A DNA stretch of 64,000 nt, taken from contig JAEXSP010000015.1 in NCBI GenBank assembly GCA_023453795.1, forward strand, positions 116,465 through 180,464, written 5' to 3'. Under the pieces are notes generated by a model. It made no database searches. It was not told where the DNA came from and saw only the letters and a program-made list of their open reading frames with translations. The position numbers were made by a program, and so were the translations under genes. This document shows, one piece after another, positions 1 through 64,000 of the stretch. This DNA comes from Bacillota bacterium. GTDB taxonomy: Bacteria > Bacillota > Clostridia > Acetivibrionales > JAEXSP01. Numbering within the stretch: the first letter of the stretch is position 1; each line of letters begins with the position of its first letter.

Positions 1-323
1 GCTATAAAGTATTCATGTAAGCATCTATCTTACTATTTAATCTCATTGCATTTTGAAAAAACATATTGACAAATAGAAGTGAATTTTGGTACAATAAAAT
101 GTTGGGCTAAAAAAAGACATTCTCGTTTCCTTAATAATTCTATTCTACTAGAAAAGTTCAAAGTGTACAAGAAAATACGACGTATTTTAAGTATGTTTTA
201 CTCTTAATGCAGTGTTAATTCCGATGAGTATTTCAACATCTATTGTTAACGATATCCAGATTTTACATTATCAATAGTTTAACATAGTATTATTTTATAT
301 AAAACGTTTTGGAGGATAATTAC

Positions 324-1088
324 ATGGAAAGAATAGATCCGCAATGGTATAAGAAAATCTGGTCACTCGATATTAAGAATCAATCATGGGTTGAGGATAC
401 GGAAAATCAAGTCGATTTTATAATAAAAACCCTTGGACTTACAGGAAAAGATCGAATACTTGATTTGGCATGTGGTTTTGGCAGACATGCTTTAGCTTTT
501 GCACGTAAAGGTTTTTCCGTGGTCGGTGTAGATATTACAAAAGACTTTATTGATGATGCTGTTAAGGAAGCGAAGTCAGCTTCCTTGGAAATTGAATTTA
601 TTCATTCAGACATCCGGGATTTAACATATGTTAATGAATTTGATGTTGTTTTGAATCTGGCTGATGGTGCGATTGGTTATTTGGAAAATGATGAGGAGAA
701 TTTAAAAATCTTTGATGTGATAGCCAATGCACTTAAGCCTGGGGGTAAGCATTTTATGGATATTTGTAACGCTGAACATGCAGAATATTTCTTTCCAAAA
801 CGCTATTGGGAGGTTGGATCAACAACATTATCATTACCAATATTTGATTGGGATAAGGAAAACCGTAGGATGTTGTTTGGGGGTTGGGAAATTAAATTTG
901 GCGAAATAGCACAGAAGCCTGTTTCATTTGAACCAAGTACATCAGCACGTTTATATTCAAGATCTGAACTTGATTCAATTTTACAGCAGCGTCAAATGGA
1001 GATAATCAACACATTCTCTGACTACTATGGTAAGGAAGCATCATATAAGGAACTGCAACTCATGGTATATTCAAAGAAAAATAAATAA
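324..1088 (+). CDS. class I SAM-dependent methyltransferase
   Basis: ORF 309..1088. SAM-binding motif I 'ILDLACGFGRHA' is followed by 'VVGVDI'. GGAGG lies 8 nt upstream of the ATG at 324, so the TTG at 309 is a less likely start. Confidence 0.8.
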   Translation: MERIDPQWYKKIWSLDIKNQSWVEDTENQVDFIIKTLGLTGKDRILDLACGFGRHALAFARKGFSVVGVDITKDFIDDAVKEAKSASLEIEFIHSDIRDLTYVNEFDVVLNLADGAIGYLENDEENLKIFDVIANALKPGGKHFMDICNAEHAEYFFPKRYWEVGSTTLSLPIFDWDKENRRMLFGGWEIKFGEIAQKPVSFEPSTSARLYSRSELDSILQQRQMEIINTFSDYYGKEASYKELQLMVYSKKNK

Positions 1089-1140
1089 AGTAAAATTTGA
1101 TCTGCACCTAAAATGTTGTTTACAGTAACTGGCACACCAG

Positions 1141-1177
1141 AAAACCCAGTATCTCAAAGGTACTGGGGAGGTTTTTT
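1141..1177. terminator. hairpin between convergent genes (cccagta/tactggg) with flanking A- and T-runs
   Basis: Inverted repeat 1145-1151/1161-1167 is followed by gaggtttttt and preceded by aaaa. Confidence 0.5.
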
Positions 1178-1199
1178 GTCTCTTGCCATTGAAACCCGA

Positions 1200-2807
1200 T
1201 TACTCCACCTTTTTACGAAACTCATTAACTGAAAGCCCGGTAAACTTTTTGAAAATAGTGCCAAAATAATTAGGATCATTGATCCCCACCTTTTCAACTA
1301 TCTGATATACCTTCAAATCCGTCTCCTTTAGGAGCTTCGCAGCACATTCCATTCTTTCTCTCGTTATATATTCCACAACGGTCTGGTTTGTTTCCTGCTT
1401 GAACAAGCGGCACAAATAGCTTGGACTGACAAAGAATTGCTTTGCTATTGTAGAAAGTGTAAGATTTGTACTGTGAATGTTGTTTTCAATATACTCCTGA
1501 ATCTGTACGATCAGCAAATTTACTTTCCTTTTGTTGAAGGAGTGTATTTTATCAATGACCACCTCAACGAGGCTTTTCAGGTAGTTCTTCATTTCAAGCA
1601 GGTTGTCCAGTCTCAACACCTCTTCATACGGTTGAGTATTTTTTTCCCACATGCTTAATGTGTCGATTTTATATTCAAGTAGTACACGCATACAGACTGA
1701 TATTATATCGAAGGCCTCCAGCCTTAGGTTTTCAATTGTTACGGACATATCAAAACAGCTTTCTGAAAATAGTTGGTCAATGAGTTCCATCGCTTTAGAC
1801 TTCAAACCGGTTTTTATCAAGAAGTCAAGCTTCTCCCCTTTGTTAGGAATACCTCTCCATGCTTGGTCATTTCTAGATGATATATCATTGTAATTTATAA
1901 CCTGATTTTTCCCGATTACAACTCTATAATTTAATGCATCGCAAGCTTCCCTGTAAGTCACCTTAATATTTGTAAGTCCGTGGATTTGGCTCCCTATTCC
2001 TATGCAAACAAAGCACTTGCAGCTGTTAATGAGCATAACTTTTATAGCTTCACAGCATTCTGCAATATCTAATGACTCATTATTACTCAATATTACAATC
2101 TTTCTGCTGTTATCAAAAAATACCTGGACACACTCATCCTCCCTCAGTACTTTCCTTATCTGGTCGGAACATTTCATAGCAAGAAGTATCTGTTCTTCTT
2201 CCTTTTCATTGGTTCCCCTGATTGAACTGCTTACATCTACAACAGCCGCCTGAAAAACATCCGATTTATGATTCATATCTATTTTAAAGTAATTCAGCTT
2301 ATCTACGATATCATCCTGATCCAATTCGCCCACTATAAGCTCATTGAGGAATTTCTCCAGCAAATACGGCCGAATTTCATCCAACCGCTGTTTCAATTTC
2401 TCGTATTCCCTGATATGCGTTCTCTCCAGCTCGATTTTATTCTTTAAATCAAGTGCAACCCTCCTGATTTCATCGCGGTTGATCGGCTTCAGAATGAAAT
2501 CGGAGATGCCCAGATTGATGCTCCTTTTTACATAGTCAAACTCGTCATGCCCTGTAATGATTACAATCTTTATATGCGGATACTTTTCAATAACTACCTT
2601 GCTAAATTCAATGCCATCCATGAAAGGCATGCAAATATCGGTGAAAATGATATCCGGCACAGTTTTGTCAATCAATTCAAGAGCTTGGCTTGCACTGATT
2701 GCTTCCCCTGCAATCTCCATCCCTATTTCTTCCCAGCATATAATCTTTTTTAAGTGATTCCTTATCAGGTATTCATCATCGACTATAAGCACTTTCAGAT
2801 TAGCCAT
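1200..2807 (-). CDS. AraC-family response regulator (YesN-like: receiver + HTH_AraC)
   Basis: N-terminal receiver 'KVLIVDDEY...DIIFTDICMPFMDG'. C-terminal AraC helix-turn-helix 'LSTIAKQFFVSPSYLCRLFK'. The gene overlaps the end of the upstream kinase gene. The start is ATG 2807 or ATG 2822. Confidence 0.85.
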   Translation of the reverse strand: MANLKVLIVDDEYLIRNHLKKIICWEEIGMEIAGEAISASQALELIDKTVPDIIFTDICMPFMDGIEFSKVVIEKYPHIKIVIITGHDEFDYVKRSINLGISDFILKPINRDEIRRVALDLKNKIELERTHIREYEKLKQRLDEIRPYLLEKFLNELIVGELDQDDIVDKLNYFKIDMNHKSDVFQAAVVDVSSSIRGTNEKEEEQILLAMKCSDQIRKVLREDECVQVFFDNSRKIVILSNNESLDIAECCEAIKVMLINSCKCFVCIGIGSQIHGLTNIKVTYREACDALNYRVVIGKNQVINYNDISSRNDQAWRGIPNKGEKLDFLIKTGLKSKAMELIDQLFSESCFDMSVTIENLRLEAFDIISVCMRVLLEYKIDTLSMWEKNTQPYEEVLRLDNLLEMKNYLKSLVEVVIDKIHSFNKRKVNLLIVQIQEYIENNIHSTNLTLSTIAKQFFVSPSYLCRLFKQETNQTVVEYITRERMECAAKLLKETDLKVYQIVEKVGINDPNYFGTIFKKFTGLSVNEFRKKVE

Positions 2808-4614
2808 TTTTCCCATCCCCATTCACATCTTTTATCGGTATAAGTATTGAAATCTTAGTCCCGCACCCTTTAGCGCTTTCTATACGAAAGCAATCGTCTA
2901 CCCCGTAAAATATCCGTAACCGTTCGATTGTTCCCCTAAGTCCAAACCCGGCACGTCCTTTATCTGTATTTCCATCCATAATCAATCGGACATCCTCTTC
3001 CGTCATACCGATACCGTCATCCTCCACAGTAATCTGAATATAATCCCCCATATATCGGGTTTCTATATTGATTGTCCCGAATTCTCCCTTGGCCCTGATG
3101 CCATGGTATAGTGCGTTTTCGACAAGAGGCTGCAATACGAGCTTGAGGATCATATAACTGCCGGCCTGTTCATCCAATTTGTAATGTACGGAGAAAAGAT
3201 CGGCATACCGCACCTGCTGTATCTTCAAATAGTTCTTTACCATCTCGATTTCTTCATCAATTGTAATGATTTCTTTACCCTTGCTGAGGCTCAACCTGTA
3301 ATAATTCCCCAGAGCACCTACAACATCGCAGGCCGCTTCTTTCTCATCCATTACTATAAGTGAATTAATTGATTCGAGAGTATTATATAGGAAATGGGGC
3401 TTTATCTGAGCCTGAAGTACGTTTAATTCAGCTTTTCTCTTAACCCTCTGCTCCGATATAACACGTTGAATAAGTGCCCGTATCTCACGGATCATCATGT
3501 TGTAACAATCCCTGAGCTGCCCGACCTCATTGCTTCCTGAGCGTATATTAACTTCACAGAATTCTCCATTCTGTACTCTGTTCATAGATTTCAGAAGTTT
3601 TTTTATCGGAATGGTAATCATTCTTGATGTTAGAATAGTTCCTATAAACATAAAGAGGCTGTTGATAATAATAATGGCAAAGCCGATCAGACCCGGTGCA
3701 GCTGTTTCGTCAGACAGTTCCTTGGCCGGTGTGATACTGATGATTTTCCAGTCATATCTCTTATCAATGAGATATGATACCAGACATTTCGTATTCTTAA
3801 GCTTCTTCGTCATGAAACCATGGTCTTTGTGTACAAAGTATCCTACCAAATTCTCGATTTCACTTTTATCGATCTCGTTTAATTTAATTATGCTTTTATT
3901 ACTTTCATCCAGTATTGTAACCCCCGTCATATAATTATTTACAATGCTCGCATACGAATCCTTAAATGCTGCTTCCGTTATATTTATGACCAATACTCCA
4001 AGCGTCTTGGCTGAATTAATGTCCCGTATTAAACGGATCATTGATACAAAATTATCCTTAGGAGTATGTCCGAAAGCATTTCCTCCATTTAGCCTTAATA
4101 TATATGCACCCTTCTTTTCGGCGACTGAATTATACCAATCCGCATACCGTACATCGGGCAGTATAAACTGCAAGTCATCCTGGTTATTAATGGAATACTC
4201 GTTCCCGGAGTTATCAAAAATAAAAACCGAGGAAATAAAAGAAATTTCCTGGGTCAAATTATTCAGGTAAGTACCGAATCTCCCCTGAACATACAAATTG
4301 GAGTACACGTTACCGTTTCTCAAAAGGCTTTGCAAATCATCATTGGACAGGATCATTTTGGAGTAATTGTCTATATTGCCGATCATAAGATCCTGGCTTG
4401 TCTTGATGGAATACAGTGTCTGAACAGACAATCCATTGACCTTTTTTAAAGAGGTTTCCGAGTATATCTTCTGATATAGAATATTGCTAAGTAATATTGA
4501 TACAATCAAAATAACACAATAAAACAGTGTAAACCGTACACTGATCTTCATGTTGGAGGATTTCTCCTTAATAACATTTATTAATGCAGAGATTTTTTTA
4601 TATATTCTTTTCAT
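2800..4614 (-). CDS. sensor histidine kinase (YesM-like, two TM segments + HAMP + His_kinase + HATPase_c)
   Basis: N-terminal TM segment, a roughly 270-aa extracytoplasmic region, then a second TM segment. H-box 'QIKPHFLYNTLESI' and ATPase motifs 'EDDGIGM' and 'GFGLRG' are present. Confidence 0.85.
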   Translation of the reverse strand: MKRIYKKISALINVIKEKSSNMKISVRFTLFYCVILIVSILLSNILYQKIYSETSLKKVNGLSVQTLYSIKTSQDLMIGNIDNYSKMILSNDDLQSLLRNGNVYSNLYVQGRFGTYLNNLTQEISFISSVFIFDNSGNEYSINNQDDLQFILPDVRYADWYNSVAEKKGAYILRLNGGNAFGHTPKDNFVSMIRLIRDINSAKTLGVLVINITEAAFKDSYASIVNNYMTGVTILDESNKSIIKLNEIDKSEIENLVGYFVHKDHGFMTKKLKNTKCLVSYLIDKRYDWKIISITPAKELSDETAAPGLIGFAIIIINSLFMFIGTILTSRMITIPIKKLLKSMNRVQNGEFCEVNIRSGSNEVGQLRDCYNMMIREIRALIQRVISEQRVKRKAELNVLQAQIKPHFLYNTLESINSLIVMDEKEAACDVVGALGNYYRLSLSKGKEIITIDEEIEMVKNYLKIQQVRYADLFSVHYKLDEQAGSYMILKLVLQPLVENALYHGIRAKGEFGTINIETRYMGDYIQITVEDDGIGMTEEDVRLIMDGNTDKGRAGFGLRGTIERLRIFYGVDDCFRIESAKGCGTKISILIPIKDVNGDGKNG

Positions 4615-4759
4615 GCATGATAACCTTATAAATATACATAGTACCTTTCAAAAAGTTCTTATACAATAAATTATACAGCGAAAAAACATAAAATGGAATT
4701 GTTATAAAGAACAGTTTTTAAATGTATACAAACAAAAAAGCTATCTTTCTACAAGGTCA

Positions 4760-6217
4760 TCAAAACAATTTAATATTTTCTCCTATAACAGCACATGAAC
4801 GTCCATTCTTTTTTGCCTGATAAAGCATTTTATCAGCGCCATCTATTAACTTCTTTATTACATCATCTATATACGACTGCGGAATAGGATGCGGAATATC
4901 AAAATCCTGTATTTTCAGCCCACAGATACCCATACTGCATTGAATTGGAATACTACCGGAATCTCCTTCTATATACTTCCCCTGTAAGTTCTCATAGATT
5001 ATGCTTGTGACTATACTCACAGTTTGCAAAGGAGTGTTTGGTAGAAGGATTGTAAATTCATCTCCGCCATAGCGACCTATAATGTCACTGGGGCGAACCG
5101 ATTTTTTTAATATTGAACCCATTATTGACAGTGCACGGTCACCTCCAAGATGGCCCGCAGTATCATTGATTTGCTTCAAATAATCAATATCCAGCAAAAT
5201 CAGGGTTAAGGAATTTTTCTGATGAAAAGCTGTACGAATCTCACGCATCAGTTGTTGGTTAAAGAAAGCCCTAACATAAACACCTGTTAATTTATCCACT
5301 GTAGCCGTTGAGTAAAGATATGCATTTTGTAAGGCTGCAGCAGCCTGGTTGGCAAAAATATTTATAAGTTCAACGTCCTCCTGTTTTATATTATTCTGCT
5401 CAAGATAAATAATTCCCAACGCTGTTTCACCTACCACCAGAGGTATTACTGAATATTCATCAGAGTAATAGACTTCATTTTTTATGAGCACATCTTTTAT
5501 TTTCCTGACTTTTATAATTTCAAGACAGCTTTCAATGCTGCTATAATCGTTGAATTTACCTGTAGTTGCACGGATTTTCAGATTTGTACCCCCTTCCAGC
5601 ATCGCAATAAAAACATCAGACGTAGAAGTTTTTTCAATGGTGTCAACTTCTTCCGGAAATACTGCCAAAAAAGAGTTTACTATTCCCAATAATCCGGTTA
5701 TCTGCAATAGAATTCCCTGGAGCAGGTTTTCTACCATTTGTATCTTATGTAACTCGGGTGTTATTTCAAGAATATATTGAAGCCCCTGTCTGCTTTTATT
5801 GAGCATTTGTAATGTGTATGCCGATTTCAAACCTACATCTACCCAAAGCAGGAGTTTATCCGGACCATCTGATTTATCATGATAACCTTGTATATCAAGA
5901 GTCCTCATCATTTCCCGCGGAGGATGCTCGCCGGAATAGCCTGTCTGAAGTATAACCTGTATATATTTATTGAATTTACGGATTTCTTTTACAACTTCCT
6001 CTCCGGTTATTCCTCCCGGCATGAAGTAATCCAGAAGCACCAGGTCAAAATGTTGCATTTTCACCAGCTCAATAGCTTCCGTACCATTACTGGCAGTTAT
6101 AACTTCATAGCCTTCCCTTTCCAATAACCTTTGAGTTCCTATTCTATAATCTTCCTGATCATCAACAAGTAGAATACGCTTTCCATTCGAAGGTTTTTTA
6201 AAATTTATTCTGGCCAT
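4760..6217 (-). CDS. response regulator-diguanylate cyclase (REC + GAF-like + GGDEF)
   Basis: Receiver 'RILLVDDQED...LVLLDYFMPG'. Active-site 'RYGGDEF' is preceded by the I-site-like 'RPSD' five residues upstream. Confidence 0.85.
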   Translation of the reverse strand: MARINFKKPSNGKRILLVDDQEDYRIGTQRLLEREGYEVITASNGTEAIELVKMQHFDLVLLDYFMPGGITGEEVVKEIRKFNKYIQVILQTGYSGEHPPREMMRTLDIQGYHDKSDGPDKLLLWVDVGLKSAYTLQMLNKSRQGLQYILEITPELHKIQMVENLLQGILLQITGLLGIVNSFLAVFPEEVDTIEKTSTSDVFIAMLEGGTNLKIRATTGKFNDYSSIESCLEIIKVRKIKDVLIKNEVYYSDEYSVIPLVVGETALGIIYLEQNNIKQEDVELINIFANQAAAALQNAYLYSTATVDKLTGVYVRAFFNQQLMREIRTAFHQKNSLTLILLDIDYLKQINDTAGHLGGDRALSIMGSILKKSVRPSDIIGRYGGDEFTILLPNTPLQTVSIVTSIIYENLQGKYIEGDSGSIPIQCSMGICGLKIQDFDIPHPIPQSYIDDVIKKLIDGADKMLYQAKKNGRSCAVIGENIKLF

Positions 6218-6229
6218 ACTTTATTCCCC

Positions 6230-8767
6230 CTATTTTATCGGCAAGTATATTTCAAATGATGTCAAGCCTTTTTTACTTTCTACACTTATACTTCCTTTGA
6301 ATTCATTTACTATATCATGGACTATGCTTAGACCTAATCCCGTCCCTTCACCAAAGGGTTTTGTCGAAAACATGGGATCAAATATCCGTGGTAGAATTTC
6401 TTCAGGAATTCCGCATCCCGTATCCCTGACTGTAAGCCTGGCAAAACCATCTTTATTATTTTCGAGTATTATTGATATGTTTCCTCCATTAGGTTTACAT
6501 GCATCAATAGCGTTTATTACAAGATTGGTAATCACCTGTACAAGCCTTTTGGGATCACCATAAAGCTTAACTGAATTGTCATAATTTGTAGCAAGCTTAC
6601 AATTACCTTTTTTCAATGCAAAGTCCAAGACTGATAAAGCATCTGAGATAACACCGGCAACATTGAATACTTGTGAATTTGAAGTATTCATATTCGTTGT
6701 CTGAGCTTTAATTCCTTTGATGAAACCAGCACTTTTTTCAGCGGAGTGTTCGGCAAGATTCAAAAACTTCTGCATATCCTGAGCGATTGATCTGTGATCA
6801 TCGGGCAGAACCTGCGGACTTTCTATTGATATATTATACTCATCGACAAGTTCCTCAAGCTCTTTTAAGGATGTGCGTAACGCAGCCAAAGGTGTGTTCA
6901 TTTCATGAGCGATTCCGGCTGTAAGACGGCCAAGAGACGCCATTTTTTCTGAACCAAGCAGCTTTTGCTGATTTTCTTTCAGTGTACTATATGCCGATTC
7001 CAGTTCATTATTGGTTTCCTTGAGTTCCAGTGCTTTATTCTCCATATCCTCTATCATCATAACTCCATTTATTGCCGTGCTCATAAATTCACTTAATTGT
7101 TCATATTCAGATGAATCCTTAAGTGTATCTTCGAATAAAACAAAACCTATTTGTCTCTTTTGAAAATATAAAGGCTTTAAAATCAGTTCCAAGCGTTTAT
7201 CATACGAAAGCATTCCGTCAGGAATAAGCTGTACTGAAGGGAATACTGAAATACTCCCGTCTATATCCATACATGTTTCTTCATTATATGCAAGTATGAG
7301 TCGTGCTTTCTCAGTTGAAATACCTTTGCTTTCATATAATGAAATAAAGCAGGATGAAATGCCGATCATCTTAAAGCCGGTCTTGATTCTTTCAATAAGA
7401 TCATTCATATCAACAGCATTACTGATTATATGCTTAAATGAAATAATATAAAAATACCTCCGATCCCCTTGCATCCTTTTGTTTATTTCCGAACATATTT
7501 GCATGTCTGCAATAAGATTCGTTGCCTGTCTTAAAATACTCTGCGCTTTTAAATAGCTGGCCCTGTTATTCTCATAAAAGGAATCCGTTAAAAAATATAA
7601 CATCAATATAGTGTCAGAAAATACTTCCATATAATAATTTTGATCGTATTTTTGATTAAGAATCTTTTCAAGCTGATTCACAAAAACCTGGCCCTTATCT
7701 CTTTCCACTTCATCAAAAAATTCAGGCAGTAAGCCGGCAGCCCATGATATGTCTATATCCTCCGGTATATCAATTATACTCCTTACAAAACTCTCCATTT
7801 CAACAGAGCTTTTATTATTTATAACTTCAGGGATATTTTGTGCACGGACTTTTTCTCTGAATAAATCCCTTTTCATTACCGAACCTGTATTACAACCGCA
7901 GGACCGTCGAATAATCAAGCTGCACGGGAGCACCTCCAATTCAGGAACCTGTATACCTTTTATTTTCTCAAGAATAACCTCCATGCCTCGGCTGCCCATC
8001 TCAAAAAATGGGGGATGTACTGTTGTTAAAAACGGTTTATCCGCTTCTCTTTCAACCTCATCGTCAAAGCCTACAACAGGAATAAAGGGGAGATTCTTCC
8101 TTTCCATCAGTGTAATTACAAACCTTGCATTCAAGTCATTATAAGCTACAATGGCATCAATACCGGTCATCCATAAATTTTCCAGTTTCCTTACGCCATG
8201 ATCATTTTTATATAATAAATCATCCAGAATGATCTCTTCATCAATGGGGATTCCATATTCTTCAAGCGTATGGAGATATGCTTTATATCTTTGTTCTATA
8301 CCAGCATGTGATCCTACTCCGCGTATAAAAGCAATCCGTCTGTACTTATGAACCTCTATAAGATGAATCATAACATCCCGCATTGCATTAAAATCATCCC
8401 ATACTATACTGGTTATACCTTCAATTTCAGCCTCAAGGCTTATTACCGGAAGAAAATCATACTTGTATACAAAGCTGATTGTATCCTCATGGCTGGAAAG
8501 CCAGTTTATATTTCCTGTCCAAATAATAAGTCCATCCAATTTATCAGTGTCAATAAAATCATAAATAGTGGTAGACTCCAATTCATCGCTTAAATTAATC
8601 AAACCTCCGGAATAAATGATCAAGTTAACATCATTTTTTTGCGCAGCACGCTTAAGGCCTTCATCTTGAAGCATCTCCCTGTAACTGACCCTATTATTTT
8701 TTATTACCCCAATTGTTGGTCGCAAGTTTTTCTTGTCCAACACTGTAGTTTCGGAATTATTATTCAT
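6230..8767 (-). CDS. cytoplasmic histidine kinase with N-terminal LacI/periplasmic-binding-protein type I sugar-binding domain
   Basis: No hydrophobic TM segment. PBP1-like N-terminus 'IGVIKNN...GLIIWTG...RIAFIRG...VGFDD'. H-box '[13 protein letters not shown]'. ATPase motifs 'RDTGCGIP' and 'GTGLGLSIV'. Confidence 0.8.
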   Translation of the reverse strand: MNNNSETTVLDKKNLRPTIGVIKNNRVSYREMLQDEGLKRAAQKNDVNLIIYSGGLINLSDELESTTIYDFIDTDKLDGLIIWTGNINWLSSHEDTISFVYKYDFLPVISLEAEIEGITSIVWDDFNAMRDVMIHLIEVHKYRRIAFIRGVGSHAGIEQRYKAYLHTLEEYGIPIDEEIILDDLLYKNDHGVRKLENLWMTGIDAIVAYNDLNARFVITLMERKNLPFIPVVGFDDEVEREADKPFLTTVHPPFFEMGSRGMEVILEKIKGIQVPELEVLPCSLIIRRSCGCNTGSVMKRDLFREKVRAQNIPEVINNKSSVEMESFVRSIIDIPEDIDISWAAGLLPEFFDEVERDKGQVFVNQLEKILNQKYDQNYYMEVFSDTILMLYFLTDSFYENNRASYLKAQSILRQATNLIADMQICSEINKRMQGDRRYFYIISFKHIISNAVDMNDLIERIKTGFKMIGISSCFISLYESKGISTEKARLILAYNEETCMDIDGSISVFPSVQLIPDGMLSYDKRLELILKPLYFQKRQIGFVLFEDTLKDSSEYEQLSEFMSTAINGVMMIEDMENKALELKETNNELESAYSTLKENQQKLLGSEKMASLGRLTAGIAHEMNTPLAALRTSLKELEELVDEYNISIESPQVLPDDHRSIAQDMQKFLNLAEHSAEKSAGFIKGIKAQTTNMNTSNSQVFNVAGVISDALSVLDFALKKGNCKLATNYDNSVKLYGDPKRLVQVITNLVINAIDACKPNGGNISIILENNKDGFARLTVRDTGCGIPEEILPRIFDPMFSTKPFGEGTGLGLSIVHDIVNEFKGSISVESKKGLTSFEIYLPIK

Positions 8768-8789
8768 ATAGTATACCTACCTTAAAGGG

Positions 8790-11411
8790 CTATATAAAAT
8801 CCTGTTTTATCGGTAATAATATAAAAAACGATGTCAAACCTTTTTGGCTTTCTACACTTATACTTCCATTAAACTCAGCTACAAGGTCATGAACTATGCT
8901 CAGGCCCAATCCGGTTCCTTCTCCAAAGGGTTTGGTAGTAAACATGGGATCAAAAATCTGCCATTTAATTTCTTCAGGTATTCCGCATCCGGTATCCTGA
9001 AATGTAAGCCTGGCAAAGCCGTCTCCATTGTTTTCAAGTATTACTGATATATTTCCTCCATCAGGTTTACAGGCATCGATAGAATTTATAACAAGATTCG
9101 TAGCTACCTGTACAAGCTTATTGGGATCACCATAAAGCTTGATTGAATTGTCAAGGTCTGTAATAAGCCTGCATTTCCCTTTTTTTAATGCAAAGTTCAA
9201 TATTGATAATGCATCTTTTATTACATTGGCAGCGTTGAAAACCTGTAAATTCAGAGTATTCATATTTGTGGTCTGAGCTTTTATACCTTTTATAAAACCA
9301 GAACTCTTTTCAGAAGCCTGGGCTGCCGATTTTATGCACTTCATCATATCTGCAGCTATTAATCTGTGATCTTCAGGCAGAACAACTGTATTTCCAATTG
9401 ATTCTTTATACTCTTGTATCAGTTCACCAAGTTCCTTTAGCGAAGTGCGCACTAAAGCCAGAGGAGTGTTCATTTCATGTGCAATACCTGCCGTAAGCCG
9501 GCCTAAAGATGCCATTTTTTCTGAGATAAGCAGCTTTTGCTGATTTTCTTTCAATAAACTGTATGCCGATTCAAGCTCACTATTGATTTTTATTAATTCC
9601 TGGGCCTTAATCTTCAACTCTTCCACCAAAATAGCACTGTGTAGTGCATTACTTATTGCATCATTAATTCTTTCATATTCTGTTGAATCTTCAAGAGTAT
9701 ATGAATACATTACAAACCCAATATTTCTTTTTTTAAAATACAGAGGCTTTAAAATATAATGAAACTGTTTTTTTAATTGCAGTACCCCTTCCGGTACGAG
9801 TTGTTTCGACGGATAAACACCCTTTGGAATACTTATATTTCCATTTTCATTATAAGCCAGTAAAAGACGTGATTTTTCAGTTGAAACGCCACCGTTTTCA
9901 TATACTGACACAAAACAGGATGAAATCCCCAGATACTTCAAGCCATTTGCTATATTCTCCATAACATTATTGATATCATATGTATTGCTGATTACCTGTG
10001 AAAATGTAACAATATCAAAATGCGTATGAGTTTGTTTTAATCTCTTATTTATTTCTGTATGTACCCTCATATCTGCAATAAGGACCGTTCCTTGCTGTAA
10101 AAGCATTTTAGCTTTATAATAATCCAAACAGTTATTTTTAATTAAGGAGTCTATGAGGAGGTGCATAACTATGATAATATCCTGAAAAACCTCTGCGTAT
10201 TTTTTCCCGGGTGTATAAGCAAAAAGGTTTTTCAGGTAATCTGCAAAAGCCCCGTTATCTTCCTGAATATCCTCAAAAAATGCTTTCAGTAATTTTTCAC
10301 ACCATTCGGCATCCATACTATCCGGAATATCAACAACGCTTTTAATAAATCTTTCGAAGGTTTCAGCATTGATATTACCCGAGTCCGGCGGCATTATACA
10401 CTGCTTCAACCGCCCTTTATATAAATCCTCTTTAATTGCTGAACTGTAAGCGCAGCCACAGCTCTGACGAACTATTAAACTGCAAGGAATTGATTCTGTT
10501 TCAGGAGTTTCAAGTCCGTTTATTTTGGCAATTATTACTTCTATTGCACGCTTGCCTACTTCATAGTGTGGTGGACGCACTGTTGTCAATCCCGGATTTC
10601 CGGCCCGGCTCTCCAGGTCATCATCAAAACCGATTATGGGTATCGCGGGCAGGTTTACAGCTTTTAAAACTCTACTTACTGTCCTGGCATTCAAGTCATT
10701 ACAGCATGCAAGAGCCTCAATACCTTCTCCCCACAAAGCCTCTATTATCCTGCTGCTTTTATCAAGATTGTCTATTACTCCCTGTTCAACGAAAATACTT
10801 CGATCCATATATGCAGCATATTGAAGTGCATTCTCATAATTATATAACATATCATGGTCTATAATAAGTTTAGGGTCTATGGGAATTCCATATTCCGTTA
10901 GTGTTTCGATATAGGCATCATATCTTCGGTATAAACTCATAGGTGAAGTTCCCATAACGAACCCGATTCGTTTGTATTTATGTACCTCTATGAGGTGAAT
11001 CAATGCATCCCTCATACCTTTGTAATCATCCCATATAATGCTTGTAATACCGTCCATTTTAATTTCAAGACTTACTACCGGAAGGTAATTATACTTTTTA
11101 ACAAACATCTCTGTATACTCAGTACTGGCATGCCAATTTATATTTCCTGTCCAGATAATAAGTCCATCCAGCCTGTTTTTATCCACAAAATCAAAAATTG
11201 AAATGGCATTTTTATGAAAATCATTTGGAGAAACTATCATACCTCCACAATAAACTATCAAATTTACATCATTATCAACAGCCGCCTGTTTGAGGCCTTC
11301 ACCCACAAGGATGTCCCGCTGCTCAACCATGTTGCTTTTTATTACTCCAACAGTAAGCCGTCTTTGGAATTTCTTATTATAATCTGTTGTTGGTTCAGAA
11401 TTACAAATCAT
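8790..11411 (-). CDS. paralogous cytoplasmic PBP1-domain histidine kinase
   Basis: Collinear with 6230..8767 over its whole length, with the same H-box and ATPase motifs. The start is set at ATG 11411 ('MICNSEPTT...'), which aligns with the paralog N-terminus and sits 1 nt after the TAG of the upstream ORF. The track ORF extends to 11477. Confidence 0.8.
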
Positions 11412-11412
11412 A

Positions 11413-11706
11413 CTATGTACCTGCCTTGGCATTATTCCATCTATTCTGTTTTGAAAGCGGGCATACAGAATCCGCAAGCTTTGCCCTTATTTGTACAAAA
11501 CATCCGCATTTGAGGCACGTCGCACCAAATTCCAGGTATTCACAATCCCTGCATTGCATTAATCGAAACTCATATACCTCGTCACTGACAAGCTTGATCT
11601 TCTTGTTCACTGTCAGCCTCTCAATTGCAGCATTTATCTGTTCCTGAGCTATATTTCTTTTTGTATCCACGTTTCCCATACAACTTTTACATTTTGATTC
11701 CGGCAT
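11413..11706 (-). CDS. small Cys-rich (zinc-ribbon-like) protein of unknown function
   Basis: 97 aa with CxxC pairs 'CKSC', 'CRDC' and 'CLKCGC', plus a terminal 'CP'. Its stop codon abuts the start of the downstream kinase gene. Confidence 0.55.
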   Translation of the reverse strand: MPESKCKSCMGNVDTKRNIAQEQINAAIERLTVNKKIKLVSDEVYEFRLMQCRDCEYLEFGATCLKCGCFVQIRAKLADSVCPLSKQNRWNNAKAGT

Positions 11707-11729
11707 GATTCTTCACCATAAAAGCAGAA

Positions 11730-13208
11730 TTATTCAATTTCCAGTAATACTACTGACTTTGAAGGTATTTTACATACAGCATGATTTTCTTGTAATTGTG
11801 CATTATTAAACGAATCTATTTTTACACAACTGCTGTCTTCGAAGGTATTCATGGAGTTCATTTCTCCTGCCGTCAAAACCTTTCCGCTGATGCTCTTTAC
11901 CGCTGTTCCTCTTATATCAATGTCAACTTCCGTATCCTGTGAAGGATTCAGATTACAAATAGAAACATGTATTTTCCCTTCATTATCCATTGAAGATGAC
12001 ACACTGATTCCGGGAATCTTTTCCCCGTTATAAACATATTCCGTATTTTCAAAATCAACTGCCAAAAGCTGTGCATCCTGATGCACTTTATACATGTCAA
12101 ACACATGATATGTCGGCGTTAAAAGCATTTTGTCACCTTCGGTCAAAATTACTGCCTGAAGAACATTGACCATCTGGGCTATATTTGCCATTTGAACTCT
12201 ATCACAGTGGTTATTGAAAATATTCAGGTTGATACCTGTTATTAAGGCATCCCTCAATGTATTTTGCTGATAAAGGAAGCCTGGGTTCGTACCCGGTTCC
12301 ACATCATACCATGCGCCCCATTCATCGACAATCAAACCGACCTTTTTTTCCGGGTCATATTTATCCATGACGGTACTGTGCCTGGTGACCAGTTCTTCCA
12401 TAAACAGCGTTTGCTTGAGTGTTTTGAACCATTCCTCTTCGTCAAATTCCGTAGACGAGCCTTTCTTGTCCCATACTCCGGTTGGCAATGTATAATAATG
12501 CAGGCTTAGCCCATGCAATAATTGTCCGGCTTCCTTCATCAGCACCTCGGTCCACCTGTAGTTATCTCCATTCGGGCCGCATGCAATCTTATAGATAATG
12601 TTTTCTCCAAAGTTACGTACATAGGTCGCATATCTTTTATATGTGTCAGCATAATATTCCGGTCTCATATTTCCACCGCAGCCCCAGTTTTCATTTCCAA
12701 TGCCGAAGTACTTGAGCCTCCAGGGCTCTTCTTTACCATTGGCCCTTCTCAAGTCAGCCATAGGAGATTTCCCATCAAAGGTTATATATTCAACCCACTG
12801 CTGCATTTCCTGCACCGTACCGCTCCCGAGGTTGCCGCAGATATAGGGTTCTGCACCGATCATCTCACAAAACGCCATAAATTCATGGGTGCCAAAATGA
12901 TTATTTTCAACAATTCCGCCCCAATGAGTATTTATCATACATGGCCTGTTCTCTTTGGCTCCAATTCCATCCATCCAATGGTATTCATCGGCAAAACACC
13001 CGCCCGGCCATCTCAAAACAGGTACATTGAGTTTTTTAAGAGCTTCAACGACATCGGTACGATATCCTTTGATGTTTGGAATATCAGAAGCCTCTCCAAC
13101 CCATATTCCCTCGTATATACATCTCCCCAGATGTTCGGAGAAGTGGCCGTATATATTTTTGTTTATTTTTCCTTTTTTAATATCCGCATTCAGTACCATT
13201 TTCAACAT
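11730..13208 (-). CDS. abfA: alpha-L-arabinofuranosidase, glycoside hydrolase family 51
   Basis: 492 aa with no signal peptide. Family hallmarks are '[16 protein letters not shown]', '[14 protein letters not shown]' and '[11 protein letters not shown]'. Confidence 0.85.
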
Positions 13209-13266
13209 TTGAAAGGCCTCCTTATTTTATTTAAATTCATTAATGTCAGTTTATGGTCATTGTTGA

Positions 13267-13686
13267 TCATACCACTCTGTATATCTTAATATCCAGTCCG
13301 GTCTCTGTCGGTATTCCTTCTCCAATGAGTATAGCTTTGCTTAGAAACTCCAATGCTTTGCTGTTTGTTATTATTCCGGGATACGTTCTGAATAATATAT
13401 CCTTTGTTTTATTATATATTTTACCATTATTCTCTATAAAAATCATGCAGTCTTCTCCTGAATAATCCTTACCCTCAAGCATGTACCTTGCGGATAAAGT
13501 ATGACTGTCACCATGCTTTCCTATGATTTGTGTATCATATCCTCCGGGAAGCACCCTTCCTTCAAAGTACTTCCCTGTAACCTCACCTGTAAATGGAATC
13601 ATAACAACCGTATCTCCATAATCGTTATTTAACGTAATCGGTTCCTCCGGTTTTACATGTACAGTGAATACTTCCTCAAATCTCAA
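13267..13686 (-). CDS. DUF3237 (UPF0311)-like small beta-barrel protein
   Basis: 139 aa. 'IPFTGEVTGKYFEGRVLPGGYDTQ' resembles the conserved DUF3237 core. Confidence 0.6.
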   Translation of the reverse strand: MRFEEVFTVHVKPEEPITLNNDYGDTVVMIPFTGEVTGKYFEGRVLPGGYDTQIIGKHGDSHTLSARYMLEGKDYSGEDCMIFIENNGKIYNKTKDILFRTYPGIITNSKALEFLSKAILIGEGIPTETGLDIKIYRVV

Positions 13687-13714
13687 ATCATTTCACCTCT
13701 TGATTCTAATTCTG

Positions 13715-14878
13715 CTATTCCAAACACCCGTTAGCGACGGCTCTTACCCTCAGATGATGGTACTCCTCCATATTCGGATCCATCTGATGCATATAGACTA
13801 CAGAAGAGCCTTCATGGGGGTCTATGGATACATACGTGCCTAACATTCCTGTCCATCCGAATTCTCCAACGGTTCCGTTTGAATGTCCGTCTGCGGTACT
13901 CATCAAGGTCCTGACTCCCAAACCATACCCATAGCCGGCCAGATATGAATTGGTAAAAGCCTTCAACTGGTCACTGTTCAGATGATTTGTCCGCATCAGG
14001 TCAATGGTTTTTCTTCCTATAATTCTTCCCCCATTATAACTTCCGGCGTTAGCCAGCATCTGTGAGAATATAAGATAATCTTTGACGGTCGAGTACAGTC
14101 CGGCGCCTCCTGCTTCATAAAGTGCATCGGGCTCATGAAATTCGTCAAATAGACCGGGAACCTTTTTCAATCCCCCGCTTTCATCCATCCTGTAATAGGA
14201 CGCCATCCTTGATTCAATTCCGTCCCGGTATCGGTAACCGGTATCATTCATGCCAAGGGGGCCGAATATTTCGTCCTGTAAAAATTGTCCCACGGTTTGA
14301 CCCGAAATTATCTGTATCAAACCCGCTATAATATCGTGTCCGTAACCGTAAAGCCAATGGGTGCCGGGATCAAATTCAACCGGAACGCTGCCCATTGCTT
14401 TAACCTCAGTCACAATGTCAAATTTCCCATATTTTTTCCGCAGTTCATCCTTAATCCGTAACATCTCTCCGGCTGTCGGCGAATCCCCGGAGTCATAGGG
14501 CAAACCGACGGACATAGTGAACGCATCCTTGATAAGCATGGGATTTTTGGATTTCCTAACATTATATGAGCCGTCTTGTTCTTTAACAAAGACTTTAGTA
14601 TCCCTGTATTCGGGCAAATATTCGTAAATCGGTTCGTTTAACAGAAATTTCCCCCTTTCAAACAGCATCATAGCTGCAGTACAGATAACTACCTTCGTCA
14701 TGGAAAACAGACGGTAGACTGTATCTTCCGTAACCGGCCTTTGCTCCTCCAGGTCTGCACACCCGAAATACCCCTGATACAAGGTTTTTCCACCTTTAGC
14801 TACAGCACAGCCGCATCCGGGTGTACCGTTTTTCACAAACTGTTTCAATAATGCTGAAAGATCTTCAAACCCGGCCAT
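13715..14878 (-). CDS. serine hydrolase, class C beta-lactamase/esterase fold
   Basis: S-x-x-K nucleophile motif 'FSMTKVV'. About 390 aa with no signal peptide. Confidence 0.8.
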   Translation of the reverse strand: MAGFEDLSALLKQFVKNGTPGCGCAVAKGGKTLYQGYFGCADLEEQRPVTEDTVYRLFSMTKVVICTAAMMLFERGKFLLNEPIYEYLPEYRDTKVFVKEQDGSYNVRKSKNPMLIKDAFTMSVGLPYDSGDSPTAGEMLRIKDELRKKYGKFDIVTEVKAMGSVPVEFDPGTHWLYGYGHDIIAGLIQIISGQTVGQFLQDEIFGPLGMNDTGYRYRDGIESRMASYYRMDESGGLKKVPGLFDEFHEPDALYEAGGAGLYSTVKDYLIFSQMLANAGSYNGGRIIGRKTIDLMRTNHLNSDQLKAFTNSYLAGYGYGLGVRTLMSTADGHSNGTVGEFGWTGMLGTYVSIDPHEGSSVVYMHQMDPNMEEYHHLRVRAVANGCLE

Positions 14879-14914
14879 ATTACATGCCTCCTTTTCTAAT
14901 TAATCGCAAAAGAT

Positions 14915-16336
14915 TTATTCCAGTGTAAAAGAGGCAAGACTTGCACTTCCCTCGCCCGTATACATAAAGTACAATGCCTTTATACCATCCGGAACAGCAA
15001 TATCAGCAGAATACTCCGTCCATATATTCGTAAAATCAACGGGTATCCTTCCGAGTGCCATACCATCCCAAGAGGTTTTTACCAGGAATGCACCGCGGCA
15101 GTATCCACGCACCTTGATTTTGACTCTTTTTACCCCCAAACAATTAAAGTATTTGAATCCCGCTGCTGCACCGTCTGTCATATTGGCAATAAAGCCGGAT
15201 TCTTCATCCCCATCTTTTCCATCCTGAGTTATCTTCGGAAAACGACTGTCCATCCATGCTCCGGGAGCACCGGAATACTTCTCCTCATCCTTGCAAAACA
15301 AATTACATGCGATATAGGCCGGATACTCGCCTCTCCCGGCAAGCGCTTCCCCATTGGAACCGCAGGATGTCATCTCTACCTGGGTAATAGTGCCGTCTTT
15401 CCGGAATTCAATCTTTTCTATGCAGCCCTGCCGGCAGAAATGTGTTCCATTGGTATGCCTGTGATAAAAGATGTACCATTTTCCGTTAACTTCAACAATG
15501 CTTCCATGATTATTACCCCCGTAATACATAGGCTTATGGGCAGGTTTGTAAGAATCAATATGCAAATCATTATTACTGACAATTACTCCTCTGTATTTAA
15601 AATCTTTTGTTGGACATTCGCTGGTAGCATAACACAGTTCATGCATTACAATCGAAGAATAAATAAAATAATAGGTGTCTCCTTTCTTTCTTATGGAAGG
15701 AGCCTCAAAAAACTCATGTCCCTCAAACCCGCTGCCCTTGCTGTACGGTTCGCTCGGTGCAATAAATACCGGTTCTTCCGTAATGGTTAGCATATCAGGC
15801 CCAACCACCGTTACCATGGGACCTTTCCTTGATTTGTCACCGATACTGCAAAAGCCGGTATATAAATATGTTCTATCTCCCTCTGTCAGTACTCCCGGGT
15901 CAAACTGGGGCTGATCGCCCTCTCTCTCACCCAGACGTGTCCCATCAGAATAATGTACATATCCGTAGAATTCATACTTTCCTGCAGGGCTGTCACATAC
16001 AGCTGCCGATACAATCGAGACCTTGTCAAGAACATAGTACAAATAGTACCTTCCATCCGGTCCGACCGTGACATCCGGCGCATAAAGGCACATGCTGCCG
16101 TCGGGATTAAGCGGATCGTCTGTTTTATTGTAAATTGTACCTTCAAAGCGCCAGTCAGCCAGATCTTCAACCGGTGCAGACCAGCATACATAATCGTTTA
16201 AGCAAAATACATGCCCGTTAAATCGGTCATGTGAGCCATAAACATATACTCTGTTGTTAAAAACATACGGCTCTCCATCGGGTATATATTCCCAGGACGG
16301 CAAATATGGGTTGAATCCTTGCTTTTTCAATGTCAT
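14915..16336 (-). CDS. glycoside hydrolase family 43 (beta-xylosidase/arabinofuranosidase type) with C-terminal beta-sandwich module
   Basis: 'NPYLPSWEYIPDGEPYVFNNRVYVYGSHD' is a typical GH43 N-terminus. AAGGAG lies upstream of the ATG at 16336. The track ORF starts at 16360. Confidence 0.8.
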   Translation of the reverse strand: MTLKKQGFNPYLPSWEYIPDGEPYVFNNRVYVYGSHDRFNGHVFCLNDYVCWSAPVEDLADWRFEGTIYNKTDDPLNPDGSMCLYAPDVTVGPDGRYYLYYVLDKVSIVSAAVCDSPAGKYEFYGYVHYSDGTRLGEREGDQPQFDPGVLTEGDRTYLYTGFCSIGDKSRKGPMVTVVGPDMLTITEEPVFIAPSEPYSKGSGFEGHEFFEAPSIRKKGDTYYFIYSSIVMHELCYATSECPTKDFKYRGVIVSNNDLHIDSYKPAHKPMYYGGNNHGSIVEVNGKWYIFYHRHTNGTHFCRQGCIEKIEFRKDGTITQVEMTSCGSNGEALAGRGEYPAYIACNLFCKDEEKYSGAPGAWMDSRFPKITQDGKDGDEESGFIANMTDGAAAGFKYFNCLGVKRVKIKVRGYCRGAFLVKTSWDGMALGRIPVDFTNIWTEYSADIAVPDGIKALYFMYTGEGSASLASFTLE

Positions 16337-16489
16337 TGCACTTACTCCTTTTCCAAGCACCTGTTTTAGATATTAATAAAATCTCAAGGACATCGAGTCC
16401 CTGAGATTTTGAACACATGCCCCGGCATGTTTCACTAAAAAGAGTGCAATGAAAATCGCTTTCCACTGCACCCTTTTCACTTATATTGC

Positions 16490-18016
16490 TTATTTAACTG
16501 TAGCCTCAAAAGCATCTACAGACTTCTGGCAATCAGCAATAACCCTGTTGATGCCCGCTGCTTCAAGCGATTTCTTAACCTTCGGATAGTATGTATCATA
16601 GTCTACCAGACCTTCAGACATCGGTTGTACCTGATTCTGTCCTATTGGAGCAAGTGCAGCTACTTCCGATTTTACATTGCTTGAGTCGTAAGTCCATCCG
16701 ACAATTTTCATAGGCTTTGCAGAATCATTGAATTCCTGCATCTTCTGCCACTTATCCGGGCTCTCGCTTGCCCACAGGTAATCGAGGAACTGGCTTCCGC
16801 CCATTGCCCACTGTGCAAGACCGTAGTATCCTGAGTTGTCCGCATTAACTCCGTCTGCAAAGTCTATCTGATTCTTACCGATCTTCTTGTAATGCTTGCC
16901 TTCAATACCCCAGTCAAGAAGATTCTTGAGCTCTTTATCAGTAAACAGCAGATTAATAAACATCATTGCCCTTGCAGGATCATCTGAGGTACTCGGAATG
17001 ACCAACTGCGAGTTTGTCAGATCAGGTGTGGTTTCATAATACTGAATGTCTTTCCAAGCATTTGCCTGTACCAAATCGTATCCGTATTGAGCCTTTAGCT
17101 CATCTGCCTTACCAGGTTTCAGCTGTTCTGTCCATGCAAATACTTTCTGGGCCTTCTTCATCGGAGTTCCATCCTGAAGAGTAGCTACGTCCTTGTTGAT
17201 ATAACCTTTCTTATACCAACTGCGGGACAATTTAAATATTCTTTTTGCAACATCTGTTTCCAGTACATTGCATATCGTTACATGTCCATCTGTTTTTTGA
17301 TATCCGACGGGTACATCGACAGACCCTACATTAATCTGAAAATCCTGTACCAAATATGCTTGCTGGTCACCCTTTGTAGACAGGAACGGTATGATACCGG
17401 GTTCCTTTTCCTTGATTGTCTTAAGCCAGGGTTCGATATCTTCCGGCTTTGAAATCGTGTTTATATCAAAACCGTATTTGTCTATGAGTTTCTTATTAAA
17501 TATAAATCCACCGGTACCAAACATATCCTTTGCTGTAGGAATAGCATAGAGCTTTCCGTTTACAATCGGGCCCTTCAAATATGCAGGTGGTATATTGGCA
17601 ACAATATCCTTTCCGTATTCTGCAAGGAGATCATCCAACGGCAGCCATGCCTTCTTGGCTACATAGTCATTGAAACCCCACCAGCTTGGAGAGAACATTA
17701 TATCTATCTTTTTATTGGAAGCTACTTCCAGCTGCTGCTTCGTCTGATAGTTGTCCCACCAGAAATAATTCAACTTGATAGTCGCATTAATCTTCTTCTT
17801 TAAAATCTTGTTTACTTTTTCCTGCACCAGTTTCAAATCCTTACACTGCGGAGCAAGAAAATATGCATTGATTTCATACGGCTTCAACTTTGCTGCTTTA
17901 TCAGCCGAAGTACTGTCTGAGGTTTCTGTGTCGGATGACCCACACCCTGACAGCATGAAACTGAATACAAAAGTGATTGAGAAAATGATACATCCAAACC
18001 TTTTGATTTTGAGCAT
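16490..18016 (-). CDS. ABC transporter extracellular solute-binding lipoprotein (large LplA-like type)
   Basis: Lipoprotein signal 'FSFMLSGCGSS'. AGGAGG lies upstream of the ATG at 18016. Adjacent to two sugar permease genes. Confidence 0.8.
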   Translation of the reverse strand: MLKIKRFGCIIFSITFVFSFMLSGCGSSDTETSDSTSADKAAKLKPYEINAYFLAPQCKDLKLVQEKVNKILKKKINATIKLNYFWWDNYQTKQQLEVASNKKIDIMFSPSWWGFNDYVAKKAWLPLDDLLAEYGKDIVANIPPAYLKGPIVNGKLYAIPTAKDMFGTGGFIFNKKLIDKYGFDINTISKPEDIEPWLKTIKEKEPGIIPFLSTKGDQQAYLVQDFQINVGSVDVPVGYQKTDGHVTICNVLETDVAKRIFKLSRSWYKKGYINKDVATLQDGTPMKKAQKVFAWTEQLKPGKADELKAQYGYDLVQANAWKDIQYYETTPDLTNSQLVIPSTSDDPARAMMFINLLFTDKELKNLLDWGIEGKHYKKIGKNQIDFADGVNADNSGYYGLAQWAMGGSQFLDYLWASESPDKWQKMQEFNDSAKPMKIVGWTYDSSNVKSEVAALAPIGQNQVQPMSEGLVDYDTYYPKVKKSLEAAGINRVIADCQKSVDAFEATVK

Positions 18017-18090
18017 TTTTTTAACCCTCCTAATTATTTTGTATATATTGACCAGCAGTAACAGAATCCAAGCTTCCGTCCAAGCTGTAA

Positions 18091-19053
18091 TCAACCTTTA
18101 ACAGCACCAATAGTCAGACCCTTGATAAAATATCTTTGGAAAAAGGGATAAGCGAAAACAATCGGACCAACGCCAATAATCGCCATAGCCATACGCAGCG
18201 TCTCTCCCGGAACTTTAGCCAATGAACTGGACGTATTCCCCGAAGCTGACGCCAGTGAAGATGTCAGGAACTGCAGGGAGCGTAGTGCTTGATACATTGA
18301 GTATTGAAGATTATAGAATCTTGAATCATTTATGTATAGCAGACAGAGATACCAGTCATTCCAATAGTTCAGAGCCGAAAATAACGCGATTGTAGCAATA
18401 ACCGGCTTGGACATCGGAATAACAATAGTGTAGAATATCCTGAATTCACTGGCTCCATCAATTCTGGCGGCTTCCAGTACGGAATCGGGTATATTGATTG
18501 TAAAAAAGGTCTTGGTAATCAGAACGTAAAATGCATTCATAATGGCCGGTACGATCAAAGCCGCAATATTGTCCTGCATATGCAGATATTTTGTATACAG
18601 GATATACCATGGCACAAGTCCTCCCTGAAAAAGCATGGTAAAGAACATGAAGAAGGCGAAAAAGTTCCTATATTTAAAAGATTTTCTGGAAATCGGGTAA
18701 GCATATAACATAGTAAACAATACACAAAAGAAGGTACCGACAACACATACAAATATTGTGATTGCATAAGACCTGAACAATTTCAGCGGATCATTGAACA
18801 AAAACCGGTATGCGTCCATACTGATTTTGCTTGGAAAAAATGTGTAACCTTTGTCTACAAGTGATATCTGATCAGTAATTGAGACCATAAATACCAAAAT
18901 CAATGGAGCTATACAGACAATGCAATAAGTAATAAATATGGCATTGATCACAATATTGGTAGAAGTTGATATGGAATTTGGTTTAAAAGATTTGTTTTTG
19001 GTCTTTATATTTTCTGTCTTTATGTTTTCTACACTTAAATTTTCAGTATTCAT
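18091..19053 (-). CDS. carbohydrate ABC transporter permease
   Basis: Six TM segments with the EAA-type loop 'EAARIDGASEFRIFYTIVIP'. Confidence 0.85.
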   Translation of the reverse strand: MNTENLSVENIKTENIKTKNKSFKPNSISTSTNIVINAIFITYCIVCIAPLILVFMVSITDQISLVDKGYTFFPSKISMDAYRFLFNDPLKLFRSYAITIFVCVVGTFFCVLFTMLYAYPISRKSFKYRNFFAFFMFFTMLFQGGLVPWYILYTKYLHMQDNIAALIVPAIMNAFYVLITKTFFTINIPDSVLEAARIDGASEFRIFYTIVIPMSKPVIATIALFSALNYWNDWYLCLLYINDSRFYNLQYSMYQALRSLQFLTSSLASASGNTSSSLAKVPGETLRMAMAIIGVGPIVFAYPFFQRYFIKGLTIGAVKG

Positions 19054-19086
19054 AATTTCCTCCCCGGTTTTATGATTGCTATTCTA

Positions 19087-20067
19087 TTAAAATATCTTAT
19101 TTTCCTTACTGATTTTGCCTACAGCAAAGTTTGCTGCAACAACAGTAAAGAATCCCACAACAGACTGATATAATCCTGCAGCTGAAGACATACCCAGATC
19201 TCCGCTCATTGTCAATGCTTTATATATGTAGGTATCGAGAACTTCAGTCGTAGGTGCCAAAAGGCCCTGCTGCATCGGCACCTGATAAAACAGTCCGAAA
19301 TCAGCCCGGAAGATATTGCCGAGGTTAATTATGGTAGTTACAATCATAAAGGGAATCAAAAAAGGAATTGTGATGTACCTTATCTGCTGCAATTTGCTTG
19401 CGCCGTCCAATACTGCGGCTTCATAGTATTCCTGGTCAATTCCTGCAATTCCGGCCAGGTAGATAACTATGCCGTAGCCGACATTTTTCCACAGGTTTAC
19501 GATGATCAGAATAAATGGCCAATACTCTGGCGAAGAATACCACTCTAAGGGTTTTAAGCTGAATGCGTGAGCCAGGGTCCTATTATAAAATCCGTTCGGA
19601 TCCAAGACCGCCAGTACCAGATACGCTATGACTACCCATGAAAGGAAGTAAGGTAAAAATATTACAGATTGATAAAACTTGGATGCAAGCTTACTTCTCA
19701 ATTCATTAAGAGCTAAAGCGGCTAAAACCGCAAAAATCAAACCAACTACAATGAAAGCCAAATTATATAAGATAGTATTCCGGGTAATCTGCCATGCTGT
19801 ATTGGACAAGAATAGAAATTCGAAATTTTTAAGTCCGGACCATGGACTGTTTAAGAATCCATCCTCATAATTAAAATTCTTAAAAGCAATGATAACACCA
19901 AACATAGGCAAATAGTAGTTGATAAATACCAGAATGAATGGAGGCAGCAGCATCAAAAACATTGCTTTGTTGGTTGCCAATTCCTTAAAAAAACCATTTT
20001 GTTTCCAAAAGCTCTTTTTTTTAAAAACAGGATTTAAATTTGGCGTAACGTTCGTTTCTGTTGTCAT
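19087..20067 (-). CDS. carbohydrate ABC transporter permease
   Basis: Multi-TM protein with the EAA-type loop 'EAAVLDGASKLQQIRYITIP'. Confidence 0.85.
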   Translation of the reverse strand: MTTETNVTPNLNPVFKKKSFWKQNGFFKELATNKAMFLMLLPPFILVFINYYLPMFGVIIAFKNFNYEDGFLNSPWSGLKNFEFLFLSNTAWQITRNTILYNLAFIVVGLIFAVLAALALNELRSKLASKFYQSVIFLPYFLSWVVIAYLVLAVLDPNGFYNRTLAHAFSLKPLEWYSSPEYWPFILIIVNLWKNVGYGIVIYLAGIAGIDQEYYEAAVLDGASKLQQIRYITIPFLIPFMIVTTIINLGNIFRADFGLFYQVPMQQGLLAPTTEVLDTYIYKALTMSGDLGMSSAAGLYQSVVGFFTVVAANFAVGKISKENKIF

Positions 20068-20097
20068 TACTTATTCCCCTAACATATAGTTTTTTGA

Positions 20098-21402
20098 TTA
20101 ATCCATACCCCTAAGTTGTGCCATCCTTTTTGTAAACTCTTCGGAACTTAGTCTCTTGTCAAATAATTCTGCCACAAGCTCTTTGTGCTTTTCTGCATCC
20201 GCAGCCGGCAGAATAGTATCCCACCAGCTAATGAAAGATGTTCCTGTTTCCATTAACTGCGTTGTTTGTTTTATAAGAGATGATACCTGGAATTTATCGA
20301 AGCCATCCATTTTCCAGCACGGCAGCCCCGCTCCGCTCAAATAGCCTTCCTTTCCCGACTTTTCACTAATAAATTCAAGCACCTTTACTGCATCCTGCTT
20401 GTACTGGGTATTCGCATTAATAAAATAGCCATCTGTAATCCCGCCATAAAATTCTTTAAGTGTACCTTTACCATCCCCTATTGTCGGGAATGGGACGGTA
20501 ATTACCTTTCCTTTTACCTTTGAGTTAATAGCCTCAATATCCGATTCAATAAAATTTCCCTGGTAAATCATCGCAGCATTACCACGGACAAATTCATTAA
20601 CCATATCTTTAAAGCTTGTATTAAGAGCATCACTATTAAATGCTTTATTCTCAACCAATTGTAGAAGTTTATCCGCGGCTTTCTTATAATCCTGCCCATC
20701 GAACAGCAGCGGCACCTTTAGTGCACTCCGGCATGCAGAAATTCCTGCCTGACGCATAGCCAAAATATCATACCAATACATGCCCGGCCACCGATCCTTC
20801 TCGCCTACAACAATAGGAACAATACCTTCGGACCGCAATTTTTTCACCGACTCCAGCAATTCGTCATAGGTCGCAGGAATTTTGGCTCCTGCTTTATTAA
20901 ACAAATCTGCATTGCAATATAAGTTAGCTATGAATCTATATGTAGGCAGGCTGTATATCTCTCCGTTATATTTGCACGAATCTATTACGCCGGGAGTCAA
21001 TTTGTCCAGGGTTTCATTATTCAGATATGAATCAAGAGGAAGAATATTTCCTTCATCAATAAATGGCCCCACAAAACTTCCGCTCCACATGTAAAATATA
21101 TCAGGAGCGTCACCTGCAGCTAAGGCAGTCTTTATTTTCGACTTGTACTGTTCTCCGTTCCAGCTGAACTCAGTTACTTGAATTTGCGGATTTTTACGAT
21201 TCCACTCCCTGATTGCGTTTTCAAGGGGATTTGTAACTGTTGAGGAATTATCCACCCATTGGTTCCACAATTTCAATATCTTGGGTTCAGGCTTCTCCTT
21301 TTCCAATTGAATTGTATCTGACAGAATACTGCATGTAGTAAGGCTAAGCAGTAAAATTATCAAATTAACTGATAACAATATTCTTTTTTTGATTTCAGTC
21401 AT
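20098..21402 (-). CDS. ABC transporter extracellular sugar-binding lipoprotein (family 1)
   Basis: N-terminal signal with Cys ('LLLSLTTCS'). About 430 aa, first gene of the transporter operon. Confidence 0.8.
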   Translation of the reverse strand: MTEIKKRILLSVNLIILLLSLTTCSILSDTIQLEKEKPEPKILKLWNQWVDNSSTVTNPLENAIREWNRKNPQIQVTEFSWNGEQYKSKIKTALAAGDAPDIFYMWSGSFVGPFIDEGNILPLDSYLNNETLDKLTPGVIDSCKYNGEIYSLPTYRFIANLYCNADLFNKAGAKIPATYDELLESVKKLRSEGIVPIVVGEKDRWPGMYWYDILAMRQAGISACRSALKVPLLFDGQDYKKAADKLLQLVENKAFNSDALNTSFKDMVNEFVRGNAAMIYQGNFIESDIEAINSKVKGKVITVPFPTIGDGKGTLKEFYGGITDGYFINANTQYKQDAVKVLEFISEKSGKEGYLSGAGLPCWKMDGFDKFQVSSLIKQTTQLMETGTSFISWWDTILPAADAEKHKELVAELFDKRLSSEEFTKRMAQLRGMD

Positions 21403-21739
21403 GCCATGAACTCCTCAAATGGATTTCATTCGCCTTTTGCAATAATTATACATACTTACAACTTAATTCAAAATTAAAATTTTGCTTAAAATATTTAAAA
21501 TATTATCTAATGTTTATAAAATTTTCCTGATGAATATTAAAGAGTGGCTATATTTGCATTTTATGATGTAGGTAATTACCCGTTCCGACTCAGTTCAACA
21601 TAAGAGAAATGGGAAAAAGTGTTTACTTCACATTTTCGCAGTAAAATCGGAAGTCGCTTATAAGCATTAATTGTCTAAATTGTATAATAAATAAATTTGT
21701 GATATATTTAAAATAAAATTGCTATTTCTGGGGGAAATT

Positions 21740-22222
21740 ATGAATAAGAAGTTTTTGTTTTTTGTAGTTACTGCACTCATTATGTCGATGCTGTTTATGA
21801 CAGGCTGTGGTAAAAAAGCATCCGTCAAGGGAGATTTGAAAAACCTTGACCAGAAGGTTACAGACATTCTCAGTACATTTCAAACTGACGCTCAAAAGAT
21901 TAATGCAAACCTTAGTAAGGCTGAGCAGTATAAAAAATTCGAAGAACTCAGTAAAAACGCACAGAAGGAAATTAAAGCTATTGATGTTAAAACTGAAGAG
22001 GTTAAAAAGTTGTATAAAGTATTGCTTGCCGGCTTTGATGAATCCACTGAAAGTATAAGCACCATGGCGGAAGCAGCCGAAAAGAACAACGATCAGGCGC
22101 TTTTCAATAAAGCAATGTCACAAAGTAAAGATTCTGCAAAAACACTGAACGATTTCTATAAAAAGTCTAAGGCGCTTGCAAAAAAAGAGGGTGTAACTCT
22201 CAAAATGAAAAAGTTTGAATAA
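21740..22222 (+). CDS. small lipoprotein of unknown function
   Basis: 'MNKKFLFFVVTALIMSMLFMTGCGKK' lipobox, followed by a Lys/Glu-rich helical sequence. Confidence 0.6.
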   Translation: MNKKFLFFVVTALIMSMLFMTGCGKKASVKGDLKNLDQKVTDILSTFQTDAQKINANLSKAEQYKKFEELSKNAQKEIKAIDVKTEEVKKLYKVLLAGFDESTESISTMAEAAEKNNDQALFNKAMSQSKDSAKTLNDFYKKSKALAKKEGVTLKMKKFE

Positions 22223-22452
22223 CATGGCAATAGGTTAATAAAACAATGGTATTTGCTGCCTTATATTACCGCACACATAAGACCTCCATTTTTGTTTTAA
22301 GGTCTGGACAGATTTTATAAAATACGTTATAATGGGACAGAAAAACGACTCTGTATACAGTTGCTTTACAGCTGTCAATGCCCTTGATATGATGGAGGTT
22401 CTGGCAATTGGGATCTTATAACGGAAAAGATCCGGGTGATAAAATCAAATTC

Positions 22453-22893
22453 ATGTCGGAAGCTTTGAAGGAAGCACGGAAGGCTTACGAAAAAGATGAG
22501 GCGCCAATTGGCGCTGTAATTGTCAGTGAGGGTAAAGTGATTTCCCGAGGCCATAATGAAAGGGAAACCAAGCAAGACTCCACATTGCATGCGGAAATAT
22601 CAGCAATTAAAAAAGCCTGCAGGAAGCTTGGTACATGGCGGTTAACCGACTGTGACATGTATGTGACTCTTGAACCGTGTACAATGTGTGCAGGGGCAAT
22701 CGTACAGTCAAGAATCCGCAAGGTTTACATCGGCGCTCCAGACCCGAAGGCCGGTGCGGCAGGTTCCGTAATCAATGTACTTCAGGTTGAAAAGTTCAAC
22801 CATAAGGTTGTCGCAGAGTACGGCATACTCGAAGAGGAATGTTCCTCTATTCTGAAGGAATTCTTCAGAGAGTTAAGATGTAGAAAGAAATAG
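22453..22893 (+). CDS. tadA: tRNA adenosine(34) deaminase
   Basis: CDA zinc motifs 'HAEISAI' and 'PCTMCAGA'. Size fits when started at 'MSEALKEARKA' (ATG 22453). Confidence 0.85.
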   Translation: MSEALKEARKAYEKDEAPIGAVIVSEGKVISRGHNERETKQDSTLHAEISAIKKACRKLGTWRLTDCDMYVTLEPCTMCAGAIVQSRIRKVYIGAPDPKAGAAGSVINVLQVEKFNHKVVAEYGILEEECSSILKEFFRELRCRKK

Positions 22894-22905
22894 TTTTTTA
22901 TATAC

Positions 22906-22994
22906 GGAGAGGTATCGAAGTGGTCATAACGGGGCTGACTCGAAATCAGTTTGTCGGAAACGGCACGCGGGTTCGAATCCCGCCCTCTCCGCCA
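22906..22994 (+). tRNA. tRNA-Ser (anticodon CGA), type II with long variable arm, CCA encoded
   Basis: Acceptor GGAGAGG/CCTCTCC. Anticodon stem GCTGA/TCAGT with loop CTCGAAA. T-arm GCGGG-TTCGAAT-CCCGC. Ends in GCCA. Confidence 0.9.
22937..22994 (+). repeat. left copy of 58-bp direct repeat (3' part of tRNA-Ser), att-like
   Basis: Identical to 25058..25115 apart from one mismatch (t at 22950 versus c at 25071). Confidence 0.85.
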
Positions 22995-23261
22995 TTTTTG
23001 GGACATCAGGACTTGAACTATGAGGTTTGGGTCCTTTTGTTTTGTAAAATTTTGTGTTATTATTTATGCATTATATAAGTGAAAAATACACTATTTAATA
23101 GATATAGGAGAAAATATGAGTGAGGTTGTTAATGAAGCATTGCTTGAAATGTATTTTTTACAAGCATTAATCAAAAACCAGGAGCCGTGCAGCATGATAT
23201 TCTCCATAACCGCATAGGTTGGTCTTGTCTATCCCGTCATGGCCACCTCCTTCAGGGCATG

Positions 23262-23286
23262 AAAAAACCGCCCCGAAGGGCGGCAG
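23262..23286 (-). terminator. rho-independent terminator downstream of 23365..24654
   Basis: The minus strand reads ccgcccttcggggcgg followed by tttttt. Confidence 0.75.
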
Positions 23287-23364
23287 AATTATGAATTTCA
23301 TCTTAATACAAACAAAAAATACAACGACTTTATGATAAACTACTACACTTTTTACGACGACTTT

Positions 23365-24654
23365 CTATCTGATAAAGTACCGGACAGATCTCGCCATGCC
23401 GGATTTTTTGATCTTCCTTTCCTCAAGTAACTCGTTTATTAGCTTGAGCGCAAGTTGTTTGGTAATAGATAAACTTGACTCTATATCCTTACGAGACAGG
23501 TCTCCTTTATCAGTAATAAGCCTCAATATTTCCTGCTTCTGTTCCTCTTCTGAAAGAACGGCTATATGAGCTGTAAGTTTCGGAAGCGTAATAAGGAAGG
23601 AGGCTGGGGCAGGTTGTATTTTAGGTTTGCGCAATGTTTCCGAATAACTTTCGAAGATTTTTTTAATGCCGGTACCATAGCTTTCAATTAACTCCAAACG
23701 GTAAAAAACATCAGCGATAATGGGATTGCGCGGTTGAGACACGCCATTCATAATATCAATCACGGTTATCCCTTTAACAAGTCCCCCTATGGACACAAAC
23801 TCCATGCGATCCTCATACACGTTAATGATGATGCTTCCCGAATAATCATAGTCTCTATGAATGACAGCATTAAGCAAAGCCTCACGGATTGCCTCCGGAG
23901 GATAATCCGGATGATCAATCCTTTTAAGACCGTCAAAAGTGGAGTTTTGATTGTTGCTCAAGTTCACATATTCATAAGCCTCGTCCATTTGCTTAAGGAT
24001 AGAGCCGAAAAATTCTTTGCGGGCTTTAAACTTGGTTTTCCCTGTTCCTTCGTAGACGGCGCATTTGATGCTATGCTCACATTGGTCGGACAGAAGCAGC
24101 GCCGCATTGGTATAATATCCATCGGCGTCTATCAGCTTGAGCGTGCGGCGATTCTGCTGTGTAAAAGGAAGCCCCGCGTCCGCAAAATATTTTTCCGTAT
24201 AAGAAAAGGTCAAATCCTGATTCAGGCAGCGTGATTTATCAAAAGCCATGCCATCACTTTCACGCAGCATCTGACGGATTGCTTCATCCGTTGCAGGCAC
24301 GGATGACACCCCATGCCGGACAAAGACGCCGCTGGGTTTCAGTCCTTTATCCGAAAGATGGTAAGGCCGTTTCACCCCGCGCAGAACGGTAATGCGGATA
24401 ATCTTTGCACCGTCTTCGTCCATCGCTTCGATGGAGGTGTACGCCGTTAAATCGGGCTTAATCCCATCTCGAATCATATTACCGATTTGCGCCATCACTT
24501 CATCCGGATTCGATACGCCAACCGCTTGACCGTTATTATCAATGCCTATATAAATTGTTCCGCCATCGGTATTAGCCAAGGCGACAACTTCTTTTTTGAA
24601 ATCGGCATTTACTTCGCTTTTAAGCTCAACCGTTGCGCTCTCCTCATATTTCAT
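23365..24654 (-). CDS. putative DNA-binding/ATPase-like regulator (AlbA_2/Schlafen-type N-terminal domain + HATPase_c_4-like + C-terminal wHTH)
   Basis: 'ESATVELKSE...VVALANTDGGTIYIGIDNNG' is typical of AlbA_2 'divergent AAA' proteins. The C-terminus is 'EILRLITDKGDLSRKDI'. GGAGG lies upstream of the ATG at 24654. Confidence 0.65.
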   Translation of the reverse strand: MKYEESATVELKSEVNADFKKEVVALANTDGGTIYIGIDNNGQAVGVSNPDEVMAQIGNMIRDGIKPDLTAYTSIEAMDEDGAKIIRITVLRGVKRPYHLSDKGLKPSGVFVRHGVSSVPATDEAIRQMLRESDGMAFDKSRCLNQDLTFSYTEKYFADAGLPFTQQNRRTLKLIDADGYYTNAALLLSDQCEHSIKCAVYEGTGKTKFKARKEFFGSILKQMDEAYEYVNLSNNQNSTFDGLKRIDHPDYPPEAIREALLNAVIHRDYDYSGSIIINVYEDRMEFVSIGGLVKGITVIDIMNGVSQPRNPIIADVFYRLELIESYGTGIKKIFESYSETLRKPKIQPAPASFLITLPKLTAHIAVLSEEEQKQEILRLITDKGDLSRKDIESSLSITKQLALKLINELLEERKIKKSGMARSVRYFIR

Positions 24655-24667
24655 AACAAAAACCTCC

Positions 24668-24836
24668 AAAATCGTTATGTATCGTTACAATCGTAATTAT
24701 ATAACGATTCTATAACGATTACAAGATAAATCGCTAATTTATCAAGGTTTCTGGGCGATTTTCCATCGTCAAAAATCGACGATAGACAAGCAAAATCGTT
24801 TTAATCGTTATGAGAAAACGATATTTATGACGATTC
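24668..24836. repeat. array of at least 10 short ATCGT/ACGAT motifs (iteron- or operator-like)
   Basis: atcgttat, atcgttac, atcgtaat, taacgatt (x2), aatcgtttt, aatcgttat, aaacgata and gacgattc lie within about 170 bp, directly upstream of the 23365..24654 gene. Confidence 0.6.
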
Positions 24837-25057
24837 GCTGACATCAAACCATACGATGTGATATAATGCTTTCATAAGAGACTCAATGCTAACGCCCTGC
24901 TAACAAATATACGCAAAACATTCTTTTGTTAGCATTTTTTTCAAAGCCACCCACTGCAAGGACGACAGCCCTTAAGCCCGCACTGTTGAGCCATTTCCCC
25001 CGCTCCACCAAGCACCCAAACGCACCCCAAAATCCCCCGCGAATCCTCAATATCAAC

Positions 25058-25115
25058 GACTCGAAATCAGCTTGTCGGAAACGGCACGCGGGTTCGAATC
25101 CCGCCCTCTCCGCCA
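25058..25115 (+). repeat. right copy of 58-bp direct repeat (orphan 3' fragment of tRNA-Ser)
   Basis: Covers the anticodon loop to CCA only. There is no 5' half, so it is not a functional tRNA. Confidence 0.85.
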
Positions 25116-25452
25116 ACCGGGAATTATAAGAACACCGTATTTTTCAATGGTGGATTTGCCGTGATAGTGTTTTATAATCCAACAAAAAAAGAGTGGTTAA
25201 GGTTTATACCTTGCCACTCTTTCTGTTTGATTTTTGTTATAAATATAGCGAAGCAACCTAAAAAGGAATAATTCGCTGGTTTTTATAGCGAAGAAAATCT
25301 GCAAAATCAGGAAATTATGGTTTGTTTGAACAAACTACTACGAGTGCTTATAATATACGGATTTATTTACTTCGCCGTTTTAATCTCCTTGTAATATATG
25401 TAACTTATGCTGTAACTATAGTAAATCAAACCCTTGAAACGTGACCTAAGAT

Positions 25453-26070
25453 TTACATTTCCAACTTTAGCCACAAAGCGGGCCGAACGCCGCCTGCGCA
25501 AAAACCATCGCTGATGTTACCTTTCAATATATTGTTGCCTTGAATACCTATATCGCCGTTACCGTGGATGTACGCGGCTTTTACATTCACGCGGCCGGGC
25601 GACCGAAGCCACCACCAAGTATGCCAATCTTTACCTTCAAGTCCTGCTATTCGCTTACTGTTGTTTTCATCTTTTCTTTCAAACCAATATCTTTGATTTT
25701 TTCCCCGGTTGTACAGTATTGAACTGCTATCACCGAAGTAATGGCATACTACTTCCTCAATACTTAACAAGAATATGCTGTCTTGCGTATCTGCTCCGCC
25801 TTTTGAACCATACCACTGATTGTCAGAATTTTTATTTAATACAGAAATTATTCTTGATTTATCAGTTGCGGTGAATTTGTCATAAAATTCACTGTTAAGA
25901 TATTTTCTTAACGAGCAGTCAGCCCATGTTATATCTCTATATGCGTCATGGTAAGCACGCTGTTCTATAATAAATTCGGTTATAATCAAAGCCATATTGT
26001 TTTGTATGTCAAGAATGCGCCAGTTATAGCCGCCAAATGATACTGTCGAGCCGATTTTAAAATCATCCAT
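25453..26070 (-). CDS. hypothetical protein (DUF6273-like; 'WWWLRSPG' / 'VRPALWL' motifs)
   Basis: AAGGAG lies upstream of the ATG at 26070 ('MDDFKIGSTVSFGGYNWRILD'). The motif pattern recurs in a family of uncharacterised Firmicutes proteins. Confidence 0.5.
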   Translation of the reverse strand: MDDFKIGSTVSFGGYNWRILDIQNNMALIITEFIIEQRAYHDAYRDITWADCSLRKYLNSEFYDKFTATDKSRIISVLNKNSDNQWYGSKGGADTQDSIFLLSIEEVVCHYFGDSSSILYNRGKNQRYWFERKDENNSKRIAGLEGKDWHTWWWLRSPGRVNVKAAYIHGNGDIGIQGNNILKGNISDGFCAGGVRPALWLKLEM

Positions 26071-26390
26071 TTTGTTTCTCCTTAATAGGTAACAGCAAAT
26101 AATCTCATTTCTTTTCAATATTTTGATTGTAAAGTGCGACGGTGTCAGAGTCAATAGGTTTATACAAAAACCCGTTATAACTCCAACACAGATAACATTT
26201 TTACCCTAATATGTTCTAATTACATCTTCTTTATTGTCAGTTGATGGCGCATTGAGTCCAATACTCGCATGCATTAGTTTTATTGTCAAATTTCAAGCTT
26301 GCTGGTATCATATAATGAAGGAACCTGCATAAGGGCCTTATCAGGCTGTGTTTCAGAATAAAGAAAAAGAATGAAAGATATGATATAAGT

Positions 26391-29039
26391 ATGAAAAAAC
26401 TTGTCATTGGAATATTGGCTCATGTAGATGCAGGCAAGACGACATTATCCGAGAGCATGCTTTATTTGAGCGGTAAAATTGGAAAATTAGGAAGAGTGGA
26501 CAATAAGGATGCCTACCTTGATACCTATGAGCTTGAAAGGGCAAGAGGAATCACCATTTTCTCCAAACAAGCCATATTGGATATAGGAGAGACTCAGGTC
26601 ACCTTACTGGATACCCCGGGACATGTTGATTTTTCAGCTGAAACTGAGAGAACACTTCAGGTGCTGGACTATGCCATTTTAGTGATAAGCGGTGCGGACG
26701 GCGTGCAGGGCCATACCGTAACATTGTGGCGTCTGCTTGACATGTACCGGATTCCTGTTTTTTTGTTCGTGAATAAGATGGATCAGAGCGGGACGGATAA
26801 GGACAAGTTATTAAAAGAAATTAAAAAGCAGCTGGGTGATGGCTGCATTGAATTCGGGCAGGTTCATACGGACAGCTTTTACGACCAATTGGCCATGTGT
26901 GATGAAACAATGCTGGAAGCTTATCTGGAAACAGGACATGTTGAAGCGGAGCACATTAAAAAGGCTGTCAGGGAGCGCAAAATATTTCCCTGCTTTTTCG
27001 GTTCAGCTTTAAAGCTGGAGGGCATAGAACAGTTTATGCAGGGTATTGCAGGCTATGCCGACGCACCCCGCTATCCCGATGAATTCGGGGCCAAAATCTT
27101 CAAGCTAACTCGGGACGAGCAAGGTAACCGTCTTACCCATATGAAGCTTACAGGCGGAAAATTGAAGGTGAAGGATGTCTTAACAAATGGCAGCTGGGAA
27201 GAGAAAGTTAATCAAATCCGTTTATATTCCGGGCAAAAATTTCAGGCAGTTAATGACATAGAGGCAGGTTCTGTATTTGCAGTAACAGGGCTCAGCCAAA
27301 CCAGGCCCGGGGAAGGCCTTGGAACGGAGAAAGCATCAAACGCACCTGTTTTGGAGCCTGTTCTCTCCTATCAGATCATACTTCCGGAAGGCTGCGATCC
27401 AAGGGCGATGCTTCCCAAACTCCGTCAAATTGAAGAAGAAGAACCGGAGCTTCATATTGCCTGGGATGAGCAGCTGCAGGAAATTCAGGCACAGATCATG
27501 GGGGATGTACAGATTGAAATTCTGCAGAGTATAATACAAAGCCGTTTTGGAACTAAGATAACCTTCGATGCCGGAAGGATTGTATATAAAGAGACAATCG
27601 CCAATATTGCAGAAGGGGTGGGACACTTTGAACCTCTTCGGCATTATGCAGAGGTTCACTTGTTGCTGGAGGCGGGTGAGCCGGGAAGCGGACTTCAGTT
27701 CGGAGTTGAATGCAGTGAGGATTTGTTGGGCAAAAGCTGGCAAAGGCTTATTTTAACGCATCTGGAGGAAAAAGCACATAAGGGTGTTCTGACTGGTTCA
27801 GCGATTACAGATATGAAAATCACTTTGGTCTCCGGCAAAGCTCACAATAAGCATACAGAAGGCGGCGACTTCAGAGAGGCTACTTACCGTGCGGTTCGTC
27901 AGGGCTTAAAGGAAGCGGAATCCATATTGTTGGAGCCTTATTATGCCTTTCAACTGGAATTGCCTGAGAAAATGGTCGGAAGAGCTATGACCGATATCGA
28001 GAAAATGCACGGCACTTGTAAAATATCACAGACCGATGGCGAAACGGCGGTTCTTGAGGGCTGTGCCCCTGTTATCACCATGAGGAATTATCAAAAAGAG
28101 GTAACTGCCTATACCAAAGGTCTCGGCAGACTTTTTTGTACATTAAAAGGGTATGAACCATGTCATAATGCGGAAGAGGTAATAGAAAGCATCGGGTATG
28201 ATTCCGAAAAAGACTTCGGAAATCCGACCGGTTCTGTATTCTGCACACATGGGGCAAGCTTTTTCGTGGGTTGGGATGAGGTAAAGGAGCATATGCATGT
28301 GGAAAGCTTTCTACAGGATAAAAACGGTTTTTCCGAGGAAATAATACCAAACCATGCCTCATACTCGGAGGAAAGGCATATCAGTATAGATGAAATTGAC
28401 CAAATTTTTAACAACACCTTTTATGCAAACCAGGGGAAGAAGACTATCTGGAAGAGAAGCAAAACAGTCCGCGACAGTTATTATGAACCGTCTGCCAACA
28501 TCAGCAGACAGAGGGAAATCTTAGAACAGTATCTCCTTGTGGATGGCTATAATGTGATTCACGCATGGCCTGAGTTAAGGGGGCTTACAGATGATAACAT
28601 GGACGCTGCCAGAATGAAATTGCTTGATTGTCTAAGTAATTATCAGGGTATCAAAAAATGTCAGATCATCGTTGTGTTCGATGCTTACCGTGTTGAAGGT
28701 CATCCGGAGGAAGTAATCGAATACCATAATATCCATGTGGTATATACCAGAGAAGCTCAAACCGCTGACGAGTATATAGAAAAATTCGCTCATGACAATC
28801 AAAAGAAATATCACATCACGGTTGCGACGTCAGACGGTTTACAACAGATTATTATAAGAGGCGCAGGATGCTCCCTGTTATCTGCCAGAGAATTGAAGGC
28901 TGAGGTTGACGGGGCCAATCAGAGATTAAGGCAGGAATATCAGGGAAAAATGGGTATCCACCGAAATCGTCTATCAGATGCATTGTCTCCGGAAGAAAAA
29001 CAGCGGATGGAGGAATCAACCGCAAGAGATGATGGATAA
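26391..29039 (+). CDS. EF-G/TetM-like translational GTPase fused to a C-terminal YacP/Rae1-type NYN ribonuclease domain
   Basis: G1 'AHVDAGKTT', G3 'DTPGH' and G4 'NKMD', with TetM-like domains up to about residue 650. Residues about 713-840, 'LLVDGYNVIHAWPEL...VVFDAY...TADEYIE...VATSDGLQQ', form a YacP-like NYN domain. Confidence 0.8.
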   Translation: MKKLVIGILAHVDAGKTTLSESMLYLSGKIGKLGRVDNKDAYLDTYELERARGITIFSKQAILDIGETQVTLLDTPGHVDFSAETERTLQVLDYAILVISGADGVQGHTVTLWRLLDMYRIPVFLFVNKMDQSGTDKDKLLKEIKKQLGDGCIEFGQVHTDSFYDQLAMCDETMLEAYLETGHVEAEHIKKAVRERKIFPCFFGSALKLEGIEQFMQGIAGYADAPRYPDEFGAKIFKLTRDEQGNRLTHMKLTGGKLKVKDVLTNGSWEEKVNQIRLYSGQKFQAVNDIEAGSVFAVTGLSQTRPGEGLGTEKASNAPVLEPVLSYQIILPEGCDPRAMLPKLRQIEEEEPELHIAWDEQLQEIQAQIMGDVQIEILQSIIQSRFGTKITFDAGRIVYKETIANIAEGVGHFEPLRHYAEVHLLLEAGEPGSGLQFGVECSEDLLGKSWQRLILTHLEEKAHKGVLTGSAITDMKITLVSGKAHNKHTEGGDFREATYRAVRQGLKEAESILLEPYYAFQLELPEKMVGRAMTDIEKMHGTCKISQTDGETAVLEGCAPVITMRNYQKEVTAYTKGLGRLFCTLKGYEPCHNAEEVIESIGYDSEKDFGNPTGSVFCTHGASFFVGWDEVKEHMHVESFLQDKNGFSEEIIPNHASYSEERHISIDEIDQIFNNTFYANQGKKTIWKRSKTVRDSYYEPSANISRQREILEQYLLVDGYNVIHAWPELRGLTDDNMDAARMKLLDCLSNYQGIKKCQIIVVFDAYRVEGHPEEVIEYHNIHVVYTREAQTADEYIEKFAHDNQKKYHITVATSDGLQQIIIRGAGCSLLSARELKAEVDGANQRLRQEYQGKMGIHRNRLSDALSPEEKQRMEESTARDDG

Positions 29040-29198
29040 TCAACTTGACCTTTTATAAAAAATATGGCAGAATATTTCCGGCATCAGGTAAAATCGTTTA
29101 ATTTTCAATTTAGCCACACTATTTATCCGGCAAGGATTTATTGCCTCTTATCCGATAAAATGATATTATAAATACATTAAATTTTTTTGGGAGCAGAC

Positions 29199-29618
29199 AT
29201 GATTAATTGCACGGATGAGCCAAAAGGCTTTAAATTCAAACTGGATGTTGTTGAAAAATGTTGTGTGGCTGTTCTGTCGGCACTTCTTGTTGCATCAATT
29301 ATCGGCAGGCACACCAGTATTCTGCCGAATAGCTTTTTCTATGCCTCAGTAATAGTCGGTTTGTATTATTTCACGTGCTACAGGAAAAAGAACCTCTATG
29401 TGGCAATAGAAAACCAGGTTATTACCATCTGGATGCCAATGTTTTTCACACCCAAAGAGATAACGCTCAAGGATATAACCAGGACTTCGGTATCCGATAA
29501 GAAAATTGAACTTTATTACAGCTTCAATGGTTCAGAAAAAAAATCCACTATATATTCAATAATGCTGAAGGCTGAAGACTGGAAGGAGTTATCCGGGATT
29601 ATCGGTTCATGGAGTTAA
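29199..29618 (+). CDS. hypothetical membrane protein
   Basis: Two hydrophobic helices followed by a soluble tail. The ATG at 29199 follows GGGAG. Confidence 0.45.
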   Translation: MINCTDEPKGFKFKLDVVEKCCVAVLSALLVASIIGRHTSILPNSFFYASVIVGLYYFTCYRKKNLYVAIENQVITIWMPMFFTPKEITLKDITRTSVSDKKIELYYSFNGSEKKSTIYSIMLKAEDWKELSGIIGSWS

Positions 29619-30265
29619 TTGCTTTCTTTAACCATTTGCGGAATGTCCCAGGATGGTTCATCGCTTTTTATGACAAGCCACTTGTCAGCCCCATTCACAG
29701 TTGTCTTTTTTATTGTTATACTCTCTTTAGCCGAATATTTTGTTTTAGTTGAATCAGTTAAAATATAATCTATTTCATAATTATAAGCGCTATCGGAACT
29801 CTTGGCTTCCTTTATTTTATAGCTTTCCACCCATGGGCTGGATACCCCCAGAACCCAGTTGAGTTCTTTATATTTCTGATATTGCTTCTGCCTCAATTCC
29901 GGAGATAGGATAGCATACCTCAGCGCACCGTTTCTGGTCTTAGCCGATTCAGCATAAAGTGTTGCCGCACTTAATTTATTGTTAGGAGCTATTGCCCTTT
30001 CTAGTTGCTCCGCACGTATTTTCTGTGCATCTACAATTTCAAACGAATTGGTTTTCCCGTCCCATTCAGTATTAGCCCCCAGCACTTCAGCTATCTGCTT
30101 TACAGAGCCTATAACAGTACCATTATTTAGTTGTAAAGGAACTTCCGCCTTTGTCTCCTTATAATTAATTAACAATTTAATCCGGCTTCCGGCAAAAACT
30201 GTTCCCGCATATAATGCAGGTATTAGTACTGCGATACCGACTAATGTCAGCCATCTTTTCTTCAT
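29615..30265 (-). CDS. secreted protein with copper amine oxidase N-terminal-like (stalk) domain
   Basis: Signal peptide 'MKKRWLTLVGIAVLIPALYAGTVFA'. Also carries 'VKQIAEVLGANTEWDGKTNSFEI'. Confidence 0.6.
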   Translation of the reverse strand: MKKRWLTLVGIAVLIPALYAGTVFAGSRIKLLINYKETKAEVPLQLNNGTVIGSVKQIAEVLGANTEWDGKTNSFEIVDAQKIRAEQLERAIAPNNKLSAATLYAESAKTRNGALRYAILSPELRQKQYQKYKELNWVLGVSSPWVESYKIKEAKSSDSAYNYEIDYILTDSTKTKYSAKESITIKKTTVNGADKWLVIKSDEPSWDIPQMVKESN

Positions 30266-30480
30266 TAAATCACCCCTGATTATTTTGTTTCATCTGTAGA
30301 TTAATATTCTTTTAGCTTAACACTTTAAGAAAACAAAATAGTTACGAAAAAGAAAAGAATAATTACAAAAGTGTTAATTTCTATTAACCAATAGAAAAAT
30401 AATTCTGCATGAGCAGGAGACTGTAAAATTATGTCGAAATCATTAACTATATATATAATGCTGGTACAAAGGAGGTCATT

Positions 30481-31878
30481 ATGAGTTTTCCGGACAAAGA
30501 CGTCTTTTTTAACAAATATCCCAGTATAAGCGGCAAAGAACAAGAATTTGATGATTTGGGATATACCTGGTCTGATATGGAAGCTATATATTATGACTAT
30601 GTAGACAAAATTGCAGCATTAGAGGTCGCTGCAAACTCTCTTACTAAAATCTTGATGACTATGAAAAAGGTCCATTCTGTAAGAAAAAGAGTTAAGGACC
30701 CGGAACATCTGATTGAAAAAATCATAAGGAGAAGCTTGGACTTTAGGGGTCAATATGCCGATATATCCAACTACTGCGAAGTAATAAAAGATATGATCGG
30801 CATAAGAATTCTTCATTTATATAAGGAAGATTGGCTTGATATACATAACAATATTAAAGCAAATTGGGAGCAGGATGAAACACCTATTGCAAATATAAAA
30901 AAGGGCGATAAGGAAGATGTCTTTATTAAAAACGGCTGCAATGTCAAGGTTCATGAATTGGGTTACAGGTCAGTCCATTATTCAATAAAGTGCAATTCCT
31001 GTCAGGAGATTGGTGCAATTGCTGAAATCCAGGTCAGGACTCTTTTCGAGGAAGCATGGAGTGAAATGGATCACGAGGTCAGATATCCTTACTATCAAAA
31101 TGACCCGATATTGGGAAGCTTTTTGCAGACATTCAGCGGTATAGTCGGCAATGCCGATTCAATGGGTTCTTTTGTTATATTTTTAAAGAATCAGCTTTAT
31201 AAAAATACAGATTCTGAAGGCGGCACTTCCTTCAATCCGGCAGGCGGCAAGGTTGTCAGAGATTTTGTCAATGCTGCGGGAAACATTATTATTGATAATT
31301 CTGTTGAGACGGAAGATGAGGATAAACTTAGAAATATCTATAACAGCCTGAATTACGGGGGACATAATAACTATTATATACAGAATTTCGCTGTAACTGA
31401 ATTAAAAAACTTTCCGATAGAGAAATTTGTAGCAGCTTCTCCTGAATTGCAGGAAAATATAGGTAAAAGCATCGTTGAAATTGCACCCTCAAATAATAAT
31501 TCGGGAAGCTATCAGGCAAGAGACTTTTTAGATGAACTGAGGAAAACAGAAAAAAAGTATCCGGTTAATTTTGTTAAAGGAATTTTTACCTCTACACTAA
31601 AAAGATATAATTATGTATGGATTTGCAGCGAGTATTTTAATACTGCACTGCAGCTGACACTTAAGTTGAGCGAAATTGAAAGCTTAAATATTATTGATTC
31701 AGCAATAAAAGAGCTTAGCGAAGAGAAAATTGAAATATTCCACGGAGGGAAAAAATGTGAAGAAGTTATCAGTGTTATCAAAAGCCATCTGAATGATAGC
31801 GTAAGCAACTTATTAAAGTCTAAATTGAAGCAATTAGTCAATATCTTGAGTTCTTTAAAGGAAAAGGGAGTGTCTTGA
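30481..31878 (+). CDS. RelA/SpoT-domain (alarmone synthetase-fold) protein with about 230-aa uncharacterised C-terminal extension
   Basis: 'VRKRVKDPEHLIEKIIRR', 'DMIGIRILHLY', 'GYRSVHYSI' and 'EIQVRTLFEEAWSEMDHEVRYP' follow the synthetase-fold motif order. AAGGAGG lies upstream of the ATG. Confidence 0.75.
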   Translation: MSFPDKDVFFNKYPSISGKEQEFDDLGYTWSDMEAIYYDYVDKIAALEVAANSLTKILMTMKKVHSVRKRVKDPEHLIEKIIRRSLDFRGQYADISNYCEVIKDMIGIRILHLYKEDWLDIHNNIKANWEQDETPIANIKKGDKEDVFIKNGCNVKVHELGYRSVHYSIKCNSCQEIGAIAEIQVRTLFEEAWSEMDHEVRYPYYQNDPILGSFLQTFSGIVGNADSMGSFVIFLKNQLYKNTDSEGGTSFNPAGGKVVRDFVNAAGNIIIDNSVETEDEDKLRNIYNSLNYGGHNNYYIQNFAVTELKNFPIEKFVAASPELQENIGKSIVEIAPSNNNSGSYQARDFLDELRKTEKKYPVNFVKGIFTSTLKRYNYVWICSEYFNTALQLTLKLSEIESLNIIDSAIKELSEEKIEIFHGGKKCEEVISVIKSHLNDSVSNLLKSKLKQLVNILSSLKEKGVS

Positions 31879-31890
31879 CTGCACTCCCCC

Positions 31891-33198
31891 TCAATCTGGC
31901 CAAAGGGACGGTGAAAAAGCATCCGTACTTTTATCTATTGTAAATGTATCGATAAGCTCACCGTCCTGCTTTTTAGCCGTCAAAACCAGCTTATTGCCTT
32001 GCATTTCCGCAATAATGTAACTTGGCTGGTCTTTGGGATTACAAAAAAATGTATCCCATTTCATTTGTTTGGTGTCATTATAAACTTTATTTCCGCTTCT
32101 TCCGGCTGTATAGTACACGGTTCCCAAAGAAGGCTTGTCTAAATACCTATCCCCATTAATCGCATAAGTACGTGCAACGCAATGATCATGTCCGTTAAAA
32201 ACCACATCAACATGATATTTATCAATAATAGGCTGAAAAGCTGCTCTTACCTCATTATTCGGTCTTGATGGCATATTAGGGAATGGAGACTTATGGAACA
32301 ATACGATTTTCCATGGCTTGTTTGTCTTCTTAAGATCATTATCCAACCATTCTTTTTGTGTTTCTAAAATGCTTCCGTCAACATTCTTTTCTTCATTATA
32401 TTGACTATCCAGAACAACAAAATGGATATTTCCGTAATCGCAGGAATAAACCTGACTTTTATAGCCTTTCGGCCCGTTTTGGGGAACCTTGAACAAGTAC
32501 TTCAGATACCTGGGTTTTCGGGTTGCTTTGAAAGAATTATCTTTATAGGTTTCATGATTTCCGCCTACGGGGATAACATCAATCAGGTTTACAATCCCTT
32601 CAGCACTGCTGAACCATTTATTCCAGTGAGTATAAAGATCAATGTTTACCAAATCCCCCAGATTGACAAAGAATTCCGCGTCTTTATTGGCATTATACGC
32701 ATTCCGAACTGTTTTTCTCCAGTCGCTGTAGTCAGGCTTGCTGATACCTGAACTCTGGCTGTCTCCGAATATAAGAAATTTGAAGTTTGTCGTATTGTTT
32801 GCTGCGGTTGAAAAAAAATATTTTTCACTCCGGTTTGTTCCTGTCCCTACACGGTAAGTATATTTCTTTCCAGGCTCCAAGCCCCTTAAAGTTACTGAAT
32901 GAATATTCACCTTCCCCAGCTCGGTATTAAGCTTTGACGTCTCCGCTTTCATAATCTTCGATTTAGAATCGAAGTCTTCTGAGTACTGGCAATATTGAAT
33001 TTCACCGCTATGTACACCGGAATCTGTTCTCCACGAAACCGTTTGTGTTGTCGCAGGGTCCCCGGTCCAGGTCAATGTAATCTGGTCAGGCCTTGCTGTT
33101 GCTCCGGTTGAGAAATTGCTTACTGTAAGGGTAGTAGATTTAGTCAACAAAACTGTTAAAATAACCGAAAGAATTAAATAAATGCTGATTTTTTTCAT
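31891..33198 (-). CDS. secreted metallophosphoesterase (purple-acid-phosphatase-like)
   Basis: Signal peptide from 'MKKISIYLIL'. N-terminal FN3-like PAP domain. Metallophosphatase motifs 'GDSQ', 'GDLV', 'GNHE' and 'GHDHC'. Confidence 0.8.
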   Translation of the reverse strand: MKKISIYLILSVILTVLLTKSTTLTVSNFSTGATARPDQITLTWTGDPATTQTVSWRTDSGVHSGEIQYCQYSEDFDSKSKIMKAETSKLNTELGKVNIHSVTLRGLEPGKKYTYRVGTGTNRSEKYFFSTAANNTTNFKFLIFGDSQSSGISKPDYSDWRKTVRNAYNANKDAEFFVNLGDLVNIDLYTHWNKWFSSAEGIVNLIDVIPVGGNHETYKDNSFKATRKPRYLKYLFKVPQNGPKGYKSQVYSCDYGNIHFVVLDSQYNEEKNVDGSILETQKEWLDNDLKKTNKPWKIVLFHKSPFPNMPSRPNNEVRAAFQPIIDKYHVDVVFNGHDHCVARTYAINGDRYLDKPSLGTVYYTAGRSGNKVYNDTKQMKWDTFFCNPKDQPSYIIAEMQGNKLVLTAKKQDGELIDTFTIDKSTDAFSPSLWPD

Positions 33199-33240
33199 AT
33201 ATATTCCTTGCCCCGCTGCTTTCAACAAATAGTCAGACAC

Positions 33241-34074
33241 TTAAGTCCACAGATCCAAATCAATCACCTTGTTTGAGCTTTTTTCTATAATCTGAATACA
33301 GTCCTCTTTATTATTTATTTCAATGCATGTCTGATAATATTTCGAAAACATAACATCCTCCAAAAGCTTATACGGTAAATTACCAGAGGCTTGAAAAAGC
33401 TCTCCCATAGGTGTATTCAGTTTTAGCAATTGTTTTATCTTAAGCAATCCGCTTTTCCCTGAATTGGGACTCTTAAAAATATAGATGTCAACTTTATCAG
33501 GGTATATCTTTTTGTTATAGTCCTCATTCATTAAAGCATCAATTGATTTCGTCCCAATGCAAAGTTCCTTAAATCCGACTGCAATTAATTTCGAGTCCTC
33601 ATAGCCCAAATTTCCCGAGTGTGAAGCAAGTATGGGATAATCATTATTTTTATGGCACTCTCTCATGTCGAACAATAAATGATTGCCGCAGCCATCCATA
33701 GCAAACGATACGGCAAGCTTCATGTACTCCGGCAGTTCATAAGCAATATTCATTTCTCTAAATTCATTTGTACTGAAAAATTGCAAATACCTGTCCCCAT
33801 TAGCAAATTCTCCGCCATTCGAATACTTTAGGAACTCTAAGTAGTCCGACGGCAATTCTCTTTTTGGAAAGCTCCAAAGCCTTGGATCAAAAGGCTTATA
33901 CAGATCATAATATTTATCACCTTTTCGAAACGGGTTCTTTTGCCTGGAGTTTATTTCATCAATTTCTTCACTAGATAAATCAACATTCCAGGTGTTTACA
34001 AACTCTTCTATTTCCGTCTGGGTTGCACCGGGCTTCTTGATATATTCTTTGTTATAAATACTCTTAAAATCCAT
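33241..34074 (-). CDS. SMI1/KNR4 (SUKH-1) family protein with extra C-terminal domain
   Basis: 'LPSDYLEFLKYSNGGEF' and the overall pattern are typical of the SUKH superfamily. Confidence 0.65.
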   Translation of the reverse strand: MDFKSIYNKEYIKKPGATQTEIEEFVNTWNVDLSSEEIDEINSRQKNPFRKGDKYYDLYKPFDPRLWSFPKRELPSDYLEFLKYSNGGEFANGDRYLQFFSTNEFREMNIAYELPEYMKLAVSFAMDGCGNHLLFDMRECHKNNDYPILASHSGNLGYEDSKLIAVGFKELCIGTKSIDALMNEDYNKKIYPDKVDIYIFKSPNSGKSGLLKIKQLLKLNTPMGELFQASGNLPYKLLEDVMFSKYYQTCIEINNKEDCIQIIEKSSNKVIDLDLWT

Positions 34075-34165
34075 AAAAACACCTTATAATCTTCCAGGAT
34101 TTTTATTTCAATAGTCATCCCTCTGAATTTGTTTGCTCAGATTTTATCATATAAAAATGCCTGTG

Positions 34166-34201
34166 TAAAACAAAACGCACATCCATTTAATGAATGTGCG
34201 T
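34166..34201 (-). terminator. rho-independent terminator downstream of the dockerin esterase gene
   Basis: acgcacat/atgtgcgt stem (34175-34182/34194-34201). The minus strand follows with ttttgtttt. Confidence 0.7.
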
Positions 34202-34221
34202 CCAACTAGCATTAGAACAAT

Positions 34222-35148
34222 TTATTGTTTATAAGGCAGCGTCGTTATAATTTTAAGCAAATACTGTTTTATAATAGCAAGGTCAAGAGAATCTACAGAA
34301 TTATCAAGATTCAGGTCCACAATCTTATTATATACATGCTTCGGATCCATTAAATACTGCTTGAGTCCTGCAAGATCCAAGGCATCCACAGCTTTGTCAT
34401 TGTTTATATCCCCATAAATTTCTGTTGGTGTATCGAAAAAGTAAATTCTCTGCATTTCAGCCCAAATTGCGTCTGCTGCTGCATAGCTCCCTGCTGTAGT
34501 GGGATGTATGCCGTCCGACAAAATGTACTGGGAGTATTTGCCGTCAAAGGTAGGTCTTAAATCAAAGAAATATCCTTTTGGCGAAGTTGAACCAGTTACA
34601 ATACTCTGAATTTGCGGTCTTAATGTATTCAGTTTTGGATTTAAGGTTCCAGATAAAGATCCCTGAGCATCAGGATAAAACAGATAGAAAACCTTGACCA
34701 GACCGTTCTTCTGCATTGTCTGAAATAAGGTTTTTGCTGCAGCTACGGCATTATCTACGCTTCCCATCAAGCAGTCATTTCCTCCGCCATCCATAATGAC
34801 ATACTTTACTGTACCAGCATTTACACCATTTTGGTATTGTTGAGGAATATTCGGTGAACTTCCACCGGAAAGCAAGGTTCCGCTTACTGAATTATCCCGG
34901 AAATGGTCATTCGCACCCAGAACCCCTGCGTTTATGGCATCTTGTTCCAACCTTTTTGTGATTTCATGGGACAACGCTAAAAATGAGTCCCCTATTACAA
35001 GGACTTCACTTCCTTTTATTTGGGTTGTACTGGCTGCTGTAGTTCCTGATGTCGCCGCTGTTGCTTGTCCGGGCAATAAAAAAAGCCCTGCAAAAGCACA
35101 CGTAATGACTGAGGCGGTAATTCGGAAAAGCACATTCTTGAATTTCAT
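34222..35148 (-). CDS. cellulosomal SGNH/GDSL-family esterase with C-terminal type I dockerin
   Basis: Signal peptide, 'VLVIGDSF' block I and 'GGNDC' block III. Duplicated dockerin segments 'GDINNDKAVDALDLAGLKQYL' and 'DLNLDNSVDSLDLAIIKQYL'. Confidence 0.85.
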   Translation of the reverse strand: MKFKNVLFRITASVITCAFAGLFLLPGQATAATSGTTAASTTQIKGSEVLVIGDSFLALSHEITKRLEQDAINAGVLGANDHFRDNSVSGTLLSGGSSPNIPQQYQNGVNAGTVKYVIMDGGGNDCLMGSVDNAVAAAKTLFQTMQKNGLVKVFYLFYPDAQGSLSGTLNPKLNTLRPQIQSIVTGSTSPKGYFFDLRPTFDGKYSQYILSDGIHPTTAGSYAAADAIWAEMQRIYFFDTPTEIYGDINNDKAVDALDLAGLKQYLMDPKHVYNKIVDLNLDNSVDSLDLAIIKQYLLKIITTLPYKQ

Positions 35149-35582
35149 AACATTCCCTCCCATTTCTCTCCATACAATATTAAACCTTAATGTTTCAAGC
35201 ATTGAAACATTCCAAACCCATTATATACCATTTTCTTCGGACAAGCAACCATAATTTATCTTTAATAATAAAATTCTCCACTTTTGCAGTATGCAGGTTT
35301 TCATGTAAAAAGAATCAAAACAATTAAGGTTTACCGACTGTAAAAGCTACGCAACTCACTGGAATAAAAGCCCTCACCCTCCATAATATATCTTATCAGG
35401 AACTTGACGGAAGCAATAATCTTGTATTATTATAGTAATTATTACTAACTTATGTAAATTTATAGGTTATTCAGAAAATATTTGTAATATTATAAAACAG
35501 GTTTAAAGAATAAAGCATTTCTCTAAGTACTGAGTATTAAAAATTCCATAATAAAATACATTAACTTGCAAAGGATTAACGT

Positions 35583-37610
35583 ATGAAAGTACTTCTCTGC
35601 AACATGCCATGGGGAAAAATTGATTTTCCGTCAATACAACTGGGTATTCTGAAAGCTTATCTGACGCAGCACGGAATAAGTGCCGATGTATCATATCAGA
35701 ATGTAAGATTCGCTGCCTTGATCGGTACGGAAACATACTCGAAGCTTTCAATCAGTTCCCGTTATTCCTTTCTTTTAGAATGGCTGTTTAACGAATTTAT
35801 TGTTAAAGACAAGTCAGTACTTAAGGAAATGCAGAAAAATCAGGAAAATGATATCAGGGAGCTTATTGAGCTAAAGGATACAAACCCTTTTTTGACGGAC
35901 GCCTATAATCCGATGCCTATCGGAAGTGCAAAAGCAGTAGATGAAAAGCAGATTGAAAATGAATTAATCAGGGTCTGCAGGAATATAAAAAATGAAACCA
36001 TCCCCACCTACTTTTATAAGCTGTTAAATGAAACCAACTTTTCCGAATACGACATAATAGGTTTTACCTGTTCTTTCAGTCAGACAGCCCCTTCAATCAG
36101 CTTCGCCAGAATCATAAAGGACAGGTTCAGAGATAAGGTGATAATACTAGGAGGCAATGGTGTAAGCGGTCATATGGGAATTGAGTACATGAAGGCTTTC
36201 CCATGGATTGATTACATTGTATACGGTGAGGGAGAAACTGCGCTTTCGGAACTGGTTCAATATCTCAGGGAAAATCATTACAGCTTAAAGCCCGGGCACA
36301 AGCTTACAGGGATTATCTACCGGGAGGAAGACGGAAATATCATAATGTCACCGCCGTCACCATCCCTTGAAATGGACAAAGTTCCCGTACCCGATTATGA
36401 TGATTATTTCAGTCAGATAAAAATAATTGAAAAAGCAGCAGGAATAAGCCTCAAGCAGGACACTTTACTGTTTGAAACAGCTAGGGGCTGTTGGTGGGGA
36501 GAAAAAAAGCAATGCAAATTCTGCAGCCTCAACGGTGAAAACCGGCATTTCCGGAGCAAAACCTGGGAAACGGTACTTGAGAATGTTCTTCAGCTATCGG
36601 AACGGTATGAAAAAAATGAACTTATTTGTGTCGACAATATATTGAGTTATCCCGCATTGGTTAATTTATTTTCAGCATTGCAGGAAAGGAATCTGAATCT
36701 TGATATATTCTGGGAAGTAAAGCCGAATCTATCAATGAAGCAGCTGAAAATATTGTCCGAAGCCGGGCTGAAAAAAGTTCAGGCAGGAATAGAAAGCTTT
36801 AGCACTGAAGTGATAAGACTTATCGAAAAAGGCTCGACCAGGTTGAAAAACGTGCAGTTTGTTAGAAACTGCTTCTCACTGGGAATTCATGTATCCTATA
36901 ATTTCCTCTTCGGTTTTCCCGGAGAAAAGCCGGAATACTACAATGACCTTGCAGAACTGTTTCCGCTTCTTCACCACATTACCCCTCCCCTCTATCCGCC
37001 AAGGCCTATGATTCTTCAAAGATTCAGCAGGTATTATGCAGAACCCGAAGAGAATCAATTAAAAAATATAAGACCTATGAAGCAGTACAATATCATTTAT
37101 CCGGTTAAAGAGCTGGATATAGAAAAAATATCCGCCACTTACTCTTTTGAATGCACTTCTGTACCTCAAAACCTTGACTATATGATCAGAATTACCGAAG
37201 CTATCGGAGATTGGAATATAGCTTTTGGGGGTAAAAACACTCCGATTCTTGCATATGAAACCGGAGTTAATTTTGTCAGGCTTTACGATTCAAGGTTTGA
37301 AAGGTTCAGGAGTATGATTCTAAGGGGCATTCCGGCAATGATTTACCTGCTTTGCGAAGAAATAAGACCACTTGACAGGGTTATTAGCGTCATAAGGGAA
37401 AAACATGCCGAAAAAGACCTGAAGGATGAGGAGATAACAAACCTTCTCAATGTCCTTGTCTCAGAAAAGCTCATGATTATGGAGGATGGAATGTATTTGT
37501 CGCTGGCGGTCAACCTCCGTCACATTTCGGACAGATTGCCTGAATACAGCCGAAGCAGGATAATCAATGCAAGATTGTTCAATGAATTTGATGAATTATT
37601 CAAAAAATAA
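35583..37610 (+). CDS. B12-binding-domain radical SAM enzyme (class B, RiPP-maturase type; probable C-methyltransferase)
   Basis: N-terminal Rossmann-like 'KVLLCNMPWGKIDFPSIQLGILKAYL...IIGFTCSF'. Cluster motif 'CWWGEKKQCKFC' (CX7CX2C). 675 aa. First gene of a tightly packed three-gene operon. Confidence 0.8.
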   Translation: MKVLLCNMPWGKIDFPSIQLGILKAYLTQHGISADVSYQNVRFAALIGTETYSKLSISSRYSFLLEWLFNEFIVKDKSVLKEMQKNQENDIRELIELKDTNPFLTDAYNPMPIGSAKAVDEKQIENELIRVCRNIKNETIPTYFYKLLNETNFSEYDIIGFTCSFSQTAPSISFARIIKDRFRDKVIILGGNGVSGHMGIEYMKAFPWIDYIVYGEGETALSELVQYLRENHYSLKPGHKLTGIIYREEDGNIIMSPPSPSLEMDKVPVPDYDDYFSQIKIIEKAAGISLKQDTLLFETARGCWWGEKKQCKFCSLNGENRHFRSKTWETVLENVLQLSERYEKNELICVDNILSYPALVNLFSALQERNLNLDIFWEVKPNLSMKQLKILSEAGLKKVQAGIESFSTEVIRLIEKGSTRLKNVQFVRNCFSLGIHVSYNFLFGFPGEKPEYYNDLAELFPLLHHITPPLYPPRPMILQRFSRYYAEPEENQLKNIRPMKQYNIIYPVKELDIEKISATYSFECTSVPQNLDYMIRITEAIGDWNIAFGGKNTPILAYETGVNFVRLYDSRFERFRSMILRGIPAMIYLLCEEIRPLDRVISVIREKHAEKDLKDEEITNLLNVLVSEKLMIMEDGMYLSLAVNLRHISDRLPEYSRSRIINARLFNEFDELFKK

Positions 37611-37631
37611 ACAATTTGGGGGAAGAAGAAA

Positions 37632-39023
37632 ATGTATAAAAACTACAAGACATCCGCATTTAATACAGTCGTAAGAATAGATGAAGACAATTCAATAATT
37701 TATAACAGCTTTTCACAAGGGCTTTCACTTCTGGATGTCAATGAAATGGGCATATACAAGAAATTTGACAAGCAGGAAGACGGAAATATTGACGCAGAAG
37801 AAAGGGACGTTATCGATCAACTGCTGATAAACAACTTTCTGGTTCCCTCCGACATTAACGAATTGGAGAAATTCACCGCGTACTACCGGCAGGAAAGGCA
37901 GAAAACGGACAACATGGGTATTACCGTGCTGCCTACCTTGAACTGCAACTTCGGGTGCAACTACTGCTTTGAAGGAAATGAAAAATCAAATACACTTATG
38001 CCTGAAAAAATCCAGCAGTCCATTATGAACCTTATCCAAAGGAAATCAGACACAATCAAAAGCCTGAATATAACCTGGTTTGGCGGAGAACCCCTAATGG
38101 GCCTGAACGTCATAAAGAAGCTGTCCAACAACATCATCCCGTTTTGCGATTCAAAGGGAATATCTTACTACGCATCGATTATCACAAACGGTTACATGCT
38201 TACCGAAGAAGTAATGGGAGAATTGTATATACGTAAGGTACGCACTGTTCAAATCACTCTTGACGGTGCCGAACAGGAGCACAACAGTACAAGATCCTTG
38301 AAAGCTACCGGCCAAGGCACATACGGCAGGATCCTGGACAACATTAAAGCTTACATAGATAAATACCCCATTAATACTATAATAAGAATCAATGTGGATA
38401 AGAAAAACGTGGACTCAATATTCGGACTTCTTGATGATCTTGAAAAAAGAGGTCTTAGCAATACAAGGCGTCTGTCGGTTTATTTCTCACCTATAGAGGC
38501 CTCTACGCGCGCCTGTGGGAAGGCAGTCGATGAGGTCATAAAAATGGAGAATTTCGCAAAACACGAATTTGAATTATATAAATACGCCATAGCAAAGGGA
38601 TTAAGTTACAATTCCCTCCCCTACCGCATGGTGGGTATCTGCACTTCCTGCCGCCCCAACGGCCTTGTAATCCTGCCCAACGGTGATCTTCACCGGTGCT
38701 GGGAAACAGTTTCCGACGAAAGCAAGAAAATAGGACTTCTTGAAAACGGCGACAACCTGACTAAAAATTCATTGGAAGCAAAATGGTCAGACTGGAGTCC
38801 CCTTAACTATGAAGAATGCCGGAATTGCCCCATATTACCCAATTGTGCAGGCTACTGCTCTTACAGGTTCATTTACGGTTCCGAATTCAAAAGTGCCTTC
38901 AAAACACCATGTCCGGCACTTAAATATAACATCAAAGACAAGCTGCTGTACTACATAGCTTCAAAAGATCCGGATATCGCTAAACTACTGCTTGTAAAAG
39001 GAATGGAGGGAGGTGTAAGTTAA
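37632..39023 (+). CDS. radical SAM/SPASM-domain peptide maturase
   Basis: Canonical 'CNFGCNYC'. Complete SPASM Cys pattern 'CTSCRPNGLVILPNGDLHRC...CRNCPILPNCAGYC...C'. Starts 21 nt after the previous gene. Confidence 0.85.
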   Translation: MYKNYKTSAFNTVVRIDEDNSIIYNSFSQGLSLLDVNEMGIYKKFDKQEDGNIDAEERDVIDQLLINNFLVPSDINELEKFTAYYRQERQKTDNMGITVLPTLNCNFGCNYCFEGNEKSNTLMPEKIQQSIMNLIQRKSDTIKSLNITWFGGEPLMGLNVIKKLSNNIIPFCDSKGISYYASIITNGYMLTEEVMGELYIRKVRTVQITLDGAEQEHNSTRSLKATGQGTYGRILDNIKAYIDKYPINTIIRINVDKKNVDSIFGLLDDLEKRGLSNTRRLSVYFSPIEASTRACGKAVDEVIKMENFAKHEFELYKYAIAKGLSYNSLPYRMVGICTSCRPNGLVILPNGDLHRCWETVSDESKKIGLLENGDNLTKNSLEAKWSDWSPLNYEECRNCPILPNCAGYCSYRFIYGSEFKSAFKTPCPALKYNIKDKLLYYIASKDPDIAKLLLVKGMEGGVS

Positions 39024-39067
39024 AGGTATTTTAATCATTAACAATAAATTTTAAGGAGGACTGAAAT

Positions 39068-39676
39068 ATGAAAAACTTTGTTAACATCGGTTTTAACGGT
39101 TATCCTGAGAGCAACGTAGATTCTGTTGTAAGAGGGTTTACAACGAATAAGGAACTCGTAGTGTTCAGCGTATCGCCTGACGAAGGCACAACAGCTTCAC
39201 TGCACGGGACAAAACTTGAATTGCCCAATGAGTTAGTCAAAATTAACGACTTAAAAACCCTGATCAATTACCTAAAAGGTGTATCAATGTCTGTGGAAAA
39301 TAATGTACTTAAAACACAAACTCTGCCGAGCAATGCGGCAATGTATATGAAAACAGCTCCTCTTGCCGACCAGGATTGTACAGCATACGGCGGATGCCCT
39401 GCAGATGGTGGTTGTGCAGCAGATGGCTGTGCAGCACACGGTGGCTGCGCGGCTCGTGCCGGGTGTGCAGCGGATGGCTGCGGAGGATATGGCGGCTGCG
39501 CTGCAGACGGAGGCTGTGCAGCACGTGGATGTGCAGCGGACGGAGGCTGTGGAGCAAATGTACCTTGTGCAGCTGATGGCTGCGTTGGACATGCATGCGG
39601 AGTTGATGCCTGCCCGGCAAATGTCAACATCGGGCCGTGTGCAATTGATATTCCTATATGCCCGATAATTCTGTAA
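39068..39676 (+). CDS. Cys/Gly/Ala-repeat precursor-like peptide (putative RiPP substrate)
   Basis: AAGGAGGA lies upstream of the ATG. Residues 1-103 contain no Cys. Residues 104-202 contain 17 Cys in reiterated G-C-[AP]-A-[DHR]-G(G) units. Confidence 0.75.
   Translation: MKNFVNIGFNGYPESNVDSVVRGFTTNKELVVFSVSPDEGTTASLHGTKLELPNELVKINDLKTLINYLKGVSMSVENNVLKTQTLPSNAAMYMKTAPLADQDCTAYGGCPADGGCAADGCAAHGGCAARAGCAADGCGGYGGCAADGGCAARGCAADGGCGANVPCAADGCVGHACGVDACPANVNIGPCAIDIPICPIIL
39377..39600 (+). repeat. imperfect 15-18 nt coding tandem repeats (TGYGCAGCNGAYGG(N)GGN), locally GC-rich
   Basis: tgtgcagcagatggc, tgtgcagcacacggtggc, tgtgcagcggatggc, tgcgctgcagacggaggc, tgtgcagcacgtgga, tgtgcagcggacggaggc and similar units. 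Confidence 0.8.
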
Positions 39677-39682
39677 TAAAAA

Positions 39683-39735
39683 CCTTGATAAAATATGCTC
39701 CTCTTTCAGATATAGAGGAGCATATTTTATCAAGG
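39683..39735. terminator. perfect 22-bp inverted repeat between convergent genes
   Basis: ccttgataaaatatgctcctct (39683-39704) pairs with agaggagcatattttatcaagg (39714-39735) across a 9-nt loop. The minus strand follows with ttttt. Confidence 0.7.
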
Positions 39736-39764
39736 AAGCTGTAATAAGACTCCATTTATCTCAA

Positions 39765-41558
39765 TCATTCCTTTGGAAGCAATATATCAACCCTTGTGCC
39801 CTTACCGGGAGAGCTCTCAACCTTAATGCCGTATTCTTCACCGTAAAACACCTTAATCCTCTGATAGACATTTACTAGGCCTATATGGCTTTCAGCCTTA
39901 TTGTCAATCTCCTTCAGTGATTCGACAAGCCTGTCCAGCTCATCTTCCTTCATTCCCGAACCATTGTCTGCAACCGAAATACGAAGAAAATCCCCCGTTT
40001 CAATAACCGACACGGAAACAAGACCGGGTACTGATGAGTTCTCAAGTCCATGGACAAGAGCGTTTTCTACGATAGGTTGTATAAGCAGCGGAAGTATTTT
40101 CCTCTTTTCAAGGTTATATGGGCATTCCACGGTATAAGCTATCCTGTCGCCAAACCTGAATCTCTGAATTTCAAGGTATGCCCGTACTGTGTTTATTTCA
40201 TCAATCAGGTAAATCTGTTCATTGCCGAGCTTAAGGTTCTGCCTGATTATTCTCCCAAGCAGCATTACGATTTCGGCTATCTCGGTATTACCTGTACACA
40301 GCGCCTTCATTCTGACGGATTCCAGGGTATTAAACAGGAAATGAGGATTTATCTTGCTTATAAGCATTTTTAATTCCATTTCCTTTTGGTTGATTACCAG
40401 CTGTTTATTTTGAAGATTGACTCTTAGATTGTCCCTTGACAAATCATTCAGGTTTTTAACCATTCGGTTTAAATTTGAGGAGAGGGAGCCGATTTCGTCA
40501 TTCCCGCTTATTTTCGATATGTGATCCAGCTTTCCGGATGCAACTGTCTGCATGTCCATAGTCAGCTTCTTGATCCTTCTGCTTATAATATGTGAGAAAA
40601 GTATAATAATCACAACCGAAAGAAAAAGGCTAGAAAATGTGATAAGCAGCGAAGTATTCCTGATCTTTCGGGCCGATGAGGTAATATATTTGAGAGGGTA
40701 AATGCAGATTACCGAGAATTTCTCATCGTATTGGGTTGATGAAAGCACATTGAAGGTAATTTTACAAACCCGGTTTTTAAAAGTAACCTTTTCCGAATAC
40801 TGCGAGCCTTTATGGAATTTTGCATTTCCTAACACCTGTTCAAGCTTCCTGCCTTCAAAGCTTTTATTTTTTGCGGAAATGATATTTGCGGAATCGTCGC
40901 AAAGCAGTATGTCAAACTTCTCCTGTTCAAGAAATGCTGAAAGGTTATCCATGTTTACGTCAATTACCAGAACACCAAGAGGCTGCCCCATCTGGCTTTT
41001 AACAAATCTTATCAGGCATAATTGCTTACGGTTCCTTTGTTTGATAACTACCTCGTTCGTAATGTAACGCCATAGTATACGTCCCTTTTTATTTAAAGCG
41101 GATTTGAACCATTCCAGTTTCTCAATATCCTGAGTAACCGGAATAAACTCCCAATTATTCAGCAGAGACTTATTAAAGGAATAAAGTCTTATATAGGAAA
41201 TTTCACTATATAACCTTCTGAAGTCGGAAAACTCGCTGTATTTATTATAATCCCTTATTATATCCGCAGTTTTTGTGTATTGGGTGTTTAGAATCTTCTG
41301 AAGGTTTTCTTCGTAATACAGCTTGTTTGATATGTCAATCGGTATTTTAAGCGTATATTCAAGCCTCTTGCACACTCTCTCCGAGCTTTCTTCAATCTCA
41401 GCCGATGTACGTGAAGCCTCAACGGCATAGAGTTTCCCGGATAAAATCAACCCGATTGCAAGCACAGGCAGAAATACAACGAACAGGTAGAAAACCAGAA
41501 GTTTGCCTCTCATGCTTATGCTATTGAATTTAAATAGAAAACTTTTAAACATAATCAT
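39765..41558 (-). CDS. sensor histidine kinase (YesM-like) with no adjacent response regulator
   Basis: Two TM segments, HAMP, 'KINPHFLFNTLESV' H-box, and 'ADNGSGM' and 'HIGLVNV' ATPase motifs. Confidence 0.85.
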   Translation of the reverse strand: MIMFKSFLFKFNSISMRGKLLVFYLFVVFLPVLAIGLILSGKLYAVEASRTSAEIEESSERVCKRLEYTLKIPIDISNKLYYEENLQKILNTQYTKTADIIRDYNKYSEFSDFRRLYSEISYIRLYSFNKSLLNNWEFIPVTQDIEKLEWFKSALNKKGRILWRYITNEVVIKQRNRKQLCLIRFVKSQMGQPLGVLVIDVNMDNLSAFLEQEKFDILLCDDSANIISAKNKSFEGRKLEQVLGNAKFHKGSQYSEKVTFKNRVCKITFNVLSSTQYDEKFSVICIYPLKYITSSARKIRNTSLLITFSSLFLSVVIIILFSHIISRRIKKLTMDMQTVASGKLDHISKISGNDEIGSLSSNLNRMVKNLNDLSRDNLRVNLQNKQLVINQKEMELKMLISKINPHFLFNTLESVRMKALCTGNTEIAEIVMLLGRIIRQNLKLGNEQIYLIDEINTVRAYLEIQRFRFGDRIAYTVECPYNLEKRKILPLLIQPIVENALVHGLENSSVPGLVSVSVIETGDFLRISVADNGSGMKEDELDRLVESLKEIDNKAESHIGLVNVYQRIKVFYGEEYGIKVESSPGKGTRVDILLPKE

Positions 41559-41677
41559 ATTGAAAACATTTTATAACGAAACGCAAGCAGATTCAATAAT
41601 ATTGTAATTTATGCAACTATATACAGGTTTATTTTTCGGCCTACACATTGTAAAATAATATAACGGGAGGCAAATTT

Positions 41678-43348
41678 ATGAAGAATGCTTTGTGTTTTAC
41701 TATCTGTATACTGCTTCTGCTTTCGTCCGTCTCAGGCTGCGGAAAAAACAATACCGGCCAAAGACGACAAACTACAGATACAGCCTCAGACAGTCCTATT
41801 ACTTTTTCCTTTTTTGATATAGACCAGAATCAAAACTATGAAAACATGCAAAGCGTGGTAGGCAGGAGAATAACCAAGCTGACCGGGGTGACGTTAAAAT
41901 ATGAGTTTCCTGTCGGGGATGCGGCTCAGAAGATATCATTAATGGCAGCAAGCGGGGATTATCCGGATCTGATTTTTGCCGGGCAGAACGTCGGTACCCT
42001 TGTATCCGCGGGAGCACTACTCGATCTGACTGACCTTATTGAACAGTATGGGCCGAATATAAAGAAAATGTACGGCAAATACCTGATCCGGAACAGATAC
42101 TCAAAGGAGGACAAGTCCATATACTTTTTGGGGAGCGATCCCGTCAATGAGGAGAAGATGTTTCCAATGACAGGGTTCGAGCTTCAGCACGCAGTTGTAA
42201 AAGAACTTGGGTTTCCTAAAATGCGAACCATTTATGACCTTGAAAATGCAGTCAGAAATTATGTTAGAAAGCACCCGACAATTGACGGGCAGAAGACCAT
42301 AGGAATGTCTCTTGTTCCTGAAGACTGGCGTTTCTCTGTTTCTATCACAGATCCTTCAAATCTGGCAACCGGGCACCCTGATGACGGCGAATTCTGTATC
42401 GACCCCAAAACCTATGAAGCTAAGCTGCATTACTTCAAGGAAGGAAACAAGGCTTATTTCAAATGGCTAAATAAAATGTACAATGAAGGCTTGCTCGATC
42501 CCGAAAGCTTTGTACAGAAATATGATCAGTACCAGGCAAAAATCGCTTCCGGGAGAGTGCTTGCACTTTCTGACCAGTATTGGTCGTTCGAGCTTCCCGA
42601 AAAAGCCCTCAGAGATTTGGGGAAACCCGAAAGAACATATGGAATGTACCCTCTGACAATAAGCGAAAACACTAAGCATGCTGATTTTCAGAAATCCGGT
42701 TTCAGCGGCGGTATCGGAATATCCATAAGCAAGGACTGCAAAGACCCTGTAAGAGCGATTAAATTTCTGGACTGGATGTGCACCGATGAGGCTCAGGTGC
42801 TGATTAATTGGGGAATAGAAGGAATTCACTACAAGGTGAAAAACGGGAAAAGAATTATCCCTCACAGTGAATGGAGGAAGAGGAACACGGATCCGAACTA
42901 TTTCAAAAATACAGGAATAGATGTATACGTCTATCCGTTTCCAAGGCATGGCGATGGTGCTTTAGACCCGACAGGAAACACATATACCACCATAACCGAA
43001 AACACCCTGACTGAAAAATATTCGGACATCGAAAAAGAAGTTTTAAAGCACTACGGCGCCAAGACATGGAAGGATCTATATCCCAAGGCATCAGAGTTCA
43101 TGGAAAAACCATGGGGGGCTGCATGGCAGATAAATGTGCCTCAGTATTCAGAGCTGAATCTTATAAATCAGAAGCTGAGAGATATTATACGGTCAAAAAT
43201 ACCGGTAATAGTTACAAGCCCAGCCTACAATTTCGAATCCGAATATAGCAGCTTTCTGAAACAGTTGGAGGATGCGGATGTACATAAAGCAGAAAAAGAG
43301 TTCACAAAGCTTGTAAAGGAAAGGGTAAGCCTCTGGAAGGATAAATAA
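41678..43348 (+). CDS. ABC transporter extracellular solute-binding lipoprotein (large LplA-like type)
   Basis: Lipobox 'LLSSVSGCGKNN'. 556 aa. Similar in architecture to 16490..18016. Confidence 0.75.
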   Translation: MKNALCFTICILLLLSSVSGCGKNNTGQRRQTTDTASDSPITFSFFDIDQNQNYENMQSVVGRRITKLTGVTLKYEFPVGDAAQKISLMAASGDYPDLIFAGQNVGTLVSAGALLDLTDLIEQYGPNIKKMYGKYLIRNRYSKEDKSIYFLGSDPVNEEKMFPMTGFELQHAVVKELGFPKMRTIYDLENAVRNYVRKHPTIDGQKTIGMSLVPEDWRFSVSITDPSNLATGHPDDGEFCIDPKTYEAKLHYFKEGNKAYFKWLNKMYNEGLLDPESFVQKYDQYQAKIASGRVLALSDQYWSFELPEKALRDLGKPERTYGMYPLTISENTKHADFQKSGFSGGIGISISKDCKDPVRAIKFLDWMCTDEAQVLINWGIEGIHYKVKNGKRIIPHSEWRKRNTDPNYFKNTGIDVYVYPFPRHGDGALDPTGNTYTTITENTLTEKYSDIEKEVLKHYGAKTWKDLYPKASEFMEKPWGAAWQINVPQYSELNLINQKLRDIIRSKIPVIVTSPAYNFESEYSSFLKQLEDADVHKAEKEFTKLVKERVSLWKDK

Positions 43349-43519
43349 TACCCTTTATGGGGCGCCTATATATTCGGACTGTATTTAATAGTTTATCCCA
43401 TGGGAAAAACCAAATATACAGCCAGGCTATTAAATTACCTCCTGTAAAGCATAGTGCCTTTCCGGAGTAATTGCCAGACACTTAATGTTTACAGTTAATC
43501 GTCTTTCCCAGATATAAAT

Positions 43520-43560
43520 AAACCGGTCGGCTTGCCGAATTCTCGCAAGTTGACCGGTTT
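43520..43560. terminator. hairpin terminator between convergent genes
   Basis: aaaccggtc...gaccggttt with an inner cttgc/gcaag stem. T-rich sequence follows on the minus strand. Confidence 0.65.
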
Positions 43561-43624
43561 CTATGTGCTATCTACATTTTATTCCCATATATAAATATAC
43601 TATATCCCTTAAAGCGTTTCTCTA

Positions 43625-45943
43625 TTATTTTGGCCGTGTCAGCAGATATATTTTCAGTGCGGCGAAATCCAAGGCATCTACAAAACCATCTGAATTATAG
43701 TCCGCAGCTTTCAAGGCATCTCCCGTGAGAAGCTGTGCTTTGACAAGATGCATTTTAAGGCAGGCGAAATCCAATGCGTCTACCACTTTATCATTATTTA
43801 CATCACCCAATATAATTTTGGTCGGTGTAGTTCCATCAGGTTCAATACCGCCTACAAGAACACCGGAATCATAAACACAGATATGATCCGTTTTCACCGG
43901 AGTCCCCTTCCAGCTGTCCTCAACAATACTAAGTCCCTGATGACTCCAGTCATCTGTTGGATCCCAGTAATTCTGCCAAGCATAGGTGCCGAGAGCAAAC
44001 TGGTATTTTTTGTTGGAATCGGCTATTGCGTAGCCAGGCCAGGTTACTTCGACATAGTAAATATTATCAGAATTTTTGTACTTTTGAATACCTGAAAGTG
44101 AAGCCTTATAGTTTGTTTCTACCGCCGCCTGGTCATACAGCTGCCTTAGTTCCATTTTGTTCGGGTCAAGAGATGTCATTCCTGTAGCATCAAAAAAGTA
44201 TCTGACGGAAATGTTCTTTGATGGTACGGTAACAGAATCAGAACGCACATACAAAGTAACTTCCGTAGCTTTCGGCCCATCGGACTGCTTAATATCCACA
44301 CCGAAGCCTTCCACCCAATAGGTAGGAGTGCCTGTTGGATCCTGGCTTGGTGGTGGAGGGAAATTCGGAGTAATTTGCATTGAAGCATCACCGAAATAAC
44401 GGTAAAGGCCGGCACATGCTCCGACGAATGCAGCATTATAATCTATTGCAACCTCATTATAAACATAATCCGCTGTGGTATCGTTGTGCTGGTCTTTTGA
44501 GTCAGGACCGCCTACCAATGCACCGTAAAGTACATATTTCTGAGGTTTTGTTTCTTCACATCTCGATAAGCCCGATGCTGCTCTATGATGCGGATATTTT
44601 ACCGATATGTCACTGTACCCGACGATATAACAACGGTTTAACGGATTATTGCCCATCAGATAATTCATTTGCGATTTTGCCCACTCACCGTATTTTGATG
44701 CTTTATCCCCATGGTGTTTGTCATAAACAAGGGCTAAAAGCTGAGTTGCTGTATTATACCTGGCTGAACCCCATTGGCTGAGGAATGAATAACCTGCAGG
44801 TGTTAAAGTCGGAGTTCTGCCTGTCATCCAATTATCTACGGTTTTGGCTATCTGGCTCCAGAAGTCAATTTCCTCGTAAGGACTCTTGCCTGTAGCTTCT
44901 CTATACCTGTTTTCATATACTTGTCCGTCTTTATCGTTCATATCGTTTATTTCTGCCAAAACACACATTGTACCTGCCCACACATCATTCCAGCAGTGAG
45001 TCCAGCATGAAGGCGCATAATAATCCAGATTCTTGAATACCACATCCAGGTAATGATCGTCTGCTGTTGCCAGATAAAGCCATGCTGCAGCCCAGCAGTA
45101 GTCATCCTGCCATTTTAAGGATGTGTAATAACCCCCGGGGCCATCTGCGTTGCATGATTTAGTAGGGCACCTTTCGGCAAACTCAAATAAGGCTTTTGCA
45201 TATTTAAGGCATTTCGCCGCATAGTTCGGATCCTCAGCCTTAAAATTCATATAGTTTACTGCCAGAGAAGCTGCTGCTGCGGATACACAGTCGGTAGAGG
45301 GCAGTGCATCAGTTGCAAACCACCCTCTTCTGAACATATCATCCATTTCAGGTGCCTGCCAGGTCCGATGGTCAACATCACCATCCCCTACCTGATAGCA
45401 GAATGCGATCGCCTTGCCTGACTTATCCAGGAAGGTACACCTCATAAAATAGTCGTTGAAATACCTTAAAATTGTCTTGGTATGCTTGTCCTGCTGCGTA
45501 GCTTCATATTGTTCTCTGAATTCATAGAACCCCCACCCTACAGTGGAGCCTGCATAGGCCTCAGGCATACCGAATTTTACATGATCACCGGCATCGTGAA
45601 AGCCGCCCGAAACATCTACTGTTCCGTCTCCGTCCGGATCAAGTGTACTCTTGTTGGCTTCGATAAAGCTTGCGGACATATTAGTATTTTTGTCATCAAG
45701 AGGAAGCTTCGCATCATAAGTATGGCAATTGTGCCTCCACTGGTACAAGGTATTTCCGTCAACACCGGTGCCGCACATGTTCGCATCGTAAAAATACTGG
45801 GAATACTGCAATGCTTTTGCATAATTATATTCCAGATCCGCAGCGTTAACGGTCAACGTGCCGGCAGAGCCAAGCGTACTGAAAGTCAAAATACCTGTCA
45901 TCAAAGTTCCGATTATCTTCGAAAAAACTTTTCTCTTTTTCAT
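43625..45943 (-). CDS. cellulosomal family 9 endoglucanase (GH9-CBM3c-dockerin)
   Basis: Signal peptide. GH9 motifs 'GGFHDAGDHVKFG', 'HHRAASG' and 'DYVYNEVAIDYNAAF'. CBM3c-like module. Dockerin repeats 'GDVNNDKVVDALDFACLKMHL' and 'DYNSDGFVDALDFAALKIYL'. Confidence 0.9.
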   Translation of the reverse strand: MKKRKVFSKIIGTLMTGILTFSTLGSAGTLTVNAADLEYNYAKALQYSQYFYDANMCGTGVDGNTLYQWRHNCHTYDAKLPLDDKNTNMSASFIEANKSTLDPDGDGTVDVSGGFHDAGDHVKFGMPEAYAGSTVGWGFYEFREQYEATQQDKHTKTILRYFNDYFMRCTFLDKSGKAIAFCYQVGDGDVDHRTWQAPEMDDMFRRGWFATDALPSTDCVSAAAASLAVNYMNFKAEDPNYAAKCLKYAKALFEFAERCPTKSCNADGPGGYYTSLKWQDDYCWAAAWLYLATADDHYLDVVFKNLDYYAPSCWTHCWNDVWAGTMCVLAEINDMNDKDGQVYENRYREATGKSPYEEIDFWSQIAKTVDNWMTGRTPTLTPAGYSFLSQWGSARYNTATQLLALVYDKHHGDKASKYGEWAKSQMNYLMGNNPLNRCYIVGYSDISVKYPHHRAASGLSRCEETKPQKYVLYGALVGGPDSKDQHNDTTADYVYNEVAIDYNAAFVGACAGLYRYFGDASMQITPNFPPPPSQDPTGTPTYWVEGFGVDIKQSDGPKATEVTLYVRSDSVTVPSKNISVRYFFDATGMTSLDPNKMELRQLYDQAAVETNYKASLSGIQKYKNSDNIYYVEVTWPGYAIADSNKKYQFALGTYAWQNYWDPTDDWSHQGLSIVEDSWKGTPVKTDHICVYDSGVLVGGIEPDGTTPTKIILGDVNNDKVVDALDFACLKMHLVKAQLLTGDALKAADYNSDGFVDALDFAALKIYLLTRPK

Positions 45944-46212
45944 CCTTAAACCTTCCTTCCCAATATATTATTGTTGGAATGAAATAATTGTCCAGTTTAA
46001 GTAATTCGAATAAATATATTGTTTTGAGTGGGTCTGGGGGTATGGCACAACACATAATAATGCATACCCCAGAGGGGGCATATAATTGGCACAGGCCTTT
46101 GTATGATTGTATTCGGCACTTTCCAAAGCTGTAGGAATTTATTGAAAATAAGACACATGAGTTATATAATAAACTAAATATGAATCAATGTTATAATAGA
46201 GGAAATTTACAT

Positions 46213-47868
46213 ATGGTAAAAGTAAGCCGTAAGTCGCTAGGTATATATATAGTTCTGATTACATGCGCCTTAGTATTTTTAAACATTAGTGTTTTTGCCC
46301 TGCAGGATATAATAATAACCAATCCCGGCGGCAACGGATACTTTTTACAGTCATCGGAATCTTACCCTTCTGCTATCATACGAGCCACTGTTTCCGGGAA
46401 CCCAACTTCAGTACAAGCCTATTATGTCAGCAGAACCTCTAATTCGGATAATACCTTAAAAGAATCCCTAATTGGCACATTGACAAGAGAAGGCTCGACC
46501 AATTGCTATTCCGGCACATTTACATTCCAATCCTGGTTTTTCCCCCATATGCAATTTCCGAATCGTTCAGTATTTGCTGCTGATACACCTCATATAAAAA
46601 TATATGCAACCGACTCAGCAGGAACCGATTCTCAAATTATTAATGCGGTAATATGTAAAGGCACCATGGAAACTTATAAAAAAATGGATGATACATTTTT
46701 CTACACTAATGAAACTTCGAATTCGTTCATGGGTGCCGGAACCGGACACCCCACACATGACAGCGTCAATCCTGCATGGACTTACAATTGTTTGTCATTT
46801 GCATTACAGAAGACATGCAGCGGCTGGCTGTGGCCTTGGTCAGGGAACCCGTCTAATGAACAATTAAAAACTACCATGTCGGAATATGGATATACCATCT
46901 GCAGCCGGACTCCGATACCCGGTGCTGCAGTAATATACTATTCCGGGGGCCATTTTGCAAGAGTAATCGAGTGGGATGCCGACGAAATGCCTAAAACAAT
47001 AATCTCAAAATGGGGTGGAATGGAACTGATAAAAAGCAACAGCACCAATCCATTTACTTCATCCAGATATAAGTCTGCATATTATTATTTCAAACCGGCG
47101 GCAAGCCCCGGTGGACTGCCTGAAAGTGCCGAATATAATGAAGACACAGGTAATTACTATGATATGGGTATAGTAGACTGGGACTCTGTAAATAAGCAAT
47201 ACAAAATCAAGGAGGCTTCCATATTAAAAAGGAATGCTCTGTTTACAAAAAAAATGACTAAGGAAGAATGGGTTGATTTGCATAAAGATAGCACAAATCC
47301 AGTCGATAAAGCATTAATAAAATATTATGAAGCATATAAAAACTATTCGAATAAGCATCCTGAAATTTTAAACAGCTCAAAATGGGAAGTCGGAGAGGAT
47401 GGTCCTCTAAAAATAATTACCGATTTAGGGATAGAAAAATTACCTCAGTTGATCGGATATGTCCAAAAAGATAATCCGTTCACTGTACCTGTCATGATAG
47501 CCATTGAAAAAATAGCTAAGACGAGAATAGGTGATATAGACCCAAGCGACAGCGGTGTAATCAGCTGGAAAAGAAGTTGGAATACCGTGGTTGCAAACTC
47601 TGAATCCAGATTTTATGCTGTTGTAAAAAACCTAAAGGGAAACAAAGCAGCTGACCAGAGTAAAATAACCAGCAGCTTCCAAGGTTTAGGTATATTCGCT
47701 CTTCCCTTTGTTTATAATGAAGTAGTCAATAAATCAAATACTGCTTTAGCGAAATATGCCGATTATTATTTACCCAAAGGTCATTTAAAAGCAATAAAGC
47801 TTCAGCAGGAGCTTGCTGGCTATAAAGCCGATATATCGGTAATTAAGGGTCTATTGAATAAAAAGTAA
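46213..47868 (+). CDS. secreted hypothetical protein with possible papain-fold (CHAP/NlpC-like) Cys-His module
   Basis: Signal/TM 'LGIYIVLITCALVFLNISVFA'. Candidate nucleophile 'WTYNCLSFAL' and His 'GGHFARVIEW'. The C-terminal 220 aa are unassigned. Confidence 0.45.
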   Translation: MVKVSRKSLGIYIVLITCALVFLNISVFALQDIIITNPGGNGYFLQSSESYPSAIIRATVSGNPTSVQAYYVSRTSNSDNTLKESLIGTLTREGSTNCYSGTFTFQSWFFPHMQFPNRSVFAADTPHIKIYATDSAGTDSQIINAVICKGTMETYKKMDDTFFYTNETSNSFMGAGTGHPTHDSVNPAWTYNCLSFALQKTCSGWLWPWSGNPSNEQLKTTMSEYGYTICSRTPIPGAAVIYYSGGHFARVIEWDADEMPKTIISKWGGMELIKSNSTNPFTSSRYKSAYYYFKPAASPGGLPESAEYNEDTGNYYDMGIVDWDSVNKQYKIKEASILKRNALFTKKMTKEEWVDLHKDSTNPVDKALIKYYEAYKNYSNKHPEILNSSKWEVGEDGPLKIITDLGIEKLPQLIGYVQKDNPFTVPVMIAIEKIAKTRIGDIDPSDSGVISWKRSWNTVVANSESRFYAVVKNLKGNKAADQSKITSSFQGLGIFALPFVYNEVVNKSNTALAKYADYYLPKGHLKAIKLQQELAGYKADISVIKGLLNKK

Positions 47869-47985
47869 GGGTCTATTTGACTCTTTTTTTTCGAGCAGTT
47901 CTCGGCATGGATATGTCATCAAGCAACTGTAAATAATTATTAACTGTCCTAATCAACAATCAACTAAATTACGTCCATTTCTAGA

Positions 47986-48564
47986 TCAGGATTGGCCTGT
48001 GTTTAACTGCTTCATAACATTTATTTTATAGAATCTGTGCTTGCTAATTATGTAATATATTAACCATCCAATCAATCCCCCTAATGTATTAAGTAGAATA
48101 TCATCAACATCTGCAACTTTATTTGGTACTCGAGTGATTACATTAATTAGTAATTGGACTATTTCAATGCCAATGCTTGTAATTAGTGTGTAGATAAGAG
48201 CTTTACTTAATCTCAAATTCCCTTTTTTAAAAATCGAAATAAAAAATGGTAATGGCAATAGAAGTAGAATATTACCTATTATCTGCATTTTCCATGTATG
48301 TGCGGAAACAACATCAAGAATTGTTTTGAAGGGGATAAGCTGATAATACCTATAGTCATACTGACTTAAGTCTTCTTTAAAAAATTGTATTGGCAACATT
48401 GTTTCTTTAAAAACACAGATTAAATAAGCAATAAAGAAAAATGAAATGCAAACCTGAAAAAATGAATAACCTTTCTTTCTTATATGTAAAAAATAAAATA
48501 ATAGTATAATGATAATGTATAATATAAGGAATGCTACTGGCTTTGGATCAAACATAAAACCCAT
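47986..48564 (-). CDS. VanZ-family membrane protein
   Basis: Four to five TM helices with the C-terminal 'DVDDILLNTLGGLIGW' motif. Confidence 0.7.
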   Translation of the reverse strand: MGFMFDPKPVAFLILYIIIILLFYFLHIRKKGYSFFQVCISFFFIAYLICVFKETMLPIQFFKEDLSQYDYRYYQLIPFKTILDVVSAHTWKMQIIGNILLLLPLPFFISIFKKGNLRLSKALIYTLITSIGIEIVQLLINVITRVPNKVADVDDILLNTLGGLIGWLIYYIISKHRFYKINVMKQLNTGQS

Positions 48565-48606
48565 TTTTTAGCCCTTTCTTTAAAAATTTTATAAGATAAG
48601 GAAAAC

Positions 48607-49401
48607 CTACCCAATCCTCTTGTTACCTTTCAGCTTGTAGTACATTACTGCATAAATGGAGCTTGCAAACGGAGTTATAAAAACCCGAATCATTTGATTC
48701 AACGAAGAAATAAGATATTTGTTAACTTCTGTAATTGCCTTATAGTCATTAAAAACGTACATGTACAAATAGTATGGAGCCGAGGAAACTACAATGACAA
48801 GAAATATAAGAAACACTACTCCCCAGAAATCACCCTCAACAAGCTTTTTACTTACAGAAAATGGATGCTTCTTACCTTTCTCAAAGATCACCATAAAGGG
48901 TGCAAATCCATAATTTGTACCAATATATACGGAAGGTATCGCAAAGATGCCAATCACCAACCACTTTATAAGCAAATCTTTAATAAGAAAAAAGGAACAG
49001 ATACCGCCGGCAATTGGTATAAGCAGAATTAAACACAATTCAATGCATACCCCTATGTACCTCCAAAACTTCTCCCTAGCTATGCTTAGTGCGCTTCTTA
49101 TGTCTATGTTTCTCTCTCTATACCTTTCCATAGCGCAGACATACGTGGCTATTGAGAGTTTAATACTAAAGTATAGAAACGGAAATACGGCGACAAATAA
49201 CAATAGCTTATATAAAGCAACCGCAGGAGTGTCCTTAAAAAGGTATTGAGCAACATCAAGTGTATCATTTGCAAAGTTAAGAAGGAATGCAAAGAAGGAT
49301 ATTTTGATAAAAAGTTTATAATTGTCCTTATATAGCTTTACAGCTTCGCTAATAACGCCAAATACACTCAATTTAGGTACTACAAATTTTTTCTCTTGCA
49401 T
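48607..49401 (-). CDS. hypothetical multi-pass membrane protein
   Basis: 264 aa with about six hydrophobic helices. No diagnostic motif recognised. Confidence 0.45.
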   Translation of the reverse strand: MQEKKFVVPKLSVFGVISEAVKLYKDNYKLFIKISFFAFLLNFANDTLDVAQYLFKDTPAVALYKLLLFVAVFPFLYFSIKLSIATYVCAMERYRERNIDIRSALSIAREKFWRYIGVCIELCLILLIPIAGGICSFFLIKDLLIKWLVIGIFAIPSVYIGTNYGFAPFMVIFEKGKKHPFSVSKKLVEGDFWGVVFLIFLVIVVSSAPYYLYMYVFNDYKAITEVNKYLISSLNQMIRVFITPFASSIYAVMYYKLKGNKRIG

Positions 49402-49596
49402 ATGAGTTCCCCTTTATTTATTACCTAGGATAATTTTATAAGAAACGAAAAGTAATTTAAAAGTCGTCACAATTAATGTGGCGACTTTGTAAATTTTTCA
49501 TCTTTTCTATCCTTACTATACCACAAAATGTGAAAAATTTCAAGTCTTGTACTGCCGGCGGCGTAATGGTATTTAATATTAGAGGTGATATTTATT

Positions 49597-50511
49597 ATGG
49601 AACAAAAAAGCATGACCGCACTAGTAAGTGCATTTTCAAGGGCATATCATTCAGTGCAAAACAAAGAAAAAGTATTTGATGATTACTTGGCAAAAGACAT
49701 TCTATCTCAGAATGAATACGAACAAATTGCAAGTAATATGTCAAAAGGAATCAACTTCTTCAATCCATCCTTTGAAGGTACACAGGATGAAGCCTTGCGC
49801 TGGATTGTAGATAACCAGTTATCTCCGTCACCGCTCGGCAGAGCAGCATTTGCAGAAAAATCACTTGAAAATGCTGTGCGAATTGGTGCAACACAATATT
49901 TGATTTTTGCTGCCGGATTTGATACATTTGCATATCGCCAGCCAGATTGGGCATCTAAAATTCAAATTTTCGAGCTGGATCACCCTGCTATGAGTGCTGA
50001 CAAGCAAAGGCGCATTCAAACAATAATCGCGGAAAAGCCTACTAATCTGCATTTTATACCTGCGGATTTTACTGAAGGTGCTTGGGAGCACAATTTAATT
50101 GCTTGTCCGGAATTCCAGCAAGACCAAATCAGTTTTTGCAGCTTGCTTGGAATAAGCTACTATTTGTCCAAGCAAAATTTTGCAAAGATGATCAGTACTA
50201 TTTCAGGTATTGTGCCAAAAGGCAGCAGTATTGTTTTTGATTATCCGGACGAGGATAGTTATACACCAAAGGCAGGAGAACGAGCCAAAAAGCAGGCTGC
50301 AATGGCTGGTGCAGCAAATGAAAAAATGCTTGCAAGCTATTCTTATTTAGAATTGGAGAAGCTGTTAGCCGACAGCAGCTTTTTAATTTACGAACACTTA
50401 ATACCGGATGAAATAACAGAGCAGTATTTCAAAAAATACAATGCATCCAATCCTCAACATCCTATAACGGCCTTTGATAATGTGAATTATTGTTTGGCAG
50501 TTAAAAAATAG
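49597..50511 (+). CDS. class I SAM-dependent methyltransferase (leucine carboxyl/O-methyltransferase-like)
   Basis: 'TALVSAFSRAYH...', 'QYLIFAAGFDTFAYR' and 'IFELDHP' are typical of this family. The ATG at 49597 follows AGAGGTG. Confidence 0.7.
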   Translation: MEQKSMTALVSAFSRAYHSVQNKEKVFDDYLAKDILSQNEYEQIASNMSKGINFFNPSFEGTQDEALRWIVDNQLSPSPLGRAAFAEKSLENAVRIGATQYLIFAAGFDTFAYRQPDWASKIQIFELDHPAMSADKQRRIQTIIAEKPTNLHFIPADFTEGAWEHNLIACPEFQQDQISFCSLLGISYYLSKQNFAKMISTISGIVPKGSSIVFDYPDEDSYTPKAGERAKKQAAMAGAANEKMLASYSYLELEKLLADSSFLIYEHLIPDEITEQYFKKYNASNPQHPITAFDNVNYCLAVKK

Positions 50512-50514
50512 TAT

Positions 50515-50553
50515 AAAAAAACGCCAGCGTTCGCATGGATGCTGGCGTTTTTG
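50515..50553. terminator. bidirectional rho-independent terminator
   Basis: aaaaaa-acgccagc-(12 nt)-gctggcgt-ttttg between convergent genes. Confidence 0.8.
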
Positions 50554-50554
50554 C

Positions 50555-50830
50555 TTATGTATCTGATCTCATAGCTCTTTCATTTTTACTCCACTTTCGA
50601 ATGCCAAGAAATACTGAGAGTATCGTACACAAAATGAAAGTAATTGCCAGGTTTCTCATATAACTGCTAGTAATAAAGTAACCTAAGCCTTCACCCCTAA
50701 ATAGACCTCTTACAACCGATAGAATTATTGCAGAAGGTATAGCAGCAGCAATTATCCAGTTTAGTAGCACATACAGAAACTTTCCTTGATGCCTGACTTT
50801 AGACCATTCGTCTTTATTGAATGCACCCAT
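50555..50830 (-). CDS. small membrane protein
   Basis: 91 aa with three hydrophobic segments. Confidence 0.4.
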   Translation of the reverse strand: MGAFNKDEWSKVRHQGKFLYVLLNWIIAAAIPSAIILSVVRGLFRGEGLGYFITSSYMRNLAITFILCTILSVFLGIRKWSKNERAMRSDT

Positions 50831-51048
50831 GGTCGATTTCCCCCTTTCGGAAAATTTTCATCCACCCAACATGTTCAAAGAATAAATTGAGCTATTGTAT
50901 TCTATTGCTTGTGCTACTTTCCTGTATTTACCTACATACCACCATATCACGCATTAATTACCATAGACTTCTTAATTCGAAGCATTGGATTTTGCTTTTA
51001 GATAGAAAGGAACTGTACACTAATTAATTAGTTCGGCAACTTCCACTA

Positions 51049-52758
51049 TTATACTAAACTATTTGATGCTCTTGGTCTAAAGTCAATATCCAGTTTTTCT
51101 TTTAAATAATCTTTAAGAACAAAAACTTCAATCTTGTGTGCTTTACGAGGATTATCAAGGTAATACTTTGTATACTCACCTTGAGATAATGGTGCTTCTA
51201 TTTGCATTTTCCTTTCTTCTTTATTCACATCTGTAATAATATCATTATGCTTGATTTCAGTGTCCCAGCATATAATACTATGTAGATTTTCAAAAGAATG
51301 ATTGAATTTGTCAATTAAAAAATATTTAAATTCAACGTAATAAAGCTTTGAATTATATATAGGTGCACTATCAATGCCTTTAACTATCACATCAATGCCT
51401 GAATATGTATCATAGTCAATAATCTGGAAAGGAAATAGATTATTTTTGATAGTTAAAAGCTTTAATACTAAAGAATATACTCCACTCTCTCTTTCCGGCT
51501 TTACCAAAGTCTGACCATTGAATTGACAAATGTTAGCCTTATTAACCTTTTCTATTCTCCATTTAAAATCATTTTTTTCTTTTTCAGTAGTCTTATATGC
51601 TTCTGCTTCATCTTCAAGCCATGATAAATTTCTCCAGTCATCTCCTTCAATTATTTCATCATACAATCTTTTTACTTCATCCTTTATATCGGAAATTATC
51701 TCCATAGGGGTATTATCAACTGACCCACGGTTTGCGGTTAACCTCAACCCTTGACAATTAATAAACGCATGAAATTTAGTAAATTCTGACCCTTTATATG
51801 TAATCCATTCATTTTTTTTCTGAATGGGAATAAAATCTTTACAAAGCCAAAGACCATACCTTTCTTGAACAGTATAGGAACCTTCGGGAGCAGAATATCC
51901 TGGTCTCCTTAACATATTATTATATGCCTGTTTAACTTTATTACCTTCAATAAAAAAAACAGCTTCATAACTTATTTCTGGTGAGTTTTTTAAATTTCCT
52001 GTCTTAACAATTTTTTTACAATAATAATCTGGGGCTTTTGTTAAGTGCGTTTCGAATAACTTGTCAATTGATTCAGATTGATTTGGGAAAAAATGTCCAA
52101 ATCTAATTTTATGTTCTTCTGTACTATTCAAACCTTTTAAATATATTGAATCATTTCCGTTATCAAAATAATTAAACATCATTTCAATAGAACCAAACTT
52201 TGTAAACCATTTAATGTAGTCTTCAAGTATTTCTTTAGTAAACTTTGCCTTTTGATTATTGTTGTAGCCTAAGATTATTATTTCAGTACCAGAGTCGATA
52301 TTATGACAACTTTCTTCAACCACCTTAACTGTAGGTATCTTTCTATCAAATAGCGTTGCATAAGGTTCATCCATTTCAGCAGTTAATTTAATTCCATCCT
52401 TAACTGTAATAACTTTTATGTGTGAACTATTGAAATATACTTTTGTACCATGACCCTTCTCCCCAATTAACAAAGGATATTCTCTTTTGGTTGAATTCCC
52501 CAAATCAAAAAATGCTTGGAGTTCATCTATATTCATACCTCTGCCATTATCAATAATTTTTATTTCTAATAGATTTTTCCCTTTTATAGTGATTACATTA
52601 AATATAATCCGTATTACTAAAGATTTCCCTTTGATTTTCGCATCAAATGAATTACTTATTGCTTCTCTTACTAATTCAAGTGGGTTTGAAAAGTCATTAG
52701 CTATTTCAATAAATTCTTGAGTATGGTCAACCTTTGGTTCCAAAATGAATTCTCCCAT
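51049..52758 (-). CDS. GHKL-superfamily (HSP90/MORC-type HATPase_c_3-like) ATPase with about 350-aa unassigned C-terminal region
   Basis: N-box 'ELVREAISNSFDA', G1 'IIDNGRGM' and G2 'IGEKGHGTKVYF'. No kinase H-box or TM segment. Confidence 0.7.
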   Translation of the reverse strand: MGEFILEPKVDHTQEFIEIANDFSNPLELVREAISNSFDAKIKGKSLVIRIIFNVITIKGKNLLEIKIIDNGRGMNIDELQAFFDLGNSTKREYPLLIGEKGHGTKVYFNSSHIKVITVKDGIKLTAEMDEPYATLFDRKIPTVKVVEESCHNIDSGTEIIILGYNNNQKAKFTKEILEDYIKWFTKFGSIEMMFNYFDNGNDSIYLKGLNSTEEHKIRFGHFFPNQSESIDKLFETHLTKAPDYYCKKIVKTGNLKNSPEISYEAVFFIEGNKVKQAYNNMLRRPGYSAPEGSYTVQERYGLWLCKDFIPIQKKNEWITYKGSEFTKFHAFINCQGLRLTANRGSVDNTPMEIISDIKDEVKRLYDEIIEGDDWRNLSWLEDEAEAYKTTEKEKNDFKWRIEKVNKANICQFNGQTLVKPERESGVYSLVLKLLTIKNNLFPFQIIDYDTYSGIDVIVKGIDSAPIYNSKLYYVEFKYFLIDKFNHSFENLHSIICWDTEIKHNDIITDVNKEERKMQIEAPLSQGEYTKYYLDNPRKAHKIEVFVLKDYLKEKLDIDFRPRASNSLV

Positions 52759-53108
52759 AAGTATCCCCCATTTTTAGTAATAATACTTACTATTTCTACA
52801 ATAATTATGAAATTCCTTCCATCAAATATAAAAATTCTTCTATTTAGAAGTAGACTATGGCTAAAAATAAAAAATAAAATAAAATTAAAAGACATAATTT
52901 ACTTTAATTTACTTTTATATTATAATCTTTATTGTAAAATTAATCAGAGAACTACAATTTGAAATGAATTAAACTAATAGTTCTTGCAATCAAGTCAGCT
53001 CCGGTATCATTAGTTCAAACATTCAGATGGTTCTACCCGAGATATTTCATTAAGCCGTTTTTTTAGTATTGTTTTTGATTGTATCAGCTAATTACAAGGG
53101 GGAATACT

Positions 53109-53891
53109 GTGTTTGCATTTATAGATGAAAGTGGATATCCGCACCCTAATGACACAACCCAAAATCCGGTATTGGCAGCAGTCTGTTTTTCACAAGAACA
53201 AATTAGAAGTGTAATCAAGAAAATGTATAGATTAAAAAATGAAATATATGGTGAAGGTAACAATATGGAACTTAAGGCAAAAATGGTTTTAAGACCGAGA
53301 ATTGTTGAAACAAACTCCAAACACAAAGAATTTGTGGATAGAATAATAAATGAAGTCTTATGCGGAACACCAGACACAAAGGTATTTGCTGTAGTTATGA
53401 ATAAACCTGAAAAGAAAATTGATGGACTTAACAATATTGCAAGACTTCCTAATTATTATAGACTGCTTCTACAAAGGATTAATAATTACGCACAAATATC
53501 CAATACAAAATGTGTCATTGCCTTAGATACAAAAGACGAGGGGAAAGATATAATTATTTCTAAGCAATTGAAAAACTATATTTTTAAATCTAAAGAGGGA
53601 AATAACTATTCTTCAATATTGGAAACAGCGTTTTTTGTTAACTCTAAAGTTGAAGAATGCATTCAATTAGCCGATTTATGTGCAGGCATTATCAGACATA
53701 AATATGAAACAAGCTATTCTCAAACACCACAAAATAACTTTTCAAATTGGATTAATACTCTATATAACTACTTGCAAGCGTTGACACAGAATTTACCTAA
53801 TCGCTGCTATCCTAATATTGATATTGAAAACGAGGAAAATCCAATACTGTACGGAATTTATAAAATAAACAGCAATGATCTGATTTGTTAA
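53109..53891 (+). CDS. DUF3800-family protein
   Basis: N-terminal 'FAFIDESG' and distal 'IQLADLCAG' match the two DUF3800 signature motifs. The GTG at 53109 follows AAGGGGG. The track ORF starts at TTG 53079. Confidence 0.65.
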   Translation: MFAFIDESGYPHPNDTTQNPVLAAVCFSQEQIRSVIKKMYRLKNEIYGEGNNMELKAKMVLRPRIVETNSKHKEFVDRIINEVLCGTPDTKVFAVVMNKPEKKIDGLNNIARLPNYYRLLLQRINNYAQISNTKCVIALDTKDEGKDIIISKQLKNYIFKSKEGNNYSSILETAFFVNSKVEECIQLADLCAGIIRHKYETSYSQTPQNNFSNWINTLYNYLQALTQNLPNRCYPNIDIENEENPILYGIYKINSNDLIC

Positions 53892-54030
53892 AGCATGAAT
53901 AAAAAATAATAGTATTGACAATAATAGTATTGTACACTAATATTATATTAGAGGAATTAGATAGTGATTCTTAGTAAGAGTTACATATCGGTTCTGAATA
54001 AGGGCTGAGCTAATTCCGATAAGCGAAAAT

Positions 54031-54058
54031 AAGACCAGTATATTACTGGTCTTTATTC
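54031..54058 (+). terminator. hairpin terminator downstream of the DUF3800 gene
   Basis: aagaccagta-tat-tactggtctt followed by tattc. Confidence 0.55.
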
Positions 54059-54250
54059 ATATAACAAAGTGATATCATAACTATCATTTTTATAAATTAT
54101 TCCGTTTATACAGAAATTGTTCAACTATTATAATTATATCCTACCTTACTTTGAAATACCAACTTGTTTGAATATGGGCACAAGGGTGGTCCTCCTATCT
54201 GAGGATGAATTTAAGGTATGTTTGTTCCTAAAAATCTGTTTTGACATTCT

Positions 54251-54290
54251 AAAAAACAAACACCAGTATCCTTGCGAATACTGGTGTTTT
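54251..54290 (-). terminator. terminator immediately downstream of tRNA-Arg
   Basis: acaccagtat/atactggtgt stem. The minus strand follows with tttgtttttt. Confidence 0.6.
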
Positions 54291-54365
54291 TGGCGTCCCG
54301 ACCAGGAATCGAACCCGGATCAATGGAACCGGAATCCATCGTCTTATCCATTAGACTACCGGGAC
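54291..54365 (-). tRNA. tRNA-Arg (anticodon CCG), CCA encoded
   Basis: The reverse complement reads GTCCCGG-TA-GTCT-AATGGATA-AGAC-G-ATGGA-TTCCGGT-TCCAT-TGAT-CCGGG-TTCGATT-CCTGG-TCGGGAC-G-CCA. Confidence 0.85.
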
Positions 54366-54548
54366 ATATATCATCTATCACAGTATTATAATCTATTATT
54401 GGCATATTTACAACCTCTCATTGGTGGAAGCTGCTGGAAATAGAAAACAAACAACTTAAGTACACATTATTTGCAATCGCCTTGTCTATAATAGAAAAAA
54501 AATATATACTTGTAGTACTAATAGTCAACTTACATTCAGGAGGTTTAG

Positions 54549-55517
54549 ATGTTCCCGGTGAATAAGAACCCAAAAAGCAGAAAGCAGCCCGTTTCTGAGA
54601 TAAAAATTGCAGAGTATAACGGCCTTAGGTGGATTGATATTGTAAAACCGACTAAAGCCGATATGGAAATGCTTCAGAATGAGTTCCATTTCCACGAGCT
54701 TCTTCTCGAGGACTGTATGACAGAGCACCAAAGATCGAAGGTTGATGATTTCGGTGAATACTGCTTCATTGTGCTGCATCTTCCAAGGTATAGAAAACAG
54801 CTTATAACTCTTGATTCTGAAGAGGTTGACATATTTTTGGGCAATAATTATGTAATCACTCTGCATGAGGGCGAGTTGAAGCCGCTTGTCGGTTTTTCCG
54901 AAGCCTGCCAATCCAGTTTGGATCTGAGGAAGGAGTACATGAGCGAAGGCTCCGCTCTTCTTCTTTATGAAATAATAAAAAGGCTTTTTGACTATTGCTA
55001 TCCTATGCTTGACAAGATAGGCATCCTCTTAAGCGAAATAAATAAGGATGTTTTCAAAAACACCTCCAAATCCATGCTTGAATTAATATCAAGAACAAAA
55101 ATGCAGATAATTAATTACCGCAAAGTAGTTAAGCCTCTGCGCCCTGTAATGATTACCCTTGAAAATGTCATGAATAAATACCTTACAGAGGGAATGGACA
55201 AATACTTCGATGATATAACAGACAAGATCGAAAAGATATGGGATATGCTTGAAAACTACAAGGAAGTAATTGAATCTGTCGACAATACCTTTGCCTCACT
55301 TACAAACCAACGGATGAACAATCTTATGCGCACCTTTACGATTGTCCAGGTGGTTACTCTTCCAATGGTATTGGTAGGCGGCTTGTTTTCAATGAATGTA
55401 AAGGGCATACCGATGCAGAATCTGCCCGGAGGCTTCTGGATCGTATTCGGAATGATATTGATACCCACCGGATTTATCGGCACCCTTATAATGATTAAAA
55501 GGAAAAAGTGGTTGTAA
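54549..55517 (+). CDS. corA: CorA-family magnesium/cobalt transporter
   Basis: About 320 aa with a soluble N-domain and two C-terminal TM helices. Variant GMN motif 'LFSMNVKGIP'. AGGAGG lies upstream of the ATG. Confidence 0.75.
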   Translation: MFPVNKNPKSRKQPVSEIKIAEYNGLRWIDIVKPTKADMEMLQNEFHFHELLLEDCMTEHQRSKVDDFGEYCFIVLHLPRYRKQLITLDSEEVDIFLGNNYVITLHEGELKPLVGFSEACQSSLDLRKEYMSEGSALLLYEIIKRLFDYCYPMLDKIGILLSEINKDVFKNTSKSMLELISRTKMQIINYRKVVKPLRPVMITLENVMNKYLTEGMDKYFDDITDKIEKIWDMLENYKEVIESVDNTFASLTNQRMNNLMRTFTIVQVVTLPMVLVGGLFSMNVKGIPMQNLPGGFWIVFGMILIPTGFIGTLIMIKRKKWL

Positions 55518-55533
55518 AAAAGTTCTAAAATTA

Positions 55534-56172
55534 TCAGTTTAAAAGTTTGATGATCCAGTTGTCGGTGATATAAAGCAATGCATAACTCAATAGCAGGCTC
55601 CATACATATACGCAGATAAACACCAGCCTTTTAAAGGCAGGCTGAAAATTGTAAATTACATTTATCCCTCTGGTTATTACAGCACTTCCCCAAACGGATA
55701 TCAACAGGCTTAATATATACACTGTTGAGCTATCGTACAAATCGGCGCCATTCGCCTTGCCTGCAAAATACACCATCAGGTTTGCCGGAAAGATCAGCAG
55801 GCTGGCCAATATGTATATCTTCATTAGCTTTGGGAGCTCGTCCCCTCTTGCAGGCACATCGCTTTCCTTTTTAAATCTCTTAAACAGGTCATATAGGGGC
55901 AGTGAAAAAAACAATACGTCTATAAGTCCGAAAAGAAGGATAACGACAATCATAAGAGTTATATTGTAATACATTGTCAAAGCCGGTTTATCAAATATTT
56001 TTTTATGATTATCAATTATAAAGTATATAACATCTATAAATCCAAGAATAACAATCCCCAAGTAAAGAGTCGTTTTATTATCCTTTAGCTTTCTAAAAAA
56101 ATTCTTTGGCAGTAAAAGTATGTCCAGTAGTCCTTTATAGTTCATATCTGATTCTCCTATAAGTTTTTTCAA
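55534..56172 (-). CDS. Yip1-like multi-pass membrane protein
   Basis: Five hydrophobic helices. The N-terminal 'LLDILLLPKNFFRKL' resembles the starts of Yip1-domain proteins. Confidence 0.4.
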   Translation of the reverse strand: MKKLIGESDMNYKGLLDILLLPKNFFRKLKDNKTTLYLGIVILGFIDVIYFIIDNHKKIFDKPALTMYYNITLMIVVILLFGLIDVLFFSLPLYDLFKRFKKESDVPARGDELPKLMKIYILASLLIFPANLMVYFAGKANGADLYDSSTVYILSLLISVWGSAVITRGINVIYNFQPAFKRLVFICVYVWSLLLSYALLYITDNWIIKLLN

Positions 56173-56313
56173 CCGTACTTAAATAATAATATAATTTCGC
56201 ACGGCATTAAGCAATACATTTACGACAATTTGTACTTTATTGTGTTAAACGGACATCATAGGTTCAGATGTGCTGCCAACTAAAAGGAGCAGGTTTGAAG
56301 TCCTGCTCCCTGT

Positions 56314-56664
56314 TTAAAACAACTTTGTAATCATGAGTATCAGAAATAGTATGCTGCCCGCCAGAGCAAGATTAATCGTTATATTCAGCGGGAAGGCTTT
56401 TTTCGTCCCTGGCCTCAAATTGGAAATCTTTTTTTTGTCGGCAGCACGAAAGGCATCAGCATCTTTTATGTAATTATTTATTATAAGCTCAGCTTCCTTG
56501 ATCATAAATTCATCTTTACTCTTGCTGACCTTCGCCAGAGCCCTTTTCGAGCTTGTGCCGCTTTTCCCGAGAAATTCCGGCTTTAGTATAAAGATTGCTT
56601 CTTCAATGATATTTGAAGGTATATCCTTTATAACAACAACCCTTTTGGAGTCACCACTCAACAT
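56314..56664 (-). CDS. small tail-anchored hypothetical protein
   Basis: 116 aa with a single C-terminal TM segment, 'LALAGSILFLILMITKLF'. Confidence 0.4.
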   Translation of the reverse strand: MLSGDSKRVVVIKDIPSNIIEEAIFILKPEFLGKSGTSSKRALAKVSKSKDEFMIKEAELIINNYIKDADAFRAADKKKISNLRPGTKKAFPLNITINLALAGSILFLILMITKLF

Positions 56665-56761
56665 AAATCCTCCATAATCTTCTTGATTTTACAGAGGTAG
56701 TTTATGATAATGCTGTGTAATTTATGCATTTATATATAATGTTATTTTATTTTTCAATATT

Positions 56762-59164
56762 TTACCCTACATTCTTCCATACCTTGGAGGCAAGTACTAT
56801 CATATCGTCAACGGGAGTTCCTTCACACAGCCTGTAGGCCTCATTTAAAATACTGTCAGCCATATCCTGGGGGTTGGAGGTCTCCAATTCCTGAATGAAG
56901 TCCGCAAGATCCTTTTCACCTTTCTCCGCCTTACTGAAGGCATCTAAAATCCCATCACTGGTCATTATTATAAAATCACCGTTACTTGCCTTTTTGTGAA
57001 TCAGCTCCATTTCAATGTTATTGAGAATTCCCGCCGGAAGTGTTGCAGATTTAACCGTTTCAACGCGTTCCTCCCTTTTTATGAATGTCGGTGAGGCACC
57101 TATCTTCACAAACTCAATCTCTCCTTCGTATAAATCAATGACAGACATATCTATTGTCGAGAAGGCTTCTTCATCGGACTTGAGGACCAATATGGAATTT
57201 ATCAGCTTAACTGCAGTATCCTTATCGAAGCCGGACTCCATGAATTGCTCCAAAAGGCTTATAGTTGCCCTGCTGTGAGTGGACGCCCTTTGCCCTGAGC
57301 CCATTCCGTCGCTGATGGCTATTATGTATTTTCCGTCCCCCGTGTTCATAAATGTATAGCTGTCACCCGACGGCGCATTTTCATTTCTGGGGATCTTAGA
57401 AACACCTGTCGTTACCCTGAAAGTCTCCTCCTCAACGAGCTTCAGTATGCAAAGGCTGTTTCTGGTCTTTTGGCAGCAGTCGCTGTTCTCCTTTACAATT
57501 TTTCTGCCTGTCACCTCCGAGACAAGCTTTTCTATAGTACTGATACATAATCTCTTTCCGCCGCAGCCCTTGTGGAAAATGCTTATCTCATATTTGCCCC
57601 ATTTATTTTCAAATACTATTGCATCAGTTACCTTAATACCCTCCCTGTTAAGTACTGCTACAACAGCATCCTCAATATTTGCCCTGAAGTGTATGTCCAT
57701 ATTGATTTCGGAAGCAAGGTTGGATACAATCTTTGACAAGCCATCCAATTGCTGGGACACAAGTTCCCTGCTTTCTCCGACCTTGTTCTTCCAGGCCATG
57801 TCTACCTTGTATATTTCATATACATTATTTACAGCCTTTACGAAATCATTTACCCTTTCGCACCTTTCAATGAAATATTCCGGTATGTCCGAGCTTTCTA
57901 TCCGTCCCTTGGCATCAAGCCTCTCAAACACCTTGAACATTATAAGATATGTATTATAAAAGTTCCTGTCCCAGCAATGCAGGCAAAGGCTGCAGTCTTT
58001 ACAGACATGGTCTGCCACCCTGTCAAACAGAGCAGTAATATCCTGTTTCTCCGTAGTGACGCTGATTTCCGATATTTCTCCAAAGGTTTTTGCCAATTCC
58101 TTAAAGGTTCTTGAGAACTTATTGAGTTTTTCTACAGTTATTTCCTTCATCCTTGAGCTATAGCTTATTTTCTCTCCGTTACTCTCGCAGCTTCTGTCAA
58201 AGAAGCCGACAAACGACAGGATGAATCTTTTGGGAACAAGCATAAAAATGATTACAGCCAGTATGATCTCCTTGAGGTATATAAGTACGTCCATAGAACC
58301 GTTTATATATAACGTCATGATTGCGTTTCCCATAATGAAGCCTAAGGAGGCGCCCGCCTTTCCGAGGTTTTTAAATATTCCCGAAAGGAGGCCGCAAAAT
58401 GCGTAGGAGGCTATTACCAAAGGAGTTGCCGTTGTATTCATACTGACGATAAGACCAACAGTGACCCCTATGGCGGAACCGACACCAGAACCGTATTTAT
58501 AACTGCACATAAGAATAATGAGTATGCAGAGAATATTTTTTATATTAAAGCCCAGAATCGAGGTGCTCGCCATCCCTGAAACGGCTATAGCTGTGAAAAT
58601 AGCGGTGCTTATCATTTCCTCATTGGTGAAAACACTTTTTCTTTTTATGTCGCATATTACAGGCAGTGCGTTTCTAAAAACAAACATAAGCGAAAATACG
58701 ATGAAAGACTCAAGCAAGGAGCGGAGCAAATCATATAGGAGAAATCCCTGTAGATAAACTACTACAATTTCCGGGATAAGTATGCTTATAAAGCCTGTTA
58801 CGGCATATCTGACATTCTCCCGGGATTTCAAGTTTTTGAAAGGTATGCTTAATGCATTAAAAAGAAACATGGCTGAAGCAGTTATATATATTTGAACAAC
58901 GGCTCCATTTGTTATCATTCCTGCTATAATTGATATAGCGAGAAATAGCCTGTTTACTTCCATTCCTATTGAAGCAGCGTAAAGAACAATCCCGAAGGGC
59001 ATGATCCCACCGGCAAAAGAAGCCCTGCCGAAAAGGAATGCCAGCGGCACAAGTATGGCAGTATTCCTTGAAAAAACGCTGCTGAATATCTTTTTCCCTT
59101 TTGTTTTTGCCAGTTCACTTCCTAAACTGCTTAATCTTCGATACGGTAAAACCTCTGTTTTCAT
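56762..59164 (-). CDS. spoIIE: stage II sporulation protein E (membrane PP2C phosphatase)
   Basis: About 10 N-terminal TM helices. C-terminal PP2C motifs 'IAISDGMGSG' and 'IIMTSDGILD'. GGGAGG lies upstream of the ATG at 59164. The track ORF extends to 59251. Confidence 0.85.
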   Translation of the reverse strand: MKTEVLPYRRLSSLGSELAKTKGKKIFSSVFSRNTAILVPLAFLFGRASFAGGIMPFGIVLYAASIGMEVNRLFLAISIIAGMITNGAVVQIYITASAMFLFNALSIPFKNLKSRENVRYAVTGFISILIPEIVVVYLQGFLLYDLLRSLLESFIVFSLMFVFRNALPVICDIKRKSVFTNEEMISTAIFTAIAVSGMASTSILGFNIKNILCILIILMCSYKYGSGVGSAIGVTVGLIVSMNTTATPLVIASYAFCGLLSGIFKNLGKAGASLGFIMGNAIMTLYINGSMDVLIYLKEIILAVIIFMLVPKRFILSFVGFFDRSCESNGEKISYSSRMKEITVEKLNKFSRTFKELAKTFGEISEISVTTEKQDITALFDRVADHVCKDCSLCLHCWDRNFYNTYLIMFKVFERLDAKGRIESSDIPEYFIERCERVNDFVKAVNNVYEIYKVDMAWKNKVGESRELVSQQLDGLSKIVSNLASEINMDIHFRANIEDAVVAVLNREGIKVTDAIVFENKWGKYEISIFHKGCGGKRLCISTIEKLVSEVTGRKIVKENSDCCQKTRNSLCILKLVEEETFRVTTGVSKIPRNENAPSGDSYTFMNTGDGKYIIAISDGMGSGQRASTHSRATISLLEQFMESGFDKDTAVKLINSILVLKSDEEAFSTIDMSVIDLYEGEIEFVKIGASPTFIKREERVETVKSATLPAGILNNIEMELIHKKASNGDFIIMTSDGILDAFSKAEKGEKDLADFIQELETSNPQDMADSILNEAYRLCEGTPVDDMIVLASKVWKNVG

Positions 59165-59559
59165 CTTTTGTGGCCTCCCTGATTTTTTAATAAGTCCGTT
59201 TTTTAGCCGGCAGACTCGATTATAAATAAACCCCGGGAAAATGTTTGTCATTTTTGGTTGCCTGTATCAAAGATTATTTTGACAGATATCTTCAAAAGAT
59301 AACGGATAATTAAGTTTGAATTAGTTGAACCGGTAAGCGTTTGAAGTTTGAGGTTGTATGCAAAAGGGAGGATTTTGCGGTTTTTAGTCATAAAGTCAGC
59401 AATTTACCTATATAAAATACATTAAATATCTTATCATGAATTTGCATTCCAGGAACCGAATGCAAATAATTCAAATATGTAATTAATTTATTTTATTACA
59501 GATGTAATAAGTTGAATTAAGCTCATTGTTTAATAAGTAACTTAATTCAACTTATATAA

Positions 59560-59604
59560 TAAAAAAATAAGCTGCCGACAAATTCACATTCATCGGCAGC
59601 TTAT
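59560..59604 (-). terminator. rho-independent terminator downstream of the discoidin/FN3 gene
   Basis: ataagctgccga/tcggcagcttat stem. The minus strand follows with ttttttt. Confidence 0.75.
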
Positions 59605-59738
59605 TTATGTGGTTAAGTCCATTTGCTTGAAATTAATCTATATAAGTTGAATTAAATAATTAGTGCGAAAGCAAGCAAAATATCCAACGATTCTGGGGAT
59701 TTTTGCGACGCTTGAGTACATAATTATTTTCAACTTAT

Positions 59739-61622
59739 CTAATATCCAAATACCTTAAGTTCATAGAAGCTGACCCAGCTGTTTCTTTGCAATCCGGTTA
59801 CGGTTATGCGTACATAACGTACCGAAGAGGCAGTAAATACATCCTTCTGTATTTGCTGTTTCTTGAGATTGCTCTTCTTATCCACTTTAACAGTCCAATT
59901 CACATTGTCGGCTGATACTTCTATCTTATAGTTATATGCCTTGTCAGGCAGCTCCCATGTAATCTCCGTTCCGGTCAGGTTATATAAAGCCCCCAGATCC
60001 ACCTTCCACCAATGATTGGCATTGCCGTCGGCAGCAGCCCAACGGGTTGACAAGCTGCCGTCATTCCCCCTCTGCGTAGGATTCTCCTTTTGCTCACTGT
60101 CTGAATATGAATTCTTATTTAGCGCAAGGTTTGTTATTGCCGGAGTGGGAGTAGTTATTGTAATAGCTGCAGTCTTTGCCGAGTTATTTCCGGCCGCGTC
60201 GAACGAAGCTACGGAATACTTATATGTTTTACCCGGCTGCAGCCCGGCGTCGGTACATGTATTACTTTGTACGGTTGCTATTTGTCTGCTGTCCCTGTAG
60301 ATTTTATAGCCCTGTACACCAACATTGTCGGTAGATGCCGTCCAGCTAAGTTTTACCTGAGTTGGCGATTCGGGACTGACAGATAACGAGCCCGGAACAG
60401 AAGGCGCTTGTGTATCGCCGCTTACGCCCGTAACACCAATAACCTTGAATTCGTAAATCGCAGCCCAGCACTCATCTGGAACGCCGGTAACATTTATTCT
60501 TACGTAACGGATATTGTCAGCGTTAAAGCTGTCTTTCTGAGTGATGCTGGTATTGGTATTGTTGTTTTTATCAACCTTATTAACCCAATTGGTCCCGTCT
60601 GTAGAAACCTGTATTGTATATTTGTATAATTTGTTTCCAAACTGCCATGTTACTTCTGTTCCTATGATGCTGCAGCCTACGCCCAGATCTACCTGCCACC
60701 AATGATTAGGATTGCTGTCTGCGGCGCACCACATTGTGGACATACTGCCGTCATTTCCGTAAGAAGCATTGTAGCCGGGAAGTAAACTATCGGAACTTGC
60801 AGCCTTTTTCAGAGCAAGGTTTGTCGGATTCTGATTAAGTGTTGAAACATTTATAGTGTTTGAATACCCGGAATTATTCCCTGACTCATCATAAGCAGTC
60901 ACTGCATATGAATACGTTGTACCGTTATGTAATCTCTTATCCGAGTAGGAAGTACCTTTTGTAACAGTTCCTATTTGAGCCCCGTTCCTGTATACTTTAT
61001 AGCCCTGAACACGGATATTGTCACTGGATGCATTCCAGTTCAGGTTTATCTGACTTGTGGAAGCAGGAGTTCCGGTTAATCCTGTCGGAGCGCTCGGCGC
61101 CTGTTTGTCACTATTGTAAGAAGTCTTTATTTCTACACGGTCTGCGGTAATAGTACTGTCTTTCGATCTATTATTTTTATTTCCGGTAATTCTCACCTTG
61201 AGTGTATGATTGCCCTCTTTAAGTTTATTGCTGCTGTATACACAAGTATTATCACTTCGACGAATCGAATAGAAATCTACAAGCTTCTCATTTCCTCCAT
61301 CTATTGAAATAGCTGCTATTCCGTGGATATTGGCTTTAGCCGCATAGAGCCTTATTTCTTCCCCATAGAAAGTAACAGTATAAAAGGAATCCTTTGAATT
61401 CGACCAGTGATTGTCTTGCTGGTAAGCGCCGCCCTGTTTACCGTAATTCCAGCTTCCCGAGTACTGGAACTGGTTGACGGAATTCCCTGTTACATTGTCA
61501 TTTACATTGATGGTAATCTTTTTCCCCTTGTCTTTATCCTTCGGGTCATTGCGTGCAAACGCAACAGTAACACTTGATACAGTTATAAGTATCGAAAGCA
61601 GAAAACAAATATATTTTTTCAC
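59739..61622 (-). CDS. secreted carbohydrate-binding protein: N-terminal beta-sandwich module + 2 x (FN3 + F5/8 type C discoidin/CBM32-like)
   Basis: Signal peptide. Duplicated 'QAPSxP..L....S.TQ..L.W.AS.DN..VQGYK.YR' FN3 units. Duplicated 'GNDGS.ST.W.AAD.N.NHWW.VDLG' discoidin units. Confidence 0.8.
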   Translation of the reverse strand: MKKYICFLLSILITVSSVTVAFARNDPKDKDKGKKITINVNDNVTGNSVNQFQYSGSWNYGKQGGAYQQDNHWSNSKDSFYTVTFYGEEIRLYAAKANIHGIAAISIDGGNEKLVDFYSIRRSDNTCVYSSNKLKEGNHTLKVRITGNKNNRSKDSTITADRVEIKTSYNSDKQAPSAPTGLTGTPASTSQINLNWNASSDNIRVQGYKVYRNGAQIGTVTKGTSYSDKRLHNGTTYSYAVTAYDESGNNSGYSNTINVSTLNQNPTNLALKKAASSDSLLPGYNASYGNDGSMSTMWCAADSNPNHWWQVDLGVGCSIIGTEVTWQFGNKLYKYTIQVSTDGTNWVNKVDKNNNTNTSITQKDSFNADNIRYVRINVTGVPDECWAAIYEFKVIGVTGVSGDTQAPSVPGSLSVSPESPTQVKLSWTASTDNVGVQGYKIYRDSRQIATVQSNTCTDAGLQPGKTYKYSVASFDAAGNNSAKTAAITITTPTPAITNLALNKNSYSDSEQKENPTQRGNDGSLSTRWAAADGNANHWWKVDLGALYNLTGTEITWELPDKAYNYKIEVSADNVNWTVKVDKKSNLKKQQIQKDVFTASSVRYVRITVTGLQRNSWVSFYELKVFGY

Positions 61623-61926
61623 TTAGCTCCCCCCTGCCAATTTTTTCTATTACAAATATAATGATATATCATAATCGAGGAAGTGAATAGGCTTTTGTAA
61701 TAATTCACAAAAAGATGTAATTTTCCTGTAACAAATAATGTTCAAAACAGTTTTCAAAGCCTGCCATGCCTTATAGAAAGCAGTTTTATCTATGATCGAT
61801 TAAACTATGTCTATAAACTAAATCAATGAAAATCAAGGAAATAGTCCTAAATGTTGTAACATATCTGTAATATTTCCGCAACGTAATTATAATAAACGGA
61901 AATAGTAAAGGGGGAAGCTGTACTAA

Positions 61927-63327
61927 TTACTTCTTATTATTTCCGTTGCCGTTGCTCTTGCCATTTCCCTTGTTGTTGCCGTTTCCGTTACCCTTATCTT
62001 TTCCATTAACCTTATCTTTTTCAATATCATCATTTTTGACAGTATCCAAGCCATCATTTTGCTTTGCAGTTTGATCTTCACTATAACTATTCCCGTTGTT
62101 TGTTTTAACCTGCTCAAGACTATCCCCTGTTCCTACTTCACCCAAGCCTCCAAGGTCATTCCCTTCTTTGACCGGACTTATATCTTGCTTTTCTTTACCT
62201 TGACCATTATTACCGCTATTTGCTTTTTGATGTTTTTCATTTTTATTTTTTGGGCCTTTGCTATCGTTCTGCTTGATCTTATTTTGTTGTGAGTTGTTCT
62301 CTTTGTTTTGTTCTTTTGGGCCTGTCCCCACAACTCCGTCAGCAGGTTTATTGCCCCCCTTTAAACCCTTTTTAGGGTCTTCGATCTTTTTAGGATTCTC
62401 GGTCTTCTTAGAGTTCTCCATCTTTTTGGTGTTATCCGGCTTTTCGGTGTTATCTGGCTTTTTGGGATTTTCTATTTTTTTGGGGTTATCTGCCTTTTTT
62501 ACTTCACCCTTGCCTTTCACTTGTTCCGGTACCTTTGATGAACCTTCCCCTGCTTTCTTTACCGGCTGATCAGCCTTGGCGCTGTTTTCTGGAATTGATT
62601 TTTTGTTTTTCAATGTCTTCATTTCGTCAATCAGCTGCTTAACCGGCGCTTTTTCAAGATTTTCCTCTTTATCTTTTGCCCCAAGCTCCCTCAGCTCTTC
62701 TATAAGCTTCCGCTTGCCGGGAGAAACCCCGGCCTTTCTTGACTCATTGTGCTTTTCAATGCTGATCTGCCGGATCACTACATCAGCTTCAACCTTTGCT
62801 GTTTTCAATTCCTTTGCTACAGTGTTTTTAATATCTTTTTCAAGGCTTTCCACTTTAACTTTGCTTTTTCCCGATACAGTAAATAAAACAGCACTGCTTT
62901 TCTTGTCCTTTAGGTAGCCGCTTTCTATTGCAGACTCCAGAATGCTGCCTATGCCATCCCTGATGCTCTTATTCCGGCTTCCGGTGTTCTGCAGGAGCTT
63001 CTTTCCGTCTTCGTTTATTCCTTCAACCTTTATGATCCTATTAAAGATGTTTGCTGTGATTTCAACGCTTGGATTAATATCTACATTAATATAAGTGTAA
63101 GGTACAGTATAGCAATATGCTCCAATACTTAAACCGACAATCAGGAAGAAGACTGCTGCTATTGAAGCAATTTTTACGGCAGTTCTCAATTGGAAACTCG
63201 AGGCTGATGCAATATCAACTTCATATCCAACCTTGTAGCTTACTCTTTTTTTAAGCTTTATAAAATCTCCCTTTTTATCCAAAGCAATTGCGTAATTTCC
63301 TTCTATTTCAACAATGACTGCTTTCAC
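61927..63327 (-). CDS. rsgI: anti-sigma-I factor RsgI with low-complexity Lys/Asn/Pro/Gly-rich C-terminus
   Basis: RsgI_N-like 'KAVIVEIEGNYAIALDKKGDFIKLKK'. Single TM segment 'IASIAAVFFLIVGLSIGAYCY'. Juxtamembrane 'NVDINPSVEI'. The GTG at 63327 follows GGAGG, and TTG 63342 is the alternative start. Confidence 0.75.
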   Translation of the reverse strand: MKAVIVEIEGNYAIALDKKGDFIKLKKRVSYKVGYEVDIASASSFQLRTAVKIASIAAVFFLIVGLSIGAYCYTVPYTYINVDINPSVEITANIFNRIIKVEGINEDGKKLLQNTGSRNKSIRDGIGSILESAIESGYLKDKKSSAVLFTVSGKSKVKVESLEKDIKNTVAKELKTAKVEADVVIRQISIEKHNESRKAGVSPGKRKLIEELRELGAKDKEENLEKAPVKQLIDEMKTLKNKKSIPENSAKADQPVKKAGEGSSKVPEQVKGKGEVKKADNPKKIENPKKPDNTEKPDNTKKMENSKKTENPKKIEDPKKGLKGGNKPADGVVGTGPKEQNKENNSQQNKIKQNDSKGPKNKNEKHQKANSGNNGQGKEKQDISPVKEGNDLGGLGEVGTGDSLEQVKTNNGNSYSEDQTAKQNDGLDTVKNDDIEKDKVNGKDKGNGNGNNKGNGKSNGNGNNKK

Positions 63328-63332
63328 CAGCC

Positions 63333-64000
63333 TCACCTCCAATCTATAAAGTCATTTATGTACTGATAGTCCCCTGTTGTTATTAGAATTACCGCTATTA
63401 TATACTTTCGGGCACGGTCAATTTTTTTTCGGGGTATATTTAAACTCTTTTCGATTTCAGCTGCCGGAAGATATTTCTTATGTCTAAGCTGTCTGGTAAG
63501 ATCAGGGTTCGAGAGAAGATACTTTACTATGTCCAAGTACATTTTTCTGGTTTTATCATGCTTGGGTGAGGCTTCAGCAAGCTGGAGAAAAGTAATATCC
63601 CACTCGGACAGTTCTTTCTTCAATTGTTCCAGCTCCATCCTTCTGTATTCGCTTATCTGGTCTTTTGAATAATTGTCAACCGCTTCAGCTTCACTTAGGT
63701 CAAACTCTTCCTCATCACCATAATATTCATTGATAGAAATAACATTACTGTGCTTTTTTTCTTTCCTGTAATAATCAATAAGCCTTCTCTTAATTACGTT
63801 TTGGGCAAATGAAAGAAAGCTTCCTTTCTCTTCCTCATAGGATTTCACAGCTTCAACAAAAGCAAGCATAGCAATGCTAAGTTCGTCATCTTCACCATAT
63901 TTGACGTAGCGTCCTGTCACTTTTTCTACGCATGAAGCTATAAAGGGCTTGTATTCCTCGACAAAGCGGTTTATTTCTTCTTCCCTTGTTTTTATATATT
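63333..64000 (-). CDS. sigI: RNA polymerase sigma-I factor, 5' end outside the window
   Basis: 'ELSIAMLAFVEAVKSYEEEKGSFLSFAQNVIKRRLIDYYRKE' is sigma-70 region 2-like. The reading frame stays open to base 64000 ('...EEINRFVEEYKPFIASCVEKVTGRY'). Confidence 0.75.
   Translation of the reverse strand, partial: YIKTREEEINRFVEEYKPFIASCVEKVTGRYVKYGEDDELSIAMLAFVEAVKSYEEEKGSFLSFAQNVIKRRLIDYYRKEKKHSNVISINEYYGDEEEFDLSEAEAVDNYSKDQISEYRRMELEQLKKELSEWDITFLQLAEASPKHDKTRKMYLDIVKYLLSNPDLTRQLRHKKYLPAAEIEKSLNIPRKKIDRARKYIIAVILITTGDYQYINDFIDWR

What the first reader, a model, noticed from the sequence alone, without database searches (positions are those of the whole stretch)
35583..39735. Compact three-gene radical-SAM operon (B12-rSAM + SPASM-rSAM + Cys-repeat peptide): candidate RiPP system I do not recognise
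What the sequence shows:
- Three co-directional genes are separated by only 21 and 44 nt. The second and third have a strong Shine-Dalgarno sequence (GGGGGAAG, AAGGAGGA) and the first a weaker AAAGGA.
- A TTGACG-18 nt-TATTAT promoter-like site lies at 35404-35433, and a perfect 22-bp hairpin closes the unit.
- Gene 1 has a Rossmann-like cobalamin-binding N-terminus and an unusual CX7CX2C cluster motif, 'CWWGEKKQCKFC'.
- Gene 2 has the canonical 'CNFGCNYC' and a complete seven-Cys SPASM pattern (C-x15 containing G-x4-C, then CX2CX5CX3C, then a final C).
- Gene 3 encodes a 202-aa peptide whose C-terminal half is a Cys/Gly/Ala repeat.

Established knowledge: class B (B12) radical SAM enzymes methylate unactivated carbons in RiPPs such as the proteusins. 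SPASM maturases install Cys-derived thioethers (sactipeptides, ranthipeptides) or other crosslinks on a peptide encoded next to them.

Inference: this is a RiPP-type pathway producing a heavily crosslinked and possibly C-methylated product. I do not recognise the precursor as SCIFF, a sactipeptide, a NHLP/Nif11 peptide or any other named family. The cluster also lacks a dedicated protease or exporter.
Basis: partly seen in the sequence, partly recalled or inferred. Interest (0 to 1): 0.9.

Follow-up and report, generated by a model that had tools for sequence, protein, structure and literature searches.

The report
Radical-SAM cassette modifying a cysteine-repeat protein
Three adjacent genes encode two radical-SAM enzymes and the cysteine-repeat protein they most likely cross-link and methylate; this is a rare, unstudied branch of an enzyme family that databases list but nobody appears to have characterised.

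Summary
Three co-directional ORFs lie at 35583-39676 with 21- and 44-nt gaps, and a perfect 22-bp hairpin follows.

- **Gene 1** is a TIGR03975 B12-radical-SAM C-methyltransferase. Its CX7CX2C motif is the family hallmark, not an oddity.
- **Gene 2** is an RRE-SPASM maturase that scores just under the TIGR04463 cut-off (509.5 vs 525 bits). Its model matches the thioether synthase CteB over its full length.
- **Gene 3** (202 aa) hits no curated model. It belongs to a rare family: 9 close homologs, and 44 clusters among 1.84 billion representatives.

Gene 3 has a conserved N-terminal tag, a folded ~70-aa domain, and a core of C-[A/G]-[A/G]-[D/N/..] units. These units form a 17-residue, three-Cys super-repeat that ends in GPCAxDIPxCPIIL.

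A gene-2-type enzyme sits next to the precursor in 10 of 10 informative loci, including Heliomicrobium gestii and Methanococcus voltae. The B12 enzyme is present in 7 of 10. Wider TIGR04463 partners carry the same kind of tail, some on 600-980-aa lectin/crystallin proteins.

Most likely, gene 2 installs serial Cys thioethers and gene 1 C-methylates the Ile/Pro-rich tail. The chemistry is inferred, not shown. I rate it a new variant of a known kind, of moderate interest.

The parts
35404..35433 (+). Sigma-70-like promoter match (TTGACG-18-TATTAT) in the 380-nt gap upstream of gene 1
   Evidence: 10 of 12 consensus positions match. However, 15 such sites occur in the region against 11.7 +/- 3.6 expected, so this is a consensus match only. 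No Rfam element lies in the leader.
35583..37610 (+). Gene 1: B12-dependent radical SAM C-methyltransferase (675 aa), TIGR03975 family, with cluster motif CWWGEKKQCKFC
   Evidence: TIGR03975 at 520.3 bits (cut-off 281.85), covering model positions 1-606. PF04055 hit, plus a sub-threshold B12-binding hit; the closest solved structure is TokK (7KDX). CX7CX2C is present in 37 of 37 homologs.
37632..39023 (+). Gene 2: RRE-radical SAM-SPASM peptide maturase (463 aa), with CNFGCNYC and seven SPASM Cys; sits at the edge of the TIGR04463 family
   Evidence: TIGR04463 at 509.5 bits (cut-off 525); PapB 111, SCIFF maturase 94, SPASM domain 46.6. AF2 model with pLDDT 90 and an N-terminal beta3-alpha3 domain. 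The best PDB match is CteB (5WHY/5WGG) over 463 alignment columns, E 2e-19, TM 0.67-0.74; lists the invariant Cys.
39068..39676 (+). Gene 3: 202-aa substrate protein (precursor)
   Evidence: no Pfam or NCBIfam match; 9 homologs among 5.8e9 proteins; 44 clusters among 1.84e9 representatives. Always found next to a gene-2-type enzyme.
39068..39118 (+). Gene 3 residues 1-17 (MKNFVNIGFNGYPESNV): conserved N-terminal tag predicted to be unstructured; inferred recognition sequence for the RRE of gene 2
   Evidence: M1, K2, G11 and S15 are invariant, and N10 nearly so; pLDDT is below 50; related N-termini (MK[YF][LI]V.P, MKFLVKPLNGFVPS) occur on TIGR04463 partners. The recognition role is inference.
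39119..39331 (+). Gene 3 residues 18-88: small folded domain (beta-beta-beta-alpha-alpha-beta-beta) of unknown fold family
   Evidence: pLDDT 72-89 per 10-residue block; no Foldseek PDB match with E below 0.5; the domain is specific to this precursor family, and is duplicated in P0017, P0018 and P0029.
39377..39673 (+). Gene 3 residues 104-202: Cys/Ala/Gly/Asp repeat core with 17 Cys, a 17-residue super-repeat and the tail GPCAIDIPICPIIL
   Evidence: Cys spacings are 6,6,5 x4 then 5,5,9,7; lag-17 periodicity is shared with distant members; position +3 after Cys is D/N/E/Q in 61% of cases, while +1, +2 and +4 are 68-83% Ala/Gly; the tail is invariant.
39382..39585 (+). 51-nt DNA repeat that encodes the 17-residue super-repeat (102-nt reference unit found three times, at 51-nt offsets)
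   Evidence: family D1, copies 69-75% identical to the reference, start-to-start spacing 51 nt.
39683..39735 (.). Perfect 22-bp hairpin between gene 3 and the convergent histidine-kinase gene; probably a shared or bidirectional terminator
   Evidence: arms 100% complementary with a 9-nt loop; dG -34.9 kcal/mol, z -8.3. The U-tract is on the minus strand only.

Best explanation
This is a self-contained peptide/protein-modification cassette. It is a Clostridia/Heliobacteria branch of the TIGR04463 (SPASM) plus TIGR03975 (B12) 'Cys-repeat' systems.

**Shown here**
- Gene 3 is a conserved protein that is always encoded beside a gene-2-type enzyme.
- Gene 2 has the full architecture of a thioether-forming RiPP maturase: an RRE-like N-domain, a radical SAM core and a seven-Cys SPASM domain. 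It matches CteB over its full length.
- Gene 1 is a bona fide member of the CX7CX2C B12-rSAM C-methyltransferase family.

**Inferred mechanism**
1. The RRE of gene 2 binds the conserved, unstructured N-terminal tag of gene 3.
2. Working along the periodic core, gene 2 cleaves SAM reductively and uses the 5'-deoxyadenosyl radical to abstract a hydrogen from an acceptor residue.
3. It then joins that carbon to a Cys sulfur, forming a sactionine- or ranthionine-type thioether. This repeats up to about 15 times.
4. The register C-small-small-[Asp/Asn/...] is strictly kept, which points to small Cys(i)-Xaa(i+3) rings, with Asp/Asn beta-carbons as the likeliest acceptors.
5. Gene 1 then, or in parallel, transfers methyl groups from methylcobalamin to unactivated side-chain carbons. 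The most plausible targets are Ile/Val/Pro in the conserved hydrophobic tail (AIDIPICPIIL).

The biological role of the product, and how or whether it is exported or cleaved, is not known.
For: **Family assignment:**

**Synteny:**
- The full trio occurs in H. gestii, GCA_037193965, Logan contigs, a rearranged order in L008, a close relative L090 and Lachnospiraceae UBA938 (L009).
- SPASM plus precursor without B12 occurs in L003, L091 and M. voltae L094.

**Characterised relatives:** All of gene 2's characterised relatives by HMM or structure that act on Cys make thioethers. These are PapB at 111 bits, SCIFF/CteB at 94 bits and the top PDB hit, and QhpD at 77 bits. Background on these enzymes is in PMC11002830.

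**Fixed Cys/+3 polar register:** It holds in three independent groups, at 61%, 72% and 57% D/N/E/Q. In the window clade, where Cys spacing alternates 6-6-5, the polar residue stays locked to the preceding Cys.

**B12 target:**
- All 26 TIGR04463 loci that carry a TIGR03975-like gene have a partner ending in [IVLF]PxxPx1-3. None of the 18 partners without that tail has one. Fisher p = 1.7e-8, not corrected for phylogeny.
- CX7CX2C enzymes of known function methylate such residues. PoyC acts on Val/Ile C-beta (PMC11285071). MpcB acts on Pro, Val, Ile and Thr C-beta (bioRxiv 10.1101/2024.01.23.576971).
Against: - No chemistry was observed. Thioether formation, ring size, acceptor atoms and methylation sites are all inference.
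- One third of the +3 positions in the window clade are His, Tyr or Arg, which are not known ranthionine acceptors.
- Gene 2's second-best structural match is TigE, a cyclopropylglycine synthase, so fold alone does not fix the reaction.
- Within the gene-3 family, the CPIIL-type tail also occurs in loci without a B12 enzyme (P0009, P0010, M. voltae). The tail therefore does not depend on the methyltransferase.
- There is no leader-cleavage motif, protease, exporter or immunity gene.
- The N-terminal part is a folded domain rather than a typical leader.
- Gene 2 is formally below the TIGR04463 cut-off, and gene 3 fails the CefA model.
Confidence: 0.6

Rival explanations
1. The enzymes and substrate are the same, but the chemistry differs. 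Gene 2 would not make Cys thioethers; it would perform another SPASM reaction on the core. Candidates are C-C cross-linking or cyclopropanation as in TigE, Cys-to-formylglycine-type oxidation as in anSME, epimerisation, or thio-oxazole formation.
For: The model of gene 2 also matches TigE (8VPO, E 1.2e-17), SuiB and anSME well. The closer HMM families (Clo7bot, CefB, FlmE/OhkG, geopeptide) have no known chemistry. His, Tyr and Arg at many +3 positions do not fit known ranthionine acceptors.
Against: Cysteine is the only strictly periodic, invariant residue of the core in every branch. The remaining core is mostly Ala and Gly, which offer little for C-C chemistry. The best sequence and structure matches among characterised enzymes are the thioether synthases CteB and PapB. 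The anSME motif C-x-P/A-x-R is absent.
Confidence: 0.2
2. Gene 3 is not a substrate. It would be a Cys-rich metal- or Fe-S-binding protein (metallothionein-like, a cluster donor or a chaperone) that serves the two radical SAM enzymes, whose real substrate is encoded elsewhere.
For: The 17 regularly spaced Cys among small residues could chelate metals. The protein has a folded N-domain and no cleavage site. No export or processing genes are nearby.
Against: Gene 2 belongs to a family curated as a RiPP maturase, whose partners include classical leader peptides with a ...LSDDQLEAVAGG double-glycine site followed by the same Cys repeat (L031, L047, L049, L053 and L060). Partner sequences range from 43 to 983 aa while keeping only the repeat and the tail, which is typical of substrates rather than accessory factors. 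No other candidate substrate is conserved in the loci.
Confidence: 0.07
3. The cassette is a decaying or silent remnant, and gene 3 is a chance ORF in a GC-rich repeat.
For: Long antisense ORFs overlap the repeat. The B12 gene of the close relative L090 is split by a frameshift. The promoter match is not above chance.
Against: All three ORFs are intact with good ribosome-binding sites. The ends of gene 3 are invariant across Firmicutes and a methanogen, while the repeat number varies in frame. The 17-residue register is preserved.
Confidence: 0.02

Closest known systems
TIGR04463 family radical SAM/SPASM RiPP maturase with 'Cys-every-fifth' type partners (NCBIfam TIGR04463; NF038108 CefA / NF038107 CefB). 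These are computational families; I found no experimental paper on them.
   Same: - Gene 2 aligns end to end with the TIGR04463 model at 509.5 bits.
- About 38% of the 80 loci (30) also carry a TIGR03975-like B12 enzyme with the same CWWG.K..C.FC motif.
- Partners share the C-small-small-D/N-small unit.
- Their C-termini are related: CAIDIIPIIPGI and GPCAINVIPLVPG, compared with GPCAIDIPICPIIL here.
- The M. voltae enzyme that NCBI names as TIGR04463 sits beside precursors with the same N-domain as gene 3.
   Different: - Gene 2 and its clade score 495-522 bits, just under the 525 cut-off. NCBI labels the Heliobacterium copies only 'SPASM domain-containing protein'.
- Gene 3 fails the CefA model (8.8 bits vs 30).
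- Gene 3 has its own N-terminal domain, found in about 30 clusters.
- Its Cys spacing is 6-6-5, not 5.
Ranthipeptides and sactipeptides (freyrasin/PapB, thermocellin/CteB, SCIFF), and QhpD acting on QhpC
   Same: - The maturase has an RRE-rSAM-SPASM architecture.
- CteB is the best sequence and structure match in the PDB.
- The substrate is Cys-rich, with Asp at a fixed offset from Cys. Freyrasin has six Cys-Asp S-C-beta links (PMC11002830).
- QhpD shows that such enzymes can cross-link a protein subunit, not only a cleaved peptide.
   Different: - HMM scores are far below the family cut-offs: PapB 111 vs 340, SCIFF maturase 94 vs 425, QhpD 77 vs 453.
- The precursor is 202 aa, with 17 Cys in a 17-residue super-repeat.
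- By my recollection, freyrasin's Asp sits four residues after Cys (CX3D), whereas here the polar residue is at +3. I did not check this against a source.
- The cassette includes a B12 methyltransferase.
- No cross-link has been demonstrated.
CX7CX2C B12-rSAM C-methyltransferases of RiPPs: PoyB/PoyC (polytheonamide, proteusins) and MpcB (clavusporins)
   Same: - Gene 1 is a TIGR03975 member with the same CX7CX2C cluster motif (PMC11285071; bioRxiv 10.1101/2024.01.23.576971).
- The conserved tail of gene 3 is rich in Ile, Pro and Val, the residues those enzymes beta-methylate.
   Different: - There is no NHLP or Nif11 leader.
- There is no epimerase.
- There is no DUF5825 partner, S9 peptidase or transporter.
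- The bulk of the core is Cys/Ala/Gly/Asp rather than hydrophobic.

Membership tests
TIGR03975 (RiPP maturation radical SAM C-methyltransferase) - gene 1 | Full-length HMM score above the curated cut-off (281.85 bits) | tested here: met
   520.3 bits, model positions 1-606 of 606.
TIGR03975 (RiPP maturation radical SAM C-methyltransferase) - gene 1 | CX7CX2C radical SAM cluster motif plus an N-terminal cobalamin-binding domain | tested here: met
   CWWGEKKQCKFC is present, and the motif occurs in 37 of 37 homologs. The Pfam B12-binding hit is sub-threshold (24 vs 32.1 bits). TokK aligns over residues 154-455.
TIGR03975 (RiPP maturation radical SAM C-methyltransferase) - gene 1 | Cobalamin-dependent C-methyl transfer to a peptide | not testable with these tools
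   Requires co-expression or an in vitro assay.
TIGR04463 family radical SAM/SPASM RiPP maturase - gene 2 | HMM score above the curated cut-off (525 bits) | tested here: not met
   509.5 bits. Clade mates score 495-522, while a core member (L010) scores 744. This is a borderline sister clade, not a formal member.
TIGR04463 family radical SAM/SPASM RiPP maturase - gene 2 | Adjacent Cys-repeat partner protein | tested here: met
   Found in 52 of 80 loci of the wider family and in 10 of 10 distinct informative loci of the gene-3 family.
SPASM radical SAM enzymes - gene 2 | CX3CX2C plus the seven-Cys C-terminal motif for two auxiliary 4Fe-4S clusters | tested here: met
   C105/C109/C112 and C337, C356, C396, C399, C405, C409 and C427 are invariant in 31 sequences. 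TIGR04085 scores 46.6 bits against a cut-off of 27.
RRE-dependent RiPP maturases - gene 2 | N-terminal PqqD-like RiPP recognition element | tested here: inconclusive
   The AF2 model has beta3-alpha3 topology over residues 5-89, and the full-length Foldseek alignment to CteB spans 463 columns. No Pfam PqqD hit was found, even at E <= 10.
Cys-every-fifth RiPP peptide CefA (NF038108) - gene 3 | HMM score above the cut-off (30 bits) | tested here: not met
   8.8 bits for the whole protein and 10.9 bits for the core alone. Controls L015 (46.1 bits) and L043 (36.3 bits) pass.
Cys-every-fifth maturase CefB (NF038107) - gene 2 | HMM score above the cut-off (600 bits) | tested here: not met
   244.1 bits.
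Ranthipeptide / SCIFF systems | Maturase passes the PapB (340 bits) or SCIFF-maturase (425 bits) cut-off, and the precursor is SCIFF-like | tested here: not met
   111.2 and 94.4 bits. Gene 3 has no NCBIfam hit at E <= 0.01.
Ranthipeptide / sactipeptide (chemical definition) | Cys S to C-alpha (sacti) or to C-beta/C-gamma (ranthi) thioether cross-links in the product | not testable with these tools
   Requires high-resolution MS/MS and NMR of the modified protein.
Proteusins | NHLP/Nif11-type leader on the precursor | tested here: not met
   Gene 3 has no NHLP or Nif11 model hit. Its N-domain is a separate family. Some wider TIGR04463 partners do have ...LSDDQLEAVAGG leaders.

The most novel reading that the evidence does not exclude
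The N-terminal part of gene 3 may not be a disposable leader, and the product may not be a small secreted peptide. Instead, the cassette would make a mature protein. In that reading a folded domain carries a radical-SAM-stapled, 17-residue-periodic Cys solenoid or 'ladder' with a hypermethylated hydrophobic tip.

This would be one instance of a widespread, undescribed class. In that class the same enzyme pair decorates the C-terminal tail of full-length proteins, including 600-980-aa ricin-lectin/crystallin/fascin proteins and a PAAR-like DUF4280 protein. The tail would serve as an effector, anchoring or membrane-active module.
Probability: 0.3. Interest if true: 0.85.

Novelty: new variant of a known kind. 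Interest (0 to 1): 0.55.

Why it matters
**If the inferred chemistry is right.** One small operon would install about 15 thioether staples and several C-methyl groups on a genetically simple, periodic scaffold. That is a compact three-gene target for heterologous expression. It could also give the first chemistry for the TIGR04463 / 'Cys-every-fifth' families, which occur in many phyla but which I could not find characterised anywhere.

**What the comparative data add.**
- They define a new precursor domain family.
- They reveal a conserved 17-residue, three-Cys register.
- They yield a testable rule: Cys(i) pairs with the residue at i+3.
- They show a strong link between the B12 enzyme and an Ile/Pro-rich C-terminal tail.

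**The wider question.** In the larger family the same tail is fused to big lectin-like proteins. This raises the question of whether RiPP-type radical SAM maturases routinely modify full-size proteins. Cultured carriers (Heliomicrobium gestii, Methanococcus voltae) make that question approachable.

Tried and rejected
- **Literature.** None found an experimental study of this system. FlmE and OhkG are only gene names in peptide-arginase clusters, and that paper does not describe their radical SAM enzymes (PMC12703449).
- **Pfam and NCBIfam on gene 3 and its halves.** Nothing was found except an 8.8-10.9-bit CefA trace.
- **AF2 of gene 3.** The core was not modelled (pLDDT about 30). Foldseek of the N-domain against the PDB gave no match with E below 0.5.
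- **Pfam PqqD/RRE search.** The N-terminus of gene 2 and the C-terminus of gene 1 gave no hit.
- **Rfam scan of the operon and its leader.** Nothing was found, so no riboswitch is detectable.
- **A protease, exporter or immunity gene.** None occurs in the whole 64-kb window. A MacB/HlyD-type ABC system follows the trio in L002 only, so it is not conserved.
- **The idea that the core is a pentapeptide-repeat or hexapeptide beta-helix.** I dropped this as untestable here, since the 6-6-5 spacing fits neither and AF2 gives no fold.
- **A structure job with locus-derived sequences.** I repeated it with proteins.

Full report
**1. What is in the sequence**

Gene 1 is 35583-37610 (675 aa), gene 2 is 37632-39023 (463 aa) and gene 3 is 39068-39676 (202 aa). 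All are on the + strand, separated by 21 and 44 nt. Purine-rich ribosome-binding strings lie 7-8 nt upstream of each ATG.

A perfect 22-bp inverted repeat with a 9-nt loop lies at 39683-39735. It is very stable: dG -34.9 kcal/mol, z = -8.3 against shuffles. The run of U that makes an intrinsic terminator follows the stem only on the minus strand. There it would end the convergent histidine-kinase gene (39765-41558). For the operon itself it is a hairpin without a U-tail.

The promoter-like site at 35404-35433 exists. It is one of 15 such matches, where chance gives 11.7 +/- 3.6, so it is not evidence by itself. No Rfam family matches anywhere in the unit.

**2. The two enzymes**

*Gene 1.* It is an unambiguous member of TIGR03975, 'RiPP maturation radical SAM C-methyltransferase': 520 bits against a cut-off of 282, over the full model length. 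Its nearest solved structure is the B12-rSAM methyltransferase TokK.

It is in fact the signature of this family.
- The string CWWG.K..C.FC is present in 37 of 37 homologs collected here.
- The motif is described for PoyC (PMC11285071) and for MpcB of the clavusporin pathway (bioRxiv 10.1101/2024.01.23.576971).

*Gene 2.* It has CX3CX2C and seven SPASM cysteines that are invariant across 31 homologs. Its best HMM is TIGR04463, 'radical SAM/SPASM RiPP maturase', at 509.5 bits, just under the curated cut-off of 525. The next hits are uncharacterised Cys-peptide maturase models (Clo7bot 271, CefB 244, FlmE/OhkG 242). The thioether enzymes follow: PapB 111, SCIFF maturase 94 and QhpD 77.

An AlphaFold model built on 31 homologs is confident (pLDDT 90). 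It has an N-terminal beta3-alpha3 domain, as in RiPP recognition elements. Its best PDB match over the full length is the thioether synthase CteB (E 2e-19, TM 0.67-0.74). TigE, SuiB and anSME come next.

**3. The 202-aa protein**

Gene 3 matches no Pfam or NCBIfam model. Its only trace is 8.8 bits to the 'Cys-every-fifth RiPP peptide CefA' model, whose cut-off is 30.

It is rare. There are nine homologs among 5.8 billion clustered proteins. A profile search finds 44 clusters among 1.84 billion representatives.

The family has a clear anatomy:
- **N-terminal tag.** A conserved but unstructured stretch (MKNFVNIGFNGYPESNV; M1, K2, G11 and S15 invariant).
- **Folded domain.** About 70 residues (pLDDT 72-89 per 10-residue block, beta-beta-beta-alpha-alpha-beta-beta) with no PDB counterpart. 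It is duplicated in some members.
- **Linker.**
- **Core.** Units of C-[A/G]-[A/G]-[polar]-[A/G].
- **Tail.** A nearly invariant ending, GPC.....CPIIL, with fixed final Cys spacings of 9 then 6 or 7 (9 then 7 in the window).

In the window clade the Cys spacing is strictly 6-6-5, repeated four to five times. In distant members, including Methanococcus voltae, it is 5-5-7. Both give a 17-residue super-repeat with three Cys. At the DNA level this is a 51-nt repeat.

The residue three positions after each Cys is D/N/E/Q in 61% of cases in the window clade, 72% in other members and 57% in the wider TIGR04463 partners. Positions +1, +2 and +4 are 67-85% Ala/Gly. When the spacing changes, the polar residue stays locked to the preceding Cys rather than the following one.

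**4. Co-occurrence**

| Locus | Source | Genes present |
|---|---|---|
| Window (= L089) | metagenome scaffold | B12 + SPASM + precursor |
| L090 | close relative, different downstream flank | trio; B12 gene frameshifted |
| L001 | Heliomicrobium gestii | trio |
| L002 | GCA_037193965 | trio |
| L004-L007 | four Logan contigs, one protein | trio |
| L009 | Lachnospiraceae UBA938 | trio (precursor cut by contig end) |
| L008 | Logan contig | trio, order precursor-SPASM-B12 |
| L003 | ENA contig | SPASM + precursor only |
| L091/L092 | JGI and Logan contigs | SPASM + precursor only |
| L094 | Methanococcus voltae | two tandem precursors + SPASM |

A gene-2-type enzyme is therefore adjacent in 10 of 10 distinct informative loci, and the B12 enzyme in 7 of 10. 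The flanking genes differ from locus to locus. In the window they are cellulosomal and sporulation genes of a Clostridia-type genome, with no protease, exporter or immunity gene within about 30 kb. The three genes are thus the conserved unit.

**5. The wider family**

I scanned species-representative genomes with an alignment of the SPASM enzyme. This returned 80 loci at 28-57% identity, from Myxococcota, Cyanobacteria, Proteobacteria, Actinomycetota, Bacteroidota, Methanothrix and others.

- A TIGR03975-like gene lies beside the SPASM gene in 30 of them.
- In 52 there is an adjacent ORF with a Cys/Ala/Gly/Asp repeat, of the form ...ACGAAACGADAC....
- Core members pass TIGR04463 (L010 at 744 bits), and some partners pass the CefA model.
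- Many partner tails end in C[AG][IVL][DN][IVL]IP[IVL]IP[GFL]I or GPCAINVIPLVPG. These are visibly related to GPCAIDIPICPIIL in the window.
- Some partners have classical leaders ending in LSDDQLEAVAGG.
- Others are 475-983-aa proteins with RicinB, beta/gamma-crystallin, fascin/FRG1 or tectonin domains, and one has a PAAR-like DUF4280 domain.

Presence of the B12 gene tracks the Ile/Pro-rich tail. The 2x2 counts are 26 (tail, B12), 7 (tail, no B12), 0 (no tail, B12) and 18 (neither), giving Fisher p = 1.7e-8. This is not corrected for phylogeny. Two of the seven exceptions are B12 genes cut off by a contig end.

The window cassette is therefore a divergent branch of a large, curated-but-uncharacterised system. 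This branch has so far turned up in Firmicutes (Clostridia-type genomes, Heliobacteria) and in Methanococcus voltae.

**6. Mechanism**

*Shown.* The enzyme families, the architecture, the strict adjacency and the periodic Cys/+3 register.

*Inferred.*
1. Gene 2 docks on the N-terminal tag of gene 3 through its RRE-like domain.
2. It installs serial thioethers from the core cysteines.
3. The fixed C-x-x-[D/N] register and the PapB, QhpD and NxxcB precedents (PMC11002830) make Cys(i)-to-residue(i+3) beta-carbon links the leading guess.
4. Gene 1 C-methylates unactivated carbons. By analogy with PoyC and MpcB, and from the tail/B12 association, the likeliest targets are Ile, Val and Pro of the C-terminal tail.

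*Weak points.*
- His, Tyr or Arg occupy a third of the +3 sites.
- TigE-like chemistry is not excluded by fold.
- CPIIL-type tails also exist without a B12 enzyme.
- The folded N-domain, and the lack of cleavage and export functions, do not fit a classical secreted RiPP.

I put 0.6 on the overall explanation. That splits into roughly 0.85 that gene 3 is the substrate of gene 2 and roughly 0.5 on thioether chemistry as described.

**7. Comparison, novelty and score**

The cassette works like a ranthi- or sactipeptide pathway combined with a proteusin/clavusporin-type methyltransferase. It fails the membership cut-offs of PapB, SCIFF, CefA/CefB and, narrowly, TIGR04463. Only gene 1 is a formal family member.

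Ten literature searches found no experimental work on TIGR04463 or CefAB systems. This library is not exhaustive.

I class the finding as a new variant of a known kind. However, uncharacterised radical-SAM RiPP clusters are common and the enzyme families are already catalogued. Interest is 0.55 rather than 0.9.

The most novel reading not excluded is that the product is a modified protein rather than a cleaved peptide. It would belong to a broad class in which these enzymes decorate C-terminal tails of full-size proteins (probability about 0.3).

Noticed in passing
L010:7634-9607, L045:3452-5920, L070:7548-10280, L076:7533-8960, L017:7510-8496 (and L011, L013, L014, L016, L019, L021, L024, L067): In the wider TIGR04463 family, the Cys-repeat 'precursor' is often a 475-983-aa protein. 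These carry RicinB-lectin, beta/gamma-crystallin, fascin/FRG1-like or tectonin domains, and one carries a PAAR-like DUF4280 domain. All begin with MK[YF][LI]V.P and end in ...CAIDIIPIIPGI. This suggests radical-SAM tail modification of full-size proteins.
   Followed up: partly
L094:3079-4865 (Methanococcus voltae, GCA_024807655.1): Two tandem precursors share the gene-3-type N-domain. One has a 5-5-7 Cys repeat. The other has a non-repetitive core with repeated ...SCVIQVG... and ...SMPYCPIVH motifs. They sit next to a SPASM enzyme that NCBI names as TIGR04463. A second TPR-containing rSAM-SPASM gene and an S-layer/NosD-like protein are nearby.
   Followed up: partly
window 26391-29039 (+): An 882-aa protein combines an EF-G/Tet(M)-like translational GTPase (GTP_EFTU, EF-G domains II, IV and C) with a C-terminal YacP-like NYN nuclease domain. 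This seemed an unusual fusion to me, but I did not check how common it is.
   Followed up: no
window 23365-24669 (-), 51049-52758 (-), 53079-53891 (+): Three genes may be defence-related: a Schlafen AlbA_2 plus HATPase_c_4 protein, an HATPase_c_3 protein and a DUF3800 protein. They are scattered among cellulosomal (GH9-CBM3-dockerin, GDSL-dockerin), RsgI anti-sigma and SpoIIE genes.
   Followed up: no
L090:1594-3622: In the closest relative with a different downstream flank (76% identical precursor), the B12-rSAM gene is split by a frameshift into 89- and 593-aa ORFs. This is either an assembly error in the MAG or incipient loss of the methyltransferase.
   Followed up: partly
window 37632-39023 (gene 2), residue C295: An eighth cysteine (C295), about 40 residues upstream of the SPASM motif, is invariant in 31 homologs. 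It aligns to a non-Cys position in CteB. It could be a fourth ligand to auxiliary cluster I, unlike CteB, where I recall that site being open for the substrate Cys.
   Followed up: no
L030:4955-5929 and L044:5163-5912: Partners of TIGR04463-like enzymes in a Protochlamydia MAG and in Hormoscilla show faint similarity to the gene-3 N-domain (HMM E = 0.004 and 0.4). Their cores differ: a Cys-containing 'CGARAS..D.TGG' type repeat in L030, and CAAVG/GKGGGG repeats ending in AGWPP in L044.
   Followed up: partly

Follow-up and report, generated by a model that had tools for sequence, protein, structure and literature searches.

The window analyzed here, a 64,000-nucleotide stretch of DNA from a Bacillota bacterium, contains a compact cassette of three same-strand genes: a B12-binding radical-SAM C-methyltransferase, a radical-SAM/SPASM maturase, and, last, a protein with a long cysteine-rich tail (Table 1). 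The cassette lies among genes for a GDSL esterase, a histidine kinase, a solute-binding protein, and a GH9 cellulase. Only the three cassette genes are conserved between related loci, and no protease or exporter travels with them. Downstream of the substrate gene, a perfect hairpin (−34.9 kcal/mol; z = −11.1 relative to shuffled sequences) is likely a bidirectional terminator; a simple terminator scan made no call at this site because the hairpin is not followed by a T-run. No Rfam RNA family was detected within positions 35000 to 40000.

Table 1. Features of the three-gene cassette, in coordinates of the window
Feature	Position	Strand	Source
B12-binding radical-SAM enzyme, 675 aa, first operon gene	35583..37610	+	TIGR03975, Pfam
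Radical-SAM/SPASM peptide maturase, 463 aa	37632..39023	+	TIGR04463 (best NCBIfam match)
Shine-Dalgarno sequence AAGGAGG, 8 nt upstream of the start codon (ATG, 39068)	39053..39059	+	Read from sequence
Substrate protein, 202 aa plus stop, third operon gene	39068..39676	+	ORF list, translation, nine homologs
N-terminal domain, residues 1-95, orphan family	39068..39352	+	AlphaFold2
Cys-rich tail, residues 104-202: 17 C-x-x-[D/H/R/Y/N]-x units with 0-4-residue linkers	39377..39673	+	
Four diverged 51-nt copies (17-residue super-repeats, 3 Cys each, spacing 6,6,5)	39377..39580	+	Tandem Repeats Finder
C-terminal cap GPCAIDIPICPIIL	39632..39673	+	Near-invariant in 9/9 homologs
Perfect hairpin of 22 bp separating the substrate gene from the convergent histidine-kinase gene	39683..39735	.	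RNA fold

The first enzyme was assigned through its match to the NCBIfam model TIGR03975 (RiPP maturation radical SAM C-methyltransferase), whose cutoff it exceeds (520.3 bits; cutoff, 281.85). It carries the Pfam domains Radical_SAM and B12-binding, and among solved structures it is closest to that of TokK, a cobalamin-dependent methyltransferase (PDB 7KDX; E = 6.8e-7). The maturase is best matched by TIGR04463 (rSAM_vs_C_rich) at 509.5 bits (E = 6.6e-153) over model positions 1 to 429 of 438 and thus narrowly misses the curated cutoff (525), by 15 bits. Scores against other NCBIfam models are lower: Clo7bot maturase, 271; CefB, 244; FlmE/OhkG, 242; PapB, 111; and SCIFF maturase, 94. The narrow miss suggests that the maturase represents a divergent clade on the margin of the TIGR04463 family. 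Its CX3CX2C motif (C105/C109/C112) and its SPASM cysteines (C337-x13-G-x4-C356, C396-x2-C399-x5-C405-x3-C409, and C427) do not vary among 22 relatives. The maturase thus has all seven SPASM cysteines that serve two auxiliary clusters, and these align with those of the thioether synthase CteB, the closest solved structure (PDB 5WGG; E = 1.8e-14).

All 17 cysteines of the substrate are confined to residues 104 to 202. The translation reproduced the positions given in the original prediction (104, 110, 116, 121, 127, 133, 138, 144, 150, 155, 161, 167, 172, 177, 182, 191, and 198), the Cys-free stretch of residues 1 to 103, and the eight C-x-x-D motifs (CPAD, CAAD five times, CGVD, and CAID); the predicted start of the core region at 39377 is the first Cys codon, in frame. 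Two details required correction. The residue at +3 from Cys is D, H, R, Y, or N in 16 of the 17 units rather than 15, the sole exception being C198 (CPII), and the DNA repeats chiefly every 51 nt (17 aa), not every 15 to 18 nt, the 18-nt period being weaker (score, 49). The best Tandem Repeats Finder array comprises 4.0 copies of this 51-nt period (66% matches; score, 163), a period that follows from the spacing of the cysteines, which is strictly 6,6,5 four times and then 5,5,9,7. Identity among the four copies is only 31 to 38 of 51 positions, and the array is therefore an old, diverged repeat rather than the product of recent slippage. The protein ends in NIGPCAIDIPICPIIL. The core is, as first noted, GC-rich (63.5%; N-terminal half, 40%; window, 39%), a consequence of its Ala, Gly, and Cys codon content. 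Against a background of 1.45% Cys in 31 long ORFs of the window, the next richest 99-residue stretch holds 8 cysteines, and the binomial probability of at least 17 in 99 is 1e-13.

Nine homologs of the 202-residue protein (30 to 97% identity) share one architecture and identical Cys spacing. In comparison with a homolog that is 76% identical, dN/dS is 0.21 for the core and 0.16 for the N-terminal half; in comparisons with more distant homologs, synonymous changes have reached saturation, whereas core pN is just 0.12. A dN/dS of about 0.2, which marks purifying selection, and a Cys spacing exactly conserved in all relatives show the cysteine-rich repeat to be coding. The (6,6,5)n pattern occurs in all members of the clade, with a (7,5,5)n pattern in a sister clade, and all 17 cysteines are equally conserved, including those followed at +3 by H, Y, R, or N. 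Copy number among the homologs varies by whole 17-residue, 3-Cys steps, which supports the earlier suggestion of expansion by internal duplication. Although the repeat is also crossed by five further ORFs (66 to 149 aa) that lie in different frames and on the opposite strand, the notion of a spurious ORF within a noncoding GC-rich tandem repeat that is open by chance was rejected on the grounds of this selection, the spacing retained by the homologs, and the super-repeat register, and the gene has in addition a Shine-Dalgarno sequence and a conserved position.

The portion of the protein that precedes the tail belongs to an orphan family. AlphaFold2 predicts three strands, two helices, and two strands over residues 18 to 88 or so, with a pLDDT of 77 to 89 over residues 21 to 90. 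By sequence, profile, or fold, this N-terminal domain matched nothing in Pfam, NCBIfam, or the PDB; a Foldseek search of the PDB gave nothing better than E = 0.5, and a profile search of PDB sequences together with Pfam scans of 15 N-terminal domains returned only noise. Relatives of the domain number only 10 among 1.8 billion representative proteins, some of them stand-alone or duplicated, and an HMM of the domain matches only loci whose tails end in GPC..P.CP..L. In Thiothrix the orphan domain is encoded as a separate small protein. For the tail itself, AlphaFold2 with a 10-sequence alignment gave no confident fold (pLDDT of about 30). The whole protein matched no Pfam or NCBIfam family at E ≤ 0.01, pentapeptide-repeat and metallothionein families included, and an alignment of homologs revealed no conserved double-glycine or other motif at the junction between domain and tail.

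Tails of the same kind adjoin relatives of the maturase in eight phyla. The full cassette is kept at four loci (L001, from Heliomicrobium gestii, and L002, L086, and L087), whereas L003 holds the maturase and substrate alone. Homologs of the B12 enzyme accompany the maturase at those same four loci and, at 27 to 30% identity, at L006 to L011 and L017. The tail is present in the window and at L001 to L013, L016, L020, L021, L086, and L087; of the fetched loci whose maturase scored at least 291 bits against that of the window, only five (L014, L015, and L017 to L019) lack it. The Heliomicrobium loci and that of the window's own species were obtained by exact-protein look-ups; a genome scan with the maturase alignment gave no relative closer than 38% identity among the matches listed. 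The tail-bearing proteins next to TIGR04463-named maturases include examples from Methanococcus voltae, Thiothrix, and Haliangium, with further phyla also represented. We conclude that the Cys-tail is a member of a widespread, catalogued family.

Across this family, tails consist of C-[GA]-A-[D/N/...]-[A/G] units joined by variable linkers; the Thiothrix tail, for instance, repeats every 12 residues and has 2 Cys per period. Among 209 units whose linkers are longer, conservation covers positions +1 to +4 from the Cys but not those that lead up to the next one. The register is thus anchored on the preceding Cys, with D or N at +3 in 57% of these long units. This bears out family-wide the unit originally proposed, a Cys followed by x-x-acceptor. 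At +3, the 16 tails examined (391 Cys) have D 154, A 62, N 59, Q 38, K 20, and E 18 times, and in sister clades most units carry Q, A, or K. Cys is the only residue that is invariant in every unit and every phylum. A second constant element is the cap C-A-[IV]-[DN]-[IV]-(I)P-x-x-P-x-x, which forms the extreme C terminus of the tail-bearing proteins at 16 loci and in the window, again across eight phyla; D or N is nearly fixed in its terminal unit C-A-[IV]-[DN]. The N-terminal parts of the substrates are, by contrast, unrelated between phyla. A small orphan domain carries the tail in Clostridia and methanogens, and lectin-like (lectin, tectonin, or crystallin) proteins of 500 to 1,000 aa carry it in myxobacteria, cyanobacteria, and actinobacteria.

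Taken as a whole, this pattern makes it fairly probable that the 202-residue protein is a dedicated substrate of both radical-SAM enzymes and that its tail undergoes iterative Cys thioether cross-linking and C-methylation, a chemistry predicted from sequence comparison. That the repeat serves as a multi-site SPASM substrate, as the original prediction proposed, is very probable; the nearest characterized relatives of the maturase, PapB and CteB, form thioethers. In the proposed mechanism, the SPASM enzyme would work along the unfolded tail unit by unit (C-[GA]-A-X-[AG]), abstracting hydrogen from a residue that closely follows each Cys—most probably X at +3—and joining the Cys sulfur to that carbon, each link lowering the mass by 2 Da. 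As many as 17 small, consecutive thioether rings could result. Each link may be to a side-chain carbon (ranthionine; Asp, Asn, Gln, or Glu) or to an alpha-carbon (sactionine; any residue), and the B12 enzyme would then add one or more C-methyl groups. The maturase may recognize its substrate through the universal C-terminal cap. Because the cassette includes no protease or exporter and the N-terminal domain is predicted to be folded, the product may be a whole cross-linked protein rather than a cleaved, secreted peptide.

In favor of thioether formation, the nearest characterized homologs of the maturase (PapB, the SCIFF maturase CteB, and QhpD) all make Cys thioethers. As a counterpoint, these synthases are distant, with 111 bits for the best model and E = 1.8e-14 for the best structure, and the +3 residue is varied (D, N, A, Q, K, E, H, Y, and R), which would call for either an unusually broad acceptor tolerance in one enzyme or a different acceptor. 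Cross-linking of each Cys to an Asp that precedes it (DxxC, by analogy with NxxC peptides) was judged less likely, given that the register is anchored on the preceding rather than the following Cys.

Should the maturase act as a PapB-like enzyme, the tail would be a freyrasin-type ranthipeptide with eight rings from Cys to the beta-carbon of Asp at +3, leaving the other nine cysteines free or in disulfides. The tail resembles freyrasin in that it reiterates Cys-Xn-Asp, and a SPASM enzyme that places several thioethers in a single peptide would be common to both. By HMM score, PapB is also the closest characterized family; it links Cys to the C-beta of Asp, acting on CX3D motifs (PMC10177961). 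The eight CxxD motifs of the tail, the prevalence of D or N at +3 across the family (213/391), and the near-fixed D/N of the universal terminal unit all agree with Asp-type acceptors. However, the maturase scores only 111.2 bits against the PapB model NF047865 (cutoff, 340), and the tail contains no CX3D motif at all. Because Asp occupies just 8 of the 17 +3 positions and the +3 residue is mixed across the 16 tails, Asp is not a conserved acceptor; the even conservation of all 17 cysteines and the predominance of other residues at +3 in sister clades likewise make use of the Asp units alone unlikely. Further differences are the number of cysteines (17 versus 6 in freyrasin), half of the units without Asp, the roughly 100-aa N-terminal domain predicted to be folded, the B12 radical-SAM partner, and the lack of a protease or exporter in the cassette. 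The original analogy with freyrasin and PapB is thus unsupported in its specifics, and we regard this assignment as unlikely.

The products of SPASM enzymes also include C-C and C-O links and formylglycine. The maturase might accordingly catalyze a reaction other than thioether formation—Cys oxidation of the formylglycine type, C-C or C-O links at Tyr, His, or Arg, or epimerization—with the Cys serving another role. The chemical diversity of these enzymes, which extends to cyclopropanes, with cyclopropylglycine formed on a repeat substrate (PMC9062424), speaks for this option, as do the uncharacterized status of TIGR04463 in the literature searched and a weak HMM similarity of the maturase to anaerobic sulfatase maturase (72.7 bits). 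Yet Cys is the one invariant of every unit, most sister-clade tails lack Tyr, His, and Arg, and the best-scoring characterized relatives are thioether synthases. Sulfatase-type Cys oxidation in particular was set aside because the motif C-x-[PA]-x-R is missing, Arg standing at +3 rather than +4. On balance, such a reaction seems improbable.

A tail with 17 Cys in 99 residues and small Ala and Gly neighbors could instead keep its thiolates free to bind metal or Fe-S clusters, in the manner of a metallothionein or cluster scaffold, with the radical-SAM enzymes playing a minor part (such as methylation) or acting elsewhere; the Methanococcus voltae locus does lie near genes for a NifX-like protein and a Fer4-containing ATPase. 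We consider this very improbable: it leaves the strict linkage between tail and SPASM maturase across phyla unexplained, the protein matches none of the metallothionein and metal-binding families of Pfam and NCBIfam, and a conserved +1 to +4 register with a terminal cap marks the substrate of an enzyme rather than a simple chelator.

With thioether cross-linking as the preferred reading, the cassette can be placed among known systems. The nearest is TIGR04463, whose named members are 43 to 45% identical to the window maturase and lie beside proteins that share the Cys-rich tail and its terminal cap; several of these loci, like the window, hold a TIGR03975-like B12 radical-SAM gene. That a Cys-rich neighbor defines TIGR04463 was deduced from the short name of the model and the loci examined. 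The Heliobacterium orthologs fall under the 525 cutoff and for that reason are named merely "SPASM domain-containing protein" by NCBI. The window clade differs from TIGR04463 in its own substrate format, which combines the orphan N-terminal domain, the (6,6,5)n register, and a GPCAVDIPxCPIIL end, and for which no family model exists. No published reaction was found in the literature searched for TIGR04463 or its sisters Clo7bot, CefB, and FlmE/OhkG. Searches for Clo7bot, TIGR04463, TIGR04334, NF038107, and "Cys-every-fifth" found no mention, and broader ones gave general work on ranthipeptides, sactipeptides, and cyclopropylglycine; FlmE/OhkG appear only as uncharacterized genes in clusters studied for arginases (PMC12703449).

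The CefA/CefB pair (NF038108/NF038107), which appears to be experimentally uncharacterized, joins precursors of regular pentapeptide Cys spacing to a related SPASM maturase. One tail encoded at a TIGR04463 locus, that of Haliangium, scores above the CefA cutoff (44.8 bits versus 30). In contrast, the window protein, with its 6,6,5 spacing in place of 5, falls below it (8.8 bits; E = 1.5), this being its sole family match in Pfam and NCBIfam at E ≤ 10, and the window maturase falls below CefB (244.1 bits; cutoff, 600). SCIFF/CteB (thermocellin) likewise pairs a Clostridial Cys-rich substrate with an enzyme whose radical-SAM and auxiliary-cluster cysteines all align with those of the maturase. 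SCIFF peptides, however, are about 45 aa long with six Cys, versus 202 aa and 17 Cys here, and carry a single Cys-Thr link (PMC10177961); the maturase scores 94.4 bits against the SCIFF model TIGR03974 (cutoff, 425).

QhpC/QhpD offers a precedent: a SPASM enzyme installs several Cys-Asp/Glu thioethers in the gamma subunit of quinohemoprotein amine dehydrogenase, and the polypeptide stays in the protein, with no peptide release. QhpD matches the maturase weakly (76.8 bits; cutoff, 453); the window offers no dehydrogenase context, and QhpC/QhpD lacks the repeat architecture. The cassette departs as well from the classical leader-core layout of RiPPs in its predicted folded domain, the lack of a junction motif, and the absence of protease or exporter genes alongside, although processing of the substrate by unlinked genes is possible.

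A bolder proposal, and a doubtful one, is that TIGR04463 represents a protein cross-linking system rather than a peptide-antibiotic one: the maturase would read the C-terminal cap C-A-[IV]-[DN]-[IV]-P..P.. instead of a leader and, by stapling the Cys-repeat that precedes it, form a rigid rod or anchor with a ladder of thioethers. A solenoid-like geometry could underlie the periodic register (17 residues per 3 Cys here; 12 per 2 in Thiothrix). The orphan domain, being a separate small protein in Thiothrix, may on this view act in trans, as a partner rather than a leader.

If the thioether prediction is true, one enzyme would form a run of rings along the 99-residue tail far longer than that of any characterized sacti- or ranthipeptide, with cobalamin-dependent methylation on top, in a maturase lineage that spans methanogens to cyanobacteria. 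The minimal three-gene operon and the existence of cultured relatives (Heliomicrobium gestii and Methanococcus voltae) therefore offer a practical start for assigning the reaction of TIGR04463, which would probably extend to the sister families Clo7bot, CefB, and FlmE/OhkG. The attachment of the tail to large lectin-like proteins, along with a sole universal element at the extreme C terminus, leads to the idea that whole proteins may be stapled by a radical-SAM enzyme guided by a C-terminal signal.

Translation of the 202-residue substrate ORF bears out the Cys-rich tail of the original prediction: all 17 Cys positions, the lack of Cys in residues 1-103, the eight C-x-x-D motifs and the start at 39377, which is the first Cys codon, in frame. 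The number of Cys followed by x-x-[D/H/R/Y/N], put at 15 of 17, is 16. Spacing within the tail is strictly 6,6,5 four times over, then 5,5,9,7; for this reason, the array is best described by a period of 51 nt (4.0 copies, 66% matches, score 163) rather than by the 15 to 18 nt first proposed, of which an 18-nt period persists as a weaker signal (score 49). The four 51-nt copies are identical at only 31 to 38 of 51 bases, and the repeat is therefore old and diverged. As claimed, the core is GC-rich relative to its surroundings (63.5%, versus 40% in the N-terminal half and 39% in the window), since Ala, Gly, and Cys codons give such a GC content. Given a Cys background of 1.45% in 31 long ORFs of the window, the binomial probability of finding 17 Cys among 99 residues is 1e-13; any other 99-residue stretch holds 8 at most.

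The repeat and its gene are real. A ribosome-binding site (AAGGAGG) lies 8 nt 5' of the ATG. The hairpin that separates the convergent substrate and histidine-kinase genes was missed by a simple terminator scan because no T-run lies 3' of it. Nine substrate homologs (30 to 97% identity) all have the N-terminal domain and the Cys-rich tail, with a nearly invariant C-terminal end, GPCAVDIPxCPIIL. Across homologs, the repeat is kept without frameshifts or stops, as the original prediction needed, and its number varies in whole steps of 17 residues and 3 Cys, giving clade tails of 16 to 21 Cys. Measured against L087, the homolog with 76% identity, the N-terminal half has a dN/dS of 0.16 and the core one of 0.21. 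In comparisons with Heliomicrobium gestii and one genome further removed, synonymous changes have reached saturation (pS, 0.77 to 0.91) and core pN is only 0.12, below that of the N-terminal half (0.23 to 0.44). Five overlapping ORFs in other frames (66 to 149 aa) are by-products of the stop-poor, GC-rich repeat; they could mislead gene callers.

Features of the window and of related loci
Locus	Feature	Coordinates	Strand	Remark
Window	Schlafen/AlbA_2 protein with RecG-C-like HATPase domain	23365-24669	-	upstream of cassette
Window	EF-G/TetM-like GTPase fused to C-terminal YacP-like NYN nuclease domain	26391-29039	+	882 aa; GTP_EFTU, EF-G domains II, IV and C
Window	RelA/SpoT-domain protein, long C-terminal extension	30481-31878	+	upstream of cassette
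Window	SUKH-1 (SMI1/KNR4) protein	33241-34074	-	upstream of cassette
Window	GDSL esterase with type I dockerin	34222-35202	-	flanks cassette
Window	B12-binding radical-SAM enzyme, first gene	35583..37610	+	passes TIGR03975 (520 bits, cutoff 282)
Window	Radical-SAM/SPASM maturase, second gene	37632..39023	+	best match TIGR04463 'rSAM_vs_C_rich' (509.5 bits, curated cutoff 525)
Window	Substrate ORF, 202 residues	39068..39676	+	ORF list, translation
Window	Overlapping ORF	39268..39630	-	
Window	Overlapping ORF	39284..39733	-	
Window	Overlapping ORF	39309..39620	-	
Window	Overlapping ORF	39363..39668	+	
Window	Overlapping ORF	39376..39576	+	
Window	Perfect 22-bp inverted repeat/hairpin	39683-39735		RNA folding: -34.9 kcal/mol, z = -11
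Window	GH9-CBM3-dockerin cellulase	43625-45943	-	flanks cassette
L004 (Methanococcus voltae)	Second paralog	5026-5865		13 Cys
L005 (Thiothrix)	Stand-alone N-domain	2993-3313		adjoins large tail-bearing lectin protein
L006	Lectin-like tail protein	7649-9622		
L008	Lectin-like tail protein	2864-5860		
L009	Lectin-like tail protein	7344-9497		
L010	Tail protein	7551-9626		
L011	Tail protein	7380-10229		
L087	B12 radical-SAM gene, two pieces	1594-3622		89 + 593 aa

The substrate gene is the last of three same-strand genes. The first encodes an enzyme whose model is titled 'RiPP maturation radical SAM C-methyltransferase' and whose nearest solved structure is TokK, a cobalamin-dependent methyltransferase. 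The second encodes the maturase, which narrowly misses the TIGR04463 cutoff and scores lower against models for the Clo7bot maturase (271 bits), CefB (244), FlmE/OhkG (242), the geopeptide maturase (157), PapB (111), and the SCIFF maturase (94). Its cluster-binding residues are intact: it has CX3CX2C and the complete seven-Cys SPASM motif, which are invariant in 22 relatives and align with those of CteB, the nearest solved structure (5WGG; E=1.8e-14). The cassette is kept in loci L086 and L087, H. gestii (L001), and L002, with otherwise differing surroundings; in L003, the locus of the most distant homolog, maturase and substrate alone remain. In L087, the B12 radical-SAM gene is called in two pieces, which may reflect a frameshift, a pseudogene, or an assembly error.

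No protease or exporter was found among the genes flanking the cassette in the window, which also include a Cache/HAMP histidine kinase and a solute-binding protein. The dockerin-bearing GDSL esterase and GH9 cellulase mark the source as a cellulosome-producing Clostridium-like bacterium; the L087 cassette is likewise flanked by dockerin-bearing GDSL and GH9-CBM3 genes. The Schlafen/AlbA_2, RelA/SpoT, and SUKH-1 genes may form a defence or toxin-immunity neighbourhood.

The maturase is 43 to 45% identical to proteins that NCBI names TIGR04463, and their neighbours carry the same kind of tail. Next to its maturase, Methanococcus voltae encodes a protein of 298 aa that shares the N-domain, has 35 Cys, and ends GPCIHIPYCPLVL. 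In Thiothrix, an ORF of its own (106 aa) encodes the N-domain, and the tail terminates an 872-aa Laminin-G and Ricin-B protein (end, GPCAVDFPYCPFVL); in Haliangium, it terminates a 657-aa Ricin-B/crystallin protein (end, CAIDIIPIIPFI). A wider search, in which a maturase alignment was run against species-representative genomes and followed by ORF analysis, placed tails also in Myxococcota, Cyanobacteria, Actinomycetota, Alphaproteobacteria, and Desulfobacterota among the matches listed. All fetched loci with a maturase of at least 291 bits against the window maturase have a tail, except L014, L015, and L017 to L019, and a terminal cap, C-A-[IV]-[DN]-[IV]-(I)P-x-x-P-x-x, ends it in 16 loci and the window. 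Tail and SPASM maturase form a dedicated, conserved pair. TIGR03975-like B12 enzymes (27 to 30% identical) recur in myxobacterial, cyanobacterial, and actinobacterial loci; all-against-all comparison of the loci gave no other widely shared gene.

Despite TIGR04463-like maturases, no Cys-rich tail was detectable by our filters in L014, L015, L018, and L019. These loci, from Rhodobacteraceae and relatives, encode an ABC transporter of the C39-peptidase type, along with a second gene family common to them; their substrates may be of another format and be exported. The tail proteins of 650 to 1000 aa (L006, L008 to L011) contain Ricin-B, tectonin-like, beta/gamma-crystallin, and fascin-like repeats. 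Inspection by eye showed no signal peptide in them; their common N-terminus, M-K-Y-I-V-x-P-V...S-A-N-A/M-P-G, could be a recognition element. The second M. voltae paralog has the same N-domain and a different core, with a repeated 'SC(V/G)IQVG...EEMTPKVEEILQR' block and the end SMPYCPIVH, and may represent another kind of substrate of the same maturase.

Unit statistics were compiled from 16 tails (391 Cys). Cys, the sole residue invariant in every unit, is followed by G or A at +1, A at +2, a varied residue at +3 (D 154, A 62, N 59, Q 38, K 20, E 18), and A or G at +4. In the 209 units with a Cys-to-Cys spacing of 6 to 12, the +1 to +4 pattern is kept (D/N in 57% of +3), and the residues at -2 to -4 relative to the following Cys vary. 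Each unit thus reads C-x-x-X-x, counted from the Cys that opens it, with a linker of no fixed length behind. This supports the predicted register, with a downstream partner for each Cys. In the window's clade, +3 residues are conserved by column (D, Y/H, R, D, Y, D, R, D, N, D, H, D, N, D), so their identity matters, though it is not uniform. A super-repeat of 17 residues and 3 Cys occurs in both the window (6,6,5) and its sister clade (7,5,5). Across the window repeat (39377-39580) and homologs P0001 to P0009 and P0130, exact spacing is (6,6,5)n + 5,5,9,7 in the window's clade and (7,5,5)n + 9,6 in the sister clade of M. voltae type; the Thiothrix tail alternates 7,5, a 12-residue, 2-Cys period. 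The conserved periods may reflect a structural or processing register.

PapB, CteB, and QhpD each form a bond between the sulfur of a Cys and a carbon elsewhere in the chain, on a different residue. As these are its nearest characterised relatives, the SPASM enzyme most probably does likewise and would act at each unit, yielding as many as 17 small rings in a ladder, to which the B12 enzyme may add C-methyl groups. We judge this general thioether-ladder model somewhat probable. Its narrower, freyrasin-like version, with Cys-Asp links, is unlikely; the unit pattern does not support Asp as a required partner. D, N, Q, and E at +3 would fit known side-chain links; A, K, H, Y, and R would seem better suited to alpha-carbon links. 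Since the C-terminal cap is the only element common to all substrates, recognition may be C-terminal.

In the AlphaFold2 model, residues from about 18 to 88 form a small predicted domain of three strands, two helices, and two strands (pLDDT, 77 to 89); the tail has no predicted fold (pLDDT, about 30). The N-domain has no relatives in Pfam, NCBIfam, or PDB by sequence, profile, or fold and only ten among 1.8 billion representative proteins, and it is confined to loci whose tails end GPC..P.CP..L. Its relatives include stand-alone (86 to 106 aa) and tandem-duplicated forms (proteins P0133, P0136, P0131, and P0132; the Thiothrix ORF), which suggests that it can act in trans. Given the predicted fold, the rarity, and these forms, the N-domain does not qualify as a typical leader peptide; it could serve as recognition partner, chaperone, or cargo. 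With no protease or exporter in the cassette and a predicted fold in the N-domain, the product may remain in protein form.

By homology and context, the locus is a divergent member of the TIGR04463 system, whose short name suggests that its curators had already noticed a Cys-rich partner. Judged from sequence, it acts like a ranthipeptide or sactipeptide system. Membership tests place it outside PapB/freyrasin, CefA/CefB, and SCIFF; the Haliangium tail passes the CefA 'Cys-every-fifth RiPP peptide' NCBIfam model, whereas the window protein does not. The original prediction read the general nature of the repeat correctly, and its specific PapB analogy is not supported. A literature search brought up no account of the reactions of TIGR04463, Clo7bot, CefB, or FlmE/OhkG, and the window system is a distinct sub-clade, new within a kind catalogued without experimental characterisation. 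Its three genes form a tractable system for an enzyme family that is widespread and has no known reaction; unexpectedly, there is also a hint that large proteins have their tails modified in the same way.
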